Part shown: one piece after another, positions 1 to 49,027 of the stretch
How positions within the stretch are numbered: position 1 is the stretch's first letter
How the letters are laid out: every line of letters starts with the position of its first letter
Origin: Chloroflexota bacterium
Lineage (GTDB): Bacteria; Chloroflexota; Dehalococcoidia; Lucifugimonadales; Lucifugimonadaceae
NCBI GenBank assembly: GCA_022567135.1
Contig: JADFHP010000001.1
Location: 1 to 49,027 of the forward strand
Direction: 5' to 3'
Length of the DNA stretch: 49,027 bases
The notes under the pieces: generated by a model
Databases searched by the model: none
Seen by the model: only the letters and a program-made list of their open reading frames with translations
Told to the model about the DNA's origin: nothing
Position numbers and translations under genes: made by a program

Positions 1-984
1 GAGTATCTTGCTTACGCTCGAAGCTGGCGCCTCTGAAATCTCCTCGGTGGAACTTTCGCCTTCGGCCGAAGCAGCGGTCGCTTCCGCCGCATCGTCCGTG
101 GTCGCCGCAATGGGCGCAACGTGGCCGTTCAGATCGGCCACCTTCAAACGAATGCGGTCCTTGCCCACCCACTCGTCGTACGAATCGTCGTCACCGATGT
201 AGTGAACGTACCAACTGTCCTTTTTCGTCTTTAGCACGACCGCGTCGTACCAATCCCCTTCCCACTCGACCGTGCAGTCCGGCTCCACGGTTGCGGACGC
301 CGGCGGATCGATTTCCTCGTCTTCGCTGGAGACAAGCCCCTCTGAAATCTTCTCGGCGGAACTTTCGACTTCGGTTGAAGCATCGGTCACAGCATCGGAA
401 GCATCCTTCGAAACATCGGTCACAGCATCGGACGCATCCGCCGCATCATCGGTCACAGTATCGGTCGCTTCCGCCGCAGCATCGGACGCATCATCCGTGG
501 TTACCTCCATGGCCGCAACGTGGCCGTCCAGATCGATTATGTCGTTCGGATCGATCGGCTTCAAACGAATGCGGTCCTTGCCCACCCATTCGTCGTACGA
601 ATCGTCGTCACCGATGTAGTGAACGTACCAACTGTCCTCTTTCGTCTCTAGCACGATCGCGTCGTACCAATCCCCTTCCCACTCGACCGTGCAGTCCGGC
701 TCCACCTGTTCGCTGAGTTGTGAGAAGGGTGGAAAGTCGGAGACAATGTCGTAGACCTCGGCCCGCCGAACGGATAGAAACGCTACGAACGAAAAGATCA
801 CCCCGATTACGGCCAGCACACCGGCGATACTCAGAACAATCGACCGCCACTTCGGATTGAGGATGAGTGTGACCAAGAGCACCAACCCACCTAACACCAC
901 GCAGCCGAGGAAAAAAAGTGCCAATAGGGGCGTTGCCCATGTGAATGAATCCGCTTGCCCAAATGAGAAAAATGTCAGTGGCAT
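1..984 (-). CDS. Membrane-anchored protein with two tandem Tudor/Agenet-like (SH3-fold) domains and acidic D/A/S/T-rich linkers; partial, 3' end runs off the left edge
   Basis: Absent from the supplied ORF track because no stop lies in the window. My reverse-strand translation from ATG 984-982 gives MPLTFFSFGQADSFTWATPLLALFFLGCVVLGGLVLLVTLILNPKWRSIVLSIAGVLAVIGVIFSFVAFLSVRRAEVYDIVSDFPPFSQLSEQVEPDCTVEWEGDWYDAIVLETKEDSWYVHYIGDDDSYDEWVGKDRIRLKP... It stays open to nt 1 (328 codons). There are hydrophobic N-terminal helices. The motif EWEGDWYDAxVL..K.DSWYVHYIGDDDSYDEWVGKDRIRL occurs twice. Confidence 0.6.
   Translation of the reverse strand, partial: MPLTFFSFGQADSFTWATPLLALFFLGCVVLGGLVLLVTLILNPKWRSIVLSIAGVLAVIGVIFSFVAFLSVRRAEVYDIVSDFPPFSQLSEQVEPDCTVEWEGDWYDAIVLETKEDSWYVHYIGDDDSYDEWVGKDRIRLKPIDPNDIIDLDGHVAAMEVTTDDASDAAAEATDTVTDDAADASDAVTDVSKDASDAVTDASTEVESSAEKISEGLVSSEDEEIDPPASATVEPDCTVEWEGDWYDAVVLKTKKDSWYVHYIGDDDSYDEWVGKDRIRLKVADLNGHVAPIAATTDDAAEATAASAEGESSTEEISEAPASSVSKIL
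143..705 (-). repeat. Two 146-bp near-identical direct repeats (143-288 and 560-705) inside the Tudor-like gene
   Basis: Aligned by eye, the copies differ at 4 positions (about 97% identity). The period is 417 bp = 139 codons, in frame. Each copy encodes one Tudor-like domain. The linker at 380-500 holds about 33-nt tandem repeats (catcggtcacagcatcgga...). Confidence 0.85.
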
Positions 985-1008
985 GGTTCTACCTGTCTCG
1001 CTTAAAAA

Positions 1009-1135
1009 GTTTAGCGGGGCCGCTTGCGGCCCATGTGTCATACGGCTGCTTTATGTTGAACACGAAATGTTAAATAGGAGATATTAAATGCTAAATACTA
1101 AACGCTAAACTCGGGTCGCAAGCGACCCCGCTAAA
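1009..1135. repeat. Repeat family A, inverted pair: TTTAGCGG + GC hairpin with CTTG loop (1009-1032 forward, 1113-1135 reverse) around an AT-rich core
   Basis: 1009-1032 reads gtttagcggggccgcttgcggccc. The reverse complement of 1113-1135 reads tttagcggggtcgcttgcgaccc. The stems GGGCCG/CGGCCC and GGGTCG/CGACCC differ by one compensated base pair. On the minus strand the second copy is followed by a T-rich tract just after the kinase stop, so it looks like a terminator. Confidence 0.7.
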
Positions 1136-1146
1136 TATAATGGAAG

Positions 1147-3159
1147 TTATTCGTCCGCTTGTTGCTTTGCTATCCGCTCTTCGTGCGGTACCCAGGGGCT
1201 GGCCAGTTGCGTGGTCATGGCGATCACGCCGGCGAGCATCACGCCCCATGGCTGCGGGAACCACCAGAACTGGGCCAGCAGCCATGCCCAGGCCACGCAC
1301 CACACGGTCGACCAGAGGCTCAGCCGTACGCTACGGAGCGGGTCGGCCAACCGCCACCAGCGAAGAATCACCATCAGAAAACCGAAGTAGGCCAGGTATG
1401 CCAGCATCGTGGGTGCGCCATTGGCATCACAGAAAGCATCACGGTTCATTACAGTGCTCAGCAGACCTTCGCCACTGAGGTCACCGCTGTCGGGCAACTC
1501 GACCATCAGCAGACCGGCCAGACCGCAGGCCAAGGCGCCAATCGCCAGTCCGGCGACCAACATGGTAAATCGTAGCACGCCATTGTCGCCACGACGGCCC
1601 TCCCAGCGTTTCGACGGCAGCATCACGGCCCAAGCGCCGACCGTGCCGACCAACGCGATCCAAATCGCTTGTTCTTTCTGCAACGTCGTGCTGATAGCCG
1701 TAGCGAAAATGCCCATCACCACGCTCAGCGGCACGGCCGCTAGCGCAGCGAGCAACATCGAGCCGGTCAGTTCGCCCAGTTTCTCTCGGACCGATTTCTC
1801 GATAAGCGTTGTTCGGTATTCGTCTTGCCAACTGTGCCGACGCCGATGCTTCCCACGTTGGCGCTCAACAAATTTAGCGGCTTTTCCTCTCTGGGCGACA
1901 ACTTCCTTCGATGGCCCTTTCTGTGATGGCCCTTTCTGTGACGGACCGTTCGCGGCGGGCGAAGCAACCCGTGGCGGCTTGCCGCTGGTCTTCATTACTG
2001 GCGCAACCATGGCCCGCACCACCCAGTACACGGCGTAAATCAACAGGGCGGCGAACAGCACCGGCACCCACGCTTCCGAAAAACCGATCAGCCCCAGGAT
2101 CACGATCACCAGCAGCAACGTCTTCACGCCCGGGTGCAGATTCACTCCTGCCCACCACGACTGAATATTCCGCCAACCGTCGTGGACCGCCTTGGCGACC
2201 GGCTCCTCGCCCGATTCTTCGCTGGAAACTTGATCGACCGTGACCGCCTGAACTATCTGGTTCTTGCCTGCCGCAGCGGCTACGTGCGGTGTATAGGCCG
2301 CGCCGGCCACTCCGCCGGCGGGCGGGGCAGGCAGCAGGGCGACCATCTCGCTAATGCTGCCAATTCGTTTATCCGGGTCCTTGGCCATCGCCCGGGCCAC
2401 GATCGTCCGATATGGCTCGTCGAGCGCGCTGAGATCGGGCTCGGCCGTGAGATGCTTCATCAGCACTTCGCCGACACTCTCGCCCTCGAACGGCACGTTG
2501 CCGGTCAGCATCTCGTAAAGCATGATGCCCATGGCGTAGATATCGATTTCACGTCCGTAGCGTCCGTTGGCGATTTCCGGTGCCATGTAATGGATGGTGC
2601 CGATACTCTCAGTCTGGCCGCTGCGTCGCGAGCAAGAAATAAACTTGGCCAGCCCGTAGTCGCCGATCTTGACCGTGCCCTCATCGCTCAGAATGTTGCC
2701 GGGCTTCAAGTCACGGTGTACGACGCCATGGTCGTGCAAGTAGGCCACGCCGGCCGCCATGCCGTGAATCCACCGCAACACGTCGTCTCGGGGCATCCCG
2801 TCGGGGTGGCGATCGATCGCCGTTTCGAGGCTTTCGCCCGCGACGTATTCCATCACGACCCAGCGATCGTCCATGTCGTCGCTTTTGATGTCGTAGAGGC
2901 CGACCAGGTTGGGGTGTTTGAGGTTAAGACATTCGCGCACGCCGCGTAGCTCGACCTCAAGATTGCGGCAAATCAATTTCAGCGCGACCTCTTTGCCGCC
3001 GTCGCTTTCGCCAAAGTAAACCTCGCCGAACCCGCCGCGACCGATGCCGCGATGGATCGTATAACCATCGAGTGGACGCGAGCCGCTCGGGTGCGTGAAT
3101 TTCGTCGCGCCGGCGGGCGGTTTCCCTTCCTTGCTGGCTTGTGTGGCGTTCAGGTTCAT
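1147..3159 (-). CDS. Ser/Thr protein kinase (Hanks-type) with a large C-terminal polytopic membrane domain
   Basis: The 670-aa ORF has a glycine loop GRGGFGEV and VALK. The catalytic loop is HRDLKPGNIL, followed by IGDYGLAKF (DFG-like) and GTIHYMAPE. A GPSQKGPSQKGPSK repeat linker follows, then multiple hydrophobic helices. Confidence 0.9.
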   Translation of the reverse strand: MNLNATQASKEGKPPAGATKFTHPSGSRPLDGYTIHRGIGRGGFGEVYFGESDGGKEVALKLICRNLEVELRGVRECLNLKHPNLVGLYDIKSDDMDDRWVVMEYVAGESLETAIDRHPDGMPRDDVLRWIHGMAAGVAYLHDHGVVHRDLKPGNILSDEGTVKIGDYGLAKFISCSRRSGQTESIGTIHYMAPEIANGRYGREIDIYAMGIMLYEMLTGNVPFEGESVGEVLMKHLTAEPDLSALDEPYRTIVARAMAKDPDKRIGSISEMVALLPAPPAGGVAGAAYTPHVAAAAGKNQIVQAVTVDQVSSEESGEEPVAKAVHDGWRNIQSWWAGVNLHPGVKTLLLVIVILGLIGFSEAWVPVLFAALLIYAVYWVVRAMVAPVMKTSGKPPRVASPAANGPSQKGPSQKGPSKEVVAQRGKAAKFVERQRGKHRRRHSWQDEYRTTLIEKSVREKLGELTGSMLLAALAAVPLSVVMGIFATAISTTLQKEQAIWIALVGTVGAWAVMLPSKRWEGRRGDNGVLRFTMLVAGLAIGALACGLAGLLMVELPDSGDLSGEGLLSTVMNRDAFCDANGAPTMLAYLAYFGFLMVILRWWRLADPLRSVRLSLWSTVWCVAWAWLLAQFWWFPQPWGVMLAGVIAMTTQLASPWVPHEERIAKQQADE

Positions 3160-3236
3160 GGGTCAAACCTATTGTAACGATTCGTAAGCGAGTTGGCTAA
3201 TTATCACGGGATTCAGCGTTTGCGGCTAAAAGCCCT

Positions 3237-4343
3237 CTATAACGATTCTAATCGGATGGCGAAGTCCTCGCCTTCGATCCTTGCGTTGCGGCCAATCGTG
3301 GCATGCCCGTCGGTCGCCTGAGAGTCGATCTTCAGCGGGCCTTGTGTGCGGCAAATCAGGTCGTCGTCTCGTCGGTACAAAACCACATCCCGCCGCCAGG
3401 CTTTGCACGGCACATGACAGTGCGGGTTTGGGCCCAAGATGCACGTGTCCGACATCAGCAGCACGGCATCGGCGGTCGGCTGTGTCTTGTGGTGACTGAC
3501 AATATCGAGCCGGGCCGTGGCGCTGAGCGCGTGCGGCTGGCTAAACTTTATTTTGACCCCCTGTCCCAGGTCGATCACGTTGCCGTCGACCAACCGCGTC
3601 GGTCCCTTGATCGGCTGGGCGTCGATACGAATCGTGCGGCTGGAGAGGGCCTGAACCGGTTCGAGCACGTAACCTTCCTGCTCTCGGCAAATGAGGCAAT
3701 GCCGTCGCGACAGGTCGGCGCGAATCGGCAGGTCGACGGCACCTTCGGTGCTCGGTTGTCCCACGACGATCCGCTCCCCAAGCAGCGTGAGAAAACCTCC
3801 CACGCCGTCCACCCACATCAAGAATCGCTGGTCACTGGATTGTTTCGCCACCGTATCTACCTTTGAGGCATCTCGCCGGCCTCGGGTACTCTTCGTCATG
3901 CTCGAAGGCGCCGTCGCCACAGACTTGGCTTTCGAAGACCCCGAGGCTGCAGACGCGGAACCGTGCCTTCGTAACGATCGAAAAAACTTACCGCCCGAGC
4001 GGCTCGACTGCAAACCGACCGCCTGCCAAGCGCGGTGCTGTGCTCGCTTGGCGACGGCACAGTGCGGCGCCAGCACCAAGAGCGACTCGGTCGTTGCCAA
4101 TACTTCTGTCCAATCAGCCGGAGAAGACGGCTCGCAGGCCAACAAGGCGTGCAAATCTCCGGTTAGTTGGCGGTGCTCGTCCGCCATTACCCTACATTGC
4201 CGATCGTTCTCTTCCAAGAAGGCGGAGAGCGGAGCGGCACATAAGTCCTTGCCCAACGCGGCTGCCCGAGCCCAGTTTTTCACCGCCTCGGCAAACTCAC
4301 CGCGCTGTTGGCGGATCTGTGCCTCGCGGACAGACTGAATCAC
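3237..4343 (-). CDS. FHA-domain protein (two FHA-like modules) with an N-terminal helical/TPR-like region
   Basis: 368 aa. FHA-like segments are RFLMWVDGVGGFLTLLGERIVVGQ...DLPIRADLSRRHCLI...GYVLEP and ...CILGPNPHCHVPC...ATIGRNARIEGEDFAIRL. It lies directly upstream of the kinase on the same strand. Its start overlaps the stop of the preceding gene (ATGA at 4340-4343). Confidence 0.65.
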   Translation of the reverse strand: MIQSVREAQIRQQRGEFAEAVKNWARAAALGKDLCAAPLSAFLEENDRQCRVMADEHRQLTGDLHALLACEPSSPADWTEVLATTESLLVLAPHCAVAKRAQHRAWQAVGLQSSRSGGKFFRSLRRHGSASAASGSSKAKSVATAPSSMTKSTRGRRDASKVDTVAKQSSDQRFLMWVDGVGGFLTLLGERIVVGQPSTEGAVDLPIRADLSRRHCLICREQEGYVLEPVQALSSRTIRIDAQPIKGPTRLVDGNVIDLGQGVKIKFSQPHALSATARLDIVSHHKTQPTADAVLLMSDTCILGPNPHCHVPCKAWRRDVVLYRRDDDLICRTQGPLKIDSQATDGHATIGRNARIEGEDFAIRLESL

Positions 4344-4738
4344 GTGACGCCAGCCCGCGTCGTGGCTTGCTCGGCATCGTGTCGGGCAAGCCGGTCCAAA
4401 CAGGCCAGTGCCTGTTGCGGGTCGCCCGCCATCACCAGCCTCTCGGCTTCACTCAGGGCTCGCGTGACGAACTCGCGGCGTACCGTATCGACCTGGCCTT
4501 CAGCCCCGCCCAATGACGCAGCCGCCCTTAGATCGCGCCAACCCCCCTCGCTTTGTCCGATCGCCGCCCGCTGCTCAGCTCGCTCGGCGATGGACCGCGC
4601 GACGCGGGCCGAAAGCTGCTGGCCGGGCAAAAACTCGCCGAGATCGTTCTGTTCGATTAGACGGCGGGCATCTTCCAACCGTCCTCCCTGATAAGCGAGT
4701 TTGGCTTCGTGCAGTTGAAGTCGCCAGGCTGGGAACAT
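4340..4738 (-). CDS. Small helical (TPR-like) protein, first gene of the TPR-FHA-kinase operon
   Basis: The 132-aa ORF is helical and Ala/Arg/Leu-rich. It is translationally coupled to the FHA gene. I recognised no specific family motif. Confidence 0.4.
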   Translation of the reverse strand: MFPAWRLQLHEAKLAYQGGRLEDARRLIEQNDLGEFLPGQQLSARVARSIAERAEQRAAIGQSEGGWRDLRAAASLGGAEGQVDTVRREFVTRALSEAERLVMAGDPQQALACLDRLARHDAEQATTRAGVT

Positions 4739-4777
4739 GGTAATTATTCATCAGAGTGAAACGGCGTGAAACGTATG

Positions 4778-4870
4778 TTTAGCGGTCCCGCTTGCGGGCC
4801 GTGTTGAACGGTCGCGACAAACGGGCCGCAAACGGCTCGACACACGCACCCGCAAGCGGTCCCGCTAAAC
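4778..4870. repeat. Repeat family A, inverted pair (4778-4800 forward, 4847-4870 reverse) with a third related hairpin between them
   Basis: 4778-4800 reads tttagcggtcccgcttgcgggcc. The reverse complement of 4847-4870 reads gtttagcgggaccgcttgcgggtg. An internal hairpin gggccgcaaacggctc sits at 4823-4838. The pair lies between the TPR-gene start and the stop of the coiled-coil gene. Confidence 0.65.
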
Positions 4871-4883
4871 TTCGGGATTCGAG

Positions 4884-5687
4884 TTAATGACTGGCCTGTG
4901 CCAGGTTGGCGACGATCGGCCGCTCCCATCCAAAGTACTCGGTTACTTCGTCGCGAATTTTGGCCGTGTCGATTTCTTCCAACTGGATCTCGTCGTGATA
5001 CTTTACATCGGCGTTGACGAGCTTCTCGGCCACCGCCAGGCGACTTCGCACGTCGGCCACGAGGTCCTTCACCCGAGCTAACTGACTGTCGTCAAAGTTG
5101 TATTCGCTCGATGCCTGAGCCACCTGGACCAGTTTCATCCGTGCTTCAAGATTTTCGACGTCGACTTCCAGTTGCCGCTTGGCGGCCAGCATGCCGTCGA
5201 GTTTTAGTCGGGCTGCGTCGAGGTTGCGTTGACGCGCGACGAGCATGTTGCGATGGCTTTCGAGCGTGGCGTCGCTCGTCTTATAGCGAGCAAAGCGTCG
5301 TGTCAAATCAGACTTCACCTGGTCCGACGTGTAATGCCGACCGGCAAAGTGATACATACTGCGATCGTCCTTCAAGGCCACTGTGAGCTGCTGAATCTCC
5401 TGGCGAGCCTTGGAGATACTCTGACTGGCTCCGTCGACATGCTTTTCGAGCCGCTCGACTTCGACTTCTTCCTTAGCGATCACGTGCATGCAACGCCGGA
5501 TATCCGGCACCAGATCACGTACCATCTTCCGTGCCCGGTCGATTTCGAACTCGATTGGCACACTTTCGCGGACCGAATCCCGGACCCGCTCGGCGGATGT
5601 CGTGACGTAGCTGCAGACGTTGCCGCCAAAGATCAGCACGCCCAACAGGGACAATCCACCGACTACCAGCAATGTTATCTTGATCAT
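4884..5687 (-). CDS. Membrane-anchored coiled-coil protein (possibly PspA/IM30-like)
   Basis: I trimmed the ORF to the internal ATG at 5687 (MIKITLLVVGGLSLLGVLIFGG...), which is preceded by GGAGG 7-8 nt upstream. It has an N-terminal TM helix followed by about 240 aa of heptad-rich sequence (LEARMKLVQVAQ...). The PspA assignment is tentative. Confidence 0.5.
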   Translation of the reverse strand: MIKITLLVVGGLSLLGVLIFGGNVCSYVTTSAERVRDSVRESVPIEFEIDRARKMVRDLVPDIRRCMHVIAKEEVEVERLEKHVDGASQSISKARQEIQQLTVALKDDRSMYHFAGRHYTSDQVKSDLTRRFARYKTSDATLESHRNMLVARQRNLDAARLKLDGMLAAKRQLEVDVENLEARMKLVQVAQASSEYNFDDSQLARVKDLVADVRSRLAVAEKLVNADVKYHDEIQLEEIDTAKIRDEVTEYFGWERPIVANLAQASH

Positions 5688-5850
5688 AACCAAATCCTCC
5701 AATAGAAAACGGTGTGGGTCGGGTCGCTCCACAAGTCCCGGCGGACACCTCAACATCGATTCGGGGCACTCCACCAGCGCCCACTACAATAGGGATTTCG
5801 CGGGCGGCAGGCCGATCTTGGGCCGCTCCGCAAAAAAAAGTATAAAATAG

Positions 5851-5873
5851 TTTAGCGGGACTGCTGGCGGGTG
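5851..5873 (+). repeat. Repeat family A, solitary degenerate copy
   Basis: The sequence tttagcgggactgctggcgggtg lies in the spacer between the coiled-coil gene and the TA pair. Confidence 0.5.
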
Positions 5874-5959
5874 CGAGTGTGCCTTAAGCACGGCTCGCAA
5901 ACGAGGCTCTGGCGGCCCAGGCGTCTACCCCTGTCAATCCCCCGTGGTACAATGGACGT

Positions 5960-6181
5960 ATGGACGCTCCACTCGAACAAATCCAGCAACTTCCCATCGC
6001 TGACCGATTAAGGCTTGTCGAGCAAATCTGGGACGGGATTGGTGATTCGGACGAGCCGCTCATCCTTCGTGGGTGGCACAAGGACGAGGCCCGACGGCGT
6101 TCTGCCGAATTGGACGCTGACCCGGACATCGCAATAACACGCGAAGAGCTTTGGAAGCGCGTCAACGATGCCAATGGCTGA
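5960..6181 (+). CDS. Putative addiction-module antitoxin (TIGR02574-like component)
   Basis: 73 aa with LPIADRLRLVEQIWDGI...W..E..RR..EL, which matches my recollection of the addiction module component family. It overlaps the downstream ParE/RelE-like gene. Confidence 0.65.
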   Translation: MDAPLEQIQQLPIADRLRLVEQIWDGIGDSDEPLILRGWHKDEARRRSAELDADPDIAITREELWKRVNDANG

Positions 6182-6476
6182 ATCTCTTCGTTTTCATCCG
6201 CACGTAGCCTCTGACTTGCGAGATGCGATTCGTTGGTATACCAACATTTCTCCAGAACTTGCCAACAGATTCCGCGGATCAGTCAACTCTGGCCTCGATG
6301 GTATCCTCAAGAATCCGGTGTTGTATCCCATTGCGTTCGAAGAGGTTCGCTTTGTCCGCGTCAGGTCTTTTCCGCATCTGATCCTCTACCGTTTATTGGG
6401 CAACACAGCTTACGTGCTCGGTGTGTTTCACGGAGCCAGCGATCCGGACAAGTGGCGACAGCGGGCTGAGTCATAA
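6168..6476 (+). CDS. ParE/RelE-family type II toxin
   Basis: 102 aa. The segments FHPHVASDLRDAIRWY...NRF...L..I..NP..YP......R.....FP..I.YR......V.V.GVFHG..DP are typical of plasmid-stabilisation ParE toxins. The gene overlaps the antitoxin by 14 nt; an alternative ATG lies at 6174. Confidence 0.7.
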   Translation: MPMAESLRFHPHVASDLRDAIRWYTNISPELANRFRGSVNSGLDGILKNPVLYPIAFEEVRFVRVRSFPHLILYRLLGNTAYVLGVFHGASDPDKWRQRAES

Positions 6477-6511
6477 TTCAGGGTGAGTGCTTCATGCCTA
6501 GGTGGTGAAAT

Positions 6512-7690
6512 ATGCAGCCCGACCGCGAAAAACTCGTCCAACAGATCCACGCCGGGCCGATGCAGGTCGTTCTGGCCGTGACCGGTGGCGGCAGCACAGC
6601 GATCGGCGATCTGCTGGCCGTGCCCGGGGCCTCCCGTACCGTCCTCGAAGCTAGCGTGCCTTACTCGGCCGATGCACTGGTCGATTACCTCGGGTTTGAG
6701 CCCGATCAGTCCTGCTCGGAGGCAACGGCCCGGGCCCTCGCAATGGTGGCTTTCGAGCGTGCCCGCCGGCTATCGCCCGACGATCCGTACCGGCTCATGG
6801 GTGTCGGTTGCACGGCCAGCCTGGCCAGTGACCGAGAGAAGCGCGGCCCGCATCGGGTACACGTGGCCGTGCAGACGGCACGCGGTACGCAAGTCGTATC
6901 GTGGCAGTTCAACAAGCAGCAACGCAGCCGTGCTGACGAAGAAGATCTCTCAGCCGGTCTGGTACTCGGTGCCATCGCGAATATTGACCGTAGCGACGAG
7001 TCACCGGCGGTCGAGTTCGTACCTGAATTCGGTGAGCGACTCACCACCGATCGCGTGGAGGTCCCGCCGGGCGACGATTCCTGGAGCGATCTTCTGCTCG
7101 GTTCGGCCGAGCGTGTCGCATCGCACTTTTCTAGTCAGGAGCCCCCGACCGAGAAACCACTGAGCCAAGCCATCTTTCCGGGTGCTTTTAACCCGCTGCA
7201 TGAGGCCCATCGGCAGATGGTCGATCTGGCCGGTAAGCATCTCAGCTGCCCCGTCGCCCTGGAATTGTCGATCACCAACGTCGACAAGCGGCCGCTCGAT
7301 TTTCTCGATATCCGTCGCCGACTGCTTGGCTGTCGAGGCTTGCCGGTCTGGCTTACACGAGCCGCCACATTTGCCGAGAAGGCGGCCCTGTTCCCAAAGG
7401 CCACTTTTATTGTCGGGGCCGACACGATTGCCCGCGTGGCCGACGTGAATTACTATGGAAACTGTCAGGAGCGGGATGCCGCGATCGCGGCGATTGCCGC
7501 GTCCGGGTGCCGATTCCTGGTGTTTGGCCGGCTTGTAGAGGGCAAGTTCTGTCCGCTCGAGGGTCTCGATTTGCCGCCCGCGCTTCGACAGCTTTGTGAG
7601 GGTATTGCCGAGCAGACATTTCGTGTTGACGTGTCGTCGAGTGAAATCCGGGAAACGGGCGAAATCCAGGAAGACGGGCGAAATCCGTGA
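6512..7690 (+). CDS. Fusion protein: N-terminal CinA-C/PncC-like domain + C-terminal NadD/NMNAT-like nucleotidyltransferase
   Basis: The N-terminal VLAVTGGGSTAIGDLLAVPGASRTVLEASVPYS...SEATARALA resembles the CinA C-terminal (NMN deamidase) fold. The C-terminal FPGAFNPLHEAH matches the (H/T)xGH nucleotidyltransferase motif. VDVSSSEIR matches the ISSTxxR motif. Confidence 0.6.
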   Translation: MQPDREKLVQQIHAGPMQVVLAVTGGGSTAIGDLLAVPGASRTVLEASVPYSADALVDYLGFEPDQSCSEATARALAMVAFERARRLSPDDPYRLMGVGCTASLASDREKRGPHRVHVAVQTARGTQVVSWQFNKQQRSRADEEDLSAGLVLGAIANIDRSDESPAVEFVPEFGERLTTDRVEVPPGDDSWSDLLLGSAERVASHFSSQEPPTEKPLSQAIFPGAFNPLHEAHRQMVDLAGKHLSCPVALELSITNVDKRPLDFLDIRRRLLGCRGLPVWLTRAATFAEKAALFPKATFIVGADTIARVADVNYYGNCQERDAAIAAIAASGCRFLVFGRLVEGKFCPLEGLDLPPALRQLCEGIAEQTFRVDVSSSEIRETGEIQEDGRNP

Positions 7691-7739
7691 CGGCCATTAA
7701 GTAAACGAGAAACTTGGAACTACTGACTGCGAGTCCGCG

Positions 7740-8750
7740 ATGGCGTCTGCTGAACTCATTACGGCCTCCCAGCACATTCTCGACCAGCAGCGCCTTCACC
7801 ACCCGACGGCCTCGGGCGAATTTTCTCTGCTGCTAAGCGGGGTGACGTTGGCCTGCAAAATGATCGCCGCCGAAGTCCGCCGACTTGGGCTCACGGGACT
7901 GCCGGGCGGCACAGGAAATGTCAATGTGCAGGGCGAAGAGCAGCAGGGCCTCGACGTGTTCGCCAACAACGCACTTCTCCACACGCTCGGGCACCGCGGC
8001 ATAGTGGGCGTACTGGCGTCGGAAGAGAACGAAGACCCGATCGTCGTGCTCAAAGATCCGAAGCACGGCAAATACGTTGTCATCTTCGATCCGCTCGACG
8101 GTTCGAGCAACATCGACGTGAATGTCAGCGTCGGTACGATCTTTTCCATCTTCCGACGCGATATCAATAACGGGGATAAGCCGGCCGATGACGTGTTGCA
8201 GATGGGCCACCAACAGATCGCCGCCGGCTATGTGCTCTACGGCTCGTCGACGATGTTGGTCTACACCACCGGCGATGGCGTGTTTGGTTTCACACTCGAT
8301 CCGTCCATCGGCGCTTTCGTGCTCAGCCATCCCAAGATCAAGATGCCCGATCGCGGCTCGACCTATTCGGTGAACGAAGCATATGCCGACAGCTTTCCGC
8401 CCTTTTGCCGTCGCTTCTTGCACTGGGTCAAGTCGGGCGAAGATGATATCGCCTACAAGTCGCGTTACATCGGCTCGCTGGTGGCCGACTTTCACCGAAC
8501 ATTGCTCAAAGGCGGGATCTTCTTGTATCCCCCTACCGCTAGCTATCACGAGGGTAAGTTACGATTGCTGTACGAAGCCAATCCGATCGCCATGATCGCC
8601 GAGCAGGCGGGCGGAGTCGCCACCACCGGCCACGAGCGGATCCTCGACATCGAGCCGTCCGGGCTGCACCAGCGGACGCCGTTTTACATCGGCAGCGCGC
8701 GCGAGGTTGAGCTGATCGGGCGCTTCCACGAGGGCGAGGGTCCGGGATAG
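7740..8750 (+). CDS. fbp: Fructose-1,6-bisphosphatase class 1
   Basis: 336 aa. FDPLDGSSNIDVNVSVGTIFSI, YGSSTMLVYT and GGIFLYP...GKLRLLYEANP are classic FBPase-I signatures. Confidence 0.93.
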   Translation: MASAELITASQHILDQQRLHHPTASGEFSLLLSGVTLACKMIAAEVRRLGLTGLPGGTGNVNVQGEEQQGLDVFANNALLHTLGHRGIVGVLASEENEDPIVVLKDPKHGKYVVIFDPLDGSSNIDVNVSVGTIFSIFRRDINNGDKPADDVLQMGHQQIAAGYVLYGSSTMLVYTTGDGVFGFTLDPSIGAFVLSHPKIKMPDRGSTYSVNEAYADSFPPFCRRFLHWVKSGEDDIAYKSRYIGSLVADFHRTLLKGGIFLYPPTASYHEGKLRLLYEANPIAMIAEQAGGVATTGHERILDIEPSGLHQRTPFYIGSAREVELIGRFHEGEGPG

Positions 8751-8754
8751 GGAA

Positions 8755-8848
8755 TCACCCAAAAGCGCAAAGAGCGCAAAGTTTTTAATATATTAATTCC
8801 GGATTTTTTCTATCTTCCCCCTTCGCGCCATTGCGCCTTGGCGTGAGA
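8755..8848. repeat. Repeat family B, complete element: 3x(G)CGCAAAG arm, 39-bp AT-rich core, inverted arm
   Basis: The left arm (8755-8781) reads tcacccaaaagcgcaaagagcgcaaag. The core is tttttaatatattaattccggattttttctatcttcccc. The right arm (8821-8848) reads cttcgcgccattgcgccttggcgtgaga, whose reverse complement is tctcacgccaaggcgcaatggcgcgaag. Confidence 0.75.
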
Positions 8849-8917
8849 TCTCTTCTCCCCTTTGCGCGATGAGATGAGCGCGCACATAATCGTGGCGGCA
8901 AACCACGGAGAAGAAAG

Positions 8918-10087
8918 ATGTCAAAGCTGCGAATTACGAAGATAGAAGTCCACGAGTTCCAGTTCGAGATGAATGACGTTGGGAAGGATTACAACGGCTT
9001 CAACCTGGTCTACGAGAAGGGCGGCACGCAAACCGGTACTTCGTACGCCATGAAAGTGCACACGAACGAGGGCGTTGTGGGCGAGTATGTCGGCGGAGAC
9101 TCCCCGGGATTCGCCGAGTTCAACATGTTCGCCGACTATCTGATCGGCCGCGACCCGATTCAACGGGAGTTGATCTATAACGATGTGAAGCGGGCGATGC
9201 GGAAGTTCGACAAGATGGGGATGGGCGCAATCGACATCGCCCTCTGGGACCTGGCCGGCAAATACTATGGAGCGCCGGTCTACGAGATGCTGGGCGGCTG
9301 GCGGACGTCGCTGACCTGCTACGCATCGACGATGCACGGCGACCGGAACGGCGGACTGGACAGCCCGCAGGCGTTCGCCGACTTCGCGCTCCAGTGCAAG
9401 GAGATGGGCTACCCCGCCTTCAAGATTCACGGCTGGGGCGACTACGACATCGACCAGGAGATCGAGACGGTCCACGCGGTCCGCGGAGCGGTGGGACCAA
9501 AAATGAACCTGATGATCGACCCGGCGTGCGAGATCAACACGTGGGTGGAGACTGTGAAGCTCGGCAAGGCCTGCGACGAGGCGAACTACACGTGGCTGGA
9601 AGACCCGTATAAGGACACCGGAATCTCCATGCACGGCCACAAGCAGCTGCGGACGGTGATCAAGACGCCGCTGCTCCAGACGGAGCACATACGCGGCCTT
9701 GAGCAGCACGTTGACTTCATCGCATCCGGCGCCACGGACATTGTGCGAGTAGACCCGGACTACGACGCCGGGATCACGGGCGCGATGAAGATCGTGCACG
9801 CCGCTGAAGGTTTCGGACTGGACGTTGAGATCCACTCGCCCGGCCCCGCGCAGCGCGCCGTGATGGCCGCCACGCGCAACACGAACTACTACGAGATGGC
9901 GTTGCTTCATCCGAATACGCCGGAGATCGGCCGCTGCCACGAGGTATACGCCGACGGCTACCGGGACGCCACGGACGCGATTGATTCGAATGGCCAGGTG
10001 CCGGTGCCGGACGGGCCGGGGCTGGGCGTGGAGTACGACTGGGACTTCATCATGAAGAACCGCACCGGCGGGCGCGAGTATTCGTAG
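8918..10087 (+). CDS. Enolase-superfamily enzyme (mandelate racemase/muconate lactonizing enzyme family; dehydratase or epimerase)
   Basis: 389 aa. It has GAIDIALWDLAGKYYGAPVYEMLGG, candidate metal-ligand segments MIDPA and WLEDP, and a TIM-barrel-like layout. Confidence 0.85.
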   Translation: MSKLRITKIEVHEFQFEMNDVGKDYNGFNLVYEKGGTQTGTSYAMKVHTNEGVVGEYVGGDSPGFAEFNMFADYLIGRDPIQRELIYNDVKRAMRKFDKMGMGAIDIALWDLAGKYYGAPVYEMLGGWRTSLTCYASTMHGDRNGGLDSPQAFADFALQCKEMGYPAFKIHGWGDYDIDQEIETVHAVRGAVGPKMNLMIDPACEINTWVETVKLGKACDEANYTWLEDPYKDTGISMHGHKQLRTVIKTPLLQTEHIRGLEQHVDFIASGATDIVRVDPDYDAGITGAMKIVHAAEGFGLDVEIHSPGPAQRAVMAATRNTNYYEMALLHPNTPEIGRCHEVYADGYRDATDAIDSNGQVPVPDGPGLGVEYDWDFIMKNRTGGREYS

Positions 10088-10099
10088 GGGAGGAAAGTC

Positions 10100-10178
10100 T
10101 CTCGCAAAGGCGCGGAGGCGCAGAGAAAGAGAATATTATTTACCCTTGATTTCTTGGCGGCTTTGCGCCTTTGCGAGA
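10100..10178. repeat. Repeat family B, complete element
   Basis: The left arm (10100-10125) reads tctcgcaaaggcgcggaggcgcagag. The 27-bp core is aaagagaatattatttacccttgattt. The reverse complement of the right arm (10153-10178) reads tctcgcaaaggcgcaaagccgccaag. Confidence 0.8.
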
Positions 10179-10201
10179 GGTCTTGATTCCCGGGGAGGAT
10201 C

Positions 10202-11092
10202 ATGGGAGCGAGAGAGGCGACGACGCCGAAGGTGACGATCATCGGGTGCGGGACGCCGTCTCCGCTGCCTGACAGGTTCGGGTCGGCGCAGCTGGTGGAC
10301 ATCGCGGGCGAGAAGATTCTCTTTGATTGCGGTCCCGCTACGACGTGGAAATTGGTCCAGAACGGCGTCAGTCCGACCGAGATCAACACGGTCGTCTTCA
10401 CGCACCACCATTTCGATCACGATGCAGACTTTCCCGCCTTCATCCTGACGCGCTGGGACCAGATGGTGCCGCGCGACAGGGAGCTTTTCGTCTACGGGCC
10501 CACGCTGACGGAGGAGTTCACGAACGGGATCATCGACGAGGATAGCGGGCTTTTCCGGCACGATTGGAAGGCTCGGGTGGGCCATCTGGGCAGCCAGATC
10601 ACGTATCGGGACCGCGGCGGAGAGTTGCCGCGCTCAAAGCCGCTCGTGATTCCGAAAGACGTTGGTCCCGGCGTGATCGTCGAGACCGACAACTACCGGA
10701 TCACCGGCGCGCCGGCCGAGCATGTGCAACCGTTTCTCGACTCGCTTGCGTACAGGGTTGATACAGACGAGGGCAGCCTGGTGATCACCGGGGACACCCG
10801 CCCGTGCGACTCGGTGACCGACCTGGCGAGGGGTGCGGATGTGCTGATGATGATGTGCTGGGAATCCCACGACCGGATCTCCGCGAGCGATCACGACATC
10901 GCGACGTGCAGCATTCGCGGCGCCGCGGAGACGGCTGCGGAGGCAGGGGTGAAGCAGCTGGTGATGGTGCACATCGGCGGACGCCTGACGAAGCCTGAAA
11001 ATGCCGAGGCGAACGAGCGGGAGGCCCGGTCGGCATGGGGCGGCGAGCTGGTCTGGGGACATGAGCAGATGGTGGTTCCTTGGCCGAAGTAG
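10202..11092 (+). CDS. MBL-fold metallo-hydrolase (RNase Z/beta-lactamase_2-like)
   Basis: 296 aa with the HxHxDH motif in VVFTHHHFDHDADF and an N-terminal IIGCGTPSP. Confidence 0.8.
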   Translation: MGAREATTPKVTIIGCGTPSPLPDRFGSAQLVDIAGEKILFDCGPATTWKLVQNGVSPTEINTVVFTHHHFDHDADFPAFILTRWDQMVPRDRELFVYGPTLTEEFTNGIIDEDSGLFRHDWKARVGHLGSQITYRDRGGELPRSKPLVIPKDVGPGVIVETDNYRITGAPAEHVQPFLDSLAYRVDTDEGSLVITGDTRPCDSVTDLARGADVLMMMCWESHDRISASDHDIATCSIRGAAETAAEAGVKQLVMVHIGGRLTKPENAEANEREARSAWGGELVWGHEQMVVPWPK

Positions 11093-11919
11093 AGCGCAGG
11101 GGCTTCAGACAGGAGATCAGGGACGGCCTGAACCCGCGGCTCTGGCGAACCCGCACAAAGTTCAGCCTCGGGTTGTCGGCTGCGCTCATGATCCTGCTGA
11201 TTATCACTTCGTTTCGCACTTCCACCGACCAGGTGCCACACCCGGGGGTGATCGTTGAGACCATCATCGAGGGCCGCTACGAGGACGCCCTCGTGGCGCT
11301 TGACAAACTTGAAGCGCGGTATGAGAACGAGGCGCTGGACCCGGACATCGCGTGGATAGAGGGCGAGCGCGGCTTCATCCGGCTGAAGCAGGGCCGGTAT
11401 GCAGAGGGTGTGGACATCCTCGATCGGGCGATATCGCTCGACCCGATGCAGGCCAACTACTACAACTGGCGCGCCCTGAACTTCTTCCGCCTGGGCCGGA
11501 TGGCCGACGCCGAGGCTGACTTTACGAGCGCTCTTGAGTTGGATTCCGACAACTACCTGTGGTACCTGGACAGGGGCTATTTCTATCTCGACACCGGCAA
11601 CTTCGAAAGTGCACTGCTGGATGCCCATACGGCGATAAACCTGGAACCCAGCGACCCAATGGCGTATGGATTGCGCGCCGACGCAAATGCGAGACTCGGG
11701 CGCAACGATGTTGCTCTGTTCGACCTGGACACTCTGGTCGATCTGACCCCCGGCGACTGGCGGCCATATATCACCCGCGCCAGGGTGAAGAGCGATCTGG
11801 GCGACGTGAACGGCGCAATCGCGGACCTCGACGCGGCGCTGATTCTCGGACCGACCCCGGATGGGTTGGAGGAGATCGAATTAACACGCGCAGCCATCCT
11901 CGGTGGGACCACCGATTGA
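11080..11919 (+). CDS. TPR-repeat protein with an N-terminal TM helix
   Basis: 279 aa. There is a hydrophobic segment LGLSAALMILLIITSF and several 34-residue TPR-like units (YNWRALNFFRLGRMADAEADFTSALELD...). The start overlaps the MBL gene by 13 nt. Confidence 0.7.
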   Translation: MAEVERRGFRQEIRDGLNPRLWRTRTKFSLGLSAALMILLIITSFRTSTDQVPHPGVIVETIIEGRYEDALVALDKLEARYENEALDPDIAWIEGERGFIRLKQGRYAEGVDILDRAISLDPMQANYYNWRALNFFRLGRMADAEADFTSALELDSDNYLWYLDRGYFYLDTGNFESALLDAHTAINLEPSDPMAYGLRADANARLGRNDVALFDLDTLVDLTPGDWRPYITRARVKSDLGDVNGAIADLDAALILGPTPDGLEEIELTRAAILGGTTD

Positions 11920-11932
11920 AAGTGACCCCAGC

Positions 11933-13651
11933 ATGGTCGTAACGCAGTATGACAACGTGCCTATTGAGGCCGAGTACGACCTTCCGATGGAGACGCGCGA
12001 CGGCACGGTGTTGAAGTCGGACGTCTACCGGCCGTCGGGCTCTGGAAAATACCCGACGCTGCTGCTGCGGACGCCGTACTGGAAGCAGCATCCGCGCTAC
12101 GTCAAGGCGGCGCGGGCGATGGCGGCCCGCGGGTACACCGTGGTCAACCAGGACATGCGCGGCCGCTACGCGTCGGAAGGTGAGTTCCGCTGGCAGTTCA
12201 TGCGAAACGACCTGACGTTCGATGCTGCCGACGGCTACGACAGCGTCGAGTGGGCGGCGCAGTTGCCGTCGAGCGACGGGCAGGTCGGCACGTGGGGCCA
12301 CTCGTACGACGCCTGGTGCGCGTGGCGGCTGGCGGAACTACAGCCGCCGAGCCTGAAGGCTCTGCACGCCAGCGGCATGGGCACCAATTCGCTGGAGATG
12401 AACTTCGGCGTGTTCGAGACGGGCCGCAGGCTGGAGTGGTCGTACATGATGGCCGCCGATCTGCGCCGCAGAGAGGGCGTCGAGCATGGTCCGCTCGACC
12501 CGTTCGAGGCGGTGCGTTACTGGCGTGAGGTCGAGCGCGGGAAGTGGCTCTGGTATCTGCCGCTTGACGATATACCGGAAGAGCCGTTTTCGACACTGAC
12601 GCCGCAGCTCAAGGCGTTCTATCGAGAGCAGAACGTGGAGATGTGGGACTTTTCCTCGATTCACCCGAAGGTGAACGTGCCGACCTGCACTTTCACGGGC
12701 TGGTGGGACCGGATTATCGGGACCGTCAATCAATACTCCGGCATGATCGCGAACGGGCCGGCAGAGTTTCGCGATCAGCACCGGCTGGTGGTCGGCCCGT
12801 GGAGCCACATGATGACGAATCTTCGTCGCGACCTCGGTCCGGTCGACTACGGACCAGAAGCGCAGGCGGAGTGGACCGACCTGATCACGCGCTGGTACGA
12901 CTGGCAGTTCAAGCAGATCGACAACGGCTATGCCGAAGAGCCGCCGGTGCGGCTGTTCATCGTCAACGAGAACCGGTGGCGGCTTGAGCATGAGTGGCCG
13001 CTGGCGCGCGCCGAGTACACGGACTTCTTCCTGCACAGTGACGGGGCTGCGAACACCCCTGCCGGGAACGGCTCGCTGAGCATGGACGAATCGGGCGGCG
13101 AGACGCCGGACGGCTATGCGTACGACCCGCGCGACCCGGTTATGAGCGTGATGGACATCGACGCGCAGGCGATGCCGCGCGATCAGGCGCCGCTCGACGG
13201 CAGGCGGGACGTTCTGGTCTACCAGACACCGCCGCTTGAACAGGAGATCGAGATCACCGGCCCGGTGGTGCTGAAGCTCTTCGCCGCGTCTGACGCTCCG
13301 GACACCGACTTCACGGCCAAGCTGGTGATCGTCTACGAGGACGGCACGGCTGTGAACCTGACGTACGGCATCGTGCGCGCCCGGTACCGCGACGGGTACG
13401 ACTCGCCCACGCTGCTGGAGCCGGGCGAGCCGTACGAGTACACGATCAGGCTCAACCCGGTGGGCGTCCTGATCCGGCCGGGGCAGCGGCTGCGGCTGGA
13501 TATCTCTTCATCGGACTTCCCGAACTTCGACCGCAACCACAACACGGGCGCTGATTTCTGGTCGGATGCCGAGCTTCGGACCGCGCGCCAGACCGTCTTC
13601 CACGACCGTGAGCGGCCGTCGCGGCTGATCCTGCCGGTTATACCGCGCTAG
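11933..13651 (+). CDS. CocE/NonD-family hydrolase (S15 X-Pro dipeptidyl-peptidase-like)
   Basis: Trimmed to the ATG at 11933 (MVVTQYDNVPIE...). METRDGTVLKSDVYRPSGSGKYPTLLLRTPY is the typical family N-terminus. The protein also has GTWGHSYDAW (nucleophile elbow) and a C-terminal jelly-roll region. Confidence 0.85.
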   Translation: MVVTQYDNVPIEAEYDLPMETRDGTVLKSDVYRPSGSGKYPTLLLRTPYWKQHPRYVKAARAMAARGYTVVNQDMRGRYASEGEFRWQFMRNDLTFDAADGYDSVEWAAQLPSSDGQVGTWGHSYDAWCAWRLAELQPPSLKALHASGMGTNSLEMNFGVFETGRRLEWSYMMAADLRRREGVEHGPLDPFEAVRYWREVERGKWLWYLPLDDIPEEPFSTLTPQLKAFYREQNVEMWDFSSIHPKVNVPTCTFTGWWDRIIGTVNQYSGMIANGPAEFRDQHRLVVGPWSHMMTNLRRDLGPVDYGPEAQAEWTDLITRWYDWQFKQIDNGYAEEPPVRLFIVNENRWRLEHEWPLARAEYTDFFLHSDGAANTPAGNGSLSMDESGGETPDGYAYDPRDPVMSVMDIDAQAMPRDQAPLDGRRDVLVYQTPPLEQEIEITGPVVLKLFAASDAPDTDFTAKLVIVYEDGTAVNLTYGIVRARYRDGYDSPTLLEPGEPYEYTIRLNPVGVLIRPGQRLRLDISSSDFPNFDRNHNTGADFWSDAELRTARQTVFHDRERPSRLILPVIPR

Positions 13652-13672
13652 GCGCACGGGCGGGGACGTATC

Positions 13673-13699
13673 TCTCGCAAAGGCGCCAAGGGCGCTAAG
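13673..13699 (+). repeat. Repeat family B, single (left-type) arm
   Basis: The sequence tctcgcaaaggcgccaagggcgctaag sits directly after the CocE/NonD stop. Confidence 0.65.
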
Positions 13700-13758
13700 A
13701 AGGTCGGAATATCTTGGACGGGATGCCGGGCGATCGCCCTGTTTATAATGCGGCGGTC

Positions 13759-14256
13759 ATGGACCCACGCACGGCCGTCATCGCTCCAATTGCCCTCGTT
13801 CTCGTGTCGCATTTCGTCGCGTGCGGGTCGAGTGATGACGGTGCTGCATCGGCCGGCGGCGATGCGGCCGCCGCGGCGCCGGAGGCAGAGATCGACCCGG
13901 TCGAGATCCTTCGTCCGGGCAGCACTTTCACGGTAGACAACGTGGCGGCCGCGGGCTGGAAGACGTCCCGTGAGTTGGCGGCCGAGACCCTGCCGAACGC
14001 CACGAGTGTCTGGTACGGCTTCTACAACCAGAGGGACGTTGAGGTCCGCGTATACCCATCGCACGAGTCTGCTGTCAGTGACGGTACCGGGCTCGCCGAT
14101 GTCGCCACGGGGAGGGGCAAGCCGGCGCCGTTCGCGGGGGGCGGTATCAGCGCCACACGCACGAGCTACGGGGCGTATGCCATCGTCGGGAATCTGGTCC
14201 TGCTGTGCGAGGTGCAGACCGACGACTGCGCCGGGTTGTTCGACGCTCTTCAGTAA
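13759..14256 (+). CDS. Hypothetical secreted protein/lipoprotein
   Basis: Trimmed to MDPRTAVIAPIALVLVSHFVACGSSDDG, which is a signal peptide with a lipobox-like VACG. No family recognised. A competing 329-aa antisense ORF is Arg/Ala/Ser-rich and is judged spurious. Confidence 0.45.
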   Translation: MDPRTAVIAPIALVLVSHFVACGSSDDGAASAGGDAAAAAPEAEIDPVEILRPGSTFTVDNVAAAGWKTSRELAAETLPNATSVWYGFYNQRDVEVRVYPSHESAVSDGTGLADVATGRGKPAPFAGGGISATRTSYGAYAIVGNLVLLCEVQTDDCAGLFDALQ

Positions 14257-14308
14257 GCGCAGGCAGCAGGCGTCGCCCACCGGCAGGCCGTTAGTCAGCG
14301 AAGTTGCG

Positions 14309-15313
14309 ATGGATCCGTTCATTTCCAACCCAAAAGTGGACCTGCACTTGCATGCGGAGTCGGTCGCGCGAATCGACCGACTGGTCGCCGAGCGAGAAGG
14401 GCGGCGGCCATACGACTGGGAGGCCTGGCACCGGCGTCTAATCGAGTTTCCGTCGGGAACAGCGCGACTGGAGCGGATGAACGGCGAACTGGATGTGGAT
14501 CGCTTCGGGGCGATGGACACGGATTCGGAGATGTTCCTGGCACGGGTCGAGGCCGCGCTCGAAGGCGCGGCTGTCTCCGGCGCGGTGCTCGCGGAGATTC
14601 GGTTCGGGATGGAGACCGTGTTGCGGCCTCGCTTCATGGAGCTGTTCCGCGAGGCGGAGGGGCGGGTGCGGTCGATACATCCCCGGTTTTACGGGGAAGC
14701 CTTGATCTCGCTCTGGCCGTCGAGGACTGGCGCGGATGAGGTGTTCGAGGCGTGCCTGCGGGAAGCCGAACACGGCCTGGCCGGTATCGACTTTCTCCCG
14801 GTCCCGTATGTGGAAGAGGCGGATTGGACGGTGGCGCACGGGTGGGCCTCGGCGTTCCGGGACGCCGGCCTCGGAATCACCGCCCACGCCGGGGAGTTCA
14901 GCCCGGCGAACATCTCTTCCGCGCTGGGAACGCCGGGCCTGACCCGGATTGGACACGGAATTCACGGTCTGGACAGGCCCGACCTGGTAGAGACGGTGGT
15001 TGCCTCCGGCGTTGTCCTAGAGTGTTGCGTCACATCGAATGTGTTGCTCGGCGCGGTGCCGTCCCTCGATGATCATCCATTGAGAAGGCTCGCGGCTGCC
15101 GGCATCCTGGTCACGCTCAACACCGACTGCCCTGTCCGGTTCTCAACCGATCTGGCAGTTGAATATCGGGCGGGGATGGACCTCGGCTTTTCCGACGACG
15201 AACTACGAGAGCTAACAAAGGTGGCGGTCGGGGCGTCGTTCACTTCGGAGGACCGGAAGCGAAAGATACGGAAATGGATTGAGGACAACGTCCCTGAATC
15301 CGACACGCGGTGA
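14309..15313 (+). CDS. Adenosine/adenine-deaminase-family amidohydrolase
   Basis: Trimmed to the ATG at 14309 (MDPFISNPKVDLHLHAES...). It has the HxH metal motif, ITAHAGEF, IGHGIH and TLNTDCP, where the canonical sequence is NTDDP. Confidence 0.7.
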   Translation: MDPFISNPKVDLHLHAESVARIDRLVAEREGRRPYDWEAWHRRLIEFPSGTARLERMNGELDVDRFGAMDTDSEMFLARVEAALEGAAVSGAVLAEIRFGMETVLRPRFMELFREAEGRVRSIHPRFYGEALISLWPSRTGADEVFEACLREAEHGLAGIDFLPVPYVEEADWTVAHGWASAFRDAGLGITAHAGEFSPANISSALGTPGLTRIGHGIHGLDRPDLVETVVASGVVLECCVTSNVLLGAVPSLDDHPLRRLAAAGILVTLNTDCPVRFSTDLAVEYRAGMDLGFSDDELRELTKVAVGASFTSEDRKRKIRKWIEDNVPESDTR

Positions 15314-15336
15314 CATCGGCACAGATCACCTCTAAA

Positions 15337-15363
15337 CTTTGCGGGCTTTGCGCCTTTGCGTGA
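15337..15363 (-). repeat. Repeat family B, single (right-type) arm
   Basis: The sequence reads ctttgcgggctttgcgcctttgcgtga; its reverse complement is tcacgcaaaggcgcaaagcccgcaaag. It overlaps the first ATG (15339) of the next ORF, which argues for a later start. Confidence 0.65.
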
Positions 15364-15392
15364 GTCCAGCTCCGCGACAACAGGAGACATCG

Positions 15393-16364
15393 TTGCCGTT
15401 CCCAGCGCTCTCTGAGATAACCATCCAGTTCTCGCACGTTGCGTATCCGCTCGAAGAGGAGTTTTCCAAGCGCGAGACGGGCATCGGCCACTACCAGACC
15501 TGGACGCCGGAAGACTCCCGCGCCCGCCTGCCGGAGGCGGACGTCCTGGTGGTGAGCGGGTTCTGGAACGATTCGCTGCTCGAGGTGGCGGACCGGCTGA
15601 AGTACATCCAGTCGATTGGCGCCGGCTTCGACCAGTTCCCGCTCGACATGCTGCGGGAGCGGGGGATACGGCTGGCCTCGGCGCAGGGCACGAACAAGAA
15701 CGGCGTCAGCGAGCATGCCATGGCGCTCATCCTGGGCCTGTCGCGCAAGATCCACGACGCCCGCGACAACCAGCGGAAGCATTTCTGGCGGCAGATGATC
15801 TCGGACATTCCGGCGCGCGAGGATGAGCTTGCCGGGAAGACGATGGGCATCATCGGCATGGGTCAGATCGGCTCACGCGTTGCGAAGCTGGCGAAGGCGT
15901 TCGACATGCGGGTGATCGCCACCAAGCGCGACGTCGCCAACTACGAGGGCCCGGCCGACGAGGTGTTGCCACCCGATCAGGTCGACAGGCTGTTTGCCGA
16001 GTCCGACTGGCTGGTGCTCAACTGCCCGCTGACCGACGAGACGCGCGGGATTATCGACGCGCGGGCGCTGGGGATGATGAAGCCGTCGGCATTTCTGATC
16101 AACGTGGCGCGTGGAGCGTGCGTGGACGAAGAGGCCCTGATCGAGGCGCTCAGGTCGGGAACGATCGCGGGCGCGGGACTGGACCACTTTTACGATGACC
16201 CGTTGCCGCCGGAGTCGCCGATCTGGGACCTCGACAACGTCATCGTCACGCCGCACACCGGTGGCGAAACGCAGTTGTACGAGGCCAACCTGCTGGACAT
16301 CATGATGGGCAACCTTGAGCGGCTGGCCAGTGGGGAGACGGAGCTGCATAACTCCAAGGCGTAG
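15393..16364 (+). CDS. D-isomer-specific 2-hydroxyacid dehydrogenase (NAD-binding)
   Basis: It has the Rossmann motif GIIGMGQIGSRVAKLAKAF, RGACVDEEAL and VTPHTGG. I prefer the TTG at 15393, preceded by AGGAG at 15383-15387, over the ATG at 15339, which lies inside the repeat. Confidence 0.8.
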   Translation: MPFPALSEITIQFSHVAYPLEEEFSKRETGIGHYQTWTPEDSRARLPEADVLVVSGFWNDSLLEVADRLKYIQSIGAGFDQFPLDMLRERGIRLASAQGTNKNGVSEHAMALILGLSRKIHDARDNQRKHFWRQMISDIPAREDELAGKTMGIIGMGQIGSRVAKLAKAFDMRVIATKRDVANYEGPADEVLPPDQVDRLFAESDWLVLNCPLTDETRGIIDARALGMMKPSAFLINVARGACVDEEALIEALRSGTIAGAGLDHFYDDPLPPESPIWDLDNVIVTPHTGGETQLYEANLLDIMMGNLERLASGETELHNSKA

Positions 16365-16376
16365 GCGTGCCGGATG

Positions 16377-16488
16377 CGTCGTGCCGGCGCAGGCCAGAAT
16401 CCAGAGTACTCGCGAGTGCGGGTAACCAAGCTCCAGAATGCCAACGTGATACGCCGGGGACTGGATTCTGGCCTCCGCCAGAATGACG
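16377..16488. repeat. Repeat family C, inverted pair of 28-nt palindromic units (CGTCATTCTGGC-N4-GCCAGAATCCAG type)
   Basis: 16377-16404 reads cgtcgtgccggcgcaggccagaatccag. The reverse complement of 16461-16488 reads cgtcattctggcggaggccagaatccag. The internal 8-bp stem is ATTCTGGC/GCCAGAAT. Confidence 0.75.
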
Positions 16489-16550
16489 ATGGGGCGGCCA
16501 GGGTGACGAGGGGCGGCCGGCGATTGAGCCACCGAGATTTGCCGGCAGGC

Positions 16551-17021
16551 TCAGCGGGGCGCTTCGGCGCCGACCGGGTGGCCCACTCCAGTATTCAGAT
16601 AGCGGTTGAGACTGCCCAGGAGGAAATGGTCCCAACCCGCCTCGCAAACTTCGTAGCAGTTTAGCCCCGGAACCAGGCCGTGGTGGTGGAAGATTACTTT
16701 GGTTCCTAGATCGTGCGGCTCTAGTTCCCATACGAGCCTGGTACCAAGCCACTCTTCGCGAATATTGTCAGGGGCCTCCTCCTGAACGTGATTCGCCTGG
16801 ACACACTCCAGTTCAACCAGCCGGTCTGGCACGAGCTTCAGGACTCGAAATCGCCAGAACGCGGGGCTCGGTTCAAACGTTACCGTGGATTCATCACCGA
16901 CGCTTGAGAGCGGTGCGCTCGATGCGGACCACCATCTATCGAAATCCTCGGTCACCGCTTTGAATACGACTTGAGGGTCGCACGGAACTATAAATGTGCG
17001 CGTGTAACTATCTGGCTTCAT
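16551..17021 (-). CDS. SRPBCC/AHSA1-family small protein
   Basis: 156 aa. The N-terminus ...TRTFIVPCDPQVVFKAVTEDFDRWWS and the overall size fit the Aha1/START-like family. Confidence 0.7.
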   Translation of the reverse strand: MKPDSYTRTFIVPCDPQVVFKAVTEDFDRWWSASSAPLSSVGDESTVTFEPSPAFWRFRVLKLVPDRLVELECVQANHVQEEAPDNIREEWLGTRLVWELEPHDLGTKVIFHHHGLVPGLNCYEVCEAGWDHFLLGSLNRYLNTGVGHPVGAEAPR

Positions 17022-17177
17022 GCTCGACTTTCCTTATGTGGCGGAAGATTTGCCACTATCTTGAACGTTCCCGCGGGCGGGAGTGAGCGCCTGCAAGGGG
17101 CAGATGCCGGAGACGCGTCACTCCCACCGCTGGGCGGCCTCCCTGCATCGCGGAAATACGGGCGGAGGACGCAAAAA

Positions 17178-17750
17178 CTAGGCCGACCAATTGGGGTCGC
17201 GGCCGCTCAGGCCGAGCGCCTTCTCGAAGGCTGATGCGCCATCGGAGATGCTGATCTCTGCGGCAAACGGCTTGCCTTCGCCGCGCGAGCCGTCGTTGCA
17301 GAGCTGCTGCGCGATTCCGAATATGGCCTCGCCAACGTCATCGCTGACTTGCAGGTCCTGGCCGGTTCCCTTCGCAAGGTCCCAGCCGTGGATCACCGTC
17401 TCCCACAGCGTTATCGAGGCGGCGAAGCTGGCGTCGGATTCGCCGGAGCCGAACTGCGTCTTGCCTTCTGTCGAGCCGGGCTCCTGCCAGGCGGCGACTG
17501 CGCCCTTGATCATGCCGGGGATCACAGAAGCGGGGTCGCTGCCTACGATGTCTGCGCCCGGTTCGCCTTCAGGAGCCTGCTTGCGAGCGGCCATGGCGGT
17601 CATTCCGTAGAAGCCGGCGATGTGGTTCGCAAGTCCCTTGACGTCGAACTCCGCGCACGGCGTAGCGCCGGAGAGCTGGCTTTCAGTTACGTTCGAGGCG
17701 ATTTCCGCGGTCGCACGCGAAGCCTTCGAAAACAGAGCGACGGTATCCAT
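17178..17750 (-). CDS. DinB/mycothiol-maleylpyruvate-isomerase-N-like metal-binding protein (TIGR03086-like)
   Basis: 190 aa. PCAEFDVKGLANHI...WETVIHGWDLAKGTG and the C-terminal ...ALGLSGRDPNW pattern match my recollection of this family. Confidence 0.65.
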   Translation of the reverse strand: MDTVALFSKASRATAEIASNVTESQLSGATPCAEFDVKGLANHIAGFYGMTAMAARKQAPEGEPGADIVGSDPASVIPGMIKGAVAAWQEPGSTEGKTQFGSGESDASFAASITLWETVIHGWDLAKGTGQDLQVSDDVGEAIFGIAQQLCNDGSRGEGKPFAAEISISDGASAFEKALGLSGRDPNWSA

Positions 17751-17853
17751 TTTGATTCCTCCCGAATCGGCCGGATGGCCTGATACCAGTTGGGCAGCGC
17801 GCGTGACGGCGCTCTAGTTCGAGCGCCATCCATTAACGGTGCCCAGTTATTAT

Positions 17854-17885
17854 GTAAGTAATATCTTACGTAAGTGATCGCTTAC
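17854..17885. promoter_or_regulatory. Operator-like tandem palindrome GTAAGT-N5-CTTAC x2
   Basis: GTAAGTaatatCTTACGTAAGTgatcgCTTAC lies about 105-135 nt upstream of the DinB-like gene in an AT-rich patch. The central CTTACGTAAG is a perfect 10-bp palindrome. Confidence 0.35.
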
Positions 17886-17915
17886 TGTCAATCTTCCTCC
17901 GTCGACCCCATCCAT

Positions 17916-18092
17916 CGTCACTCCGGCAACAGCCGGAATCCAGAGAGGGCCCCGGTGGTCAAATCAGGGTGCATTCGGAATGGACCGTGAACTCTTGGAG
18001 ATGTCTGCAATCGGCGCTTCTCGAATCGTAGCCGGGGGTGACTGGATTCTGGCTTCCGCCCTTCGACAGGCCCAGGAGAACCCAGAATGACG
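17916..18092. repeat. Repeat family C, second inverted pair (right unit has an expanded loop)
   Basis: 17916-17943 reads cgtcactccggcaacagccggaatccag. The reverse complement of 18043-18092 reads cgtcattctgg-[27-nt insert]-gccagaatccag. The flank gccgggg(g)tgactggattctggc is shared with locus 1. Confidence 0.7.
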
Positions 18093-18119
18093 AATATCTA
18101 ACCGGCGTCTCAGAAACTC

Positions 18120-19151
18120 CTACCCATCCCAGGCAGCGAGTTCCTCGTTGAACGCGAATACCTGGGGGAGGCCGCCGGAGTGGAGGAACATGATGGTGTC
18201 GTCTTTGCCGAACCGGCCATTTCGGATCTGGTCGATCAGGCCGGACATCGACTTTCCGGTGTAGTTGGGGTCGAGTATCACCGCCTCGGTCTGTGCGACG
18301 AGATGGATGGCCTCGAACGCGGCGTCTGTTGCCGCGGCGTAAGCGGGGCCGGAGAAGCCGTCGAGGATCTCGACATCGTCCGGCTCCAGCGTCACTGGCA
18401 GCTTCAGCAGCTCGGCAGCCTGCCTGGAGCGGGCGACCATCGTCTCGCGCAGCGCCTCATCGTCGGACGGGCTGTACTTGACCGCCGTTGCGGACCAGTC
18501 GAGGCCAAGATTGTTGGAAAACATCTTCAGGGCCGGCAGTGAGCGGCCGGTCAGGCCCCACAGGTGGACTCGGTCGACTCCGATGGCGTCCAGCTGCTCT
18601 TTCAGTTCGAGCCCGGCCTCGATGAAGGCGATCGTGCCCATGATTTCCGGGAACGAATCGTCGTTCAGGATGTACGGATTTCTCCCTTCCGAGCGAACTT
18701 TGTCGGCGAGTGAACGGGCGTACGCAGAAGCGTCTTCCGATTCGGGGATGCGATGAATCTCGCCACCCATAAGCTTCACCAACAGCAGGTTGCCCTGGAT
18801 GGGCCGATCGACCTCGCCGGTCGAGACCAGCAGGTACCGGATGCCTGCCTTCACGCAGCCCGCCGCCGCGACGCGTGCCTGGTTGGAGTGGAAGTTGTTG
18901 ATGTTGATGAGCGTGTCGAATCCGCCCTCGAGAACGTGTGCCATCTCGAACTCGAAGTGGCGCGACTTGTTGCCGCCGTATGCCAGCCCGGTGGCGTCGT
19001 CGCGCTTGACCAGGATGCGGGGGCCGCCGAGCCGTTCCGCCAGCTTCGTCCAGTCCTCGAGCGGTGTCGGGATGTGCGACCAGCGGATGCGCGGGACGGC
19101 GTTAAGGCTCTGCCGAATCTGCTCGACGGTGATTGCGGGGTGGTTGGTCAC
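18120..19151 (-). CDS. PLP-dependent enzyme of the ACC deaminase/D-cysteine desulfhydrase family (fold type II)
   Basis: 343 aa with a GTG start. The motif YGGNKSRHFEFEMAHVLEGG is GGNK with the PLP lysine. The protein ends ...FLHSGGL, as in this family. Confidence 0.8.
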   Translation of the reverse strand: MTNHPAITVEQIRQSLNAVPRIRWSHIPTPLEDWTKLAERLGGPRILVKRDDATGLAYGGNKSRHFEFEMAHVLEGGFDTLININNFHSNQARVAAAGCVKAGIRYLLVSTGEVDRPIQGNLLLVKLMGGEIHRIPESEDASAYARSLADKVRSEGRNPYILNDDSFPEIMGTIAFIEAGLELKEQLDAIGVDRVHLWGLTGRSLPALKMFSNNLGLDWSATAVKYSPSDDEALRETMVARSRQAAELLKLPVTLEPDDVEILDGFSGPAYAAATDAAFEAIHLVAQTEAVILDPNYTGKSMSGLIDQIRNGRFGKDDTIMFLHSGGLPQVFAFNEELAAWDG

Positions 19152-19712
19152 TTACTCTCCTGATACTGGCTGGCACTGGTGGAGATCGGAAATCCGACTG
19201 TCAAGCGCCTGCCGGCTCTCCTCAACGGATTGGCCTGTCGTATCGAGCCGGTTCTGCCCGGGCCAATCCAAACAAGCCTCGCGTTGTGTTCGCGTATATG
19301 TTTCCAGGACGTTTTTCTTCCGTTCCGAGGAACGCCCCAGAACGGCGCTGAGATCGGGCACCAGAACCACGAGAATCGGATTCAGGCCCATCAGCAACGG
19401 CTCCCACGTCACACGATACTCGTCGGGCAAGAACGTTGACTCGACGATGACATCGAAGCCATCTCGCAGGAAGTTCCGCGCCAGCGACACACATTGCCGG
19501 GCGGCCAGCTCGAACTGTTCCGTCTGCTCAGAACTGGATTGCTGGGGGTCTGCGAACCCTCCGATTATCATTTGCCTGACCTCGTCGAGGTCGATGTGTG
19601 CCGCCCGCGGCCGGTTTCCGCACCATGCCCGCGACAGTGTGGACTTGCCGGCGCCTGCCGGTCCCCCCAACAGCACCACAAGCGGACCGACGTGAGAGCT
19701 GCGCGCACTCAT
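19152..19712 (-). CDS. Small P-loop NTPase/kinase (AAA_33/gluconokinase/zeta-like)
   Basis: 186 aa with Walker A LLGGPAGAGKST and an aspartate-containing segment HIDLDEV. Its stop abuts the start of the downstream PLP gene (TAAGTG). Confidence 0.6.
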   Translation of the reverse strand: MSARSSHVGPLVVLLGGPAGAGKSTLSRAWCGNRPRAAHIDLDEVRQMIIGGFADPQQSSSEQTEQFELAARQCVSLARNFLRDGFDVIVESTFLPDEYRVTWEPLLMGLNPILVVLVPDLSAVLGRSSERKKNVLETYTRTQREACLDWPGQNRLDTTGQSVEESRQALDSRISDLHQCQPVSGE

Positions 19713-19725
19713 TTCATGACCCTGG

Positions 19726-20880
19726 TCATCCGCCGGAGGCCGCTTTGATCAGCTCTTCACGCACCCTCTCCGCAACGATCTCCAGTTCGTCGTCCTGGAT
19801 GTTGAGCGGGTCGACGATCAGCTCCCCAGTCTTTGGAATATTCATCAGAAAGATTCGCGGCGTACCGGCCATCAGCCGCCTGTGTATCTCCTCGAAATCC
19901 GGTCCCCGCCACTCGTCGCTGAACGTTATCGCCACCTGGGGTATGTAGTGGTCGCGATCGTGCTTGATGGACGCCACGACGCCGGGGATCTCCACGATCT
20001 GGTCCACGACCAGCTGCATCATCTGCCGGTATCTCTTCGTCTCCTCGGCTTCGTCTGTATTGACGAACTCTTCTACCGCGGCGACGAGGCCCGCCATCTC
20101 CTCCTTGGAGATTTTCTGCGCCCTTGCGATGTTGGCGTTCGGATAGTTGTTCAGCCGGGCGTACTCGACCCATTCGGGAGTGCCTGCCAGAATGCCCGTG
20201 CTCTGGGGTCCGCGAATCCCCTTGCCACCGCTGAAGCTGACCAGGTCTGCTCCCTCGTCAAGGAATTTCTTCAGATTCGATCGCGGCGGCAGCATGGACG
20301 CGGCATCGCAGAGTACCGGGAGGTCGTGGCGGTGTGCGATGTCTGCCAGTACCGGCTGCGGGACCGCAGTGTTGTCTTTGAACGGCGACTCGAGATGGAT
20401 GATGCCTGCCGTCTTTTCCGTAATCGCAGCCTCCACCTGCTCGGGCGTGCACGTTTCGCCGTCGCCGACTTCCACAAAGCGAGCGCCGGGCGCCAGATAA
20501 AGATGGTCGTATATAAAGCGGTGATGCTTCTGGATGATCAACTCGTTTGCCATACCGTCCGTATTCGGCAGCCGACTTATCTTGTCCGGATCGTCACGAG
20601 CGATGGCGGTTGCGGCCTGGACCACGAGGCCGCCCGAGGCGCCGCTCGTGATCGTTGCCGCCTCCGCGCCGATCATCCCGGCAATGAGCCGGCCGGCCTC
20701 GATGACGAACTCGTCGATGTTGAAGAATTTTCCGGACGCCTCTTCCATGGCTCTTATCGCCACGTCCCGCGGGCGGCTGCCGGAGTGTTTCGTGTTGGGC
20801 CCTCCGGCGTTTATCAGCGGCTCAATGCCAAGAAGGATCTGGATGTTTTCGCCGCCTGCTGCACTCCCTTTTGGGTACAT
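19726..20880 (-). CDS. SelA-like PLP enzyme (L-seryl-tRNA(Sec) selenium transferase-related, COG1921-type; not canonical SelA)
   Basis: 384 aa. ADLVSFSGGKGIRGPQSTGILAG parallels the SelA PLP-lysine region DLVxFSGDKLLGGPQAG. It lacks the SelA N-terminal tRNA-binding domain. Confidence 0.7.
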   Translation of the reverse strand: MYPKGSAAGGENIQILLGIEPLINAGGPNTKHSGSRPRDVAIRAMEEASGKFFNIDEFVIEAGRLIAGMIGAEAATITSGASGGLVVQAATAIARDDPDKISRLPNTDGMANELIIQKHHRFIYDHLYLAPGARFVEVGDGETCTPEQVEAAITEKTAGIIHLESPFKDNTAVPQPVLADIAHRHDLPVLCDAASMLPPRSNLKKFLDEGADLVSFSGGKGIRGPQSTGILAGTPEWVEYARLNNYPNANIARAQKISKEEMAGLVAAVEEFVNTDEAEETKRYRQMMQLVVDQIVEIPGVVASIKHDRDHYIPQVAITFSDEWRGPDFEEIHRRLMAGTPRIFLMNIPKTGELIVDPLNIQDDELEIVAERVREELIKAASGG

Positions 20881-21168
20881 GGGCTGGTTCTGTTACTCCT
20901 GTATGGGACCGGCCAGACCGGGACCTTCCGGTACTTGACGATCAAACCGGGGCAAAGTGCGGGTAGCCTAGCACCGGCTGATGGGCGTCTCAAGGCCGCC
21001 TCTTCGCCCTGGAGCCAGAGTCGATATCGAAGGGTCGCTACCCTTGCTACCGGGGGGGCGTCCCGAACCGCCCTGCTATCCTTTACGGCTGTTCATATAG
21101 TGTTGTTCAGGCGATCGTAGCGAATAGGCCGCAAGGACGGCGATTCCAGCGCAACCGGCAGAACTTTT

Positions 21169-21747
21169 ATGGCAATCGACGACATTACAACCGCGCCCGA
21201 CTCGGGGCCGCAGACCGCTTCAGGCATCGAGTCAGCTCCCGAAGATCCTGGGGAGGATGTGGTCGCGCGCCTGCAAGCGCTGCACGGCAGGCGGCTTGTG
21301 CTGACAGAGGAGCGCGTGACCGTGGACGGCGATGACGGTGGCTGGGGCGGCTGGTCCGTGGCGTTCCTGCCGCAGATCGCGGCTGTCCGGGTCTCGCCCG
21401 GCCGGAAAGAGCGCAGCTCGCTCGTCTGGGGCGTCCTTGGAGTCTTCGCCGCTATCGGCGTATGGATGGTGGCGAGCAACGACGCGGTGAGCACCATCGG
21501 CGGCATCGTGGTCGGAGCGATCTCGCTGGCGCTTCTGGCAGAGTTCTTCTTCAAGCCGCCCGATCTGAATATGCAGATCGTCCTGGGAACCGAGACTATT
21601 GATGTCGATATCAAGCGGTCGCAGGCAGATGAGGCGAGGCAGTTCGCAAATCTGATTCTTGAGACGCGCAGGAGTGCGCTTGCCGCGCCCCGTTCGGCCA
21701 ACGGCGCCGGGCCGGTAATCCAGGCGCCCCGTTTCCCGTTGCCTTGA
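21169..21747 (+). CDS. Hypothetical membrane protein (two central TM helices)
   Basis: 192 aa. The hydrophobic pair is LVWGVLGVFAAIGVWMV / IGGIVVGAISLALLAEFFF. No family recognised. Confidence 0.4.
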   Translation: MAIDDITTAPDSGPQTASGIESAPEDPGEDVVARLQALHGRRLVLTEERVTVDGDDGGWGGWSVAFLPQIAAVRVSPGRKERSSLVWGVLGVFAAIGVWMVASNDAVSTIGGIVVGAISLALLAEFFFKPPDLNMQIVLGTETIDVDIKRSQADEARQFANLILETRRSALAAPRSANGAGPVIQAPRFPLP

Positions 21748-21785
21748 ATTGGCCTCCGGCCTCAAGCTCGGGCTTGCGGGGGGAC

Positions 21786-22856
21786 TTACGCGGCGGCGCC
21801 TATGCGCAGGCCGGGATCCACGTCGAGTTCGTAATCGGATGCCTCTCCCCTGATGAGCCGCGGGTAGGCGGCGGCGGCGATCATCGCGCCGTTGTCCGTG
21901 CAGAGGATCGGCGGCGGAATGAACACGGACACGGTCGCTTCCGCCGTGAGCACCTGTCTGAGGCGCCGGTTGGCGGCAACCCCACCGGCAAGAATAATGG
22001 CGTTGCAGCCGTACTCATCCGCCGCGGCATTAGCCTTCCGGACGAGCACGTCTACTATCGACTCCTGGAGCTCATGGGATAGTCCCGCGATTTTTTCTTC
22101 ACTGGCTTCGCTGGCCGGTTCGTCGACTATCCCGGCTTCTTCTGCGCGCCTCAATAGCGCGGTTTTGAGGCCGCTGAAGCTGAAGTCATGGGTGCCGGGA
22201 ATCCATGCCCGCGGCAGCGGTTTCGTATCGGGGACCGCCCTGGCGACGCGTGAGATCTCCGGCCCGCCGGGATACGGCAGGCCAAGTATCCGGGCGCTCT
22301 TGTCGAACGCCTCGCCGGCGGCGTCATCGCGGGTTGCGCCGACGAGTTCGTAATCGGTCTCGCCCCGCATCAGCACGAGTTCGGTGTGGCCTCCGGAGAC
22401 GATGAGGCACATCAGCGGGAACGGCGGCTCCGTTCCCAGGTCGGCGTTGCCGTTTGTGTTGCCTTCTGGGTTGCCTTCTGGGTTGCCCTCCGCTAGCCAC
22501 GCCGCGCGGACATGGCCTTCCAGGTGGTTTACGCCGATCATCGGCACTCCCAGCGACGCCGCGAGGCCCTTGGCTGCGTTGAGGCCTACGATCAGCGAGC
22601 CGGCGAGTCCGGGCCCGTTGGTGACGGCTACGGCGTCGATGCCGGACCACGGAATGGCGGCGTCTTCGACGGCGGCGTGGAGCACCGGGAGGATCGCCTG
22701 AATGTGCTGCCTCGAGGCCAGCTCCGGGACTATGCCGCCGTGCCGGGAGTGCAGTTCCGCCTGCGAGGCGATCACGTTCGAGCGCAGGTCTACGCCATCG
22801 ACCACCACGGCAGCGGCGGTCTCGTCACAAGACGTTTCAATGCCCAGTACGTTCAT
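21786..22856 (-). CDS. tsaD: tRNA N6-adenosine threonylcarbamoyltransferase TsaD
   Basis: 356 aa. MNVLGIETSCDETAAAVV, HLEGH, VSGGHTEL and CTDNGAMIA are classic Kae1/TsaD motifs. It carries a GNPEGNPEGNTNGN insertion. Confidence 0.93.
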   Translation of the reverse strand: MNVLGIETSCDETAAAVVVDGVDLRSNVIASQAELHSRHGGIVPELASRQHIQAILPVLHAAVEDAAIPWSGIDAVAVTNGPGLAGSLIVGLNAAKGLAASLGVPMIGVNHLEGHVRAAWLAEGNPEGNPEGNTNGNADLGTEPPFPLMCLIVSGGHTELVLMRGETDYELVGATRDDAAGEAFDKSARILGLPYPGGPEISRVARAVPDTKPLPRAWIPGTHDFSFSGLKTALLRRAEEAGIVDEPASEASEEKIAGLSHELQESIVDVLVRKANAAADEYGCNAIILAGGVAANRRLRQVLTAEATVSVFIPPPILCTDNGAMIAAAAYPRLIRGEASDYELDVDPGLRIGAAA

Positions 22857-22971
22857 TACCGGGCCGATTCGCCCGTTTGTTGGGCCGAGGTAACCATTCC
22901 CATGCTTGAATTGTAATTAGAAGCGGGTCAGGCGACTCAGGTCGGCGCCGCGGCCATACACGTATCATGAA

Positions 22972-23904
22972 GTGCCGATGGCAGCTACGACGACCACAAA
23001 TCATTCAAGCCGACGCTTCCCGATTGGCCGGATGCATATCGCCGTTCTTATCCTGGTGATCGGCGCGCTGATGGCCGGCGCCGGTGGGATATACCTGGCG
23101 GTCACGGAAAAGGCCCTCAGCACGCTCGACGATTTCGTAGTCGAAGTGCCTGGCGAGGTCCAGCAGGCATGGGTGGCGCCGCCGGTTGGCCGCGCGGCGC
23201 CGACCGTAGCGCCAGTGGTGTCAGGCGATCAGCCTGCGCCCGAATCGACCATCGTGGCCACCGCCGCTGTTACAGACGAGCTGCCGGGTGAGATTTCGTT
23301 CAATTTTGGCGCCGTTTATCCGGCCGATCAGACCAATCCGCGGTTCTGGTCGAATCCCGAGTTCGCCGGCACCGGCCCTTACGGCGGGAGCGATCTGCCG
23401 GAGGGATTCGAGTTCGTGAGCGCCCTCGACGCCCTGCGCGGGGCTGACGGAAAAAATGAGGCCCTGCGGATCAAGATTCCTTCGATAGGGGTCGACGAGC
23501 CGGTAGGAGAGCTGCAGATCCTGGAAGAGGCGAGCGGGCTGCGGTATGAGCAGCCGGTGGGCCTGGTCGGTCATATTCCGGATACGCCGGATCCCGGACA
23601 GATAGGTAACGGCTGGTATTTCGGCCACCTTGAGAGTCCCATTCTGGGCGAGGGAAACGTGTTCAGGCGGCTCCCGGACATTGCCGAGCTGATCAAGCAG
23701 GATCCGGTGAATGTGATTCTGGAGACTGCCACGGAGGCGTTTCTGTACCGGGTCACAGGTACGACGATAGTGCCGAAGGAGGATCTGGCGCTCACTCCGG
23801 CTCCGACGGCGTCCATCACGCTGGTAGCCAGCTTCCCCTCCCCCGTCTACTCACACCGCTTCCTGGTCACGGCCGAGTTGCTGGCGGCGCGGTCTTTGCG
23901 GTGA
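22972..23904 (+). CDS. Sortase-fold membrane protein lacking the catalytic cysteine (TLVAS instead of TLxTC)
   Basis: 310 aa with an N-terminal TM helix. It has LRIKIPSIGVDEPV, GHIPDTPDPGQIGN.WYFGH, ...YRV....V.PED and ITLVASFPSPVYSHRFLVTAEL. The whole protein contains no Cys. Confidence 0.65.
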   Translation: MPMAATTTTNHSSRRFPIGRMHIAVLILVIGALMAGAGGIYLAVTEKALSTLDDFVVEVPGEVQQAWVAPPVGRAAPTVAPVVSGDQPAPESTIVATAAVTDELPGEISFNFGAVYPADQTNPRFWSNPEFAGTGPYGGSDLPEGFEFVSALDALRGADGKNEALRIKIPSIGVDEPVGELQILEEASGLRYEQPVGLVGHIPDTPDPGQIGNGWYFGHLESPILGEGNVFRRLPDIAELIKQDPVNVILETATEAFLYRVTGTTIVPKEDLALTPAPTASITLVASFPSPVYSHRFLVTAELLAARSLR

Positions 23905-24109
23905 CTCCGGAGAGAAATACAGGGCAGTAAATTCCATTCACGCCTTGAACGCCGAACAGCCGCGATGCAGAGAAAAAACTGTGGGACTGGTGTTTATTCG
24001 GGCTCGCGTGTGCGCGACACTAGACTCCGGCTTGATATTTCTTTCGCCTTTTATTTTCCATTTACAGGGCCGTGCGGCAGACGCACCCGCGGACGAGGAC
24101 GACTAGCCA

Positions 24110-25204
24110 GTGGCAACATCGGCCATCGCCAGGGAAGGCGATGCAGGGGAGGCGGCGACCGCCGATGCGGCGGCGCCCTGGGCCGACAGGTTGCTGTTAT
24201 TTCTGCTCGGCATCTCGGTAGTCGGACTCCTATCGCAGATCACGCTTGGCGGAGTGGTGCGGGTCACCGGCTCAGGCGACGGCTGCCCGGACTGGCCGCA
24301 ATGTTTTGGCAGCTGGATCCCACCCTGGGAGTACCACGCCATCATCGAATGGAGCCACCGGACCACCGGGACGTTCGTCGGCATCATCATGTTGCTGGCC
24401 CTGATTCGTGTTGTGCAGCGCTATCGCGGGCATCGCGCGCTTCTCGGCCTGGCGCTTTCGGGCATGGTGCTGGTCAGTATCGTCGGCGGCATCGGCGGGT
24501 CGGTAGTTCTCACCGATCTCAACCCGGCGATCCGGACGTTGCACCTGGGGCTGGCCGAGATAGTGTTGCTGATAATGCTCGTCGCTCTCGTGGTGGCGGC
24601 CGTACCGCCATCCTGGCGCAGCTTCAATCCGCTTTCGGCCGTCGACGCGGGAATGGTAACGAAGCTGGCGGTCGTGGCGGCCGCTGTATCGCTGATCGCC
24701 CTGCTTTCCGGGGCATACGCCGTCTGGCGGGACGCTGGCGCTGTATGCGGCTCGTGGCCGCTCTGCGGCGGCTCCGTGATACCGGAAGTCAATCTCACGT
24801 GGATCCACATGATTCACCGGCTGCTCGCAGGAATCGGAGCGGTCGTTGCGGCGTACGCCGCTTTCAGGGCCTACCGGCTGGACGGCGCCGGACCGGCCCT
24901 CAAGGGCGCGGCATGGGCGGTTCTCGGAATAATCACGGTGCAGGTGTTGATCGGCGCCGCCAACCCGTGGACCGGATTCGATACCTGGGTCAAGGCGACG
25001 CATCTGAGCCTGGCGACTTTCATGTGGGGCGCAACGGCGCTGCTGGCGGTGCTGATCTGGCTTCCGTACTACCGATCCGGGCGTTCCGGCCGGTCCCGCA
25101 TTTTGACTCCCCAGACGCACATGCAACCGCCGATGCAACCGGCCATGCAACCGGACCCAGGCCCAGAAGAAATGTCACGAGAATCGGCGGCGGCAGATGA
25201 GTAG
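24110..25204 (+). CDS. ctaA: Heme A synthase (COX15/CtaA)
   Basis: 364 aa with a GTG start and a polytopic profile. It has RVTGSGDGCPDWPQCFG and EWSHR. It is translationally coupled to ctaB. The overlapping Arg-rich ORF 23965..25200 is rejected. Confidence 0.85.
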   Translation: MATSAIAREGDAGEAATADAAAPWADRLLLFLLGISVVGLLSQITLGGVVRVTGSGDGCPDWPQCFGSWIPPWEYHAIIEWSHRTTGTFVGIIMLLALIRVVQRYRGHRALLGLALSGMVLVSIVGGIGGSVVLTDLNPAIRTLHLGLAEIVLLIMLVALVVAAVPPSWRSFNPLSAVDAGMVTKLAVVAAAVSLIALLSGAYAVWRDAGAVCGSWPLCGGSVIPEVNLTWIHMIHRLLAGIGAVVAAYAAFRAYRLDGAGPALKGAAWAVLGIITVQVLIGAANPWTGFDTWVKATHLSLATFMWGATALLAVLIWLPYYRSGRSGRSRILTPQTHMQPPMQPAMQPDPGPEEMSRESAAADE

Positions 25205-26096
25205 CCGCGTAATGGTCCGGCGCCGGGCCGTATGGGAGCAGATAGGCGACCACGTGGCACTCACCAAGCCGCGGGTTATGTCACTCCTTCTCTACACGGC
25301 GCTTGGAGGCATGGTTCTGGCGGCCCGCGGCCTGCCGGACATCGTGGTCCTGGTCTCTGTTCTCGTGGGCGGGGCTCTTGCATCCGGAGGGGCGAGTTCG
25401 ATTAACCATGGGCTGGAAGGCGAGTTGGACGTGGCGATGCGCCGGACCAGAATGAGGCCTGTGGCTTCTGGCCGGATCTCGCCCCGTCATGCGATCGCCT
25501 ACGGCGTTGCCCTCAACATCGCGGCGTTTGCGGTGATTCTGCTCGGCGCGAACCTGCTGGCGGCCGGCCTCGCCATGAGCGGGACGGTGATATACGTGTT
25601 CGTCTACACGCTATGGCTCAAGCGATCGACCTCGCAGAACATCGTCATAGGCGGAGCCGCGGGCGCCATCCCTCCCCTGGTCGGGTGGGCGGCCGTGACC
25701 GGCAACGTGGCGCTGCCGTCCTGGTATCTGTTCAGCATCATCTTCTTCTGGACGCCGCCCCACTTCTGGGCTCTGGCGATCATGATCAAGGACGACTACA
25801 AGGCGGCGGGCGTGCCCATGCTTCCGGTGGTCGTCGGTTTCCGGGAGACTCGCCGGGCGATGTTCCTCTATACGCTCATCCTCACGGCGCTCACGGCGCT
25901 CCTCTACGTCACGACGGAACAGCTCGGCCTCTTCTACTTGATCGGCGCTCTTTCACTCGGGGCGGCGTACATCTACTTCTCAGCCAGGCTGTGGTGGAAG
26001 GAAGGGCGCGGGCCGGTCGTAACGCTCTACAAGTTCTCGCTTCTGTACCTCGGCCTGCTATTCACCCTCATAATGGTGGACGCCAGCCTGTCTTAG
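25197..26096 (+). CDS. ctaB: Protoheme IX farnesyltransferase (heme O synthase)
   Basis: 299 aa from the UbiA family, with NHGLEGELDVAMRRTRMRPVASGRI and WTPPHFWALA. Confidence 0.9.
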   Translation: MSSRVMVRRRAVWEQIGDHVALTKPRVMSLLLYTALGGMVLAARGLPDIVVLVSVLVGGALASGGASSINHGLEGELDVAMRRTRMRPVASGRISPRHAIAYGVALNIAAFAVILLGANLLAAGLAMSGTVIYVFVYTLWLKRSTSQNIVIGGAAGAIPPLVGWAAVTGNVALPSWYLFSIIFFWTPPHFWALAIMIKDDYKAAGVPMLPVVVGFRETRRAMFLYTLILTALTALLYVTTEQLGLFYLIGALSLGAAYIYFSARLWWKEGRGPVVTLYKFSLLYLGLLFTLIMVDASLS

Positions 26097-26233
26097 GCGC
26101 GGCGGTCCGGCGGCGCCCAGGCCTTCAACACGGGTGGCGAGATGGGCGGCAGACAGTTGGCCGGATCGAGAGGCGGTACGAACGGCCATGATCCGCGATC
26201 AGCGCAATCAGATGGTAGAGGAGTGAACGGGCG

Positions 26234-27190
26234 TTGAGTTGGACTCGCACATTGGGCGTGAGTCTGGGCGCGGCAGCCGGCAGCTACGTGGCGATCTCCG
26301 CGCTGATGGCGCGCGGCCTTACCCGGGCTGAGCGAAGGCCGCTGCTGGATAGCCCGGCGTCGGTCGGGCTTGAGTATACGGACATCACGTTCCGGAGCGC
26401 GGGCGACCGGCTGACGCTTTCGGGCTGGCTGGTCCGGCCCGGCCGGACGGTGCCCGACACCGCTATTCCATGGGTGGTCATGGTCCATGGCAACGGCGCA
26501 CACCGCGCGGACCCGGAAACGGGCGCTCTTGCGTTGATGCGCGATCTCGCCAGGGCCGGATACGGCGTGTTCCTCTTCGATCTGCGCGGCTGCGGCATTT
26601 CACCGGCTCAACCAGCATCGGCCGGGTATCACGAGCAACGCGACCTGCTTGGCGCGCTGCACTATCTTGAAGCGCTGGGAGTGCAGCAGAAAAACATCGC
26701 CGTGCTGGGCTTTTCGCTGGGTGCCGCGGTGGCGCTGCTGGTGTGTGCGGGCGGGAATGGCGCGGCGGCGGTCATCGCGGACAGTCCGTTTGCCGATCTG
26801 GAGTTGCGGGTCCGGCAGGGCATGGTTGGCAACTTCATGCCTCTGAAAGTATTTGAGCCCGGCATGCGCCTGATGGCCCGGCTGTTGTATGGAATCGACA
26901 TTCGGAGCGTCAGCCCAATGAGAGCGCTGGCGAATACGGATCTTCCGGTTCTGCTGATCCATGGCGAACTGGACGAGATGGTGCCGATGGTCCACTTCAG
27001 GCTGCTCAGCCGCTCGGTTGAATCCGGGGCCGGCGAGACGTGGCTGGTGGATGGAGCCGGCCACGCGGAGGCTTACCGGCGTAATCCGGAAGAGTATTCA
27101 TCCAGGGTGATCGAGTTTCTCAGCAAGAACCTGGACGCGGCGCCCGCACCCCTCGCGCCGCGTTCGGAATCGGGGCCGACCGAGCGCTAA
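26234..27190 (+). CDS. Alpha/beta hydrolase with an N-terminal membrane anchor
   Basis: 318 aa. It has HGNG, the nucleophile elbow GFSLGA, and IHGELDEMVP...GAGH (Asp/His region). Confidence 0.8.
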   Translation: MSWTRTLGVSLGAAAGSYVAISALMARGLTRAERRPLLDSPASVGLEYTDITFRSAGDRLTLSGWLVRPGRTVPDTAIPWVVMVHGNGAHRADPETGALALMRDLARAGYGVFLFDLRGCGISPAQPASAGYHEQRDLLGALHYLEALGVQQKNIAVLGFSLGAAVALLVCAGGNGAAAVIADSPFADLELRVRQGMVGNFMPLKVFEPGMRLMARLLYGIDIRSVSPMRALANTDLPVLLIHGELDEMVPMVHFRLLSRSVESGAGETWLVDGAGHAEAYRRNPEEYSSRVIEFLSKNLDAAPAPLAPRSESGPTER

Positions 27191-27207
27191 CGCGGGGTCG
27201 GGTTCGA

Positions 27208-27570
27208 TCAGGCCGCGGCGATTGCTTCTTGCGCCGTCTCGGCCAGTGAGGTGAATGCGGTTGGCTCCCGAACGGAAAGGTCGGCCAGGATCTTCCTGTC
27301 TACCTCCACGCCGGCAAGCTTGAGGCCGCGCATCATTCGGGAGTAGGTCAGGCCGTTTGACCTGGCGGCCGCATTGATCCTGATGATCCACAGGGAGCGC
27401 ATGTCCCGCTTGCGCAGCTTGCGGTGGGCGGTTGCGTATGCCAGCCCGTGGATTAGCGACTCTTTTGCCACCTTGTAGCGCGTGCGGCGCGCTCCGCGAT
27501 GGCCCTTGACGGCCTTCAAGACAGCTTTGTGCCGCCTTCGACGCGTGAAACCGCTTTTTACTCTCGCCAA
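27208..27570 (-). CDS. rplT: 50S ribosomal protein L20
   Basis: MARVKSGFTRRRRHKAVLKAVKGHRGARR...WIIRINAAAR is unmistakable L20. Confidence 0.97.
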   Translation of the reverse strand: MARVKSGFTRRRRHKAVLKAVKGHRGARRTRYKVAKESLIHGLAYATAHRKLRKRDMRSLWIIRINAAARSNGLTYSRMMRGLKLAGVEVDRKILADLSVREPTAFTSLAETAQEAIAAA

Positions 27571-27653
27571 CTCTGGGATCTCCCTTGCGGCGCCTCAGCC
27601 GGGCAACCCCGGCGTCAGCAGGCGGCCGCTCAACACGTAATGTCTCTCTGAAC

Positions 27654-27848
27654 TTAGTGGGGCAGGAACTGTTTTATCTTCTTGGCCATCGCCGGCGCAG
27701 TTGCGATCTTCTTATCGAACTTGCGCTTGACGCGCGCTGACTTGTTCCTGCGCAGGTGGCTCTTCGGGCCCTTCGTTCGGACGACCTTGCCGGTTCCCGT
27801 TACGTGGAACCGCCTCTTGGCGCCCTTGTGAGTCTTTATCTTTGGCAT
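27654..27848 (-). CDS. rpmI: 50S ribosomal protein L35
   Basis: MPKIKTHKGAKRRFHVTGTGKVVR...HLRRNKS. Confidence 0.95.
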   Translation of the reverse strand: MPKIKTHKGAKRRFHVTGTGKVVRTKGPKSHLRRNKSARVKRKFDKKIATAPAMAKKIKQFLPH

Positions 27849-27855
27849 ATGTCTT

Positions 27856-28413
27856 CTATTTAGTTGCGGATGCTGCGCCGACCGGCTGGCCGGTACTGGG
27901 TGCGAGCACGATGCTCAGTGCGCGCTGCTCCACGGTCGGAGCCTTTTCGAGCTTCGCCTCTTCGGCCACTGCCTCGGCCACGCGTCGCAGGACCTTCACG
28001 GCGATTTCAGGATGCTGGTTCTCGCGTCCCCTCAGCATGACCGTCACTTTGACTTTGGCGCCTTCGTTGAGAAGCTGCTTGACCTTGCGAATCTTTGACT
28101 CGATATCGTGCTGGCCTATCTTGGGCCGCAGGCGGACTTCCCGCTGAACGTTTTTGACCTGGTGCTTTTTCGCCTCTTTGGCTTTCTTGGCCTGCACGAA
28201 CTTGAAGCGTCCATAGTCGAGCAGTTTTACAACCGGCGGATTCTGGTTGGGTGAAACTTCCACCAGGTCCAGTCCCTGGTCGCGGGCAATCTCAAGCGCT
28301 TCGCGTGTTTCCAGAACGACGGCATCAGCTCCCTCTTCACCGTCGCCACCCGACCCTATGAGGCGCACCTCGCGGGCTCGGATCAGATGATTGATTCTGT
28401 ACTCTCTGGCTAT
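27856..28413 (-). CDS. infC: Translation initiation factor IF-3, probable non-canonical ATA start
   Basis: It has RINHLIRAREVRLIG...ALEIARDQGLDLVEVSP...PVVKLLDYGRFKF. The track ORF begins at a TTG (28479) with no RBS. The ATA at 28413 is preceded by GGGAG 9 nt upstream and gives a normal-length N-terminus. Confidence 0.85.
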   Translation of the reverse strand: MAREYRINHLIRAREVRLIGSGGDGEEGADAVVLETREALEIARDQGLDLVEVSPNQNPPVVKLLDYGRFKFVQAKKAKEAKKHQVKNVQREVRLRPKIGQHDIESKIRKVKQLLNEGAKVKVTVMLRGRENQHPEIAVKVLRRVAEAVAEEAKLEKAPTVEQRALSIVLAPSTGQPVGAASATK

Positions 28414-28837
28414 ACTCGGACGCTCCCTGGAACATGACTCCGACGCCGCAGTGCGGCAAAAGATTTCTACAGGCTGCAAGTATATAGATCGTGTATAAGG
28501 AGCGTCAACGGAAATCCCCCCTGTTTCTAGTCGTCTGCCGGGGGTGGTCCGGGGGGGTTCTGGAAGGGGGTGCGGACCAACTGGCCGCCGGGTGATCCAA
28601 TCCCAATTTCGGGCGCAGTAGCAGAGCGAATTGCGCCCCCGGGGTGCCGCTGGGCGGGGCGGCGGTCAACCTTGTGCTACGATGAACCTAACTCCCTCAC
28701 TCAGCGTAGAGCGGTTCAGTAATGCACCTCTTCGCCGATTCCCGCGTCGAAAACATTGTTCGACGCAAAAATCTGGGCGGCTCCCGTGCGCGGACGCGCA
28801 CCGAGTCAGCCGCAAAGGAACACGGAGTAACACACCG

Positions 28838-30769
28838 ATGAGCAACCGCTGGATGCGGAACGGTTTTATCTATGTCTTGATTGTGCTCGGTGTGATCACG
28901 ATCTTCCTGATATTTTTCAATGACCCTCTTGGCGACAGCCAGGAGATTGACATCACCGACGTGATCGCCCGGGCCCAGACTGGAAGCCGGCTGCAGATCG
29001 AGGTGTCCGGCGACAACCTGACGATCAGGGACGGCGCCGCCACTTTCCACTCCCGCAAGGAGCCCAATTCGAGCCTGGTAGAGACGCTGGTGAATGCCGG
29101 CGTGGACACCGGCAACGTGTCAATCACTGTGAAGGGCTCGAGCGGCCTCGGCAGTTTCATCGGCATATTGTTCAACTTCCTGCCCCTGATCCTGTTCGGC
29201 GGAATTCTGCTGTTCATGATGCGGCAGGCCCAGAGCAGCGGTAACCAGGCGATGGGATTCGGAAAGAGCCGCGCCCGTATGTTCGTTGGCGCCAAGGCGA
29301 CGGTGACGTTCTTTGACGTTGCCGGCGCGCCTGAGGCCAAGGAGGAGTTGGAAGAAGTTGTCGAATTCCTGAAGTACCCGGAGAGATTCCTCGCGCTGGG
29401 AGCGCGGATCCCTGCCGGCATTCTGCTGATCGGCCCTCCCGGCACCGGCAAGACCCTTATCGCCAGGGCCGTCGCGGGCGAGGCCGGCGTACCGTTCTTC
29501 TCGATATCCGGTTCTGAATTCGTGGAGATGTTCGTCGGCGTCGGCGCTTCCCGTGTGCGCGACCTTTTCGAGCAGGCAAGGCGCCACGCGCCATGCATTA
29601 TCTTCATCGACGAGATCGACGCCGTGGGCCGCCACCGCGGCGCCGGCCTTGGCGGCGGCCACGATGAGCGCGAGCAGACGCTGAACCAGATCCTCGTCGA
29701 GATGGACGGGTTCGAGACGTCGACCAACGTTATTGTCCTAGCGGCCACGAACCGGCCGGACATCCTTGATCCGGCACTTCTGCGGCCGGGCAGGTTCGAC
29801 CGGCGGGTCATCCTGGACACGCCCGACATCCGCGGCCGCACCGCTATCCTGGAGGTCCACTCCAAGGGCAAGCCGATGGAGCCTGAGATCGATCTGACCG
29901 AGATCGCCAAGCAGACGCCAGGCTTCAGCGGCGCCGACCTGGCCAACCTGATCAACGAGTCGGCCATCCTCGCGGCGCGCAGAAACCGGAAGAGCATCAG
30001 CTTTGACGAGATGACTGAGGCGATCGACAGGGTTATCGCCGGACCTGCGCGGAAGAGCAGGGTGATCAGCCCACAGGAAAAAAAGGTGGTCGCCTACCAC
30101 GAGGCGGGCCATGCCCTGGTGGCCCAGCTCGAGCCGGATGCCGACAGGGTCCACAAGATCTCAATCGTCGCCCGCGGGCGCATGGGCGGCTATACCCGCT
30201 TCGTGCCGGACGAAGAACGGACTCTCCAGACCAAGGAGCAGTTCCGTGCCATCATCGCCGCCGCCATGGGCGGCCGGGCGGCCGAGATGATCAAGTTCGA
30301 TCAGATCACCACCGGCGCATCGGACGATATAGAAAGGGCAACCGCAATCGCCAAGTCTATGGTGACCCAGTACGGCATGAGCGAAAGGCTCGGGCCGAGG
30401 TCGTTCGGGAAGCGCCAGGAGATGATCTTCCTCGGCAAGGAGCTCGGCGAGCAGCGCGACTACAGCCTTCGCACAGAGGCGATCATCGACCAGGAGATTG
30501 ACGCCGAGCTCGACCGGGGCCTGACCGAAGCGAAGCGCTACATCTCCGAGAACATGGACGCTCTCGAGCGCATTGCGCTGTTCCTGCTCGAGAACGAGAC
30601 CATCGACCAGAAGCAGATCGTGGCCCTGATCGCGGACGAAGAGATGCCGGAGCCACCGGCGCCCAAGCCGACCCCGAAGCCCGAGGCTGAGGCCGAGGCC
30701 GAGCCGGAGTCACCGCCCGAGACGACGGACAGCCCGGACATCAGCAGGCCCGAACCCGAGGGCATCTAG
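28838..30769 (+). CDS. ftsH: ATP-dependent zinc metalloprotease FtsH
   Basis: Trimmed to the ATG at 28838 ([19 protein letters not shown]...). It has Walker A GPPGTGKT, Walker [31 protein letters not shown] and the zinc site HEAGHAL. The tail is Pro/Glu/Ala-rich. Confidence 0.97.
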
Positions 30770-30880
30770 GCAGGTGTCCCTGCACCTTGTCGGGAATGGA
30801 CCGTTAGAGGCCTGATTGGGGGCGAATTCTCCCAAATGGGTTGATGCGGCGCGGTGAAGTTGGGCAGATTACGAAAGAGA

Positions 30881-30902
30881 GGCCCGCTCGATTGAGCGGG
30901 CC
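30881..30902. terminator. Bidirectional intrinsic terminator hairpin
   Basis: GGCCCGCTC-gatt-GAGCGGGCC is followed by gttcttgtt on the plus strand and by tctctttcg on the minus strand. It lies between the convergent ftsH and 30929..31225 genes. Confidence 0.6.
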
Positions 30903-30928
30903 GTTCTTGTTGGCTATTGATCCGGCGG

Positions 30929-31225
30929 CTATTCGGCCTCGGCGGCATTTTCGTCCTGTGGGTGGAGCGGCCGCTCGCGGTAGTAGAGGCCCCAGCGGTT
31001 CATGATCTCGCCCACGGCGGGCAGGTCGAGGGCTGCGATCTCCTTGAAGAAGCCGGCCAGCACGTGGGCGTGCCTGTCTTCCTCGGTGCAGACCCAGCTA
31101 TGCTCGGCGGGGACCATGTAGAGCAGGCCGTTCTGGTGCTTGCACTGCATCTCAAGGCGGTCGCCTGTCTCACCCGGGTGAATTGTCAGGCCGTAGTTTG
31201 GGCTGTTCTCAGATGTGGTAGTCAT
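30929..31225 (-). CDS. Hypothetical small protein (98 aa)
   Basis: The ORF has plausible composition and sits between a terminator and the next gene. No family recognised. Confidence 0.4.
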   Translation of the reverse strand: MTTTSENSPNYGLTIHPGETGDRLEMQCKHQNGLLYMVPAEHSWVCTEEDRHAHVLAGFFKEIAALDLPAVGEIMNRWGLYYRERPLHPQDENAAEAE

Positions 31226-31300
31226 GCGTGCCGGAGTCTCCGTGGATGATATGCGGGAATGTGAGGACTATCGTAGCCTGCTCCGGTGGATCAGTCCCAC

Positions 31301-31735
31301 TTATAGCGCGGTCCCGTACACGCGTTCCGGTACTACGGTGATGACAACACGGTGGTCGTCGATCATCGCCTGGTCGTATTCGTCCCAGTTCTCGTGTTCT
31401 CCGGAGATCTGCCGGTAGACCTGGCGGCATGCGGCGAGATACTCGTCCCGGGGCGTGCCAGCCTGGTCGATGATCTCTGCGCGGCCTTCGAGCACGATGT
31501 ATCCCCACCAGTCGTCCTTCGACACGAGCAGCGAGCAGCGGGGGTCGCGGCGCAGGTTGATCAGCTTGGCCCGGTCTTCGGTTGTGGTGAACGCAACGCC
31601 ATCGCCGAGCGGAGTGCAGACGACGATGCTCATCTGCGCTGCGCCATTCTTGCGAAACGTTGTGATGACGCCTTTGCTGTTCTCGCTCGCAAATTTCCGA
31701 GCCTCATCTGTCAGCATGTTTTTTTCTCCACTCAC
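31301..31735 (-). CDS. PPOX-class (pyridoxamine 5'-phosphate oxidase-like) probable F420-dependent enzyme
   Basis: 144 aa. The pattern GVITTFRKNGAAQMSIV....DG..AFTTTEDRAKLINLRRDPRCSLLV...W..Y..LEG.AEI is typical. Confidence 0.7.
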   Translation of the reverse strand: MSGEKNMLTDEARKFASENSKGVITTFRKNGAAQMSIVVCTPLGDGVAFTTTEDRAKLINLRRDPRCSLLVSKDDWWGYIVLEGRAEIIDQAGTPRDEYLAACRQVYRQISGEHENWDEYDQAMIDDHRVVITVVPERVYGTAL

Positions 31736-31805
31736 GATTGTTGATTCTTGGAAACTGGCGAGCGGGCAGGACCGATAGCGCTACTGTTCGTTAAGGGAGG
31801 CCTCA

Positions 31806-32288
31806 TTACAGGACGAAATCGACCTCATACATGTCGTAGTGTGCCAGTTTCATGCCCAGGCTTTCGTAGACAGAGTGGGCGACCGCGTTTTCGCGCTCGA
31901 CGTAGAGTCGGATGCCCGCCACGCTTCCGCGTTCCAGCGCATCTGTTTTGACGGCCTCATACAGCCGTCGGTAGACGCCGCGCCTTCGCCAGCCGGGCTC
32001 GACGTAGACGCTCTGGATCCACCAGATGACGCCGTTCCGCCAGTCGCTCCACTCGTATGTGATGAGAAGTCCGCCGACGATCTTGTTGTCAGTAGATGTT
32101 GCGACGAGGTAGAAACCGCGATCTTCGGACTGGAAAACCGCCGCGACGCCGGCATTTACGGTTTTGCGGTCGAGTTCCCGGCCCTCGGTCTCACGGGCCA
32201 TCGCCAGATTGAATGCGACGAGGGCGTCACGATCGCCGGGCTGCCCGCGCCTGATCTGCATGTTTCCGCTCGTTCGCTTACCCGGCAT
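31806..32288 (-). CDS. GNAT-family N-acetyltransferase
   Basis: 160 aa. WIQSVYVEPGWRRRGVYRRLYEAV matches the acetyl-CoA-binding motif A (Q/RxxGxG/A-like). Confidence 0.8.
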   Translation of the reverse strand: MPGKRTSGNMQIRRGQPGDRDALVAFNLAMARETEGRELDRKTVNAGVAAVFQSEDRGFYLVATSTDNKIVGGLLITYEWSDWRNGVIWWIQSVYVEPGWRRRGVYRRLYEAVKTDALERGSVAGIRLYVERENAVAHSVYESLGMKLAHYDMYEVDFVL

Positions 32289-32411
32289 GCGCCGGGTTCG
32301 GCACCGGGGCGTTTCGTACTAACATTCTGACTCTCACCTGCCTGACACTCGGGCTGTTCCAGCAGATACGACGATCAGGATAGTTCGGAAGGCCCAAGGG
32401 GGTGTAAACAT

Positions 32412-33068
32412 ATGTCGATTCATTACGAGGACGATGGCCTGTTGTTGCAGGTGTTCGTCTCCGGCTTCTCCAACAACGCGTGGCTGGTCACTTCTAAGAG
32501 CCGCAATCAGAGCCTGATCATCGACACTCCGGGCGATCCTCATGAGTTGCTTGCCGCTGTGCAGGATACCGAAATCGCCGCCGTCTTGATCACTCACAAC
32601 CACTGGGACCATCTCCAGGGTTTCGAGGACGTGATGCGCGTGCTCGATGCGCCTGTCGGCATTGGCGAGGCGGATGCGCCAGAGGTGGAGAAGACGGGAA
32701 CCTCGCCGTCCATAGACGTGTCCGACGGCGCGCTCATCGCGGTCGGAGACCTTGAACTGAGGGCAATTGCGACGCCGGGCCACACGCCGGGCTCGACCTG
32801 CTACTACTTGAATCTGAATAGCGGCCATCTCTTCTCTGGCGACACGTTGTTTCCGGGAGGTCCGGGACGGACGGGGTCGCCGGCGAGCCTGGAACAGATC
32901 ATCGGGAGCATCGGTGCGAAACTGCTCACGCTCCCGCCTCAGACCGCCGTCCATCCGGGCCATGGAGACGACACGTCCGTGGGCGAGGCGAAGAGCGATT
33001 ACGATGCATTCATCGCCAGGCCGCGTCCGGAAGGCCTCTCAGGCGAAGTGACCTGGCTTGGCAGCTAG
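32412..33068 (+). CDS. MBL-fold metallo-hydrolase (glyoxalase II-like)
   Basis: 218 aa with VLITHNHWDHLQG (HxHxDH), TPGHTPGS, GDTLF and HPGHG. Confidence 0.8.
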   Translation: MSIHYEDDGLLLQVFVSGFSNNAWLVTSKSRNQSLIIDTPGDPHELLAAVQDTEIAAVLITHNHWDHLQGFEDVMRVLDAPVGIGEADAPEVEKTGTSPSIDVSDGALIAVGDLELRAIATPGHTPGSTCYYLNLNSGHLFSGDTLFPGGPGRTGSPASLEQIIGSIGAKLLTLPPQTAVHPGHGDDTSVGEAKSDYDAFIARPRPEGLSGEVTWLGS

Positions 33069-33097
33069 GCCGGGCCGCTCGGCCGATCGCTAGATCA

Positions 33098-33823
33098 ATG
33101 ACTTTCCCGGTCGTTCACCAAGCCGTTCAATGGACCACGCGAGACGTGGTAAAAGCGACCGTGGCGGCGGTAGCCGTCGTGTCCGTCCTTGGAATCGTCG
33201 TTGCCGTCATCATCTCTCAGGACGGCAATGAGAACATCCTCATCGACCGGACTTTTGCCGGCGTGCCCCTTGGCCTCTGGGTCATCGCCTTTCAGCAGCT
33301 TGTTTTCGTCTTTGCCGCCTGGAACTGGTCGGTCACCAAGTACGGGGCGCGGCCGCGTGCCCTCGGCTTCGTAAGGGCAGCCGGGCAAAGACCCTACCTG
33401 AAAGCCCTGCTGGGATGGCTCCTCGCTCTCGCGGCCATCATTTCGTGGGCGCTTTTCATTGAAGCAGTCGGCATCGATTCGCTTGATCCCAACGACAACA
33501 TAAACGACATCATCGACATTGGCGGCAGCCTGGTGCTGTCAGTTGCCATCGTGGGGATCTGGGGGCCGCTTACGGAGGAGATCTTTTTCAGGGGATTCGT
33601 ACTCGGCGGGCTGCGAAGACGGTTTGGCAATCGGGGCGCGCTCGTGTTGAGCGCAGGACTGTTCGCGCTGTTCCACATCGACCCGACAATTTATGTGCCG
33701 ATCTTCTTTTTTGGTATCGTTCTCGGCTGGCTGTATCTGCACACAGGGTCTATCTGGCCCTCAGTGGCCGTACACGTAGTCCACAACACGACGATATTGC
33801 TGGCGACGACGCTGGTCGAGTAG
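33098..33823 (+). CDS. CPBP-family intramembrane glutamic endopeptidase (CAAX protease-like)
   Basis: 241 aa and polytopic, with the motifs EEIFFRGF, FALFH and HVVHN. Confidence 0.8.
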   Translation: MTFPVVHQAVQWTTRDVVKATVAAVAVVSVLGIVVAVIISQDGNENILIDRTFAGVPLGLWVIAFQQLVFVFAAWNWSVTKYGARPRALGFVRAAGQRPYLKALLGWLLALAAIISWALFIEAVGIDSLDPNDNINDIIDIGGSLVLSVAIVGIWGPLTEEIFFRGFVLGGLRRRFGNRGALVLSAGLFALFHIDPTIYVPIFFFGIVLGWLYLHTGSIWPSVAVHVVHNTTILLATTLVE

Positions 33824-33835
33824 CAGGAAATCGCT

Positions 33836-34660
33836 TTGACCGACCGGGTACGCGAGGCATTCGAGAACGCCCGTAAAGAGGGGCGGATCGCGCTTGTGCC
33901 TTTCCTGACGGTAGGCCATCCGACGGTGGAGGCGTCCATCGCATCGGCGCGAGCCGTGGTCGATGCGGGCGCCGACGCGCTGGAGCTTGGCGTGCCGTTC
34001 AGCGACCCGCTGGCCGACGGGCCGGTGATCCAGATGTCCAATTTCAAGGCGCTTGAGCAGGGAGTGACAGTAGACACCTGCATTGACGCCGCCCGGCAAC
34101 TGCGCGCTGAGGGTGTGACGGTGCCGATCATCCTGATGGGGTCGTACAACCCGATTCTGTCCTATGGTCTGGCCGAGTTCTGCGCCGATGCGGCAGCTGC
34201 GGGCGTTGACGGCCTGATCGTCTCCGATCTGCCGACTGAGGAGACGGGGCCGCTTCTCGCAGAAGCGAAGCCGGCGGGGCTGAGCCTGGTGCCATTGCTT
34301 GCTCTGACGAGCTCTGAAGAGCGAATCCAGAGCGCGTGCCGGGAAGCATCGGGCTTCATCTACTGTGTGGCCGTGCTGGGTGTCACGGGGGCGCGGGAGT
34401 CGGTCTCAGAGCGGGTACGGGGCCTCGTCGCGGACGTAAGGCGCAACGCCTCGCTGCCCGCTGCGGTAGGCTTTGGCATCTCCACGGCGGAGCATGTGGC
34501 GGAGGTAGCGACCTTTGCCGATGGCGCGGTGGTCGGCAGCGCGCTTGTACGGGCGCTGGACGACGGACCGCCGGAGACTGCTCCGCAACGGGCCAGGGAT
34601 TTTATAGAAGGCCTGGCAGCCGGCACGCGGCTGCCAGGAGCCGGGATTGGCGGGACCTAA
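33836..34660 (+). CDS. trpA: Tryptophan synthase alpha chain
   Basis: 274 aa with a TTG start. It has LVPFLTVGHP, ELGVPFSDPLADGPVIQ and GFGIST. Confidence 0.92.
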   Translation: MTDRVREAFENARKEGRIALVPFLTVGHPTVEASIASARAVVDAGADALELGVPFSDPLADGPVIQMSNFKALEQGVTVDTCIDAARQLRAEGVTVPIILMGSYNPILSYGLAEFCADAAAAGVDGLIVSDLPTEETGPLLAEAKPAGLSLVPLLALTSSEERIQSACREASGFIYCVAVLGVTGARESVSERVRGLVADVRRNASLPAAVGFGISTAEHVAEVATFADGAVVGSALVRALDDGPPETAPQRARDFIEGLAAGTRLPGAGIGGT

Positions 34661-34667
34661 ACCTCAT

Positions 34668-35030
34668 ATGTCCAAAGTGCGTGGAGTTCGCGGAGCGACG
34701 ACCGCGGCGGACTCGAGTGTCGAGGCGCTCGAAGACGCGACAGTTGACATGGTGAATGCGCTCGTCTCCGCGAACGGGATCGAGCCGGACGATATCGCTG
34801 CGGTGATGTTCACGACCAGCCCGGATCTCGTGAGCGATTTTCCTGCGCGTGTGGCTCGAGAGCGCATACCCGGGTGGGAGCATGTGCCGCTCATCAACAG
34901 CCACGAAATGGCGGTCCCGCACGGGCAGGACAGGTGTATACGCATGCTCGTTTTGTGGAATACTGATAAGAGGCAGGACGAGATAGAGCACATCTACCTG
35001 CGAGAGGCGCATGATCTGCGCCGACGCTAG
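34668..35030 (+). CDS. aroH: Chorismate mutase, AroH class
   Basis: Trimmed to the ATG at 34668, giving MSKVRGVRGATT.....E.I......L.......N......I....FT.T.DL...FPA as in AroH-type chorismate mutase. Confidence 0.85.
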   Translation: MSKVRGVRGATTAADSSVEALEDATVDMVNALVSANGIEPDDIAAVMFTTSPDLVSDFPARVARERIPGWEHVPLINSHEMAVPHGQDRCIRMLVLWNTDKRQDEIEHIYLREAHDLRRR

Positions 35031-35133
35031 AGAGCGATGAGAGAGATGGCCGACTCGATGAGTTCAGCGATGCCCGCACTGCGTGATAGCGCTCCGTCGG
35101 GCCGCGCCCCTGGATTCGCCACGCTGCTCAGCG

Positions 35134-35189
35134 CGTATAGCGGAAGGTTTACGTTGCCGGGATTCGGCTATCCGGTTTACGTCTATACG
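35134..35189 (+). promoter_or_regulatory. Hairpin (CGTATAG/CTATACG) enclosing two direct GGTTTACGT repeats, upstream of DAHP synthase
   Basis: The stem is 35134-35140 / 35183-35189. The direct repeats are at 35146-35154 and 35174-35182, with starts 28 nt apart. A second long hairpin at 35194-35238 follows. Confidence 0.35.
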
Positions 35190-35280
35190 AGCCGGTAGCG
35201 CCCTCACTCAGGGTTCGGACAGAATCCCGGCGGCTACCACCAAACACTCAATCCAACCCTAGTATTTTTGCGGTATAGCC

Positions 35281-36360
35281 ATGTCTGAAAACATTCCCGT
35301 CACCTCAAACATCAACATAGCTTCTCTGGGCCCTCTGGATCCGCCGGAGACCTATCTGGACCGGCAGCCCATTACGATCGAGATAGCGAACACTGTCGCC
35401 AACACCAGGGAAGAGATCAAAAAGATCCTCCACGGTGAAGATGAGAGGCTGCTCATTGTGGTTGGCCCTTGCTCTATCCACGATGAGAAGTCCGGCCTGG
35501 AGTACGCGCAACGGCTCGCAAAGGTCCGTGAGCGGGTCAGCGACACAATGCTGATCGTGATGCGAGTCTACTTCGAGAAGCCGCGTACGACCGTTGGCTG
35601 GAAAGGCCTGATCAACGATCCCAATCTCAACGGCACATTCGATATGGGGCGCGGGCTCGAACGTGCGCGCGCGTTCCTGTTGGAGGTGGGGGCGCTCGGC
35701 CTGCCGGCGGCGACCGAGTTCCTTGATCCGTTCACCCCGCAGTACCTGGCCGATCTGGTCTCCTGGGGCGCCATCGGCGCACGGACCACGGAGAGTCAGA
35801 CGCATCGCCAGATGGCAAGCGGCCTGAGCATGCCTGTCGGCTTCAAGAACGGCACAGGCGGCTCGCTTCAGATCGCGGTGGACGCGCTTGTCGCATCACA
35901 GTCACCACACTCGTTTCTCGGCATCGACACGGATGGCCGCGCCGCGATCGTGAACACAAAGGGCAACAACGCTGGACACCTGATACTGCGCGGCGGGACA
36001 ACGGGTCCCAACTACGGCTCCGAGTCCGTAATGACGGCGCAGAACCTCCTCCGCGTTTTCGGCCTGGACGCCCATCTTCTGGTCGATTGCTCGCACGCCA
36101 ACAGCAACAAGGACCACAAGCTGCAGGGCGGCGTGTTCAAGAACGTGTTCCAGCAGCGGCTGAACGGCAACAAGGGAATCGTCGGCGTTATGCTGGAAAG
36201 CCATCTCAACGAGGGCAGCCAGTCGCTTGGCGACGACCCCTCCGAGCTGAAATATGGCGTCTCCATTACGGATGCGTGCATCGGCTGGAAAGAGACCGAG
36301 ACGCTCTTGACGGAGACCCACGAAGCACTGTCTGACTTAAAAGCCGGCGCCCTGGCCTGA
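35281..36360 (+). CDS. aroG: 3-deoxy-7-phosphoheptulonate (DAHP) synthase, class I
   Basis: 359 aa with LLIVVGPCSIHD, YFEKPRTTVGWKGLINDP, VGFKNGT and DCSHANS. Confidence 0.93.
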   Translation: MSENIPVTSNINIASLGPLDPPETYLDRQPITIEIANTVANTREEIKKILHGEDERLLIVVGPCSIHDEKSGLEYAQRLAKVRERVSDTMLIVMRVYFEKPRTTVGWKGLINDPNLNGTFDMGRGLERARAFLLEVGALGLPAATEFLDPFTPQYLADLVSWGAIGARTTESQTHRQMASGLSMPVGFKNGTGGSLQIAVDALVASQSPHSFLGIDTDGRAAIVNTKGNNAGHLILRGGTTGPNYGSESVMTAQNLLRVFGLDAHLLVDCSHANSNKDHKLQGGVFKNVFQQRLNGNKGIVGVMLESHLNEGSQSLGDDPSELKYGVSITDACIGWKETETLLTETHEALSDLKAGALA

Positions 36361-36371
36361 AGCGGAGAATC

Positions 36372-37352
36372 GTGAGCTTCAAGGCTCTGTTGGAAGATCA
36401 CGCCCCCGGACGGCCCACCGTGGTGACGGTGGGCACGTTCGATGGCGTGCACCATGGCCATCGCAAGATACTGGCGCGTACTGTCGAGATTGCACGCGAG
36501 TCAGGTGCGCAGGTTGCCAGCGTTGCGATCATGTTCCGCAAGCCTCCCAGAGCGGTGATCATGCCCAACGCCGAGATCTCATATCTGTGTCCGTTGAAGA
36601 CGCGTGAGCGGCTGATCCGAGAGACCGGAATCGACACTATTATTGCGGTCGATTTTGACGAGTCGATCAGGCTGACAGCGCCACGCGAGTTCGCCGGAAT
36701 TCTGCACGAGGCCTTGCGAATGGGCGCCTTCGTCTCCGGCCCTGGCTCGGCGGTCGGCAGAGACAGGTCAGGCGATTCGGAGACTATGCGGCGACTGGGG
36801 GAGGAGATGGGATTTTCCCTTCATACCGTGCCCCCGGAGATATACAACGGCGAGGCGGTCAGCAGCACGCTGGTCCGCACGGCGCTTGAGGGCGGACGGA
36901 TGGGCGAAGCGGCCGGGATGCTTGGCCGGCGCTACACACTTGCCGGAAAGGTGGTTCGCGGCGAGGCGCGGGGGCGCACCATCGGCTTTCCCACGGTGAA
37001 TCTGGATCGCGGTGATCCTGAGTTCCCCGCGGCCGTGCCTGCAGACGGTATCTACGCCGCCTGGGCGAGAGTTGATGACGGGGCGCAGATTATGGCGGCC
37101 ACAAGTATTGGCGTAAGGCCGACTTTCGGCGATGAGGGGACCCGGACGGTGGAGGCCTATCTCCTCGATTTCGACGAGGACGTGTATGGCCGGACGGTAT
37201 CTCTGGAGTTCGTGCGCCGGTTACGGCCTGAGCGGAAGTTCGACACGGTGGATGAGTTGACGGCGCACATGAATGTTGATGTCGAGAAGACTCGTGAAAT
37301 CCTGTCCGACGATGCCACAGCCGGCGCGTACCCCGGCGCGGACCGCCAATGA
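36372..37352 (+). CDS. ribF: Bifunctional riboflavin kinase/FMN adenylyltransferase
   Basis: 326 aa, GTG start with a GGAG RBS. It has VTVGTFDGVHHGH, GRRY.L.G.V..G...GR.IGFPTVN and ...F..RLR.E.KF....EL. Confidence 0.9.
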   Translation: MSFKALLEDHAPGRPTVVTVGTFDGVHHGHRKILARTVEIARESGAQVASVAIMFRKPPRAVIMPNAEISYLCPLKTRERLIRETGIDTIIAVDFDESIRLTAPREFAGILHEALRMGAFVSGPGSAVGRDRSGDSETMRRLGEEMGFSLHTVPPEIYNGEAVSSTLVRTALEGGRMGEAAGMLGRRYTLAGKVVRGEARGRTIGFPTVNLDRGDPEFPAAVPADGIYAAWARVDDGAQIMAATSIGVRPTFGDEGTRTVEAYLLDFDEDVYGRTVSLEFVRRLRPERKFDTVDELTAHMNVDVEKTREILSDDATAGAYPGADRQ

Positions 37353-37407
37353 CCCCACCCCACCCTGGGGACTGAAGCAACCCGGACAACGAGACTATGA
37401 TTGCCAG

Positions 37408-38676
37408 ATGAACGCATTTGAGGATCTGAAGTGGCGGGGTGCCGTTTACGATTCGACGGCGGGCGCCGAAAAGCTGCTCGCCGATGAGAAGGTAACGGTC
37501 TACTGCGGTTTCGATCCGACGGCAAGCAGCCTGCACATAGGCAACCTGGTCCCCATCATGGGCCTGGTCCGGCTGCAACAGCACGGTCACAACCCGATCG
37601 TGCTCGTTGGCGGCGGCACGGGAATGATCGGTGATCCCAGAGCGAATGATGAACGGCCGCTGATGCCTGTGGAGCAGATCGAGGCTAATGTAGCGGCGGT
37701 TCGTGAGCAGCTCGGCACGTTCCTGGATTTCGATTCCAGGACGAATCCCGCACGGCTGGTCAATAACGCCGAGTGGCTGCTCGAAGTTTCCGCTATCGAC
37801 TTCCTGCGGGATGTTGGCAAGCATTTCTCTGTAAACAGGATGCTGGCGCGGGAGTCGGTGCGGAGCAGGCTGGACCGAGAGGATGGGATTTCGTATACGG
37901 AGTTCAGCTACATGCTGCTCCAGGCCCTCGATTACCTGAAACTGCACGATGAGTACGGCTGCACGTTGCAGATTGGCGGGAGCGACCAGTGGGGCAATCT
38001 GATCGCTGGCGTTGACTTGATAAGGCGGGTGAACGGCGCGGAGGTTCAGGCGCTCGTCTACCCGCTCATAACGAATGCCTCGGGCGAGAAGTTCGGGAAG
38101 AGCATCGGCGGCGCGCCCACGCTGGACCCGGAGCAGACCTCCCCGTACCGGCTTTATCAGTTCTTCTTCAACGCTGAAGACGCAGAGGTGATCTCATATC
38201 TGAAGTTCTTCACCCTGCTTGATCAGGATGAGATAGCCGGACTTGAGCAGGCGGTTGCCGACGACCCGCGCGGCCGGGAGGCGCAGCGGACACTGGCGCG
38301 CGAGGTCATCCGCATGGTGCACGGGCAGGATGCGCTTGATGGCGCGGAACGTGCATCCGAGGTGTTGTTCGGCGGTGAGATAGAGGGTGTCGGCGCCGAC
38401 CAGTTGATGGACATTTTCGCTGATGTCCCATCGAGCGAACTCAACAGAGCCGATCTTGAGGGCGACGGGGTCTCCATAAGCAGGCTGCTTGCGGACACGG
38501 GGACGGCGAAATCCGCCGGCGAAGCGCGCCGCCTCATCGAGCAGGGTGGCGTGTACCTGAACAACGAGCGTGTGACCGACCACACGGCGCCTGTGACGCT
38601 CCGTTCGGCGATAGACGGCCGTGTCCTCGTTCTGAGGCGAGGGTCGCGGAACTACCACCTGGTAACCATTATTTAG
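37408..38676 (+). CDS. tyrS: Tyrosine--tRNA ligase
   Basis: Trimmed to the ATG at 37408 (MNAFEDLKWRG...). It has a HIGH-type motif (SLHIGNL), GGSDQWGN, the KMSKS-type motif KFGKS, and a C-terminal S4-like domain. Confidence 0.95.
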   Translation: MNAFEDLKWRGAVYDSTAGAEKLLADEKVTVYCGFDPTASSLHIGNLVPIMGLVRLQQHGHNPIVLVGGGTGMIGDPRANDERPLMPVEQIEANVAAVREQLGTFLDFDSRTNPARLVNNAEWLLEVSAIDFLRDVGKHFSVNRMLARESVRSRLDREDGISYTEFSYMLLQALDYLKLHDEYGCTLQIGGSDQWGNLIAGVDLIRRVNGAEVQALVYPLITNASGEKFGKSIGGAPTLDPEQTSPYRLYQFFFNAEDAEVISYLKFFTLLDQDEIAGLEQAVADDPRGREAQRTLAREVIRMVHGQDALDGAERASEVLFGGEIEGVGADQLMDIFADVPSSELNRADLEGDGVSISRLLADTGTAKSAGEARRLIEQGGVYLNNERVTDHTAPVTLRSAIDGRVLVLRRGSRNYHLVTII

Positions 38677-38862
38677 GTTTGGCGCTCAGGCATGGTCCTG
38701 CGCCCATCCGCCCGTGAATCCCATCGCCAGACCGGCCTTGACCCTAATTTGACTTCTGACAATGACGATTCTGCTAGCCTCATCTAATCGCGCCCGTCCC
38801 TGGGTGCCTGGGGGTCGCCCGGGAGTGCGTGGGACGGGGTCAGTGGGAAGCGAGACGCTGAG

Positions 38863-41800
38863 TTGGCCACTCGGATCGAAGAGTCCCTGACACCGCTGAG
38901 CGATGAGGCGATTCGAAGCCTCGTTGAGATAGGTCGCGCGCTGAGCGATGAGCCCGAACTGAGCAGTGCGTTCGAGCGCGTCGTGAAAGCCATGGCGGAG
39001 GTCATCGACTTCGACCGGCTTGTGATCTCGATTGTCGATCTTGCGAAGGGAACGGTCGTCGACGCGAATATCGCCGGTTCGCCCATTGCTGAGCGCACGC
39101 CGGACGATGTCAGGCCCTTGAGCGGCACGGTTGCGCAATACTTCGTGGACAGGACCGAGCCAATCGTCGTCAACGTCGAAACGGTGCAGAGCGCGCTGGA
39201 GAAATTCCCGGCGCTGCAGCGGATCGTCGATGCGGGACTCGAGTCCGGAATCTCAGTTCCCCTCCGGAGCCGGGACGACCTCGTCGGCGTGCTCCATGTG
39301 CGTTCGTATTCTGTGGACGAGTACTCCGCGGCGGACGTCGCATTCACGGAAGCGGTGAGCCATCAGCTCGCAGGGCCGCTGGCATCCGAGCAGTTGCGAT
39401 TACGGCTGGTACAGAGCGCACTGGAAGAGTCGGTTCTGGCGGAGATAAGCAGAATCCTCGGCTCCGGCCTGCGCGTTGAGGACATGTTCGAGCAGTTCGG
39501 CGAGCAGGTGAAACGGCTCGTCCCGTTTCAGAGAATGGTTATTGCAACGGCAGACCCGGCCTCTCATACGGCGAGGGACGAGTATGTGACCGGCCTCGGA
39601 CGGTCTGGTTGGATCCCGGGCGAAAACGTCTCGCTCACCGGGTCGTTGGCCGAGTACATGGTGCACCGCAGAAGTCCGGTCTATGTTTTTGAGGGCGACG
39701 AGAGTTTTGTTGGCAAAGTGCCAGACGACGATCATCATCGCCAATCGATCGGTCTCGCCTCGCTGATCTCTGTTCCAATGATCGCCCAGGGCGAGCTGAT
39801 CGGGAATCTGAACGTTCGTGAAAAAGAGCTGTCGGCCTATACTCTCGACGATGTCCGCAAGATGGAGCGCGTCGCCGCGCAGATAGCCGGAACGCTGGCC
39901 AACCAGAAGCTTCACGACAGCATCTCGCGCCAGGCTTCGGAACGGGAGGTTCTTGCCGAGATCGGCCGCACGATCAACTCAACTTTGCGCCTGGAAGAGG
40001 TATTTGAGCAGTTTGCCGTGCAGGCGAGGAAACTGATCCCGTTCGATCGGATCGTGATTTCACGAGTCGAAGCCGAGTCAGACGATCTAGTGGACGCCTA
40101 CGTATCCGGGCGCGGGGTCGAGGGTTACTCTCAGGGTGGCAGGCACGAGCTTTCGTCGACTACCACGTCTGAGGTGGTCCGGACGGGGCGTAGCCATATG
40201 TGGGCCAAAGCTGAACTGGAGCGACAGGCGAAAGAACTGGACCCTGCGGCGCGCGCGCTGGAAAGCGGACTCAACTCCCTGCTCATAACTCCCCTCGTCT
40301 GGCAGGGAGGGGTTGTGGGGACCGTCAATTTCCGTTCCGAACTGCCCGATCCATACGGGCCGGACGAGATCCGTCTTGCGGAGGAGATCGGAGCGCAGAT
40401 CGCCGGAGCGATCGCCACGACACGTCTCTACGAGGAGTCGGAGCGGGAATCAGCGATTCGGAAAGGCCTGGCCGAGATCGGCAAAATCATGACCTCGAGC
40501 CTCGATCTCAACGAGGTGTTTCCCCGTTGCGCAGATCAGATCGCGCGGCTGATTCCGTTCGACCGCCTCGCGATAATCCTGGTCGATGAAGATGCCGGAA
40601 CGAAGACGGACGCGTATTCCGTCGGCATTGAGATTCCCGGACAAGAGCCCGGTGTGGTGACACCATTGGCGAACTCATTTGCGGAAGAGATCCTCGAGAA
40701 CGGCGGCCCGCTGCTGATAGGGGCGGCGGAGCTGGCCGATCGAGCCGAGAGATTTCCCGGAACGCGTGCGCGCGTTGAGCACGGGCTGATCAGTCTCATC
40801 GCGGTCCCGCTCCTCTGGCGCGGCCGCCCCATGGGAATTTTGAACATCCGGTCCACGCAGGATGACGCTTACGGGTCTGGTGATGTTGAACTGGCCACGC
40901 TGATCGCGGCACAGATTGCGGGCAGCGTGGCGACGTCCACAATGTACGCAGAGTCCGAGCGGGAAGCGGAGATCAGAAAAGGGCTTGCTGCAATTGCAGT
41001 AGCGGCCGCCTCTGACCTTCGGCTTGACCAGATGCTTGAAGGCGTCGCGGATGAGCTGGCGTCTGTAATTCCCTACGACCGCATGTCGGTAACGCTTCGG
41101 GACGTTGATGACCCGCTACAGCTCCGGGTCGCGTTTATTCATGGCATCGAAGTCCCGGACTACGCCGTCGGTGACGTGGTCGCGATCAACCCGGACGGCG
41201 AGGGTCAACCCTGGTCATGGCGGAGCAGTTTCATGACCGGGCTTGGAAGCGAGGAAAGGCCGGGCCTGCTGCGGAGAAGCGGCGAAGAGTTGGGCAGGGA
41301 GTCGTGGATCGAGGTTCCGCTTGGCTCTCCAGAGGAAGGCCCCGTCGGCTACCTGGGCCTGCGCAGCGGAGAGAGCCATGAATACTCCGAAGCCGATCTC
41401 GAGGTGTTGAAAAGAGTGGCGGCGCAGATAACGCCGTCTATCAGCAATAGTCGTCTCCACGAGCAACTCCAGGCAGAGGCACGAGAGCGCGAACTTCTCG
41501 CTGAAATCGGGCGCGTGATCGGAGACGCCCGCAATGTGAGCGAACTTTTTTCACAGTTCAAGGGACTGGCCCAGGCCTTGATCCCATCAGATGGTATCGC
41601 CATCGCGACGATCGACTCGAGAACGCAGCGGTTCACCATCCAGGAGATCCACGCGCCTGATCGTATCGAGATGATCGAACGCGGCACAGAACTGCCTCTG
41701 TTCCCTTCGATGAGCGGAGAGGCATACGAACAGCGGGCTACGATCGTCTACTGCCCCGCGAGCGCTGAAGAGGCGGGCAAGCGATCTCCATCACTGAACC

Positions 41801-44004
41801 GGCTATATGAACTCGGCTCCAGGTCTTTCATGGCGTGCCCGCTGATCTCAAGACGTGAAATCCTGGGCACTCTGCTGTTCCAATCTTCGGCCACGGATGC
41901 TTATACGGAAAAGCACATGCAGCTCGCTGATCGTCTCGCGCGTCAAATCGCAGGGAAGATGGAGTCGGCGCAGTTCCAGGCCCAGTTGCAGGAGGAAGCA
42001 AAAGAGAACGAGCTGCTAGCGGAGGTTGGCCGCGTGATTAGCGGATCAGTCGACATCGGGGAGATGTTTGCGCAATTCAAAGGTCTCGCCCGGGAACTGC
42101 TGCCGATTGATGGGCTGGGCATCGCTCTAATAGACGCGGAGACTGACACGCTGGTCCTGGCCCAGGTCGATACCGGCGGTATCGATCCTTCCCCACCTGC
42201 CCCTGGAGAGATCCGCCGCCGTCTGCAGGATTCGCTGGCGAGGGACGCCTATGCCACCGGGAAACCGGTCATCTACTGCCCGGAAGACCCGGATGACATC
42301 CCCGCTGACTATCCCGGTCTGGAGAGACTTCGCGAAATAGGGGCGAGATCGTTCATGGCGGCGCCCCTCATCTCGCACGGCGAGACACTCGGAGCGCTCG
42401 TGCTCTGGGCGAGGAAGCCATCGGCGTTCAGCGAAGACGATGCCAGGCTCGCCGAACGGCTGGCCAACCAGATCGCCGGTAAGCTCGAGATTGCGAATCT
42501 CGTGGCCGACGTCTCCAAGCTGGCGGCGACCGTTGACGCGAGCCCCGACTTCATTTCACTCTCCGACCCGGATTTCAGGCTCGAATACACGAATCCGGCC
42601 GGCCTTGACCTGATGGGCATGCTCCCCCTTGACGAGACGGACGCTGTCCGGGTGCCGGACCTGTTCACACCGAGCGATGCCAGACGGCTTGAGAGCGAGG
42701 GCCTTAACCAGGCGTTGAGAGTGGGGTTCTGGTGGGCAGAGCTGGAGGCAATGAGGTCCGACGGCTCGACCCTCCCGGTGGAGGCATTGCTAGTGCCGAT
42801 CAAGGATTCCGGTGGCGCGGTGCAGAGCTTCAGCCTCCAGTTCCGTGACATTTCCAGGCGAGTTGCGATTCAAAAAGCGCTCGAAGAAAGCGAAGAGCAC
42901 TACCGAGACCTTTTTGAGAACGCTGAGGAGCTGATTCAGTCCGCTGATGCCGAGGGAAATATTCTTTATGCCAACCGAGCCTGGAAGAGAAGACTGGGCT
43001 ACCGGTCGAGTGAAATCAGATCGATGACGATATGGGACGTCATTCATCCCGATGGCCTTGAACACTGCCGGGAAGTGTTTGCGAAGATCGCCAGCGGCGA
43101 ATCGGTTGGTGAATTTGATGCCGAGTTCGTGACGAAGGCGGGCCAGAAGGTCTTCGTTCGCGGCACAACAACCTACAGATTTGAAGATGGCCGGCCGATT
43201 TCGACGCGGGGAATTTTCAGGGACGTGGGCGCCCGCCTCGAAGTGGAGAAGATGAAGGATGAGTTCGTTTCGATGGTCAGCCACGAACTCCGGACGCCGC
43301 TGACGTCAATCAGGGGTTCTCTGGGCATGCTGGCCAGCGGGCTGCTCGAAGATCGGCCTGAGCAGGCCCGGCGGATGCTGGAGATTGCGTCGGCAAACAC
43401 CGACCGCCTGGTCCGCCTGATCAACGACATTCTGGACATCGAACGGATCGAGTCGCGCGCGATTGACATGGACCTGGCGGCGGTTGACGCGCGGGAAGTG
43501 ATCGGACAGGCCGCCGAAGAGATGCAGTCCTTCGCGGATGAAAGGATGGTCCGTCTGGACGCACGTCCCGGGACGGCATGGGTCATGGCTGATCGCGATC
43601 GAATTGTGCAGACGCTCACGAATCTGATCAGCAATGCCGTCAAGTTCTCTGAGCCGGAATCGACCGTTACGATCGACTGTCACCAGGAGGACGAGCGGGT
43701 TCTGTTCACTGTATCCGACTCCGGCCGCGGGATACCTCCGGAAAAGATCGACGCGATCTTCGAGCGATTCAAGCAAGCCGACTCCTCCGATTCCCGCGAC
43801 AAGGGCGGAACCGGACTGGGGCTCGCAATCTGCAGGTTGATCGTCGAGCAACACGGCGGTCAAATATACGTTGAAAGCGAGATGGGCGCTGGCAGCACGT
43901 TTACTTTCTGGTTGATTCGCGCGCCGTTATCGGAGGTTCCCGCCGCCGGCGATGTTTCCGGCGTTGCTGGCGAACTGATGGCGGCCCCTGGTGAACAAGC
44001 GTGA
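38863..44004 (+). CDS. Giant cytoplasmic sensor histidine kinase: 7 x GAF, 2 x PAS, HisKA, HATPase_c (no TM helix, no receiver)
   Basis: 1713 aa with a TTG start. The anchor motif L(A/V)E(I/V)G(R/K)..........F..........(L)IP(F)DR...I occurs at residues 20, 192, 364, 536, 708, 879 and 1052. Each module ends in ..A.QIAG..A. The H-box is SHELRTPLTSI, the N-box is NLISNAVKF, G1 is DSGRGI and G2 is GGTGLGLAI. Confidence 0.9.
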   Translation: MATRIEESLTPLSDEAIRSLVEIGRALSDEPELSSAFERVVKAMAEVIDFDRLVISIVDLAKGTVVDANIAGSPIAERTPDDVRPLSGTVAQYFVDRTEPIVVNVETVQSALEKFPALQRIVDAGLESGISVPLRSRDDLVGVLHVRSYSVDEYSAADVAFTEAVSHQLAGPLASEQLRLRLVQSALEESVLAEISRILGSGLRVEDMFEQFGEQVKRLVPFQRMVIATADPASHTARDEYVTGLGRSGWIPGENVSLTGSLAEYMVHRRSPVYVFEGDESFVGKVPDDDHHRQSIGLASLISVPMIAQGELIGNLNVREKELSAYTLDDVRKMERVAAQIAGTLANQKLHDSISRQASEREVLAEIGRTINSTLRLEEVFEQFAVQARKLIPFDRIVISRVEAESDDLVDAYVSGRGVEGYSQGGRHELSSTTTSEVVRTGRSHMWAKAELERQAKELDPAARALESGLNSLLITPLVWQGGVVGTVNFRSELPDPYGPDEIRLAEEIGAQIAGAIATTRLYEESERESAIRKGLAEIGKIMTSSLDLNEVFPRCADQIARLIPFDRLAIILVDEDAGTKTDAYSVGIEIPGQEPGVVTPLANSFAEEILENGGPLLIGAAELADRAERFPGTRARVEHGLISLIAVPLLWRGRPMGILNIRSTQDDAYGSGDVELATLIAAQIAGSVATSTMYAESEREAEIRKGLAAIAVAAASDLRLDQMLEGVADELASVIPYDRMSVTLRDVDDPLQLRVAFIHGIEVPDYAVGDVVAINPDGEGQPWSWRSSFMTGLGSEERPGLLRRSGEELGRESWIEVPLGSPEEGPVGYLGLRSGESHEYSEADLEVLKRVAAQITPSISNSRLHEQLQAEARERELLAEIGRVIGDARNVSELFSQFKGLAQALIPSDGIAIATIDSRTQRFTIQEIHAPDRIEMIERGTELPLFPSMSGEAYEQRATIVYCPASAEEAGKRSPSLNRLYELGSRSFMACPLISRREILGTLLFQSSATDAYTEKHMQLADRLARQIAGKMESAQFQAQLQEEAKENELLAEVGRVISGSVDIGEMFAQFKGLARELLPIDGLGIALIDAETDTLVLAQVDTGGIDPSPPAPGEIRRRLQDSLARDAYATGKPVIYCPEDPDDIPADYPGLERLREIGARSFMAAPLISHGETLGALVLWARKPSAFSEDDARLAERLANQIAGKLEIANLVADVSKLAATVDASPDFISLSDPDFRLEYTNPAGLDLMGMLPLDETDAVRVPDLFTPSDARRLESEGLNQALRVGFWWAELEAMRSDGSTLPVEALLVPIKDSGGAVQSFSLQFRDISRRVAIQKALEESEEHYRDLFENAEELIQSADAEGNILYANRAWKRRLGYRSSEIRSMTIWDVIHPDGLEHCREVFAKIASGESVGEFDAEFVTKAGQKVFVRGTTTYRFEDGRPISTRGIFRDVGARLEVEKMKDEFVSMVSHELRTPLTSIRGSLGMLASGLLEDRPEQARRMLEIASANTDRLVRLINDILDIERIESRAIDMDLAAVDAREVIGQAAEEMQSFADERMVRLDARPGTAWVMADRDRIVQTLTNLISNAVKFSEPESTVTIDCHQEDERVLFTVSDSGRGIPPEKIDAIFERFKQADSSDSRDKGGTGLGLAICRLIVEQHGGQIYVESEMGAGSTFTFWLIRAPLSEVPAAGDVSGVAGELMAAPGEQA

Positions 44005-44381
44005 GCAGCCGGCGCATCCTCCTGGTCGATGACGACCCCGGGATTCGGGAGGTTACCCGTGTATCGCTCGAAGCGACGATGGGGTGGGAGGTTCTGACTG
44101 CGGCCTCCGGAAACGAGGCGCTTCGGCTGGCGGGCGAAGAGGTTTTCAACGCCATCCTTCTGGACGTGATGATGCCAGACATGGATGGCGCGGAGACTTT
44201 CGCCCGGCTCCGGGAGCATGAAAAGAGCCGGGCCATCCCGGTGGTGCTACTAACGGCGAAGACGCAGAAGGCGGACCTTGCCAGCTACGCCGAGATGGGC
44301 GTGGCGGGCACGGTGCAGAAACCGTTCGACCCGATGTCCCTGGGCCGTGAGGTGGCAGATGCTCTGGGTTGGGAGGATTGA
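44001..44381 (+). CDS. Single-domain response-regulator receiver (CheY-like)
   Basis: 126 aa with all canonical positions present: LLVDDD, LLDVMMPDMDG, LLTA and QKPF. The GTG start overlaps the kinase stop (GTGA). Confidence 0.9.
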   Translation: MSSRRILLVDDDPGIREVTRVSLEATMGWEVLTAASGNEALRLAGEEVFNAILLDVMMPDMDGAETFARLREHEKSRAIPVVLLTAKTQKADLASYAEMGVAGTVQKPFDPMSLGREVADALGWED

Positions 44382-44399
44382 TAGATTCCGAACCTGATC

Positions 44400-44759
44400 A
44401 TGAATGACCGACGCGAACAAGAATTAGAACAGCAGCTCAACGAAGCCATAGCCGCGGTATGGGAACGGCGGCGAGATCAGGTGATGGGCAGAGTGGGGGT
44501 GCTGGTGCGGGTGGCCGAATCGCTGCGCGAGAGTGCGGCGCCAGAAGTGACGCCCGGCGTGGCGCCGGAAATGACGTCAGAAGCAAAAGATGAGGCCCAC
44601 AGGCTGGCCGGGTCGCTGGGGAGCTTTGGTTTCGATGAAGGTTCCGGCATCGCAGCGGAGATCGAAGAACTCCTGTCGCAGGCAATTGGCGACCCTGAGT
44701 GGATCGACAGGGTTGAAACGAAGGTCATGGCGCTCAAGGCTTACATGGAGACGAGATGA
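44400..44759 (+). CDS. Stand-alone Hpt (histidine phosphotransfer) protein
   Basis: 119 aa, helical. EAHRLAGSLGSFGF matches the Hpt signature HxLKGSSxxxG. Confidence 0.65.
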   Translation: MNDRREQELEQQLNEAIAAVWERRRDQVMGRVGVLVRVAESLRESAAPEVTPGVAPEMTSEAKDEAHRLAGSLGSFGFDEGSGIAAEIEELLSQAIGDPEWIDRVETKVMALKAYMETR

Positions 44760-44813
44760 CCCAGACGATCCAGACGACATCAGTTCCGGCAGCATAGGAA
44801 GCCCGAGTCTGCA

Positions 44814-45494
44814 ATGCACGTACTGATCGTTGAAGATACCCCTGAAGTGGTCGAGATCATCGATGTCGCACTGAAGCTGCGCTGGGCGGATTGCGAGGTG
44901 ACGAGCATAGACAGGGGTGGGCTGGCGCCGGGAATCGTCGCCTCGGCAAGGCCCGACCTGATCATGCTTGACCTGGGCCTTCCGGACGTTGACGGGATTG
45001 ACCTGCTGGAGCAGATCAGGCGCATATCCGAAGTACCGGTGATAATCCTGACCTCGCGTGCCCATGAGGCGGCCAGAGTCCGCGGGCTGGAGACCGGCGC
45101 CGACGATTACATGGTCAAGCCGTTTTCCGCTACTGAGATGCTGGCCAGAGTTCAGGCCGTCCTCCGGCGCGCTTCGCGTTCTGGTGGCGGAGCCGTGGGA
45201 ATTATCACGCGGGAGTCGCTCGCTGTAGACCTGGAGCAGCGCTCCGTGACTGTGGACGGACAGTTCGTCCCGCTTTCCAGGCTGGAGTGGGAAGTCTTTT
45301 CATACCTTGCCAGGAACGCCGGGAAGGTCGTGAAGCACAACGACTTGAAGCAACGCGGCTGGGGGAGCACCATCGTTGAGGATAGTGTTGTGAAGATGTG
45401 CATCCGCCGCATCCGGGGCAAACTGAGCAAAACGGGCGGTGACCCGGAGGTGATTCTCACCCACCGAGGGACAGGGTACAGCTTCATCGGCTGA
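44814..45494 (+). CDS. OmpR/PhoB-family response regulator (REC + winged-helix DNA-binding domain)
   Basis: 226 aa with LIVEDT, IMLDLGLPDVDG, ILTS and VKPF. The C-terminal region LSRLEWEVFSYLARNAG.VV......GYSF is typical of trans_reg_C. Confidence 0.92.
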   Translation: MHVLIVEDTPEVVEIIDVALKLRWADCEVTSIDRGGLAPGIVASARPDLIMLDLGLPDVDGIDLLEQIRRISEVPVIILTSRAHEAARVRGLETGADDYMVKPFSATEMLARVQAVLRRASRSGGGAVGIITRESLAVDLEQRSVTVDGQFVPLSRLEWEVFSYLARNAGKVVKHNDLKQRGWGSTIVEDSVVKMCIRRIRGKLSKTGGDPEVILTHRGTGYSFIG

Positions 45495-45588
45495 CAGCTA
45501 GCGCCCGCCGGATCGGTTACCAAACCGTTACTTTTCGGCTGCGCTGGGAAACCTTAACGGCCTCCGCCTGTCGTTAGCGTTGTTATTG

Positions 45589-45637
45589 CTGCCCGGGGGT
45601 GTCCGAAATCCAGTCCACGCCGGATGCCCCCGGGCAG
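45589..45637. repeat. Perfect 11-bp inverted repeat (CTGCCCGGGGG ... CCCCCGGGCAG) with a 27-nt loop
   Basis: The arms are 45589-45599 and 45627-45637, in the spacer between the OmpR-type regulator and the degenerate receiver gene. No U-tract follows (tattcc). Confidence 0.45.
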
Positions 45638-45684
45638 TATTCCGCCGCGCCCCGCATCGCCAGTCACGACTAGATGAGGCCAAG

Positions 45685-46080
45685 TTGACCCAGATAAAGG
45701 TCCTTGTACTGCATGGCGATGATGCCGTCCGGAGCCGGGTCATCTCCCATCTGCAAGACCTGGGCTCATTCGAAACCAGGCATTACGCCAGCGGACGCGA
45801 CGCGCGGGATGCATGCCGCGAGTTCTACCCCGACATCGTCATAGTCGACACTTCGGTGCTGGACGTCGCCACGAGCGAGCTTATTGAGAGGCTCCGGCCA
45901 TCGGTGCCACAGCAGCGGCTGGTGCTGACGTCGGCCACTTCCGCTTCGAGTGCCGGGCATGCCGGTCTGCTTCGCCACGAGCCCAATGCCGTCCTGTGGT
46001 CTCCTTTCGGCCGCTGGGAGTTCCAGCAGGCTGTGCAAGACCAGATAGCCGCCCTGGGCGAAATCAGCCGCGCGTCCTGA
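45685..46080 (+). CDS. Atypical (degenerate) receiver-domain protein
   Basis: I prefer the TTG at 45685, with GAGG 5 nt upstream. The sequence is LTQIKVLVLHGDD...DIVIVDTSVLDV...LVLTS...VLWSPF. The fold pattern and phospho-Asp position are retained, but the conserved Lys of KPF is Ser. Confidence 0.5.
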   Translation: MTQIKVLVLHGDDAVRSRVISHLQDLGSFETRHYASGRDARDACREFYPDIVIVDTSVLDVATSELIERLRPSVPQQRLVLTSATSASSAGHAGLLRHEPNAVLWSPFGRWEFQQAVQDQIAALGEISRAS

Positions 46081-46252
46081 CGTTCCTGCCGGACACCCGC
46101 GGACGAAAAATCCGCCCCCTGCTGCCACCGGAAATCGAGTTCGTCCCGCGATCCTCTGCGTCGTACACTTGATCCCGGACCTGATAAAGACGTTCCCCGC
46201 CTGCCTGTCGGGTGCACCCCCAAGACGCATAAGACCCCCAGGAGCTCCTCAC

Positions 46253-47335
46253 TTGCCTCTGAACCTGCGAATCCCAGGCCCTACGCCCCTCCCGCCGGAT
46301 GTCTTGGAAGTCACCGGCGGCCCGATGATCAATCACCGCGGCCCGCTCTTTAAAGAGATCATCGACCGGATGACCCGCAACATGCAGACGCTGCTCCAGA
46401 CGGAAGGCGATGTGTACTTCACAACCTCGTCCGGCACGGGAGCGATGGAGACGGCCGTAGTTAATGTCCTATCTCCTGGAGATCGCGTCCTGTCGGTCTC
46501 CATCGGCACATTCGGAGACCGGTTTGGGGACCTCGCCGAGGCATACGGGGCTGACGTAACCCGATTTACGACGAAACTCGGGGACGCAGCGGAACCGGAT
46601 GTGGTCCGGGCGGCGATCCGCGACGCCGACCCGTATAAAGCGATTCTCCTGACACACAACGACACGTCTACGGCTGTGCAAAATGATCTTGCTGCACTCT
46701 CGGCGATGATTCACGCGGAATCTGACGCGCTGATCCTCGTGGACGCAGTATCCAGTGCCGGCGGAACGCCACTCGCCATCGACGCATGGGGCCTGGACAT
46801 GGTCGCCACGGCTTCTCAGAAGGCCTGGACGGCCGCACCCGGCATTGGCGTGATCGCGGTCAGCGAGAAGGCCTGGCAGGCCTATGAGCAGTCCACGATG
46901 CCGAAGTTCTATTTCGATATCGCCCAGTACCGAAGATTTCTCGAGATCGGCCAGCCGCCGTTCACGCCTGCCCTATCGACGATATATGGACTCGATCTGT
47001 CGCTCCAGCAGCTTGTGGACGAGGGATTGGAGTCCGTTCTGGCCAGGCACTCAGACCGCGCGCGGCAGACCCGCGAGGGCGTGAAGCGAATCGGTCTTGA
47101 GTTATTTTGCGAAGAGCGCGTCGCATCTGACACCGTAACCGCCATCAAAGTCCCGGACGGAGTTGACGGCATCGCCGTCATCGCCAAGATGCGCGACGAG
47201 TTGGACGTTGAGATATCCGGCGGCCAGGGGGCGCTCGTCGGAAAGATCTGGCGCATCGGCCACATGGGCTGGTGCGAGCCGGAGCACATCGACGACTGTA
47301 TCGCTGCACTGGAGAAGGCGCTCGCGCGGGACTGA
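46253..47335 (+). CDS. Class V aminotransferase (serine-pyruvate/alanine-glyoxylate aminotransferase family)
   Basis: I prefer the TTG at 46253, with GGAG 8 nt upstream. It has IPGPTPLPPDVLE, TSSGTGAMETAV, LVDAVSS and SQKAW (PLP lysine). Confidence 0.85.
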   Translation: MPLNLRIPGPTPLPPDVLEVTGGPMINHRGPLFKEIIDRMTRNMQTLLQTEGDVYFTTSSGTGAMETAVVNVLSPGDRVLSVSIGTFGDRFGDLAEAYGADVTRFTTKLGDAAEPDVVRAAIRDADPYKAILLTHNDTSTAVQNDLAALSAMIHAESDALILVDAVSSAGGTPLAIDAWGLDMVATASQKAWTAAPGIGVIAVSEKAWQAYEQSTMPKFYFDIAQYRRFLEIGQPPFTPALSTIYGLDLSLQQLVDEGLESVLARHSDRARQTREGVKRIGLELFCEERVASDTVTAIKVPDGVDGIAVIAKMRDELDVEISGGQGALVGKIWRIGHMGWCEPEHIDDCIAALEKALARD

Positions 47336-47345
47336 CGCGTCGCCA

Positions 47346-48245
47346 GTGAAATCGGTCATTCTCGCCCAGTCTGCCGCTATTGCGGTTATCGGTGCGTTGG
47401 GCATGTTCGGCTGCGGCGCCGAGGCGGGCCAGCCGCCGACGGCCGCGGTGGCCGCTCAGCCCGCACCCACCTCCTCAACAATAACGCCATCCGTTCCTAC
47501 TGCAGGGCCGGAGTCGGATGCCGTCGCTCTGCCCGCGTCCGAGGGGCGGTCGCTGCCCGCCACGCAGCGACCGCCTGAGTCGCAGACACTGGAGGACAGT
47601 CTCGAAGCAATAGATATGCCGATGACGAGCATCATGTCTGGCGAGTTCCCCGTTGAGGAGGAGATGCCCGAGCCGACCATGGACAGCGCCCCTGATTCTG
47701 CTGATTCTCGCGAGGTGGGAGGCGGGGCGATCTCCGCGCTCCCAACTCCGGGCGTGGTCGACGATCAGGGCAATCTGCGACAGCCGGAGCCCGGCGCGAC
47801 GCTGATTGACTTCACGTTGCCGCGCGCCGGTGGTGGTGAGATCACGCTATCTGAGATCGGCCGCGATCAAAACACGGTGCTGGTCTTCTATCGGGCTTTC
47901 TGGTGAACCTTCTGCCGCCGCCAGCTCGTCGATCTGGCAAAGAACTACGAAGAGATCGTAGGCACAAATGCCGAAATAGTCGCGCTTAGCACCGACGATC
48001 TGCGAGGCGCCGAATTCGCGGTGGAAAACTTCGTCGCGAAGTTCCCAATCGTCTACACAGACGGTGATCCGGAAATTCCGCGGCAGTACGGCGTTTTCAA
48101 CCTCCACGGCGACGGCCTGGCCTCGGCAGCGATATTCGTGTTCGACAATTCCGGAACGTTGGTGTGGAAATCGGTCGGTAAGAGTTACACGCACCAAGTC
48201 TCGTCCGCCAAATTGATCGAGGTGCTTGAGCAGATCGGCGCCTGA
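47346..48245 (+). CDS. Probable selenoprotein: exported/lipoprotein-like Prx-like (AhpC/TSA, PRX_like2-type) thioredoxin-fold protein with UGA (Sec) at 47904-47906
   Basis: Track ORFs 47163..47906 and 48021..48245 share one frame, and the only stop between them is TGA 47904-47906. Read-through gives DFTLPRAGGGEITLSEIGRDQNTVLVFYRAFW-U-TFCRRQLVDLAKNYEEIVGTNAEIVALSTDD...FPIVYTDGDPEIPRQYGVFNL...IFVFDNSGTLVW. The start is set at GTG 47346 (VKSVILAQSAAIAVIGALGMFGCG, a signal/lipobox-like sequence), which is uncertain. Confidence 0.65.
47910..47944 (+). promoter_or_regulatory. Candidate bacterial SECIS hairpin
   Basis: The apical stem is GCCAG (47920-47924) / CTGGC (47934-47938) with the loop cucgucgau. 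The outer stem is TTCT (47910-47913) / AGAA (47941-47944). The structure begins 4-14 nt after the UGA. It was not evaluated with a covariance model. Confidence 0.35.
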
Positions 48246-48278
48246 TCGGGCTAGCCCGCGCCCGGGTCTGGCCGCCGG

Positions 48279-49027
48279 CTAAAGCTCGCCTTCCAGGCTC
48301 TGGATTACCAGGCCGGCCGAGAGCTTGGGATGGAAGTAGGTGGACTTCATTGGCAGCAGCTTGCCCTGCAGGATGACGTCTTCTGCCATGTCCTGGGGGA
48401 TGGGCCGCATCACGAATCCGAACTGGCTCTCGCAATCGATCACATCGCAAACGGCCTGCTCCGCCGAGTGCTTCACACCAACGACGTAGAGTTCCCTGCT
48501 TGGACCGAATATCCCGCGCAGGATCTCCCCGTGGAGGCGGCCGTAGTCGGTTGCATCGGCGATGTCGGCGCCGCCTGGCGGCGCCGATATCATCGTGGCG
48601 ACGTGGAACTTGCCGGGCTCGTAGCCGGCCAGCCCAAAGACCGTCTTGGACTCCGGCTCGCGGGCCAGCCGATGTTCGAGTGCCGGACCCACGTTTCTCG
48701 AGGGCGGCGTCCATTCCTCCAGATCGCAGACAGCCCCGATATGTGCTTTGAGCGAAAGAACTTCCGCTTCTGTGGCGCCGGATATGCCCCGGTGGTAGCC
48801 CTGCAGGAACAGGCCGGGATCGTCGATCGCGATCAACGTCATCATCCGGAACTGCGACGCGGCGTCCGGTCCGTGTCCCAGGTCGTTTGTCGAATAGTCA
48901 CGGAACCGCATCGCGGCGCCGTACCGATGGTGGCCGTCCGCGATGTAGATCTGCGACCCGGCCAGAGCGCCGGTGAGAGCGCCAATGATCGATGGGTCGG
49001 TCACGCACCACATGCGTACGGCCGGCT
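48279..49027 (-). CDS. DUF1015-family protein (partial; 5' end beyond the right edge)
   Basis: It has YIADGHHRY and the C-terminal LLPMKSTYFHPKL..GL signature. The frame stays open upstream of the listed Met to the window end. Confidence 0.75.
   Translation of the reverse strand, partial: PAVRMWCVTDPSIIGALTGALAGSQIYIADGHHRYGAAMRFRDYSTNDLGHGPDAASQFRMMTLIAIDDPGLFLQGYHRGISGATEAEVLSLKAHIGAVCDLEEWTPPSRNVGPALEHRLAREPESKTVFGLAGYEPGKFHVATMISAPPGGADIADATDYGRLHGEILRGIFGPSRELYVVGVKHSAEQAVCDVIDCESQFGFVMRPIPQDMAEDVILQGKLLPMKSTYFHPKLSAGLVIQSLEGEL

Follow-up and report, generated by a model that had tools for sequence, protein, structure and literature searches.

What can be made of three tightly packed minus-strand genes in a Chloroflexota genome that encode a SelA-like enzyme, a small kinase and a second PLP enzyme, and does the kinase prepare a substrate that the other two deaminate? 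An earlier note on the window (the whole stretch of 49,027 nucleotides that was analysed) had proposed such a phosphorylation-dependent route behind a structured leader. The positions and the packing of the three open reading frames given there were exact: D and K are separated by 13 nt, and the TAA of K directly abuts the GTG of P (TAAGTG, gap of 0 nt; Table 1). In a near-identical metagenome contig, ATG stands in place of this GTG. Purifying selection acts on each of the three genes, with dN/dS values of 0.10-0.12 for D, 0.05-0.14 for P and, somewhat higher, 0.18-0.30 for K. D-K-P is a real three-gene operon of two PLP deaminating enzymes and a small kinase, the genes of which are presumably co-transcribed.

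Table 1. Features of the D-K-P locus, in positions of the window.
Feature	Position	Strand	Length	Remark
DinB-like syntenic gene	17178-17750	minus		downstream of P
Variable spacer, P to DinB-like gene	17751-18119		369 nt	
P, fold-type-II PLP enzyme, D-cysteine desulfhydrase/CuyA/ACC-deaminase family	18120-19151	minus	343 aa	
K, AAA_33-family small P-loop kinase, chloramphenicol-phosphotransferase/gluconokinase-like fold	19152-19712	minus	186 aa	
D, DgaE-family (SelA-related) fold-type-I PLP enzyme	19726-20880	minus	384 aa	
Intergenic region shared by the operon and the divergent TM192 gene	20881-21168		288 nt	
Putative operon promoter, TTGAGA-17 nt-TGC-TAGGCT (extended -10)	20965-20993	minus		conservation
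Second conserved block, CTGCTATCCTTTA	21073-21085	plus		invariant columns T94-G106 of alignment A2
Divergent gene TM192, small protein	21169-21747	plus	192 aa	syntenic conservation

The spacer downstream of P measures about 87-160 nt in congeners versus 369 nt here, contains a promoter-like site at 17891-17863 according to a promoter scan, and its joint (17750 to 18120) is present in contigs from three runs. The scan for promoters and terminators found no such site on the minus strand within or just upstream of the operon. The TM192 protein, apparently a membrane protein, matched no Pfam family but shares 47-49% identity and a conserved hydrophobic core with the syntenic open reading frames of two congeners (G001 and G002) and 79% identity with that of G004. 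A search of the PADLOC library for anti-phage defence was null for this protein and for D, K and P. Pieces of D, K and P occur in contigs of a run that is labelled “metatranscriptomic WGA” and may be DNA. In run X2, the depth over K is lower than over its flanks, contig depths being unable to rank genes.

The family identities proposed in the earlier note were borne out by Pfam, NCBIfam and PDB matches: D is related to SelA and DgaE but lacks the N-terminal domain of the former, K is a P-loop kinase, and P has the PALP fold of ACC deaminases and D-cysteine desulfhydrases. D matches TIGR01437 over residues 17-375 (E = 5.5e-62) with 209.7 bits, which is under the curated cut-off of 385.3, and its best PDB matches are 7lc0 (DgaE; E = 2.9e-39) and 8t7j. 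By these scores, D is a homologue of the DgaE family that falls outside the curated TIGR01437 subfamily. As a canonical SelA, it is ruled out, as the earlier note had assumed, because it reaches only 46.1 bits against TIGR00474 (cut-off 267.9), with a match confined to core residues 131-294, and because the domain and family profiles find no N-terminal tRNA-binding domain in its 384 aa, SelA having about 455-463 aa. These results also bear on the idea that K acts on an aminoacyl-tRNA and D converts the product, in the manner of PSTK and SepSecS. The distant SelA homology of D is the one point in its favour; the missing tRNA-binding domain and the low SelA score speak against it, as do the lack of KTI12/PSTK among the Pfam and NCBIfam matches of K at E <= 0.01 and the dispensability of K in congeners, so that we give this reading practically no credence.

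To our knowledge, DgaE is the sole characterised member of the family of D. The two proteins are homologous over their full length and share the fold-type-I SelA-like architecture without a tRNA-binding domain as well as the PLP-lysine motif (FSGGKG in D, with K220 aligned with the DgaE lysine). They differ in the signature residues of DgaE: His162/His163, which lie in the proton-donor loop and are described as “strictly conserved in all DGL”, are P166/F167 in D, Arg226 is T234, and Arg301/Arg332/Arg346 of the phosphate cluster are Q315/M346/L359, aligned with high posterior probability. The phosphate site of Salmonella DgaE formed by Arg301/332/346 is itself a manual docking model (PMC9529869). 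The same residues are likewise missing in all 11 D orthologues and in all three paralogues that were checked. This loss of signature residues, together with a score of 184.8 bits against the DgaE model NF047797 (cut-off 600), rules out D as an ammonia-lyase acting on D-glucosaminate-6-phosphate. Because D has none of the proposed phosphate-binding residues, a “phosphorylate, then deaminate” scheme modelled on DgaE is unsupported and the main analogy of the earlier note is removed. The loci differ as well: a PTS and a DgaF aldolase are missing here, and the partners of D are a kinase of the P-loop type and an enzyme of the desulfhydrase family. The 2.6-Mb MAG holds four DgaE-family copies, and relatives give up to a dozen matches. 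A literature search on PDB 8T7J and on SAR202 together with SelA turned up nothing useful.

P passes the threshold of the PALP family (PF00291; E = 6.6e-30, 104.9 bits, cut-off 35) and aligns end to end with the DcyD/CuyA/ACC deaminase group, including the D-cysteine desulfhydrases 7ysk (4e-49) and 4d8t (6.5e-46), but stays under every curated cut-off within it: 219.4 bits versus 450 for CuyA (NF052482), 177.5 versus 289.4 for TIGR01275, 175.9 versus 429 for the best D-cysteine desulfhydrase equivalog model and 142.7 versus 392 for ACC deaminase (TIGR01274). Its motifs are GGNKSR, the lysine of which aligns with the PLP lysine of DcyD, SNQ, which keeps the Ser-Asn loop, a Tyr-Thr pair and HSGG; a Gln stands where DcyD has His80. 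A Glu/Leu pair reportedly marks ACC deaminase (attributed to Todorovic and Glick). P lacks this pair, carrying Tyr-Thr and HSGG instead of Tyr-Glu and the Leu of HLGG, which together with the low TIGR01274 score sets it apart from ACC deaminase. Judged from these motifs, the active-site pattern of P is of the desulfhydrase type and not of the ACC-deaminase type.

K passes the gathering score of Pfam AAA_33 (PF13671; E = 4.7e-16, 59.8 bits, gathering score 27) and keeps GGPAGxGKS, D43-x-x-R46, R127 and R131 as invariant residues (alignment A3). The best Foldseek matches of its AlphaFold model (pLDDT 86) are 2bdt, 1zp6, APS kinase, the tunicamycin-resistance protein TmrD, CPT and gluconate kinases. 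With BH3686 (2bdt), Atu3015 (1zp6) and CPT (1qhs), K shares the P-loop kinase fold (TM 0.68-0.79), Walker A, Asp-x-x-Arg and the lid arginines; identity to them is only 19-22%, none has a known PLP-type physiological partner, and 2bdt and 1zp6 are uncharacterised. Pfam CPT was not among the matches of K at E <= 0.01, gluconokinase sequence motifs are absent, and K is not of the KdgK (PfkB) type. As the zeta toxin of a toxin-antitoxin pair, it was rejected because the Zeta_toxin match (6e-9, 36 bits) is partial, covering residues 9-94 only, the gaps of 0 and 13 nt hold no small antitoxin ORF, and the PADLOC search was null.

The position of K in the operon was addressed by comparing gene order across the genus, which is sortase-TsaD-TM192-D-(K or X or K+X)-P-DinB-like. 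D and P occupy the same syntenic slot in five of five genomes, and the conserved core of the operon is therefore the pair of PLP enzymes, with a variable gene between them. The D-K-P form is found in this window and in two metagenome contigs (L029 and L040), a D-K-X-P form with 4-nt overlaps at K/X and X/P in L032 and one NCBI contig, and a D-X-P form in G001, G002, G003 and the contig G004:C198. A K homologue was not found in G001-G003 at E <= 1e-5 (MAGs 79-92% complete), nor is K present at the D-X junction of G004:C198, and its presence differs even among near-identical strains. The three genes are therefore not co-conserved, which, like the unrelated neighbours of the wider K family, is among the findings that the earlier note had named as refuting its proposal: X takes the place of K in G001-G003 and on the G004 contig, and outside the genus D orthologues have none of K, X and P within 1.5 kb. 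In the clade of K sequences with at least 62% identity, K does directly follow D in all six contigs with a visible neighbour. Since these DgaE-like orthologues do not adjoin P, the D-P pair itself is young. The space between D and P is a fixed slot filled by the accessory genes K and/or X, and K is an intact but accessory, presence/absence-polymorphic gene, an optional and recently added part of the operon.

X encodes a 390-aa hydrolase with a GH-A-fold TIM barrel. For its model (pLDDT 86), the top 50 PDB matches are without exception glycosidases of clan GH-A. At the end of beta-4 stands an Asn-Glu pair, of which N224 is invariant and E225 occurs in at least 90% of sequences, and at the end of beta-7 an invariant E316. 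X is probably a glycosidase, and its role would be to release the substrate. The neighbours of an X homologue in G018 include a Gfo/Idh/MocA oxidoreductase, a P paralogue and an MFS transporter; the X family has no recurrent partner in two large genomes and stands in unrelated contexts outside the lineage. A comparison of the K-P and X-P junctions, made with regard to a possible X deletion giving D-K-P, revealed only a vague likeness.

K might be a mere passenger, a CPT-like kinase that modifies xenobiotics or antibiotics, is exchanged between strains and has no part in the chemistry of D and P; it would have settled in a slot where insertions are tolerated and expression is good. Relatives of K at 29-61% identity are stand-alone genes, close to MarR regulators, GNAT acetyltransferases or transposases in the five contigs with annotated neighbours, and below about 62% identity D, X and P were absent within about 4 kb in all of the 49 further loci scanned. 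The wider K family thus has unrelated neighbours, which weakens the partnership envisaged in the earlier note. Source databases label these relatives chloramphenicol 3-O-phosphotransferase or predicted kinase, and the structural neighbours CPT and TmrD, the polymorphism between near-identical strains and the dN/dS slightly above that of D and P point the same way. Furthermore, the dS values for G000 versus L029 are 0.88 (K) and 0.12 (D), a sharp recombination breakpoint falls on the D/K boundary (the 5' edge of K), and the K alleles are far older than the flanking genes. In composition, K (GC/GC3 of 0.61/0.70) carries no clear foreign signature; D and P have values of 0.60/0.76 and 0.64/0.84. 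Against a passenger stand the invariable place after D in the clade of at least 62% identity, tight or overlapping junctions that suggest translational coupling, purifying selection in both the three- and the four-gene forms, and a locus with no regulator, resistance context or PADLOC match. We consider this a serious though less probable alternative.

A further reading keeps the order of the earlier note: the substrate of K would be a hydroxy-amino acid or an amino-sugar acid, from which, once it is phosphorylated, D and/or P would eliminate phosphate or water together with ammonia, by phospho-lyase logic or as a non-PTS version of the dga route. Pairs of a kinase and a PLP phospho-lyase that follows it are known for hydroxylysine and for ethanolamine. 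The tight D-K adjacency recurs in six contigs, and the fold of K is that of an intact small-molecule kinase with gluconate kinases among its structural neighbours. It is difficult to reconcile with the absence from D of all three arginines of the DgaE phosphate site and of the His-His pair, and with the three congeneric species that keep D and P without a detectable K homologue. Moreover, K-containing and K-less haplotypes share 92-97% identity in D and P, which therefore show no sign of co-adaptation to K. Overall we judge this route unlikely. A specific form of it, to which we assign an even smaller chance, has K phosphorylate a D-amino acid or amino-aldonate, supplied from a glycoside by X, at its beta- or gamma-hydroxyl, and D or P eliminate phosphate and ammonia via a phosphate site other than that of DgaE; if true, this new bacterial pair of a kinase and a PLP phospho-lyase would constitute an undescribed activation-dependent route of deamination.

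The region upstream of D had been described as a GC-rich, stem-rich leader of about 290 nt that matched no riboswitch class. The gap of 288 nt exists, but it is shared with the conserved, divergently transcribed TM192 gene, its reading as an untranslated leader is unsupported, and it is not unusually rich in stems, its minimum free energy being equal to that of dinucleotide-shuffled sequences (z = -0.02), 94 of 200 of which fold equally well or better. A scan of 17000-22000 with Rfam 15 at E <= 10 gave no match in the region, the two chance-level sRNA matches both lying outside it. We also found no meaningful repeats. The length among congeners lies between about 179 nt (in G001) and 288 nt, and most of the region is unconserved: compared with L029, the block 20999-20940 is 95% identical, whereas 21119-21000 is only 52-63% identical with gaps, although the D genes are 96% identical. 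A structured cis-regulatory leader of an unknown riboswitch class could draw on the length, the GC-richness and the two short blocks conserved in the genus, but these blocks resemble -35/-10 elements, and such a leader is very improbable. In the first block, five genomes of the genus agree in every base of TTGAGA and TGC-TAGGCT but not in the flanks (alignment A2). Judged by this conservation, the block is probably the operon promoter, which would leave a 5' UTR of about 78 nt; a simple scan for sigma-70 sites did not pick it out. The second block may belong to the divergent gene, as its extended -10 element. The region is a shared promoter region and not a demonstrated leader, and nothing in it indicates a riboswitch.

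The reading that we favour, with a probability of roughly 45%, is that of a lineage-specific catabolic operon with a core of two PLP lyases, an accessory slot, deamination preceding phosphorylation and a conserved promoter. The operon would be a chromosomal unit of an uncultured genus of marine-sediment Chloroflexota, probably transcribed from the promoter about 78 nt upstream of D. D, a paralogue within the DgaE family, and P, of the D-cysteine-desulfhydrase/CuyA family, would act as PLP-dependent eliminating lyases, each most likely converting an alpha-amino acid with a beta-leaving group to a 2-oxo acid and ammonia; amino-aldonates (amino-sugar acids) or beta-substituted D-amino acids are candidate substrates, which X would release from a glycoside where it is present. 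Because D has neither the His-His pair nor the arginines that make up the phosphate cluster of DgaE, deamination would most likely take place on the unphosphorylated substrate, and K, if it belongs to the pathway, would more likely phosphorylate the product or a side hydroxyl.

Such an order is known from the ong pathway for oxidised chitin (GlcNAc1A) of Pseudoalteromonas prydzensis, in which unphosphorylated D-glucosaminate is deaminated before a kinase acts (PMC9537276). By analogy only, the glycosidase OngA would correspond to X of the four-gene form, the PLP deamination by OngC to D or P, and KdgK to K. The proteins are all unrelated, OngC being a fold-type-III enzyme and KdgK a PfkB kinase, and the D-K-P locus has no deacetylase, RidA, transporter or regulator; an aldolase is missing from the operon as well. 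The genome carries an eda-pfkB pair elsewhere that could take 2-keto-3-deoxy-aldonates, and with a PfkB kinase adjoining eda, K is not obviously needed. As to the weak points of the favoured pathway, D might bind phosphate via other residues, and the scheme gives no reason for P to stand beside D.

The operon is real but fairly ordinary, a lineage-specific catabolic unit with nothing new in principle as regards regulation or mechanism. These marine Dehalococcoidia have a strongly expanded set of DgaE-family enzymes, and no copy examined keeps the signature residues of DgaE. D, K and P offer a small, testable set of enzymes for the nitrogen-containing compounds that abundant sediment bacteria deaminate, and their locus shows how an operon is assembled by the swapping of accessory genes within a fixed slot.

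In the window the locus consists of three minus-strand genes: D, a DgaE-family (SelA-related) PLP enzyme, K, an AAA_33 P-loop kinase, and P, a PLP enzyme of the D-cysteine desulfhydrase/CuyA family. The tight packing claimed in the earlier note was recovered, with 13 nt between D and K and the TAA stop of K directly abutting the GTG start of P, and profile and structure-database matches bore out the proposed families (DgaE/SelA-related, P-loop kinase and PALP enzyme, respectively). The GTG start of P is supported because L029, a near-identical metagenome contig, has ATG at the same position. The MAG holding the window as its contig 94 (G000) comprises 2.6 Mb and is 83% complete, and DNA near-identical to the window is present in marine-sediment metagenomes of ten studies.

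Features of the locus and related genes (positions in the window unless a contig or locus is named)
Feature	Position	Strand	Description
D	19726-20880	-	384 aa, ATG start
K	19152-19712	-	186 aa, ATG start
P	18120-19151	-	343 aa, GTG start
X	L004:2597-3787 (G001)		390 aa; homologues in L003, L005, L013, L032; not in window
192-aa protein gene	21169-21747	+	conserved, no Pfam family, conserved hydrophobic core
Conserved block 1	20993-20965	- (operon strand)	TTGAGA, 17 nt, TGC-TAGGCT; putative promoter element
Conserved block 2	21085-21073		reads TGCTATCCT on other strand; invariant; putative promoter element
DgaE-family copy in G000	C21:811-1905
DgaE-family copy in G000	C49:15053-16165
DgaE-family copy in G000	C153:9094-10185

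Across the genus the gene order is sortase, TsaD, the 192-aa protein, D, a variable slot, P and a DinB-like gene. The slot holds K alone in the window, in L029 and in a further metagenome contig (L040), and X in three congeneric genomes (G001, G002 and G003) and on contig C198 of a fourth, G004. Another G004 contig (C172) carries D and then K and ends there; as D–K and D–X junctions both occur in G004, the presence or absence of K is polymorphic within one species-level population. K followed by X fills the slot in metagenome contig L032 and in one NCBI contig, with 4-nt overlaps at K/X and X/P. No K homologue was found in G001–G003 at E ≤ 1e-5 and no X homologue in G000, these MAGs being incomplete. 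Outside the genus, D orthologues (60–67% identity) have no K, X or P inside 1.5 kb. On the kinase side, we surveyed 58 loci taken from metagenome and genome collections: D or P was nearby only in the two with K of at least 70% identity, and 49 others had neither. The three genes of the earlier note, which had named co-conservation as its test, are thus not co-conserved, as K is swapped for X in congeners and its distant relatives lie elsewhere; the conserved unit is the pair of beta-eliminating PLP lyases, D and P, to which X and K are accessory. Five distant K relatives, inspected gene by gene, sit near MarR regulators, GNAT acetyltransferases or transposases, and Dehalococcoidia MAGs are the main hosts of kinase relatives. 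The main rival reading takes K for a detoxifying kinase, unrelated to D and P, that rides in a permissive slot; we think this unlikely, if still a serious contender.

D, K and P are all under purifying selection (dN/dS 0.10–0.12, 0.18–0.30 and 0.05–0.14, respectively), and D and K have differing histories. A sharp recombination breakpoint lies at the D/K gene boundary: between G000 and L029, nucleotide identity falls from 92–100% to 67–82% exactly at the D stop/K start (window 19739), and the low identity runs through K into the 5' end of P. In the same comparison dS is 0.12 for D and 0.88 for K; the K alleles greatly predate their flanks. One contig of sequencing run X4 departs from the window at 19129, barely within P's 5' end, and goes on with ~30 letters that resemble the 3' end of X and not K, which weakly hints that this sediment population also includes a variant with an X–P junction.

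P and the DinB-like gene are separated by a spacer of 369 nt (17751–18119) that contigs from three sediment metagenomes bypass or replace, with the joint at 17750->18120; the corresponding spacer in congeners is only ~87–160 nt long. The palindromic repeat units in the window's spacer give it the look of an inserted repeat element. The SRPBCC/AHSA1-like gene (16551–17021) finds no match where G004 and G001 are syntenic and was apparently inserted in the window genome only; in both congeners the DinB-like gene is close to a 2-hydroxyacid dehydrogenase region.

The Pfam SelA match of D is limited to the core, and DgaE-family models span its full length (TIGR01437, E = 5.5e-62; NF047797, E = 2.2e-54), with scores far under the curated cut-offs of both. 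The closest solved structures are Salmonella DgaE (7lc0), a DGL (an ammonia-lyase acting on D-glucosaminate-6-phosphate), and 8t7j. In DGL, His162/His163 are stated to be strictly conserved across all sequences, and manual docking assigned Arg301/332/346 to the phosphate of the substrate and Arg226 to its carboxylate (PMC9529869). D retains the PLP lysine (K220). In high-confidence columns of the HMMER alignment to 7lc0, the histidines correspond to P166/F167, the three phosphate-site arginines to Q315/M346/L359 and Arg226 to T234; 8t7j, unlike D, retains the three arginines. As the His-His and arginine positions are replaced, D is predicted not to be a DGL and to lack a DGL-type phosphate site. 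The same signature residues are lost in 11 D orthologues and in the three other G000 paralogues, and neither the His-His nor the arginine-cluster signature occurs in any lineage copy examined. The family is strongly expanded in the lineage: G000 has four copies, and a relative shows as many as twelve matches, often in tandem. The phosphorylation-dependent deamination proposed earlier thereby loses its main analogy, that with DgaE; we hold phosphorylation followed by deamination itself to be improbable.

K belongs to the AAA_33 kinases and matches Zeta_toxin in part. Its Walker A motif (GGPAGxGKS), Asp43-x-x-Arg46 and lid arginines do not vary across 13 relatives. The structures nearest to its model (pLDDT 86) are the uncharacterised structural-genomics kinases 2bdt and 1zp6, followed by APS kinase, the tunicamycin-resistance protein TmrD, chloramphenicol phosphotransferase and gluconate kinases; on account of these neighbours K is modelled as a small-molecule kinase fold. 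The more speculative suggestion that K and the SelA-fold enzyme form a tRNA-dependent pair resembling PSTK/SepSecS is effectively excluded.

Among curated models P comes closest to cysteate sulfo-lyase CuyA, XcbE and D-cysteine desulfhydrase (all below cut-off), and among structures to D-cysteine desulfhydrases. Its PLP lysine lies within GGNKSR, and it has the desulfhydrase-type Tyr-Thr pair, not the Tyr-Glu of ACC deaminase. X has neither a Pfam match nor, by sequence, a PDB match; its family, for which Pfam has no model, counts at least 7,986 proteins, named only 'hypothetical' and widespread in Chloroflexota, Gammaproteobacteria and Latescibacteria. The top 50 PDB matches of its model (pLDDT 86) are exclusively clan GH-A glycosidases. 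N224, which is invariant, and E225, kept by at least 90% of sequences, form an Asn-Glu pair that ends strand 4, and an invariant Glu ends strand 7, so X, as modelled, is probably a TIM barrel of clan GH-A that keeps the catalytic Asn-Glu and Glu and represents an unclassified glycoside-hydrolase family. In a genome of another genus (G018:C3:71000-83000; L036), an X homologue, a Gfo/Idh/MocA oxidoreductase, a P paralogue and an MFS transporter stand together, adjoining an amidase, a cluster that could be a related module for sugars or amino sugars.

Upstream of D, 20881–21168 had been taken for a structured 288-nt leader. It is a divergent intergenic region, because the plus-strand gene beyond it is real: the 192-aa gene invariably separates tsaD from the operon, to which it runs opposite, and its product, apparently a membrane protein judging by sequence, is 47–49% identical in the syntenic ORFs of G001 and G002, with the hydrophobic core conserved, and 79% in G004. 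A riboswitch is effectively excluded, since the minimum free energy equals the shuffle mean (-103.5 versus -103.4 kcal/mol; z = -0.02), the suggested Rfam check returned no match at E ≤ 10, and spacer length varies from ~179 nt (G001) to 288 nt across five genus genomes, with only two short blocks invariant. Further against a structured leader, L029, with a D gene 96% identical, matches the window at 95% over 20999–20940 and at only 52–63%, with indels, over 21119–21000. The two blocks look like promoter elements and may be divergent promoters; with block 1 as operon promoter, the 5' UTR would measure ~78 nt. A simple sigma-70 scan did not flag this proposed promoter.

The most economical picture, to which we give a probability of roughly 0.45, is that the operon breaks down an amino-sugar-acid-like or beta-substituted D-amino-acid-like compound. 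X would release the compound from a glycoside, D and/or P would convert it to a 2-oxo acid by deamination, and K, if part of the pathway, would act after deamination or on another hydroxyl. Deamination ahead of the kinase step is likewise found in the ong pathway, where D-glucosaminate is deaminated unphosphorylated and KdgK acts later (PMC9537276). Elsewhere in G000 (C77:459-2122), the gene immediately after that of a KDPG/KHG aldolase encodes a PfkB sugar kinase; this eda-kdgK-like pair could take 2-keto-3-deoxy-aldonate products. D, K, P and X are new members of known families, and their D-K(-X)-P combination, of which a limited literature search found no report, is confined to one genus; it represents a new variation on an already known type of catabolic operon.

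Follow-up and report, generated by a model that had tools for sequence, protein, structure and literature searches.

A block of closely spaced genes in a marine SAR202 representative of the Chloroflexota encodes, one after the other, a sensor histidine kinase, a small stand-alone receiver, a stand-alone Hpt protein and an OmpR-family response regulator. The catalytic residues are intact in all four modules, and we consider it probable (about 0.68) that they form a cytoplasmic four-step His-Asp-His-Asp phosphorelay made of separate proteins, a dismantled relative of the Rca-type relay of cyanobacteria. The whole stretch of DNA analyzed, 49,027 nucleotides long, is hereafter referred to as the window. 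The features of the putative relay are the following:

38749..38779, plus strand: promoter-like block located 5' of the kinase gene, TTGACT ... TCTGCTAGCC, proposed from sequence conservation
38863..44004, plus strand: soluble sensor histidine kinase of 1713 aa, without receiver domain (Pfam, translation)
43252..43914, plus strand: transmitter core of the kinase, with HisKA at 43252-43455 and HATPase_c at 43591-43914 (Pfam)
44001..44381, plus strand: stand-alone, single-domain receiver of 126 aa, proposed intermediary, RcaF-like (PF00072, 92.1 bits)
44400..44759, plus strand: stand-alone Hpt protein of 119 aa (PF01627, 38.1 bits)
44814..45494, plus strand: OmpR/PhoB-family response regulator of 226 aa, proposed terminal acceptor (Pfam)

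Composition and conservation of the block

The original prediction described a kinase with a sevenfold GAF input and no receiver domain. Pfam recovered these seven GAF stretches, two PAS domains besides, HisKA (residues 1464-1531, 78.3 bits) and HATPase_c (residues 1577-1684, 113.7 bits), and no Response_reg (PF00072) match in the 1713 residues. The H-box SHELRTPL carries the phospho-accepting His1474 (nt 43282-43284) and, together with the N box NLISNAVKF (from residue 1587), the G1 box DSGRGI (from 1619) and the G2 box GGTGLGL (from 1648), defines a HisKA-type kinase without fused receiver. Upstream of the gene, TTGACTTCTGA and TCTGCTAG are common to the window and to locus L007 within otherwise diverging surroundings, and the TCTGCTA(G/C) of the same block is also retained in L008 and L009, pointing to a putative promoter of the kinase gene.

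The small receiver is canonical, as had been expected, with the acceptor Asp55 (nt 44163-44165) accompanied by D10/D11, T85 and K107. In a FastTree phylogeny of receivers (127 columns), it groups with a clade of 57 rows composed exclusively of stand-alone receivers (SH-like support of 89, not starred). The acidic pair, Asp, Thr and Lys are kept in 56-57 of these 57 members, and none of them displays an aromatic residue at the beta5 switch position (V in 27, I in 22, T in 5, L in 2 and A in 1; Thr104 in the window protein), as opposed to all 80 OmpR-type receivers (Y/F) of the same loci. The intermediary class (Rec_inter) is characterized by a complete acceptor pocket, by the loss or variability of the aromatic switch residue and by the lack of an output domain, all of which apply to the small receiver. 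The missing switch residue in the clade agrees with intermediary receivers having lost their allosteric coupling (PMC9981736). The FATGUY motif does not occur at beta4 of the small receiver, where VVLLTAKTQ is found instead; some intermediary receivers such as ShkA also lack this motif, which is thus not strictly defining (PMC9981736). From its sequence, a receiver with an intact acceptor site and no aromatic switch fits a passive intermediary.

The identification of the 119-aa protein as an Hpt was borne out by the PF01627 scan, its score being above the curated cut-off of 24.6 bits (E 1.9e-9). The motif EAHRLAGSLGSFGF contains the phospho-accepting His67 (nt 44598-44600), with Gly71 at H+4, and both residues are invariant across 19 homologues, which themselves bear a precomputed PF01627 match; a Gly at H+4 is among the features conserved in Hpt proteins (PMC6341664). 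The AlphaFold2 model (pLDDT 88.4, pTM 0.80) consists of four helices, with His67 in helix 2 (residues 55-76), and the sequence profile matches the P1 domain of CheA (1tqg, E 3.9e-4). Foldseek comparison of the model with the PDB retrieved Hpt and CheA-P1 chains (3kyj, TM 0.69, rmsd 2.1) amid designed bundles, with a best E of only 0.039 and therefore no significant match, owing to the generic nature of four-helix bundles.

The fourth product, previously described as an OmpR-family DNA-binding regulator, combines a Response_reg domain (PF00072, 88.9 bits) with a C-terminal winged-helix Trans_reg_C domain (PF00486, 61.2 bits). Its acceptor is Asp53 (nt 44970-44972) and its switch residue is Tyr99, T80 and K102 being also present, all of which is typical of the OmpR/PhoB family. 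It falls under every NCBIfam equivalog cut-off and hence is not an orthologue of any named regulator.

The successive genes are separated by -4, 18 and 54 nt, the negative value corresponding to the predicted GTGA overlap, where the GTG start of the receiver gene overlaps the TGA stop of the kinase gene (gcGTGAgc, at 44001). The order is conserved in related genomes of the Dehalococcoidia (SAR202): a five-gene order, including a co-directional degenerate receiver gene, is kept in three genomes of the same genus (G004, G002 and G001) and on a metagenome contig (L142), with tight spacing retained at protein identities down to 32-63%. Since this order persists despite such divergence, the arrangement is more than chance; the closely spaced consecutive genes also look like one operon. 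The claim of four consecutive co-directional genes is correct for order and coordinates, but left out the conserved fifth gene (45685-46080), which is part of the same block.

Comparison with Rca-type and other relay systems

Outside the Chloroflexota, the nearest relatives of the kinase core, the small receiver and the Hpt are all found in the same cyanobacterial loci, where a kinase gene is accompanied by genes for a stand-alone receiver and for a REC–wHTH–Hpt–REC regulator. The kinase core shares 48-56% identity with about 30 kinases from cyanobacterial loci in which an RcaC-like gene is present; a gene for a stand-alone receiver comes next after most of these kinases. With the paralogues in its own genome, the identity of the core does not exceed 43%. 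The receiver domain of the regulator groups with 73 receivers from the N-termini of RcaC-like proteins, in a clade that is starred (97). The domain order of RcaC is REC-wHTH-Hpt-REC, and RcaE-RcaF-RcaC has reportedly been described since 1997 as a four-step phosphorelay. RcaE is described as phosphorylating RcaC via RcaF (PMC8256508; PMC13492139). The name RcaC is absent among the best 120 of at least 1683 relatives of the tested RcaC-like protein, and the tree holds RcaC-like proteins, not RcaC itself.

The Rca system of Fremyella diplosiphon, involved in chromatic acclimation, resembles the window by its GAF-containing kinase without receiver and its separate single-domain receiver, and the large cyanobacterial family to which it belongs, with REC-wHTH-Hpt-REC proteins known as “multi-component transcriptional regulators”, has an Hpt from the same subfamily by sequence and likewise an output that binds DNA through an OmpR-type domain. 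Conversely, the 119-aa Hpt of the window is free and its regulator is a plain two-domain OmpR protein, with no Hpt inserted after the DNA-binding domain and ahead of another receiver, for which reason the block was filed as a split variant instead of a member of the Rca type. The window lacks the C-terminal receiver of the RcaC type, unless the separate degenerate receiver stands in for it. The inputs also differ, being in Rca a bilin-binding cyanobacteriochrome GAF for the light-colour control of phycobilisome genes, and in the window seven GAF domains in a marine Dehalococcoidia bacterium; a bilin-binding cyanobacteriochrome input is unlikely in the latter because this host is from a non-photosynthetic Dehalococcoidia/SAR202 lineage.

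A cassette of kinase, receiver and free Hpt recurs in other metagenomes and lineages, where the constant trio stands beside varied outputs (an OmpR regulator, Hpt-REC-REC-GGDEF, REC-GGDEF-REC or a single REC). A census of 7,609 genomes reported 31 “HK-HPt-RR-RR” clusters, none of them from Chloroflexi or Cyanobacteria (Salvado et al. 2015, PeerJ, PMC4558063, Table S9); this class has the same composition in four separate genes, given there without gene order, subfamily or function. Given its relationship, component by component, to the cyanobacterial kinase/single-domain receiver/REC-wHTH-Hpt-REC systems, the logical architecture is not new and the block is less novel than first proposed. The original prediction of a split relay thus holds for the separation into individual polypeptides, in agreement with the Hpt score and invariant His, the switchless receiver clade, the Hpt-regulator fusions presented below and the gene order, but not for its novelty, in view of the Rca-type kin, the free-Hpt cassettes elsewhere and the census clusters.

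The sporulation relay of Bacillus subtilis (KinA-E, Spo0F, Spo0B, Spo0A) has the same four His-Asp-His-Asp steps with all modules as separate proteins, including a single-domain receiver, Spo0F, in second position. It differs by its third component, Spo0B being a dimeric kinase-DHp-like phosphotransferase instead of a monomeric Hpt of the PF01627 type, by the output domain of Spo0A, which has its own type where the window has an OmpR winged helix, and by the scattering of the spo0 genes, as opposed to a single block. A Spo0-type phosphorelay was ruled out by the Pfam assignment of the third component to PF01627 and of the fourth to the OmpR type. Hybrid-kinase relays with a free Hpt, of the LuxN/LuxQ-LuxU-LuxO, CckA-ChpT-CtrA, ArcB or RcsC types, share the chemistry and the number of steps, and likewise place an unattached phosphotransfer protein between two receivers; their kinase and first receiver form one polypeptide, whereas in the window this receiver is encoded by a separate, translationally coupled gene. 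The general-stress relays of Alphaproteobacteria (from Pak kinases to SdrG or MrrA, on to PhyT or LovK and finally to PhyR) likewise insert a non-allosteric single-domain receiver between the kinase and a second phosphotransferase (PMC5898713; PMC5964349). Their second His carrier is a kinase-like protein instead of an Hpt, their intermediary receivers carry the FATGUY motif where the window has LLTAKTQ, and their output is an anti-anti-sigma factor instead of an OmpR regulator.

The fifth gene and elements downstream of the regulator

Three additional features are located 3' of the regulator gene:

45513..45534, plus strand: conserved 22-nt block TCGGTTACCAAACCGTTACTTT, candidate binding site of the regulator (sequence conservation)
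45587..45639, plus strand: hairpin of 19 bp whose 15-nt loop, (A/T)AATCCAGTCCACGC, is nearly invariant, just 5' of the fifth gene (folding and covariation)
45685..46080, plus strand: fifth gene, degenerate (pseudo-)receiver of 131 aa (PF00072, 22.9 bits, sub-threshold)

The score of the pseudo-receiver lies under the PF00072 cut-off of 30.2 bits; its acidic pair is changed to His-Gly and its conserved Lys to Ser (WSPF), both changes being retained in 10 aligned homologues, and the acceptor Asp is gone from the homologue in L036. Homologues form 12 clusters in total, each at least 66% identical, and the gene stays 3' of the regulator in five loci (L007, L008, L009, L090 and L142).

The 22-nt block is a direct repeat, GTTAC-N6-GTTAC, with a period of 11 bp, and L007, L008, L009 and L090 share it letter for letter with the window, within diverging flanks. 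The pattern occurs three times in the genome for about 0.5 expected, and the copy immediately 3' of the regulator gene is a likely first target of the regulator; the block could also form a weak terminator-like hairpin. The 19-bp hairpin has an MFE z-score of -4.2 and, over only six sequences from three lineages, shows both-sided changes at 4 of its 19 pairs, 93.9% of cells pairing; sliding the partners lowers this share to 50% or less. It has no match in Rfam, and in L128 it travels together with the fifth gene.

Together with these elements, the split relay could form a self-contained feedback circuit, in which the regulator would mainly target GTTAC-N6-GTTAC and thereby control the pseudo-receiver, whose mRNA carries the hairpin, and the pseudo-receiver, lineage-specific and incapable of normal phosphorylation, would restrict the phosphate flow by binding to the Hpt or the kinase. 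We hold this proposal to be rather improbable. If true, the pseudo-receiver would represent a new kind of relay regulator, conceivable because the modules are separate proteins.

Proposed phosphate flow and competing explanations

The most likely flow runs from kinase His1474 to receiver Asp55, Hpt His67 and regulator Asp53, its direction and partners being deduced from the comparisons above. The kinase would sense, through its GAF and PAS domains, a signal that is probably a small molecule or redox, and would autophosphorylate on His1474. The phosphoryl group would then pass to the translationally coupled receiver, a presumed passive shuttle on account of its missing allosteric switch residue, from there to His67 in the four-helix bundle of the Hpt, and finally to the regulator, which would dimerise and bind DNA. 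Binding to the repeat downstream of its own gene would control the adjacent pseudo-receiver gene, whose product may feed back on the relay. The developmental or metabolic decision circuit originally suggested is a hypothetical role for the block. An OmpR regulator sharing an operon with a kinase is usually the direct partner of that kinase, and this usual pairing counts against a four-step reading.

Such a direct transfer is the basis of an alternative that we regard as unlikely, a branched two-component system in which the small receiver would act as a sink or buffer and the Hpt would drain or redistribute phosphate by reverse transfer, thereby tuning the response. It is compatible with all the computations performed here and with the co-directional kinase and regulator genes in one block, the usual arrangement of cognate pairs, and single-domain receivers acting as phosphate sinks are established in chemotaxis-type systems. 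It hardly explains why kinase core, small receiver and Hpt stay together in different phyla with terminal receivers of changing type, since the supposed partner of the kinase would then be the variable component; a constant trio with a varying output is what is expected if phosphate exits through the Hpt. RcaC, in the kindred Rca system, reportedly receives its signal via RcaF. The four-step reading is also favoured by related loci that fuse the Hpt to output receivers or to the regulator, linking both in the Rosetta-stone sense.

Another possibility, which we judge quite improbable, is that the free Hpt works as a hub, chiefly for other donors, the kinase and receiver of its own operon being only one of several inputs that converge on the regulator. 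The free Hpt proteins LuxU and ChpT do integrate several kinases (PMC12471899), and the 119-aa protein is the only non-CheA Hpt found in the genome, where its donors could be the single hybrid kinase that ends in a receiver (C11:10188-11864) or kinases missing from the 83% complete bin. Against this, the Hpt gene lies directly 3' of the kinase and small receiver genes in every related locus examined, other lineages included, and further inputs would add to a four-step relay without replacing it. An ordinary kinase-regulator pair fortuitously adjacent to an orphan receiver and an orphan Hpt-like helical protein would account for the failure of the structure search alone to separate the latter from generic or designed bundles. 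This explanation is already close to refuted by the Hpt score above the curated cut-off, the invariant His and H+4 Gly, the 1684 family representatives at E <= 1e-10, the five-gene order kept in several genomes and the recurrence of the receiver-Hpt pair in distant lineages. In the preferred four-step relay, the multiple entry points for phosphatases and cross-talk that were originally suggested follow plausibly from the design in separate modules.

Composition of the block and conservation of its gene order

The window corresponds to contig C94 of a metagenome-assembled genome (2.6 Mb, 83% complete). It harbors four co-directional genes (ORF listing and translation) and a fifth one in the same orientation, accompanied by the following non-coding elements:

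38749-38779, promoter-like block TTGACT ... TCTGCTAGCC, some 90-110 nt ahead of the kinase start; conservation within the genus is partial
38863-44004, kinase, 1713 aa; 7 GAF stretches, 2 PAS, HisKA and HATPase_c domains, no receiver (Pfam)
44001-44381, small receiver, 126 aa; single Response_reg domain, 92.1 bits (Pfam)
44400-44759, Hpt protein, 119 aa; Hpt domain at 38.1 bits, gathering score 24.6 (Pfam)
44814-45494, regulator, 226 aa; Response_reg and Trans_reg_C domains (Pfam)
45513-45534, 22-nt block TCGGTTACCAAACCGTTACTTT, about 20 nt past the regulator stop codon, identical in five related loci
45587-45639, 19-bp hairpin preceding the degenerate-receiver gene; its 15-nt loop, (A/T)AATCCAGTCCACGC, is near-invariant
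45685-46080, fifth gene, degenerate receiver, after a 190-nt spacer; 22.9 bits against a receiver threshold of 30.2

The original prediction described a kinase devoid of receiver domain, a stand-alone receiver, an Hpt protein and an OmpR-type regulator, and the ORF calls, the Pfam domains and the overlap of the kinase TGA stop by the receiver GTG start confirm all of these points. No NCBIfam equivalog threshold was reached by the receiver, the regulator or the fifth-gene product, and NCBIfam provided no family for the Hpt protein.

A failure of the 119-aa protein to match Hpt models had been put forward as an argument against the relay; its Pfam score lies above the threshold. Moreover, His67 and Gly71 are invariant in an alignment of 19 homologues reaching down to 29% identity, together with their GxxGxxGF context, a glycine at H+4 being a typical feature of Hpt domains. 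A sequence profile of the protein also matched CheA P1 domains of the PDB at an E-value of 4e-4. The AlphaFold2 model is confident (pLDDT 88.4, pTM 0.80) and consists of four helices, the second of which carries His67. A Foldseek comparison of this model to the PDB retrieved Hpt and CheA-P1 structures (TM up to 0.69) intermixed with designed four-helix bundles, none of them as a significant match (no E-value below 0.039), and the predicted fold is compatible with Hpt, not diagnostic of it; it cannot confirm this identity alone.

The gene order is conserved and extends to the fifth gene: the kinase-receiver-Hpt-regulator-degenerate receiver order recurs in three further genomes of the genus (tblastn and ORF calls). 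Metagenome contig L142 has it as well and carries the same neighbouring genes, tyrS and the aminotransferase gene, whereas contig L090 covers only the 3' part of the block. Across these loci, protein identities fall to 32-43% for Hpt, 58-60% for the receiver, 62-63% for the regulator and 39-42% for the fifth gene, and the persistence of the order despite such a divergence indicates that it is under selection. In all aligned homologues of the fifth protein, His-Gly replaces the acidic metal-binding pair and Ser replaces the catalytic Lys, and the acceptor Asp has disappeared in one orthologue. The protein is a pseudo-receiver restricted to the clade of the window, its known homologues amounting to 12 clusters with identities of 66% or more.

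Relation to the Rca system and proposed order of phosphate transfer

Scanning one genome per species with a degenerate pattern retrieved 260 relatives of the Hpt protein, the best 80 of which are almost all cyanobacterial. Domain assignment by a script, verified with Pfam for seven proteins, places the Hpt of these cyanobacterial relatives inside REC-Trans_reg_C-Hpt-REC(-REC)(-GGDEF) proteins, and in many of the corresponding loci a gene for a stand-alone receiver comes after a kinase gene. We take this combination to be the architecture of the complex regulator RcaC with the kinase RcaE and the single-domain receiver RcaF, a system reportedly introduced in 1997 by Kehoe and Grossman as a “novel four-step phosphorelay”. 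In two publications, RcaE is described as phosphorylating RcaC via RcaF (PMC8256508, PMC13492139).

Three components of the block point to these Rca-like loci. The kinase core shares 48-56% identity with about 30 of their kinases, on a par with its orthologues in the genus (57%) and above any paralogue of its own genome (at most 43%). The small receiver belongs to a 57-member clade (SH-like support 89) composed exclusively of stand-alone receivers from those loci, and the receiver domain of the regulator clusters with the N-terminal receivers of RcaC-like proteins (97, starred). The block is best viewed as a split version of the relays of the Rca type: its four modules are separate and soluble, those of the Rca-type system partly fused.

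In the proposed relay, phosphate would pass from the kinase to the small receiver, then to Hpt and finally to the output regulator. The main rival is a direct transfer from the kinase to the regulator, the receiver and Hpt constituting a side branch. The kinase, the small receiver and Hpt form an invariant set among the loci, the terminal receiver varies between them and Hpt is joined to terminal receivers in fusion proteins, which supports a flow from the kinase through the small receiver and then Hpt to the output. Within the small-receiver clade, the acceptor pocket is complete and none of the 57 members has an aromatic residue at the beta5 switch position, otherwise occupied by Tyr or Phe in all 80 OmpR-type receivers of the same loci. 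This pattern of a retained pocket without switch residue is that of intermediary receivers, discussed as phosphate shuttles without allosteric change (PMC9981736). A hybrid kinase encoded elsewhere in the genome (C11:10188-11864) could also feed the same Hpt; it is the only one found there with a C-terminal receiver and is followed by two receiver-containing genes (C11:10188-13592). The four-step reading of the block is well supported by the comparative evidence. The “developmental or metabolic decision” proposed as its function is speculation.

Distribution of the cassette and of free Hpt proteins

The cassette is patchy in the class. Among 401 sampled Dehalococcoidia genomes, the Hpt profile of the cassette matched only the genome of the window, and it matched in 5 of 41 close relatives; most other Hpt matches in the class lie within open frames whose length, roughly 600-900 aa, fits CheA. 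A recent horizontal transfer into this genome is unsupported, the block having a GC content (0.60-0.62) like the rest of the window and flanks syntenic in the genus, with tyrS upstream and the aminotransferase gene downstream.

A word-based search had hinted that free Hpt proteins were unique to the genus. This was overturned by an exhaustive profile search, which collected 3,533 Hpt-family representatives (1,684 at E ≤ 1e-10); 65 of the best 150 are no longer than 170 aa, although some of these may be gene fragments. Several short forms are located in receiver-Hpt contexts of other lineages, and the contexts of five free Hpt proteins outside the syntenic locus of the genus were looked up:

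L141, receiver-Hpt pair following a probable kinase
L146, receiver-Hpt pair on a short contig
L147, 903-nt contig with an unassigned 105-aa ORF, then a free Hpt
L148, receiver fragment, Hpt and REC-GGDEF-REC protein, in that order
L149 (3061-7363 of a 1.79-Mb metagenome contig), kaiB and kaiC homologues, a REC-PAS kinase immediately downstream, a receiver and a free Hpt

The signature of the window receiver (LLDVMMPxMDG, LTAKxQ) and its non-aromatic residue three positions ahead of KPF recur in the receivers of L141, L146, L148 and L149; those of L141, L146 and L149 additionally terminate in LGW. In view of the context of L149, some cassettes of the family may serve as the readout of a Kai-type clock. 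In the paralogous cassettes L006 (G002:C3, 30-3072) and L005 (G025:C5, 18-3246), from the same genus and order, a kinase and a receiver of the same type (125-126 aa) are accompanied by an Hpt-REC-REC-GGDEF fusion protein; in L005, a 155-aa ORF of receiver-like appearance lies between the receiver and the fusion protein.

In a 2015 census of 7,609 genomes (PMC4558063), the HK-HPt-RR-RR composition is recorded for 31 clusters, none of them in Chloroflexi or Cyanobacteria. With similar split cassettes elsewhere, the fully split form is not unique. The four-step split relay initially proposed gains comparative support but does not represent a new architecture, given these cassettes and the Rca-type relatives.

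Multi-step relays are thought to exist for their additional control points, and to our knowledge nearly all those studied in bacteria fuse at least two modules. With its four modules split and homologous to those of the genetically studied, fused Rca system, the block constitutes a convenient natural experiment on relay modularity, in particular on the effect of fusion or separation on specificity, noise and cross-talk, and on how intermediary and terminal receivers differ. It also places a cassette characteristic of cyanobacterial signalling within a narrow clade of the abundant deep-ocean SAR202 bacteria and offers a first glimpse of their signalling; its practical value is modest.

Conserved elements upstream of the fifth gene

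Two parts of the spacer preceding the fifth gene, the 22-nt block and the hairpin, are conserved although their flanks diverge. The former is a direct repeat, GTTAC-N6-GTTAC, with the 11-bp period typical of OmpR-family sites; the block also matches a weak terminator-like hairpin pattern. The genome has three copies of the repeat, where about 0.5 would be expected. The other two are located at C118:14381 and C107:5195 (-), the C118 copy lying 128 nt beyond the stop codon of a further OmpR-family regulator gene (C118:13555-14253).

In the hairpin (z-score -4.2), four pairs show compensatory changes at both positions. In an alignment of only six sequences, 93.9% of cells pair, a share that drops to 50% or less in the slid controls. 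An Rfam search of the intergenic region returned nothing meaningful and no family match for the hairpin, for which a structured 5' leader, an unusual terminator and a protein-binding site are conceivable roles. The presence of both elements in the spacer suggests that the pseudo-receiver gene is under separate control, possibly by the relay's own regulator.

A metagenome scan with a hairpin-loop 18-mer gave 51 exact matches, the only true homologues being L090 and L128, and the others occurring by chance or inside unrelated coding sequence. In L128 (metagenome contig Ga0114996_10000321, 1296-1959), a short GAF-like fragment matching kinase residues 15-83 is followed directly by the hairpin and the degenerate-receiver gene, with no receiver, Hpt or regulator in between; this arrangement may represent a deletion variant of the locus.

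Follow-up and report, generated by a model that had tools for sequence, protein, structure and literature searches.

A probable selenocysteine-containing lipoprotein of the Prx-like redoxin type, conserved among SAR202 and other Dehalococcoidia

Positions 47346-48245 of the window, the whole 49,027-nucleotide stretch of Chloroflexota DNA analyzed here (contig JADFHP010000001.1), very probably encode one selenoprotein of 299 residues. It is predicted to be an extracytoplasmic protein of the lipoprotein type, belonging to the Prx-like thiol:disulfide oxidoreductases and having Sec-x-x-Cys as its redox center. The features on which this reading is built are as follows.

47346..48245, + strand: predicted selenoprotein coding sequence of 299 codons, with a GTG start, a Sec-UGA at codon 187 and the true stop TGA at 48243-48245
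47346..47414, + strand: predicted signal peptide whose end resembles a lipobox (VKSVILAQSAAIAVIGALGMFG-C23), Cys23 being the predicted lipidation site
47415..47765, + strand: low-complexity tether rich in Pro, Ala, Ser, Glu and Thr (residues 24-140, 68% P/S/T/A/E/G)
47793..48209, + strand: thioredoxin-fold AhpC/TSA-Redoxin domain (residues 150-288, PF00578 and PF08534)
47904..47906, + strand: UGA predicted to be read as selenocysteine, residue 187 (TGA in 145/145 copies, Cys codons in L081 and L082)
47904..47915, + strand: putative redox motif U-T-F-C (UxxC), with the invariant Cys190 codon at 47913-47915
47920..47938, + strand: predicted bacterial SECIS hairpin, GCCAG-C-UC-GUC-GA-U-CUGGC, with G47928 and U47929 in the loop

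The in-frame TGA and its conservation

Translation from the GTG codon at 47346 revealed a single internal stop, the TGA at 47904-47906. The first-pass annotation had placed the ORFs 47163..47906 and 48021..48245 in one frame with no other stop inside the joined product, and had read the local sequence as FYRAFW-TGA-TFC; all of this was reproduced by translation. The GTG start matches the starts chosen by gene callers in two near-identical relatives (P0030 and L083). As had been anticipated, standard gene calling splits the gene: the near-identical public contig JADFPH010000001.1 displays two ORFs of 186 and 103 amino acids, the former devoid of any Pfam match and the latter labelled "redoxin domain-containing." Since TGA also serves as a normal stop in the window, terminating 10 of the 27 Pfam-supported genes, including the selenoprotein gene itself and its upstream neighbor, any recoding is local and not the product of a variant genetic code. 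Other ORF-TGA-ORF junctions with Cys-, Ser-, or Thr-type motifs were also considered in the window, but these were all out-of-frame artefacts. The one junction inspected individually, at 31742, lies opposite a real gene carried by the minus strand.

A search of a protein collection returned dozens of fragments that either stop exactly at ...FYRAFW or begin shortly past the TGA column. It also returned two full-length proteins, P0001 (83% identical) and P0004 (56% identical). Alignment to cysteine-containing homologues had been suggested as a check on the selenocysteine reading, and in both proteins a cysteine falls exactly at the TGA column (FYRAFWCTFC and FYRAWWCLYC, respectively). The corresponding codon is TGT in L081, the locus of P0001, and TGC in L082, the locus of P0004. 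We then scanned a species-representative genome collection with the C-terminal 91 residues of the protein, which yielded 80 loci, nearly all of them from Dehalococcoidia, SAR202, or Chloroflexota MAGs. Complete genomes with the gene include OZ253938.1, OZ244715.1, and NZ_CP046146.1, the last from "Ca. Lucifugimonas marina" JH545 (locus L026), a SAR202 strain in culture. An in-frame stop was found at the identical column (FYRAxW-U-xxC) in 79 of the 80 loci, with the protein conserved on both flanks; the only other locus, L075, is one from which the N-terminal half of the gene is gone.

A pattern scan of the window and 79 loci recovered 145 copies, distributed as one copy in 45 of the 80 sources, two copies in 5, and three copies in tandem in the remaining 30. 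All 145 copies carry TGA at the column, and neither TAA nor TAG was found among them. The cysteine located three codons past the TGA is invariant across the family, and the two residues in between vary. Recurrence of the codon at one column in 145 copies, never as TAA or TAG, is therefore far beyond chance. The proposal that this TGA is a probable selenocysteine codon, already made in the first-pass annotation, is thus strongly supported by the conserved TGA, by the cysteine homologues, and by the covarying hairpin described below.

A covarying hairpin downstream of the TGA

Incorporation of selenocysteine in bacteria would call for a SECIS element close to the UGA. A hairpin common to all copies, consisting of GCARCU, a 5-nt loop, and AGYUGC, was found at a fixed offset from the UGA, its stem beginning 14 nt and its loop 20 nt downstream (20 to 21 nt in the window). 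All six pairs of the 6-bp stem can form in 107 copies, and five of six in 36 copies. In the loops (AGGUG, CGUCG, AGUUG, and CGGGA), position 2 is G and the base after it is G or U; the window loop, C-GUC-G, has G at position 2 with U next to it. The window hairpin has a predicted free energy of -8.2 kcal/mol, with one C.U mismatch and two additional base pairs at its base. The published rules for bacterial SECIS elements describe a loop of 3 to 9 nt, a stem of at least 4 bp, a G in the first two loop positions, a distance of 16 to 37 nt from the UGA, and a minimum free energy of -7.5 kcal/mol or lower (PMC13188914). The first-pass annotation had placed a hairpin at 47910-47944, within the distance expected for a SECIS; a hairpin is indeed present there and agrees with these published constraints, yet the conserved structure is narrower, spanning 47920-47938.

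Generic structure prediction did not recover this element. The window sequence folded alone was not better than shuffled sequences (z-scores of -0.57 and +0.78), RNAalifold proposed no consensus structure for the 48-nt alignment, and Rfam gave no match at the gathering score and only a chance snoRNA match at E values of up to 10. After single-sequence folding and RNAalifold had given none, stem pairing was assessed by naming the structure and counting paired positions on the alignment. By this count, 82% of the cells in the stem columns are paired, compared to 5 to 50% when the 3' arm is slid by 1 to 3 columns. One pair joins position 3 of a Gln codon (CAA/CAG) to position 1 of a Leu codon (UUG/CUG) and can switch between A-U and G-C by synonymous changes. 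It is AU in 81 copies, GC in 48, GU in 14, and AC in 2, i.e., A.C was observed in 2 of 145 copies compared to 28.6 expected. On a neighbor-joining tree built from the remainder of the protein, this pair went through at least 24 state changes, including 7 direct switches from AU to GC and 2 moves to A.C. At a second covarying pair, 77 sequences have GC, whereas 6, including that of the window, have CG. Codon choice is constrained as well: the Leu codon of the 3' arm is nearly always YUG (G in 106/110), the Leu codon that contributes its third base to the loop is either CUA or CUC, and GAA is never used for the Glu codon of the 3' arm. Because of this covariation, the synonymous constraint, and the sliding test, the hairpin is more than a by-product of protein conservation, and its assignment as a conserved and covarying SelB-type bacterial SECIS is supported. 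Of the two Cys forms, the closer one (L081) retains an intact hairpin, and in the more distant one (L082) the hairpin is degraded. It also provides a clean natural case of SECIS covariation at synonymous coding sites.

The genes for the selenocysteine machinery (selA, selB, selD, and tRNA-Sec) were found neither in the window nor in 1.5 Mb of relatives' loci, and ARAGORN detected no tRNA-Sec in the window or the 80 loci. A tblastn search with approximate E. coli SelA, SelB, and SelD queries produced a single match, 19726-20880 on the minus strand of the window, which was rejected as SelA since Pfam and NCBIfam assign it to a DgaE-family, SelA-related ammonia lyase. A 2026 database paper credits two marine Dehalococcoidia MAGs with 46 and 49 genes for selenoproteins and states that the Sec pathway is present in every source species (PMC13326102).

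Two other accounts of the TGA were weighed against selenocysteine decoding. If the codon were a genuine stop, the locus would be a pseudogene or an assembly error, or it would hold two genes, one for a shortened N-terminal lipoprotein and one for a small piece of the C-terminal part. The public calls of 186- and 103-aa ORFs and the lack of visible Sec machinery in the window are in line with this account. However, the stop lies at the identical column and is always TGA in 145 copies from about 80 species, the 38 codons separating it from the next possible start (GTG 48021) are also conserved as protein, and the cysteine three codons downstream never changes. Moreover, each half falls short of a complete thioredoxin fold and homologues with a Cys codon exist, so that a genuine stop seems extremely improbable. 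Alternatively, the UGA could be read through without selenocysteine, for example, through near-cognate insertion of Trp or Cys or through Cys-tRNA(Sec), with the hairpin acting as a readthrough stimulator or pause site. The stem is short (6 bp), and the inserted amino acid is not decidable from sequence alone, which leaves some room for this account. Nonetheless, we consider it very unlikely, given that the position corresponds to the nucleophilic redox Cys of the homologues, that the distance, loop size, and G[G/U] loop of the hairpin fit the SelB-dependent bSECIS consensus, and that the lineage is reported to be rich in selenoproteins and to have the Sec pathway.

Redoxin domain, active site, and N-terminal region

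The translation was searched against Pfam with Cys substituted for the stop at residue 187. The AhpC-TSA family (PF00578) matched residues 150-274 with 73.2 bits (cut-off, 26; E = 2.3e-20) and the Redoxin family (PF08534) matched residues 150-288 with 56.3 bits (E = 3.9e-15). Each match runs as one stretch across the TGA, in agreement with the earlier view of a single unbroken AhpC/TSA domain. In the AlphaFold model of P0001, the 83%-identical Cys form, the domain has a pLDDT of about 79 to 97. A Foldseek search with this model domain returned Bcp4, AhpE, and AhpC (3hjp, 4x0x, and 1xxu) as top matches, with target TM scores of 0.85 to 0.89. The closest solved structure by sequence is 2cx3 (E = 1.4e-7). 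The best NCBIfam matches (SelL-related, ResA, AhpC, StoA, and TlpA) all scored far under their cut-offs.

The position of the putative selenocysteine was then located relative to known active sites. Its counterpart in the thioredoxin-family protein 3kcm (PDB) is the first of the two Cys residues in WCPPC, and in 2cx3 and 1we0 it is the Ser of PxxxT/SxxC, the peroxiredoxin motif. In the latter two alignments, it is Cys190 that aligns with the peroxidatic Cys, and the Pro of the motif is replaced by Arg. The catalytic Arg of peroxiredoxins is replaced by Ala (GLADRGTF in 1we0 versus GLASAAIF here), and LASA[SA] is found throughout the family. According to these alignments, the residue that selenocysteine would replace is the leading Cys of a WCxxC motif of the thioredoxin type, not the peroxidatic Cys. 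A canonical peroxiredoxin is excluded because two signature features fail, i.e., the PxxxT/SxxC motif and the catalytic Arg. A Prx-like scaffold with a thioredoxin-type U/CxxC center therefore points to the class of Prx-like thiol:disulfide oxidoreductases.

The protein could also be a true selenocysteine peroxidase, in which Sec187 would reduce H2O2 or organic hydroperoxides and Cys190 would resolve the product, making it a surface peroxide scavenger and not a disulfide reductase. The scaffold is nearest to the Bcp, AhpE, and AhpC peroxiredoxins by both sequence and fold, and a selenocysteine with a resolving Cys is chemically able to carry out GPx-like peroxide reduction. In addition, cultured SAR202 isolates are unusually light sensitive, and catalase addition was tried during their isolation. 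Against this, the selenocysteine sits at the Thr/Ser of PxxxT/SxxC and not at the peroxidatic position, the Prx Pro and catalytic Arg are changed to Arg and Ala family-wide, and W-C/U-x-x-C is the motif of ResA/TlpA-type reductases (ResA, StoA, and TlpA are among the next NCBIfam matches after SelL-related). A peroxidase thus remains a serious candidate but an unlikely one. Of the earlier description as a "Sec-peroxidase/oxidoreductase," the second term is retained and the first is not: "oxidoreductase" fits better because the selenocysteine is not peroxidatic and the protein lacks the Pro and Arg of peroxiredoxins.

The N-terminal region was described earlier as a signal/lipobox-like peptide followed by a linker of roughly 150 residues. 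This description fits the window, although the linker itself is about 117 residues long and about 145 residues precede the domain when the signal peptide is counted. By a loose pattern, 104 of 114 copies (~90%) have a basic and hydrophobic N-terminus that closes in a lipobox-type ...[LVI][AVF][AG]C and is followed by a linker rich in P, T, S, A, and E. Canonical forms such as LVAC, IACG, and VVGC occur among the copies, and close relatives have VVGC, VIGC, or GIGC. The window protein has ...ALGMFGC, in which M-F-G-C departs from the lipobox [LVI][ASTVI][GAS]C. In the P0001 model, an N-terminal region of about 115 residues is largely disordered, with a mean pLDDT of about 39 to 54 along the tether except for one 10-residue block. 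The listed N-termini show no evident twin-arginine motif, suggesting that the chain is exported unfolded.

Taken together, these features suggest the following scheme for the preferred reading, a Prx-like thiol:disulfide oxidoreductase. The hairpin at 47920-47938 would recruit SelB with Sec-tRNA(Sec), so that the UGA at 47904-47906 is decoded as selenocysteine instead of stop. The precursor would then be exported, lipid modified at Cys23, and retained on the outer face of the cytoplasmic membrane, where the disordered tether of about 117 residues may keep the redoxin domain off the membrane. The selenolate of Sec187, at the N-terminal nucleophilic site of the WCxxC-type motif, would attack oxidized substrates; disulfides, sulfenic acids, and possibly peroxides are candidates. 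Cys190 would resolve the adduct to form a selenylsulfide, and a reductant would then recycle the protein. The surrounding genes are conserved housekeeping genes and point to no functional partner. Genes for DAHP synthase, RibF, TyrRS, and a class V aminotransferase lie upstream, and a DUF1015 protein is encoded downstream on the opposite strand. No CcdA/DsbD-type donor, cytochrome c maturation, Msr, or obvious substrate gene is linked in this neighborhood.

Significance and comparison with known systems

Conserved surface-tethered selenoproteins would imply that SAR202 bacteria need selenium and carry out a redox function outside the cytoplasm. Both points are directly testable because the cultured strain JH545 carries the gene; selenium goes unmentioned in the SAR202 cultivation paper. 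In a broader scenario, which we put forward as speculative and unlikely, selenium dependence would extend to the whole SAR202 clade. The cells would display a surface set of one to three lipid-anchored UxxC redoxins, sometimes fused into chains with two or three Sec residues, exported unfolded as lipoproteins, and forming an extracytoplasmic thiol/selenol redox system. The failure of this system without selenium could add to the slow growth of the cultured isolates and to their unexplained sensitivity to light and oxidants. The misannotation that splits the gene recurs up to three times per genome in this abundant ocean lineage.

Part of this picture is already known, namely, the PF00578 UxxC selenoprotein family and the reported richness of marine Dehalococcoidia in selenoproteins. 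What is new is modest: the SAR202 clade-wide conservation, the lipoprotein-plus-tether architecture, and the tandem or fused multi-Sec forms. We found no literature on SAR202 or Chloroflexota selenoproteins specific to the lipoprotein subfamily.

The known system closest to the window protein, by domain and motif features, is the Prx-like thiol:disulfide oxidoreductase family (PF00578, UxxC/UxxU), a selenoprotein family "predicted with high confidence" (PMC13188914, PMC9312934). It was first predicted in 2004 and has WP_010940744.1 from Geobacter sulfurreducens as its reference member. In the Global Ocean Sampling selenoproteome, "Prx-like 1" (pfam00578, UxxC) accounts for 225 sequences (PMC2398784). 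Because the family had already been predicted to contain selenoproteins, the present case is less unusual than the first-pass annotation implied. The window protein shares with this family the PF00578 scaffold, a (here predicted) selenocysteine first in UxxC, a SECIS directly downstream in the coding region, the existence of Cys homologues, and marine abundance. It differs in belonging to a subfamily that is specific to Dehalococcoidia/SAR202, that starts with a predicted lipoprotein signal and a tether of ~120 disordered residues, and that often occurs as two or three tandem paralogues or as multidomain, multi-Sec fusions.

The best NCBIfam match, SelL-related (NF040769), has a Prx-like thioredoxin fold with selenocysteine at the CxxC position, as predicted for the window protein. 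However, the score of 42.1 bits is below the cut-off of 120 and extends across 97 residues only, and the protein is therefore not a SelL-related member. SelL proper is eukaryotic and carries UxxU.

Regarding its motif and predicted location, the window protein resembles ResA, TlpA, StoA, and CcmG, which have a W-C-x-x-C-type motif, a thioredoxin fold, and an N-terminal anchor that keeps them outside the cytoplasmic membrane. ResA structures and the Trx-family protein 3kcm align with it motif to motif. Etrx1 and Etrx2 of Streptococcus pneumoniae are likewise surface thioredoxin-family lipoproteins with a W-C-x-x-C-type motif and an N-terminal anchor. Unlike ResA, TlpA, and StoA, the window protein would have selenocysteine in place of the nucleophilic Cys, and its scaffold resembles Bcp/AhpE more closely than TlpA. 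Its NCBIfam scores for ResA, StoA, and TlpA are 32.8, 20.9, and 17.1, compared to cut-offs of 170, 210, and 230, respectively. By sequence and fold, the nearest proteins are the Bcp/PrxQ, AhpE, and AhpC peroxiredoxins, with which it shares a Prx-type thioredoxin fold. It differs from them in having Arg for the Pro, a predicted selenocysteine for the Thr/Ser, and Ala for the catalytic Arg, with the peroxidatic-position Cys alone being kept.

Tandem and fused copies of the predicted selenoprotein gene

When the window and 79 related loci were scanned for gene copies by pattern, the predicted selenoprotein gene was found to be multiplied in tandem in 30 of the 80 sources (loci L006, L017, L021, L023, L025, L028-L040, and others), as three same-strand copies spaced by about 600 nt. 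Two copies of each triplet are of the FYR[AG]xW-U-xxC type and one carries FYRGFF-U-GIC, and a separate TGA, hairpin, and lipobox are present in every copy; in L046, for example, the copies lie at 9333, 9935, and 10514. The window contains a single copy of the gene. At four loci, two or three redoxin domains are present within one reading frame, separated by Pro-rich linkers, and each domain has its own in-frame TGA (e.g., FYRGLF*GIC ... FYRAFW*IHC). These ORFs would encode polypeptides bearing two or three selenocysteines.

Fused redoxin ORFs
L084, 1-1101, frame 1
L007, ~9086-10270
L013, ~8438-10258
L014, ~9167-10270

Divergent relatives of the predicted selenoprotein gene

In the cysteine-form homologue L081, TGT replaces TGA while the SECIS-type hairpin is still intact, which suggests that Cys has recently taken the place of Sec there, or that the position is polymorphic between strains. 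The N-terminal half of the L075 copy is destroyed. Some genomes also carry, directly downstream of the selenoprotein gene, an extra lipoprotein-type redoxin-like paralogue with neither CxxC nor UxxC at the motif position (…VVFLPTATNAWDLE…).

Motif-less redoxin-like paralogues
L015, 10316-10873
L019, 1080-1496
L026, 10496-11140
L041, 10296-10919

One family-bearing locus, L074 (CAJWOI010000282.1), is labeled as an "uncultured Alphaproteobacteria bacterium" MAG. Since its copy is nearly identical to that of the Chloroflexi locus L076, this contig was probably mis-binned.

Other genes in the window

Three neighboring genes occupy 18120-20880 on the minus strand.

18120-19151, minus strand, D-cysteine desulfhydrase/CuyA-like PLP enzyme
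19152-19712, minus strand, AAA_33 P-loop kinase
19726-20880, minus strand, DgaE-family, SelA-related PLP ammonia lyase with a SelA Pfam match

None of the three belongs to the Sec machinery, the SelA match notwithstanding; together they resemble a small cluster of catabolic genes. Elsewhere on the minus strand (1147-4343), a 670-aa Ser/Thr protein kinase adjoins an FHA-domain protein. A sortase-domain gene is followed on its 3′ side by an ORF of 411 aa without any match in Pfam or NCBIfam.

22972-23904, plus strand, sortase-domain protein
23965-25200, plus strand, 411-aa ORF

Finally, the plus-strand block at 38863-45494 comprises genes for a sensor kinase (1713 aa; some six GAF domains together with PAS, HisKA, and HATPase domains), a response regulator, an Hpt protein, and a response regulator, in that order. 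This block separates TyrRS from the aminotransferase, and the gap between these two genes is smaller in most related loci.
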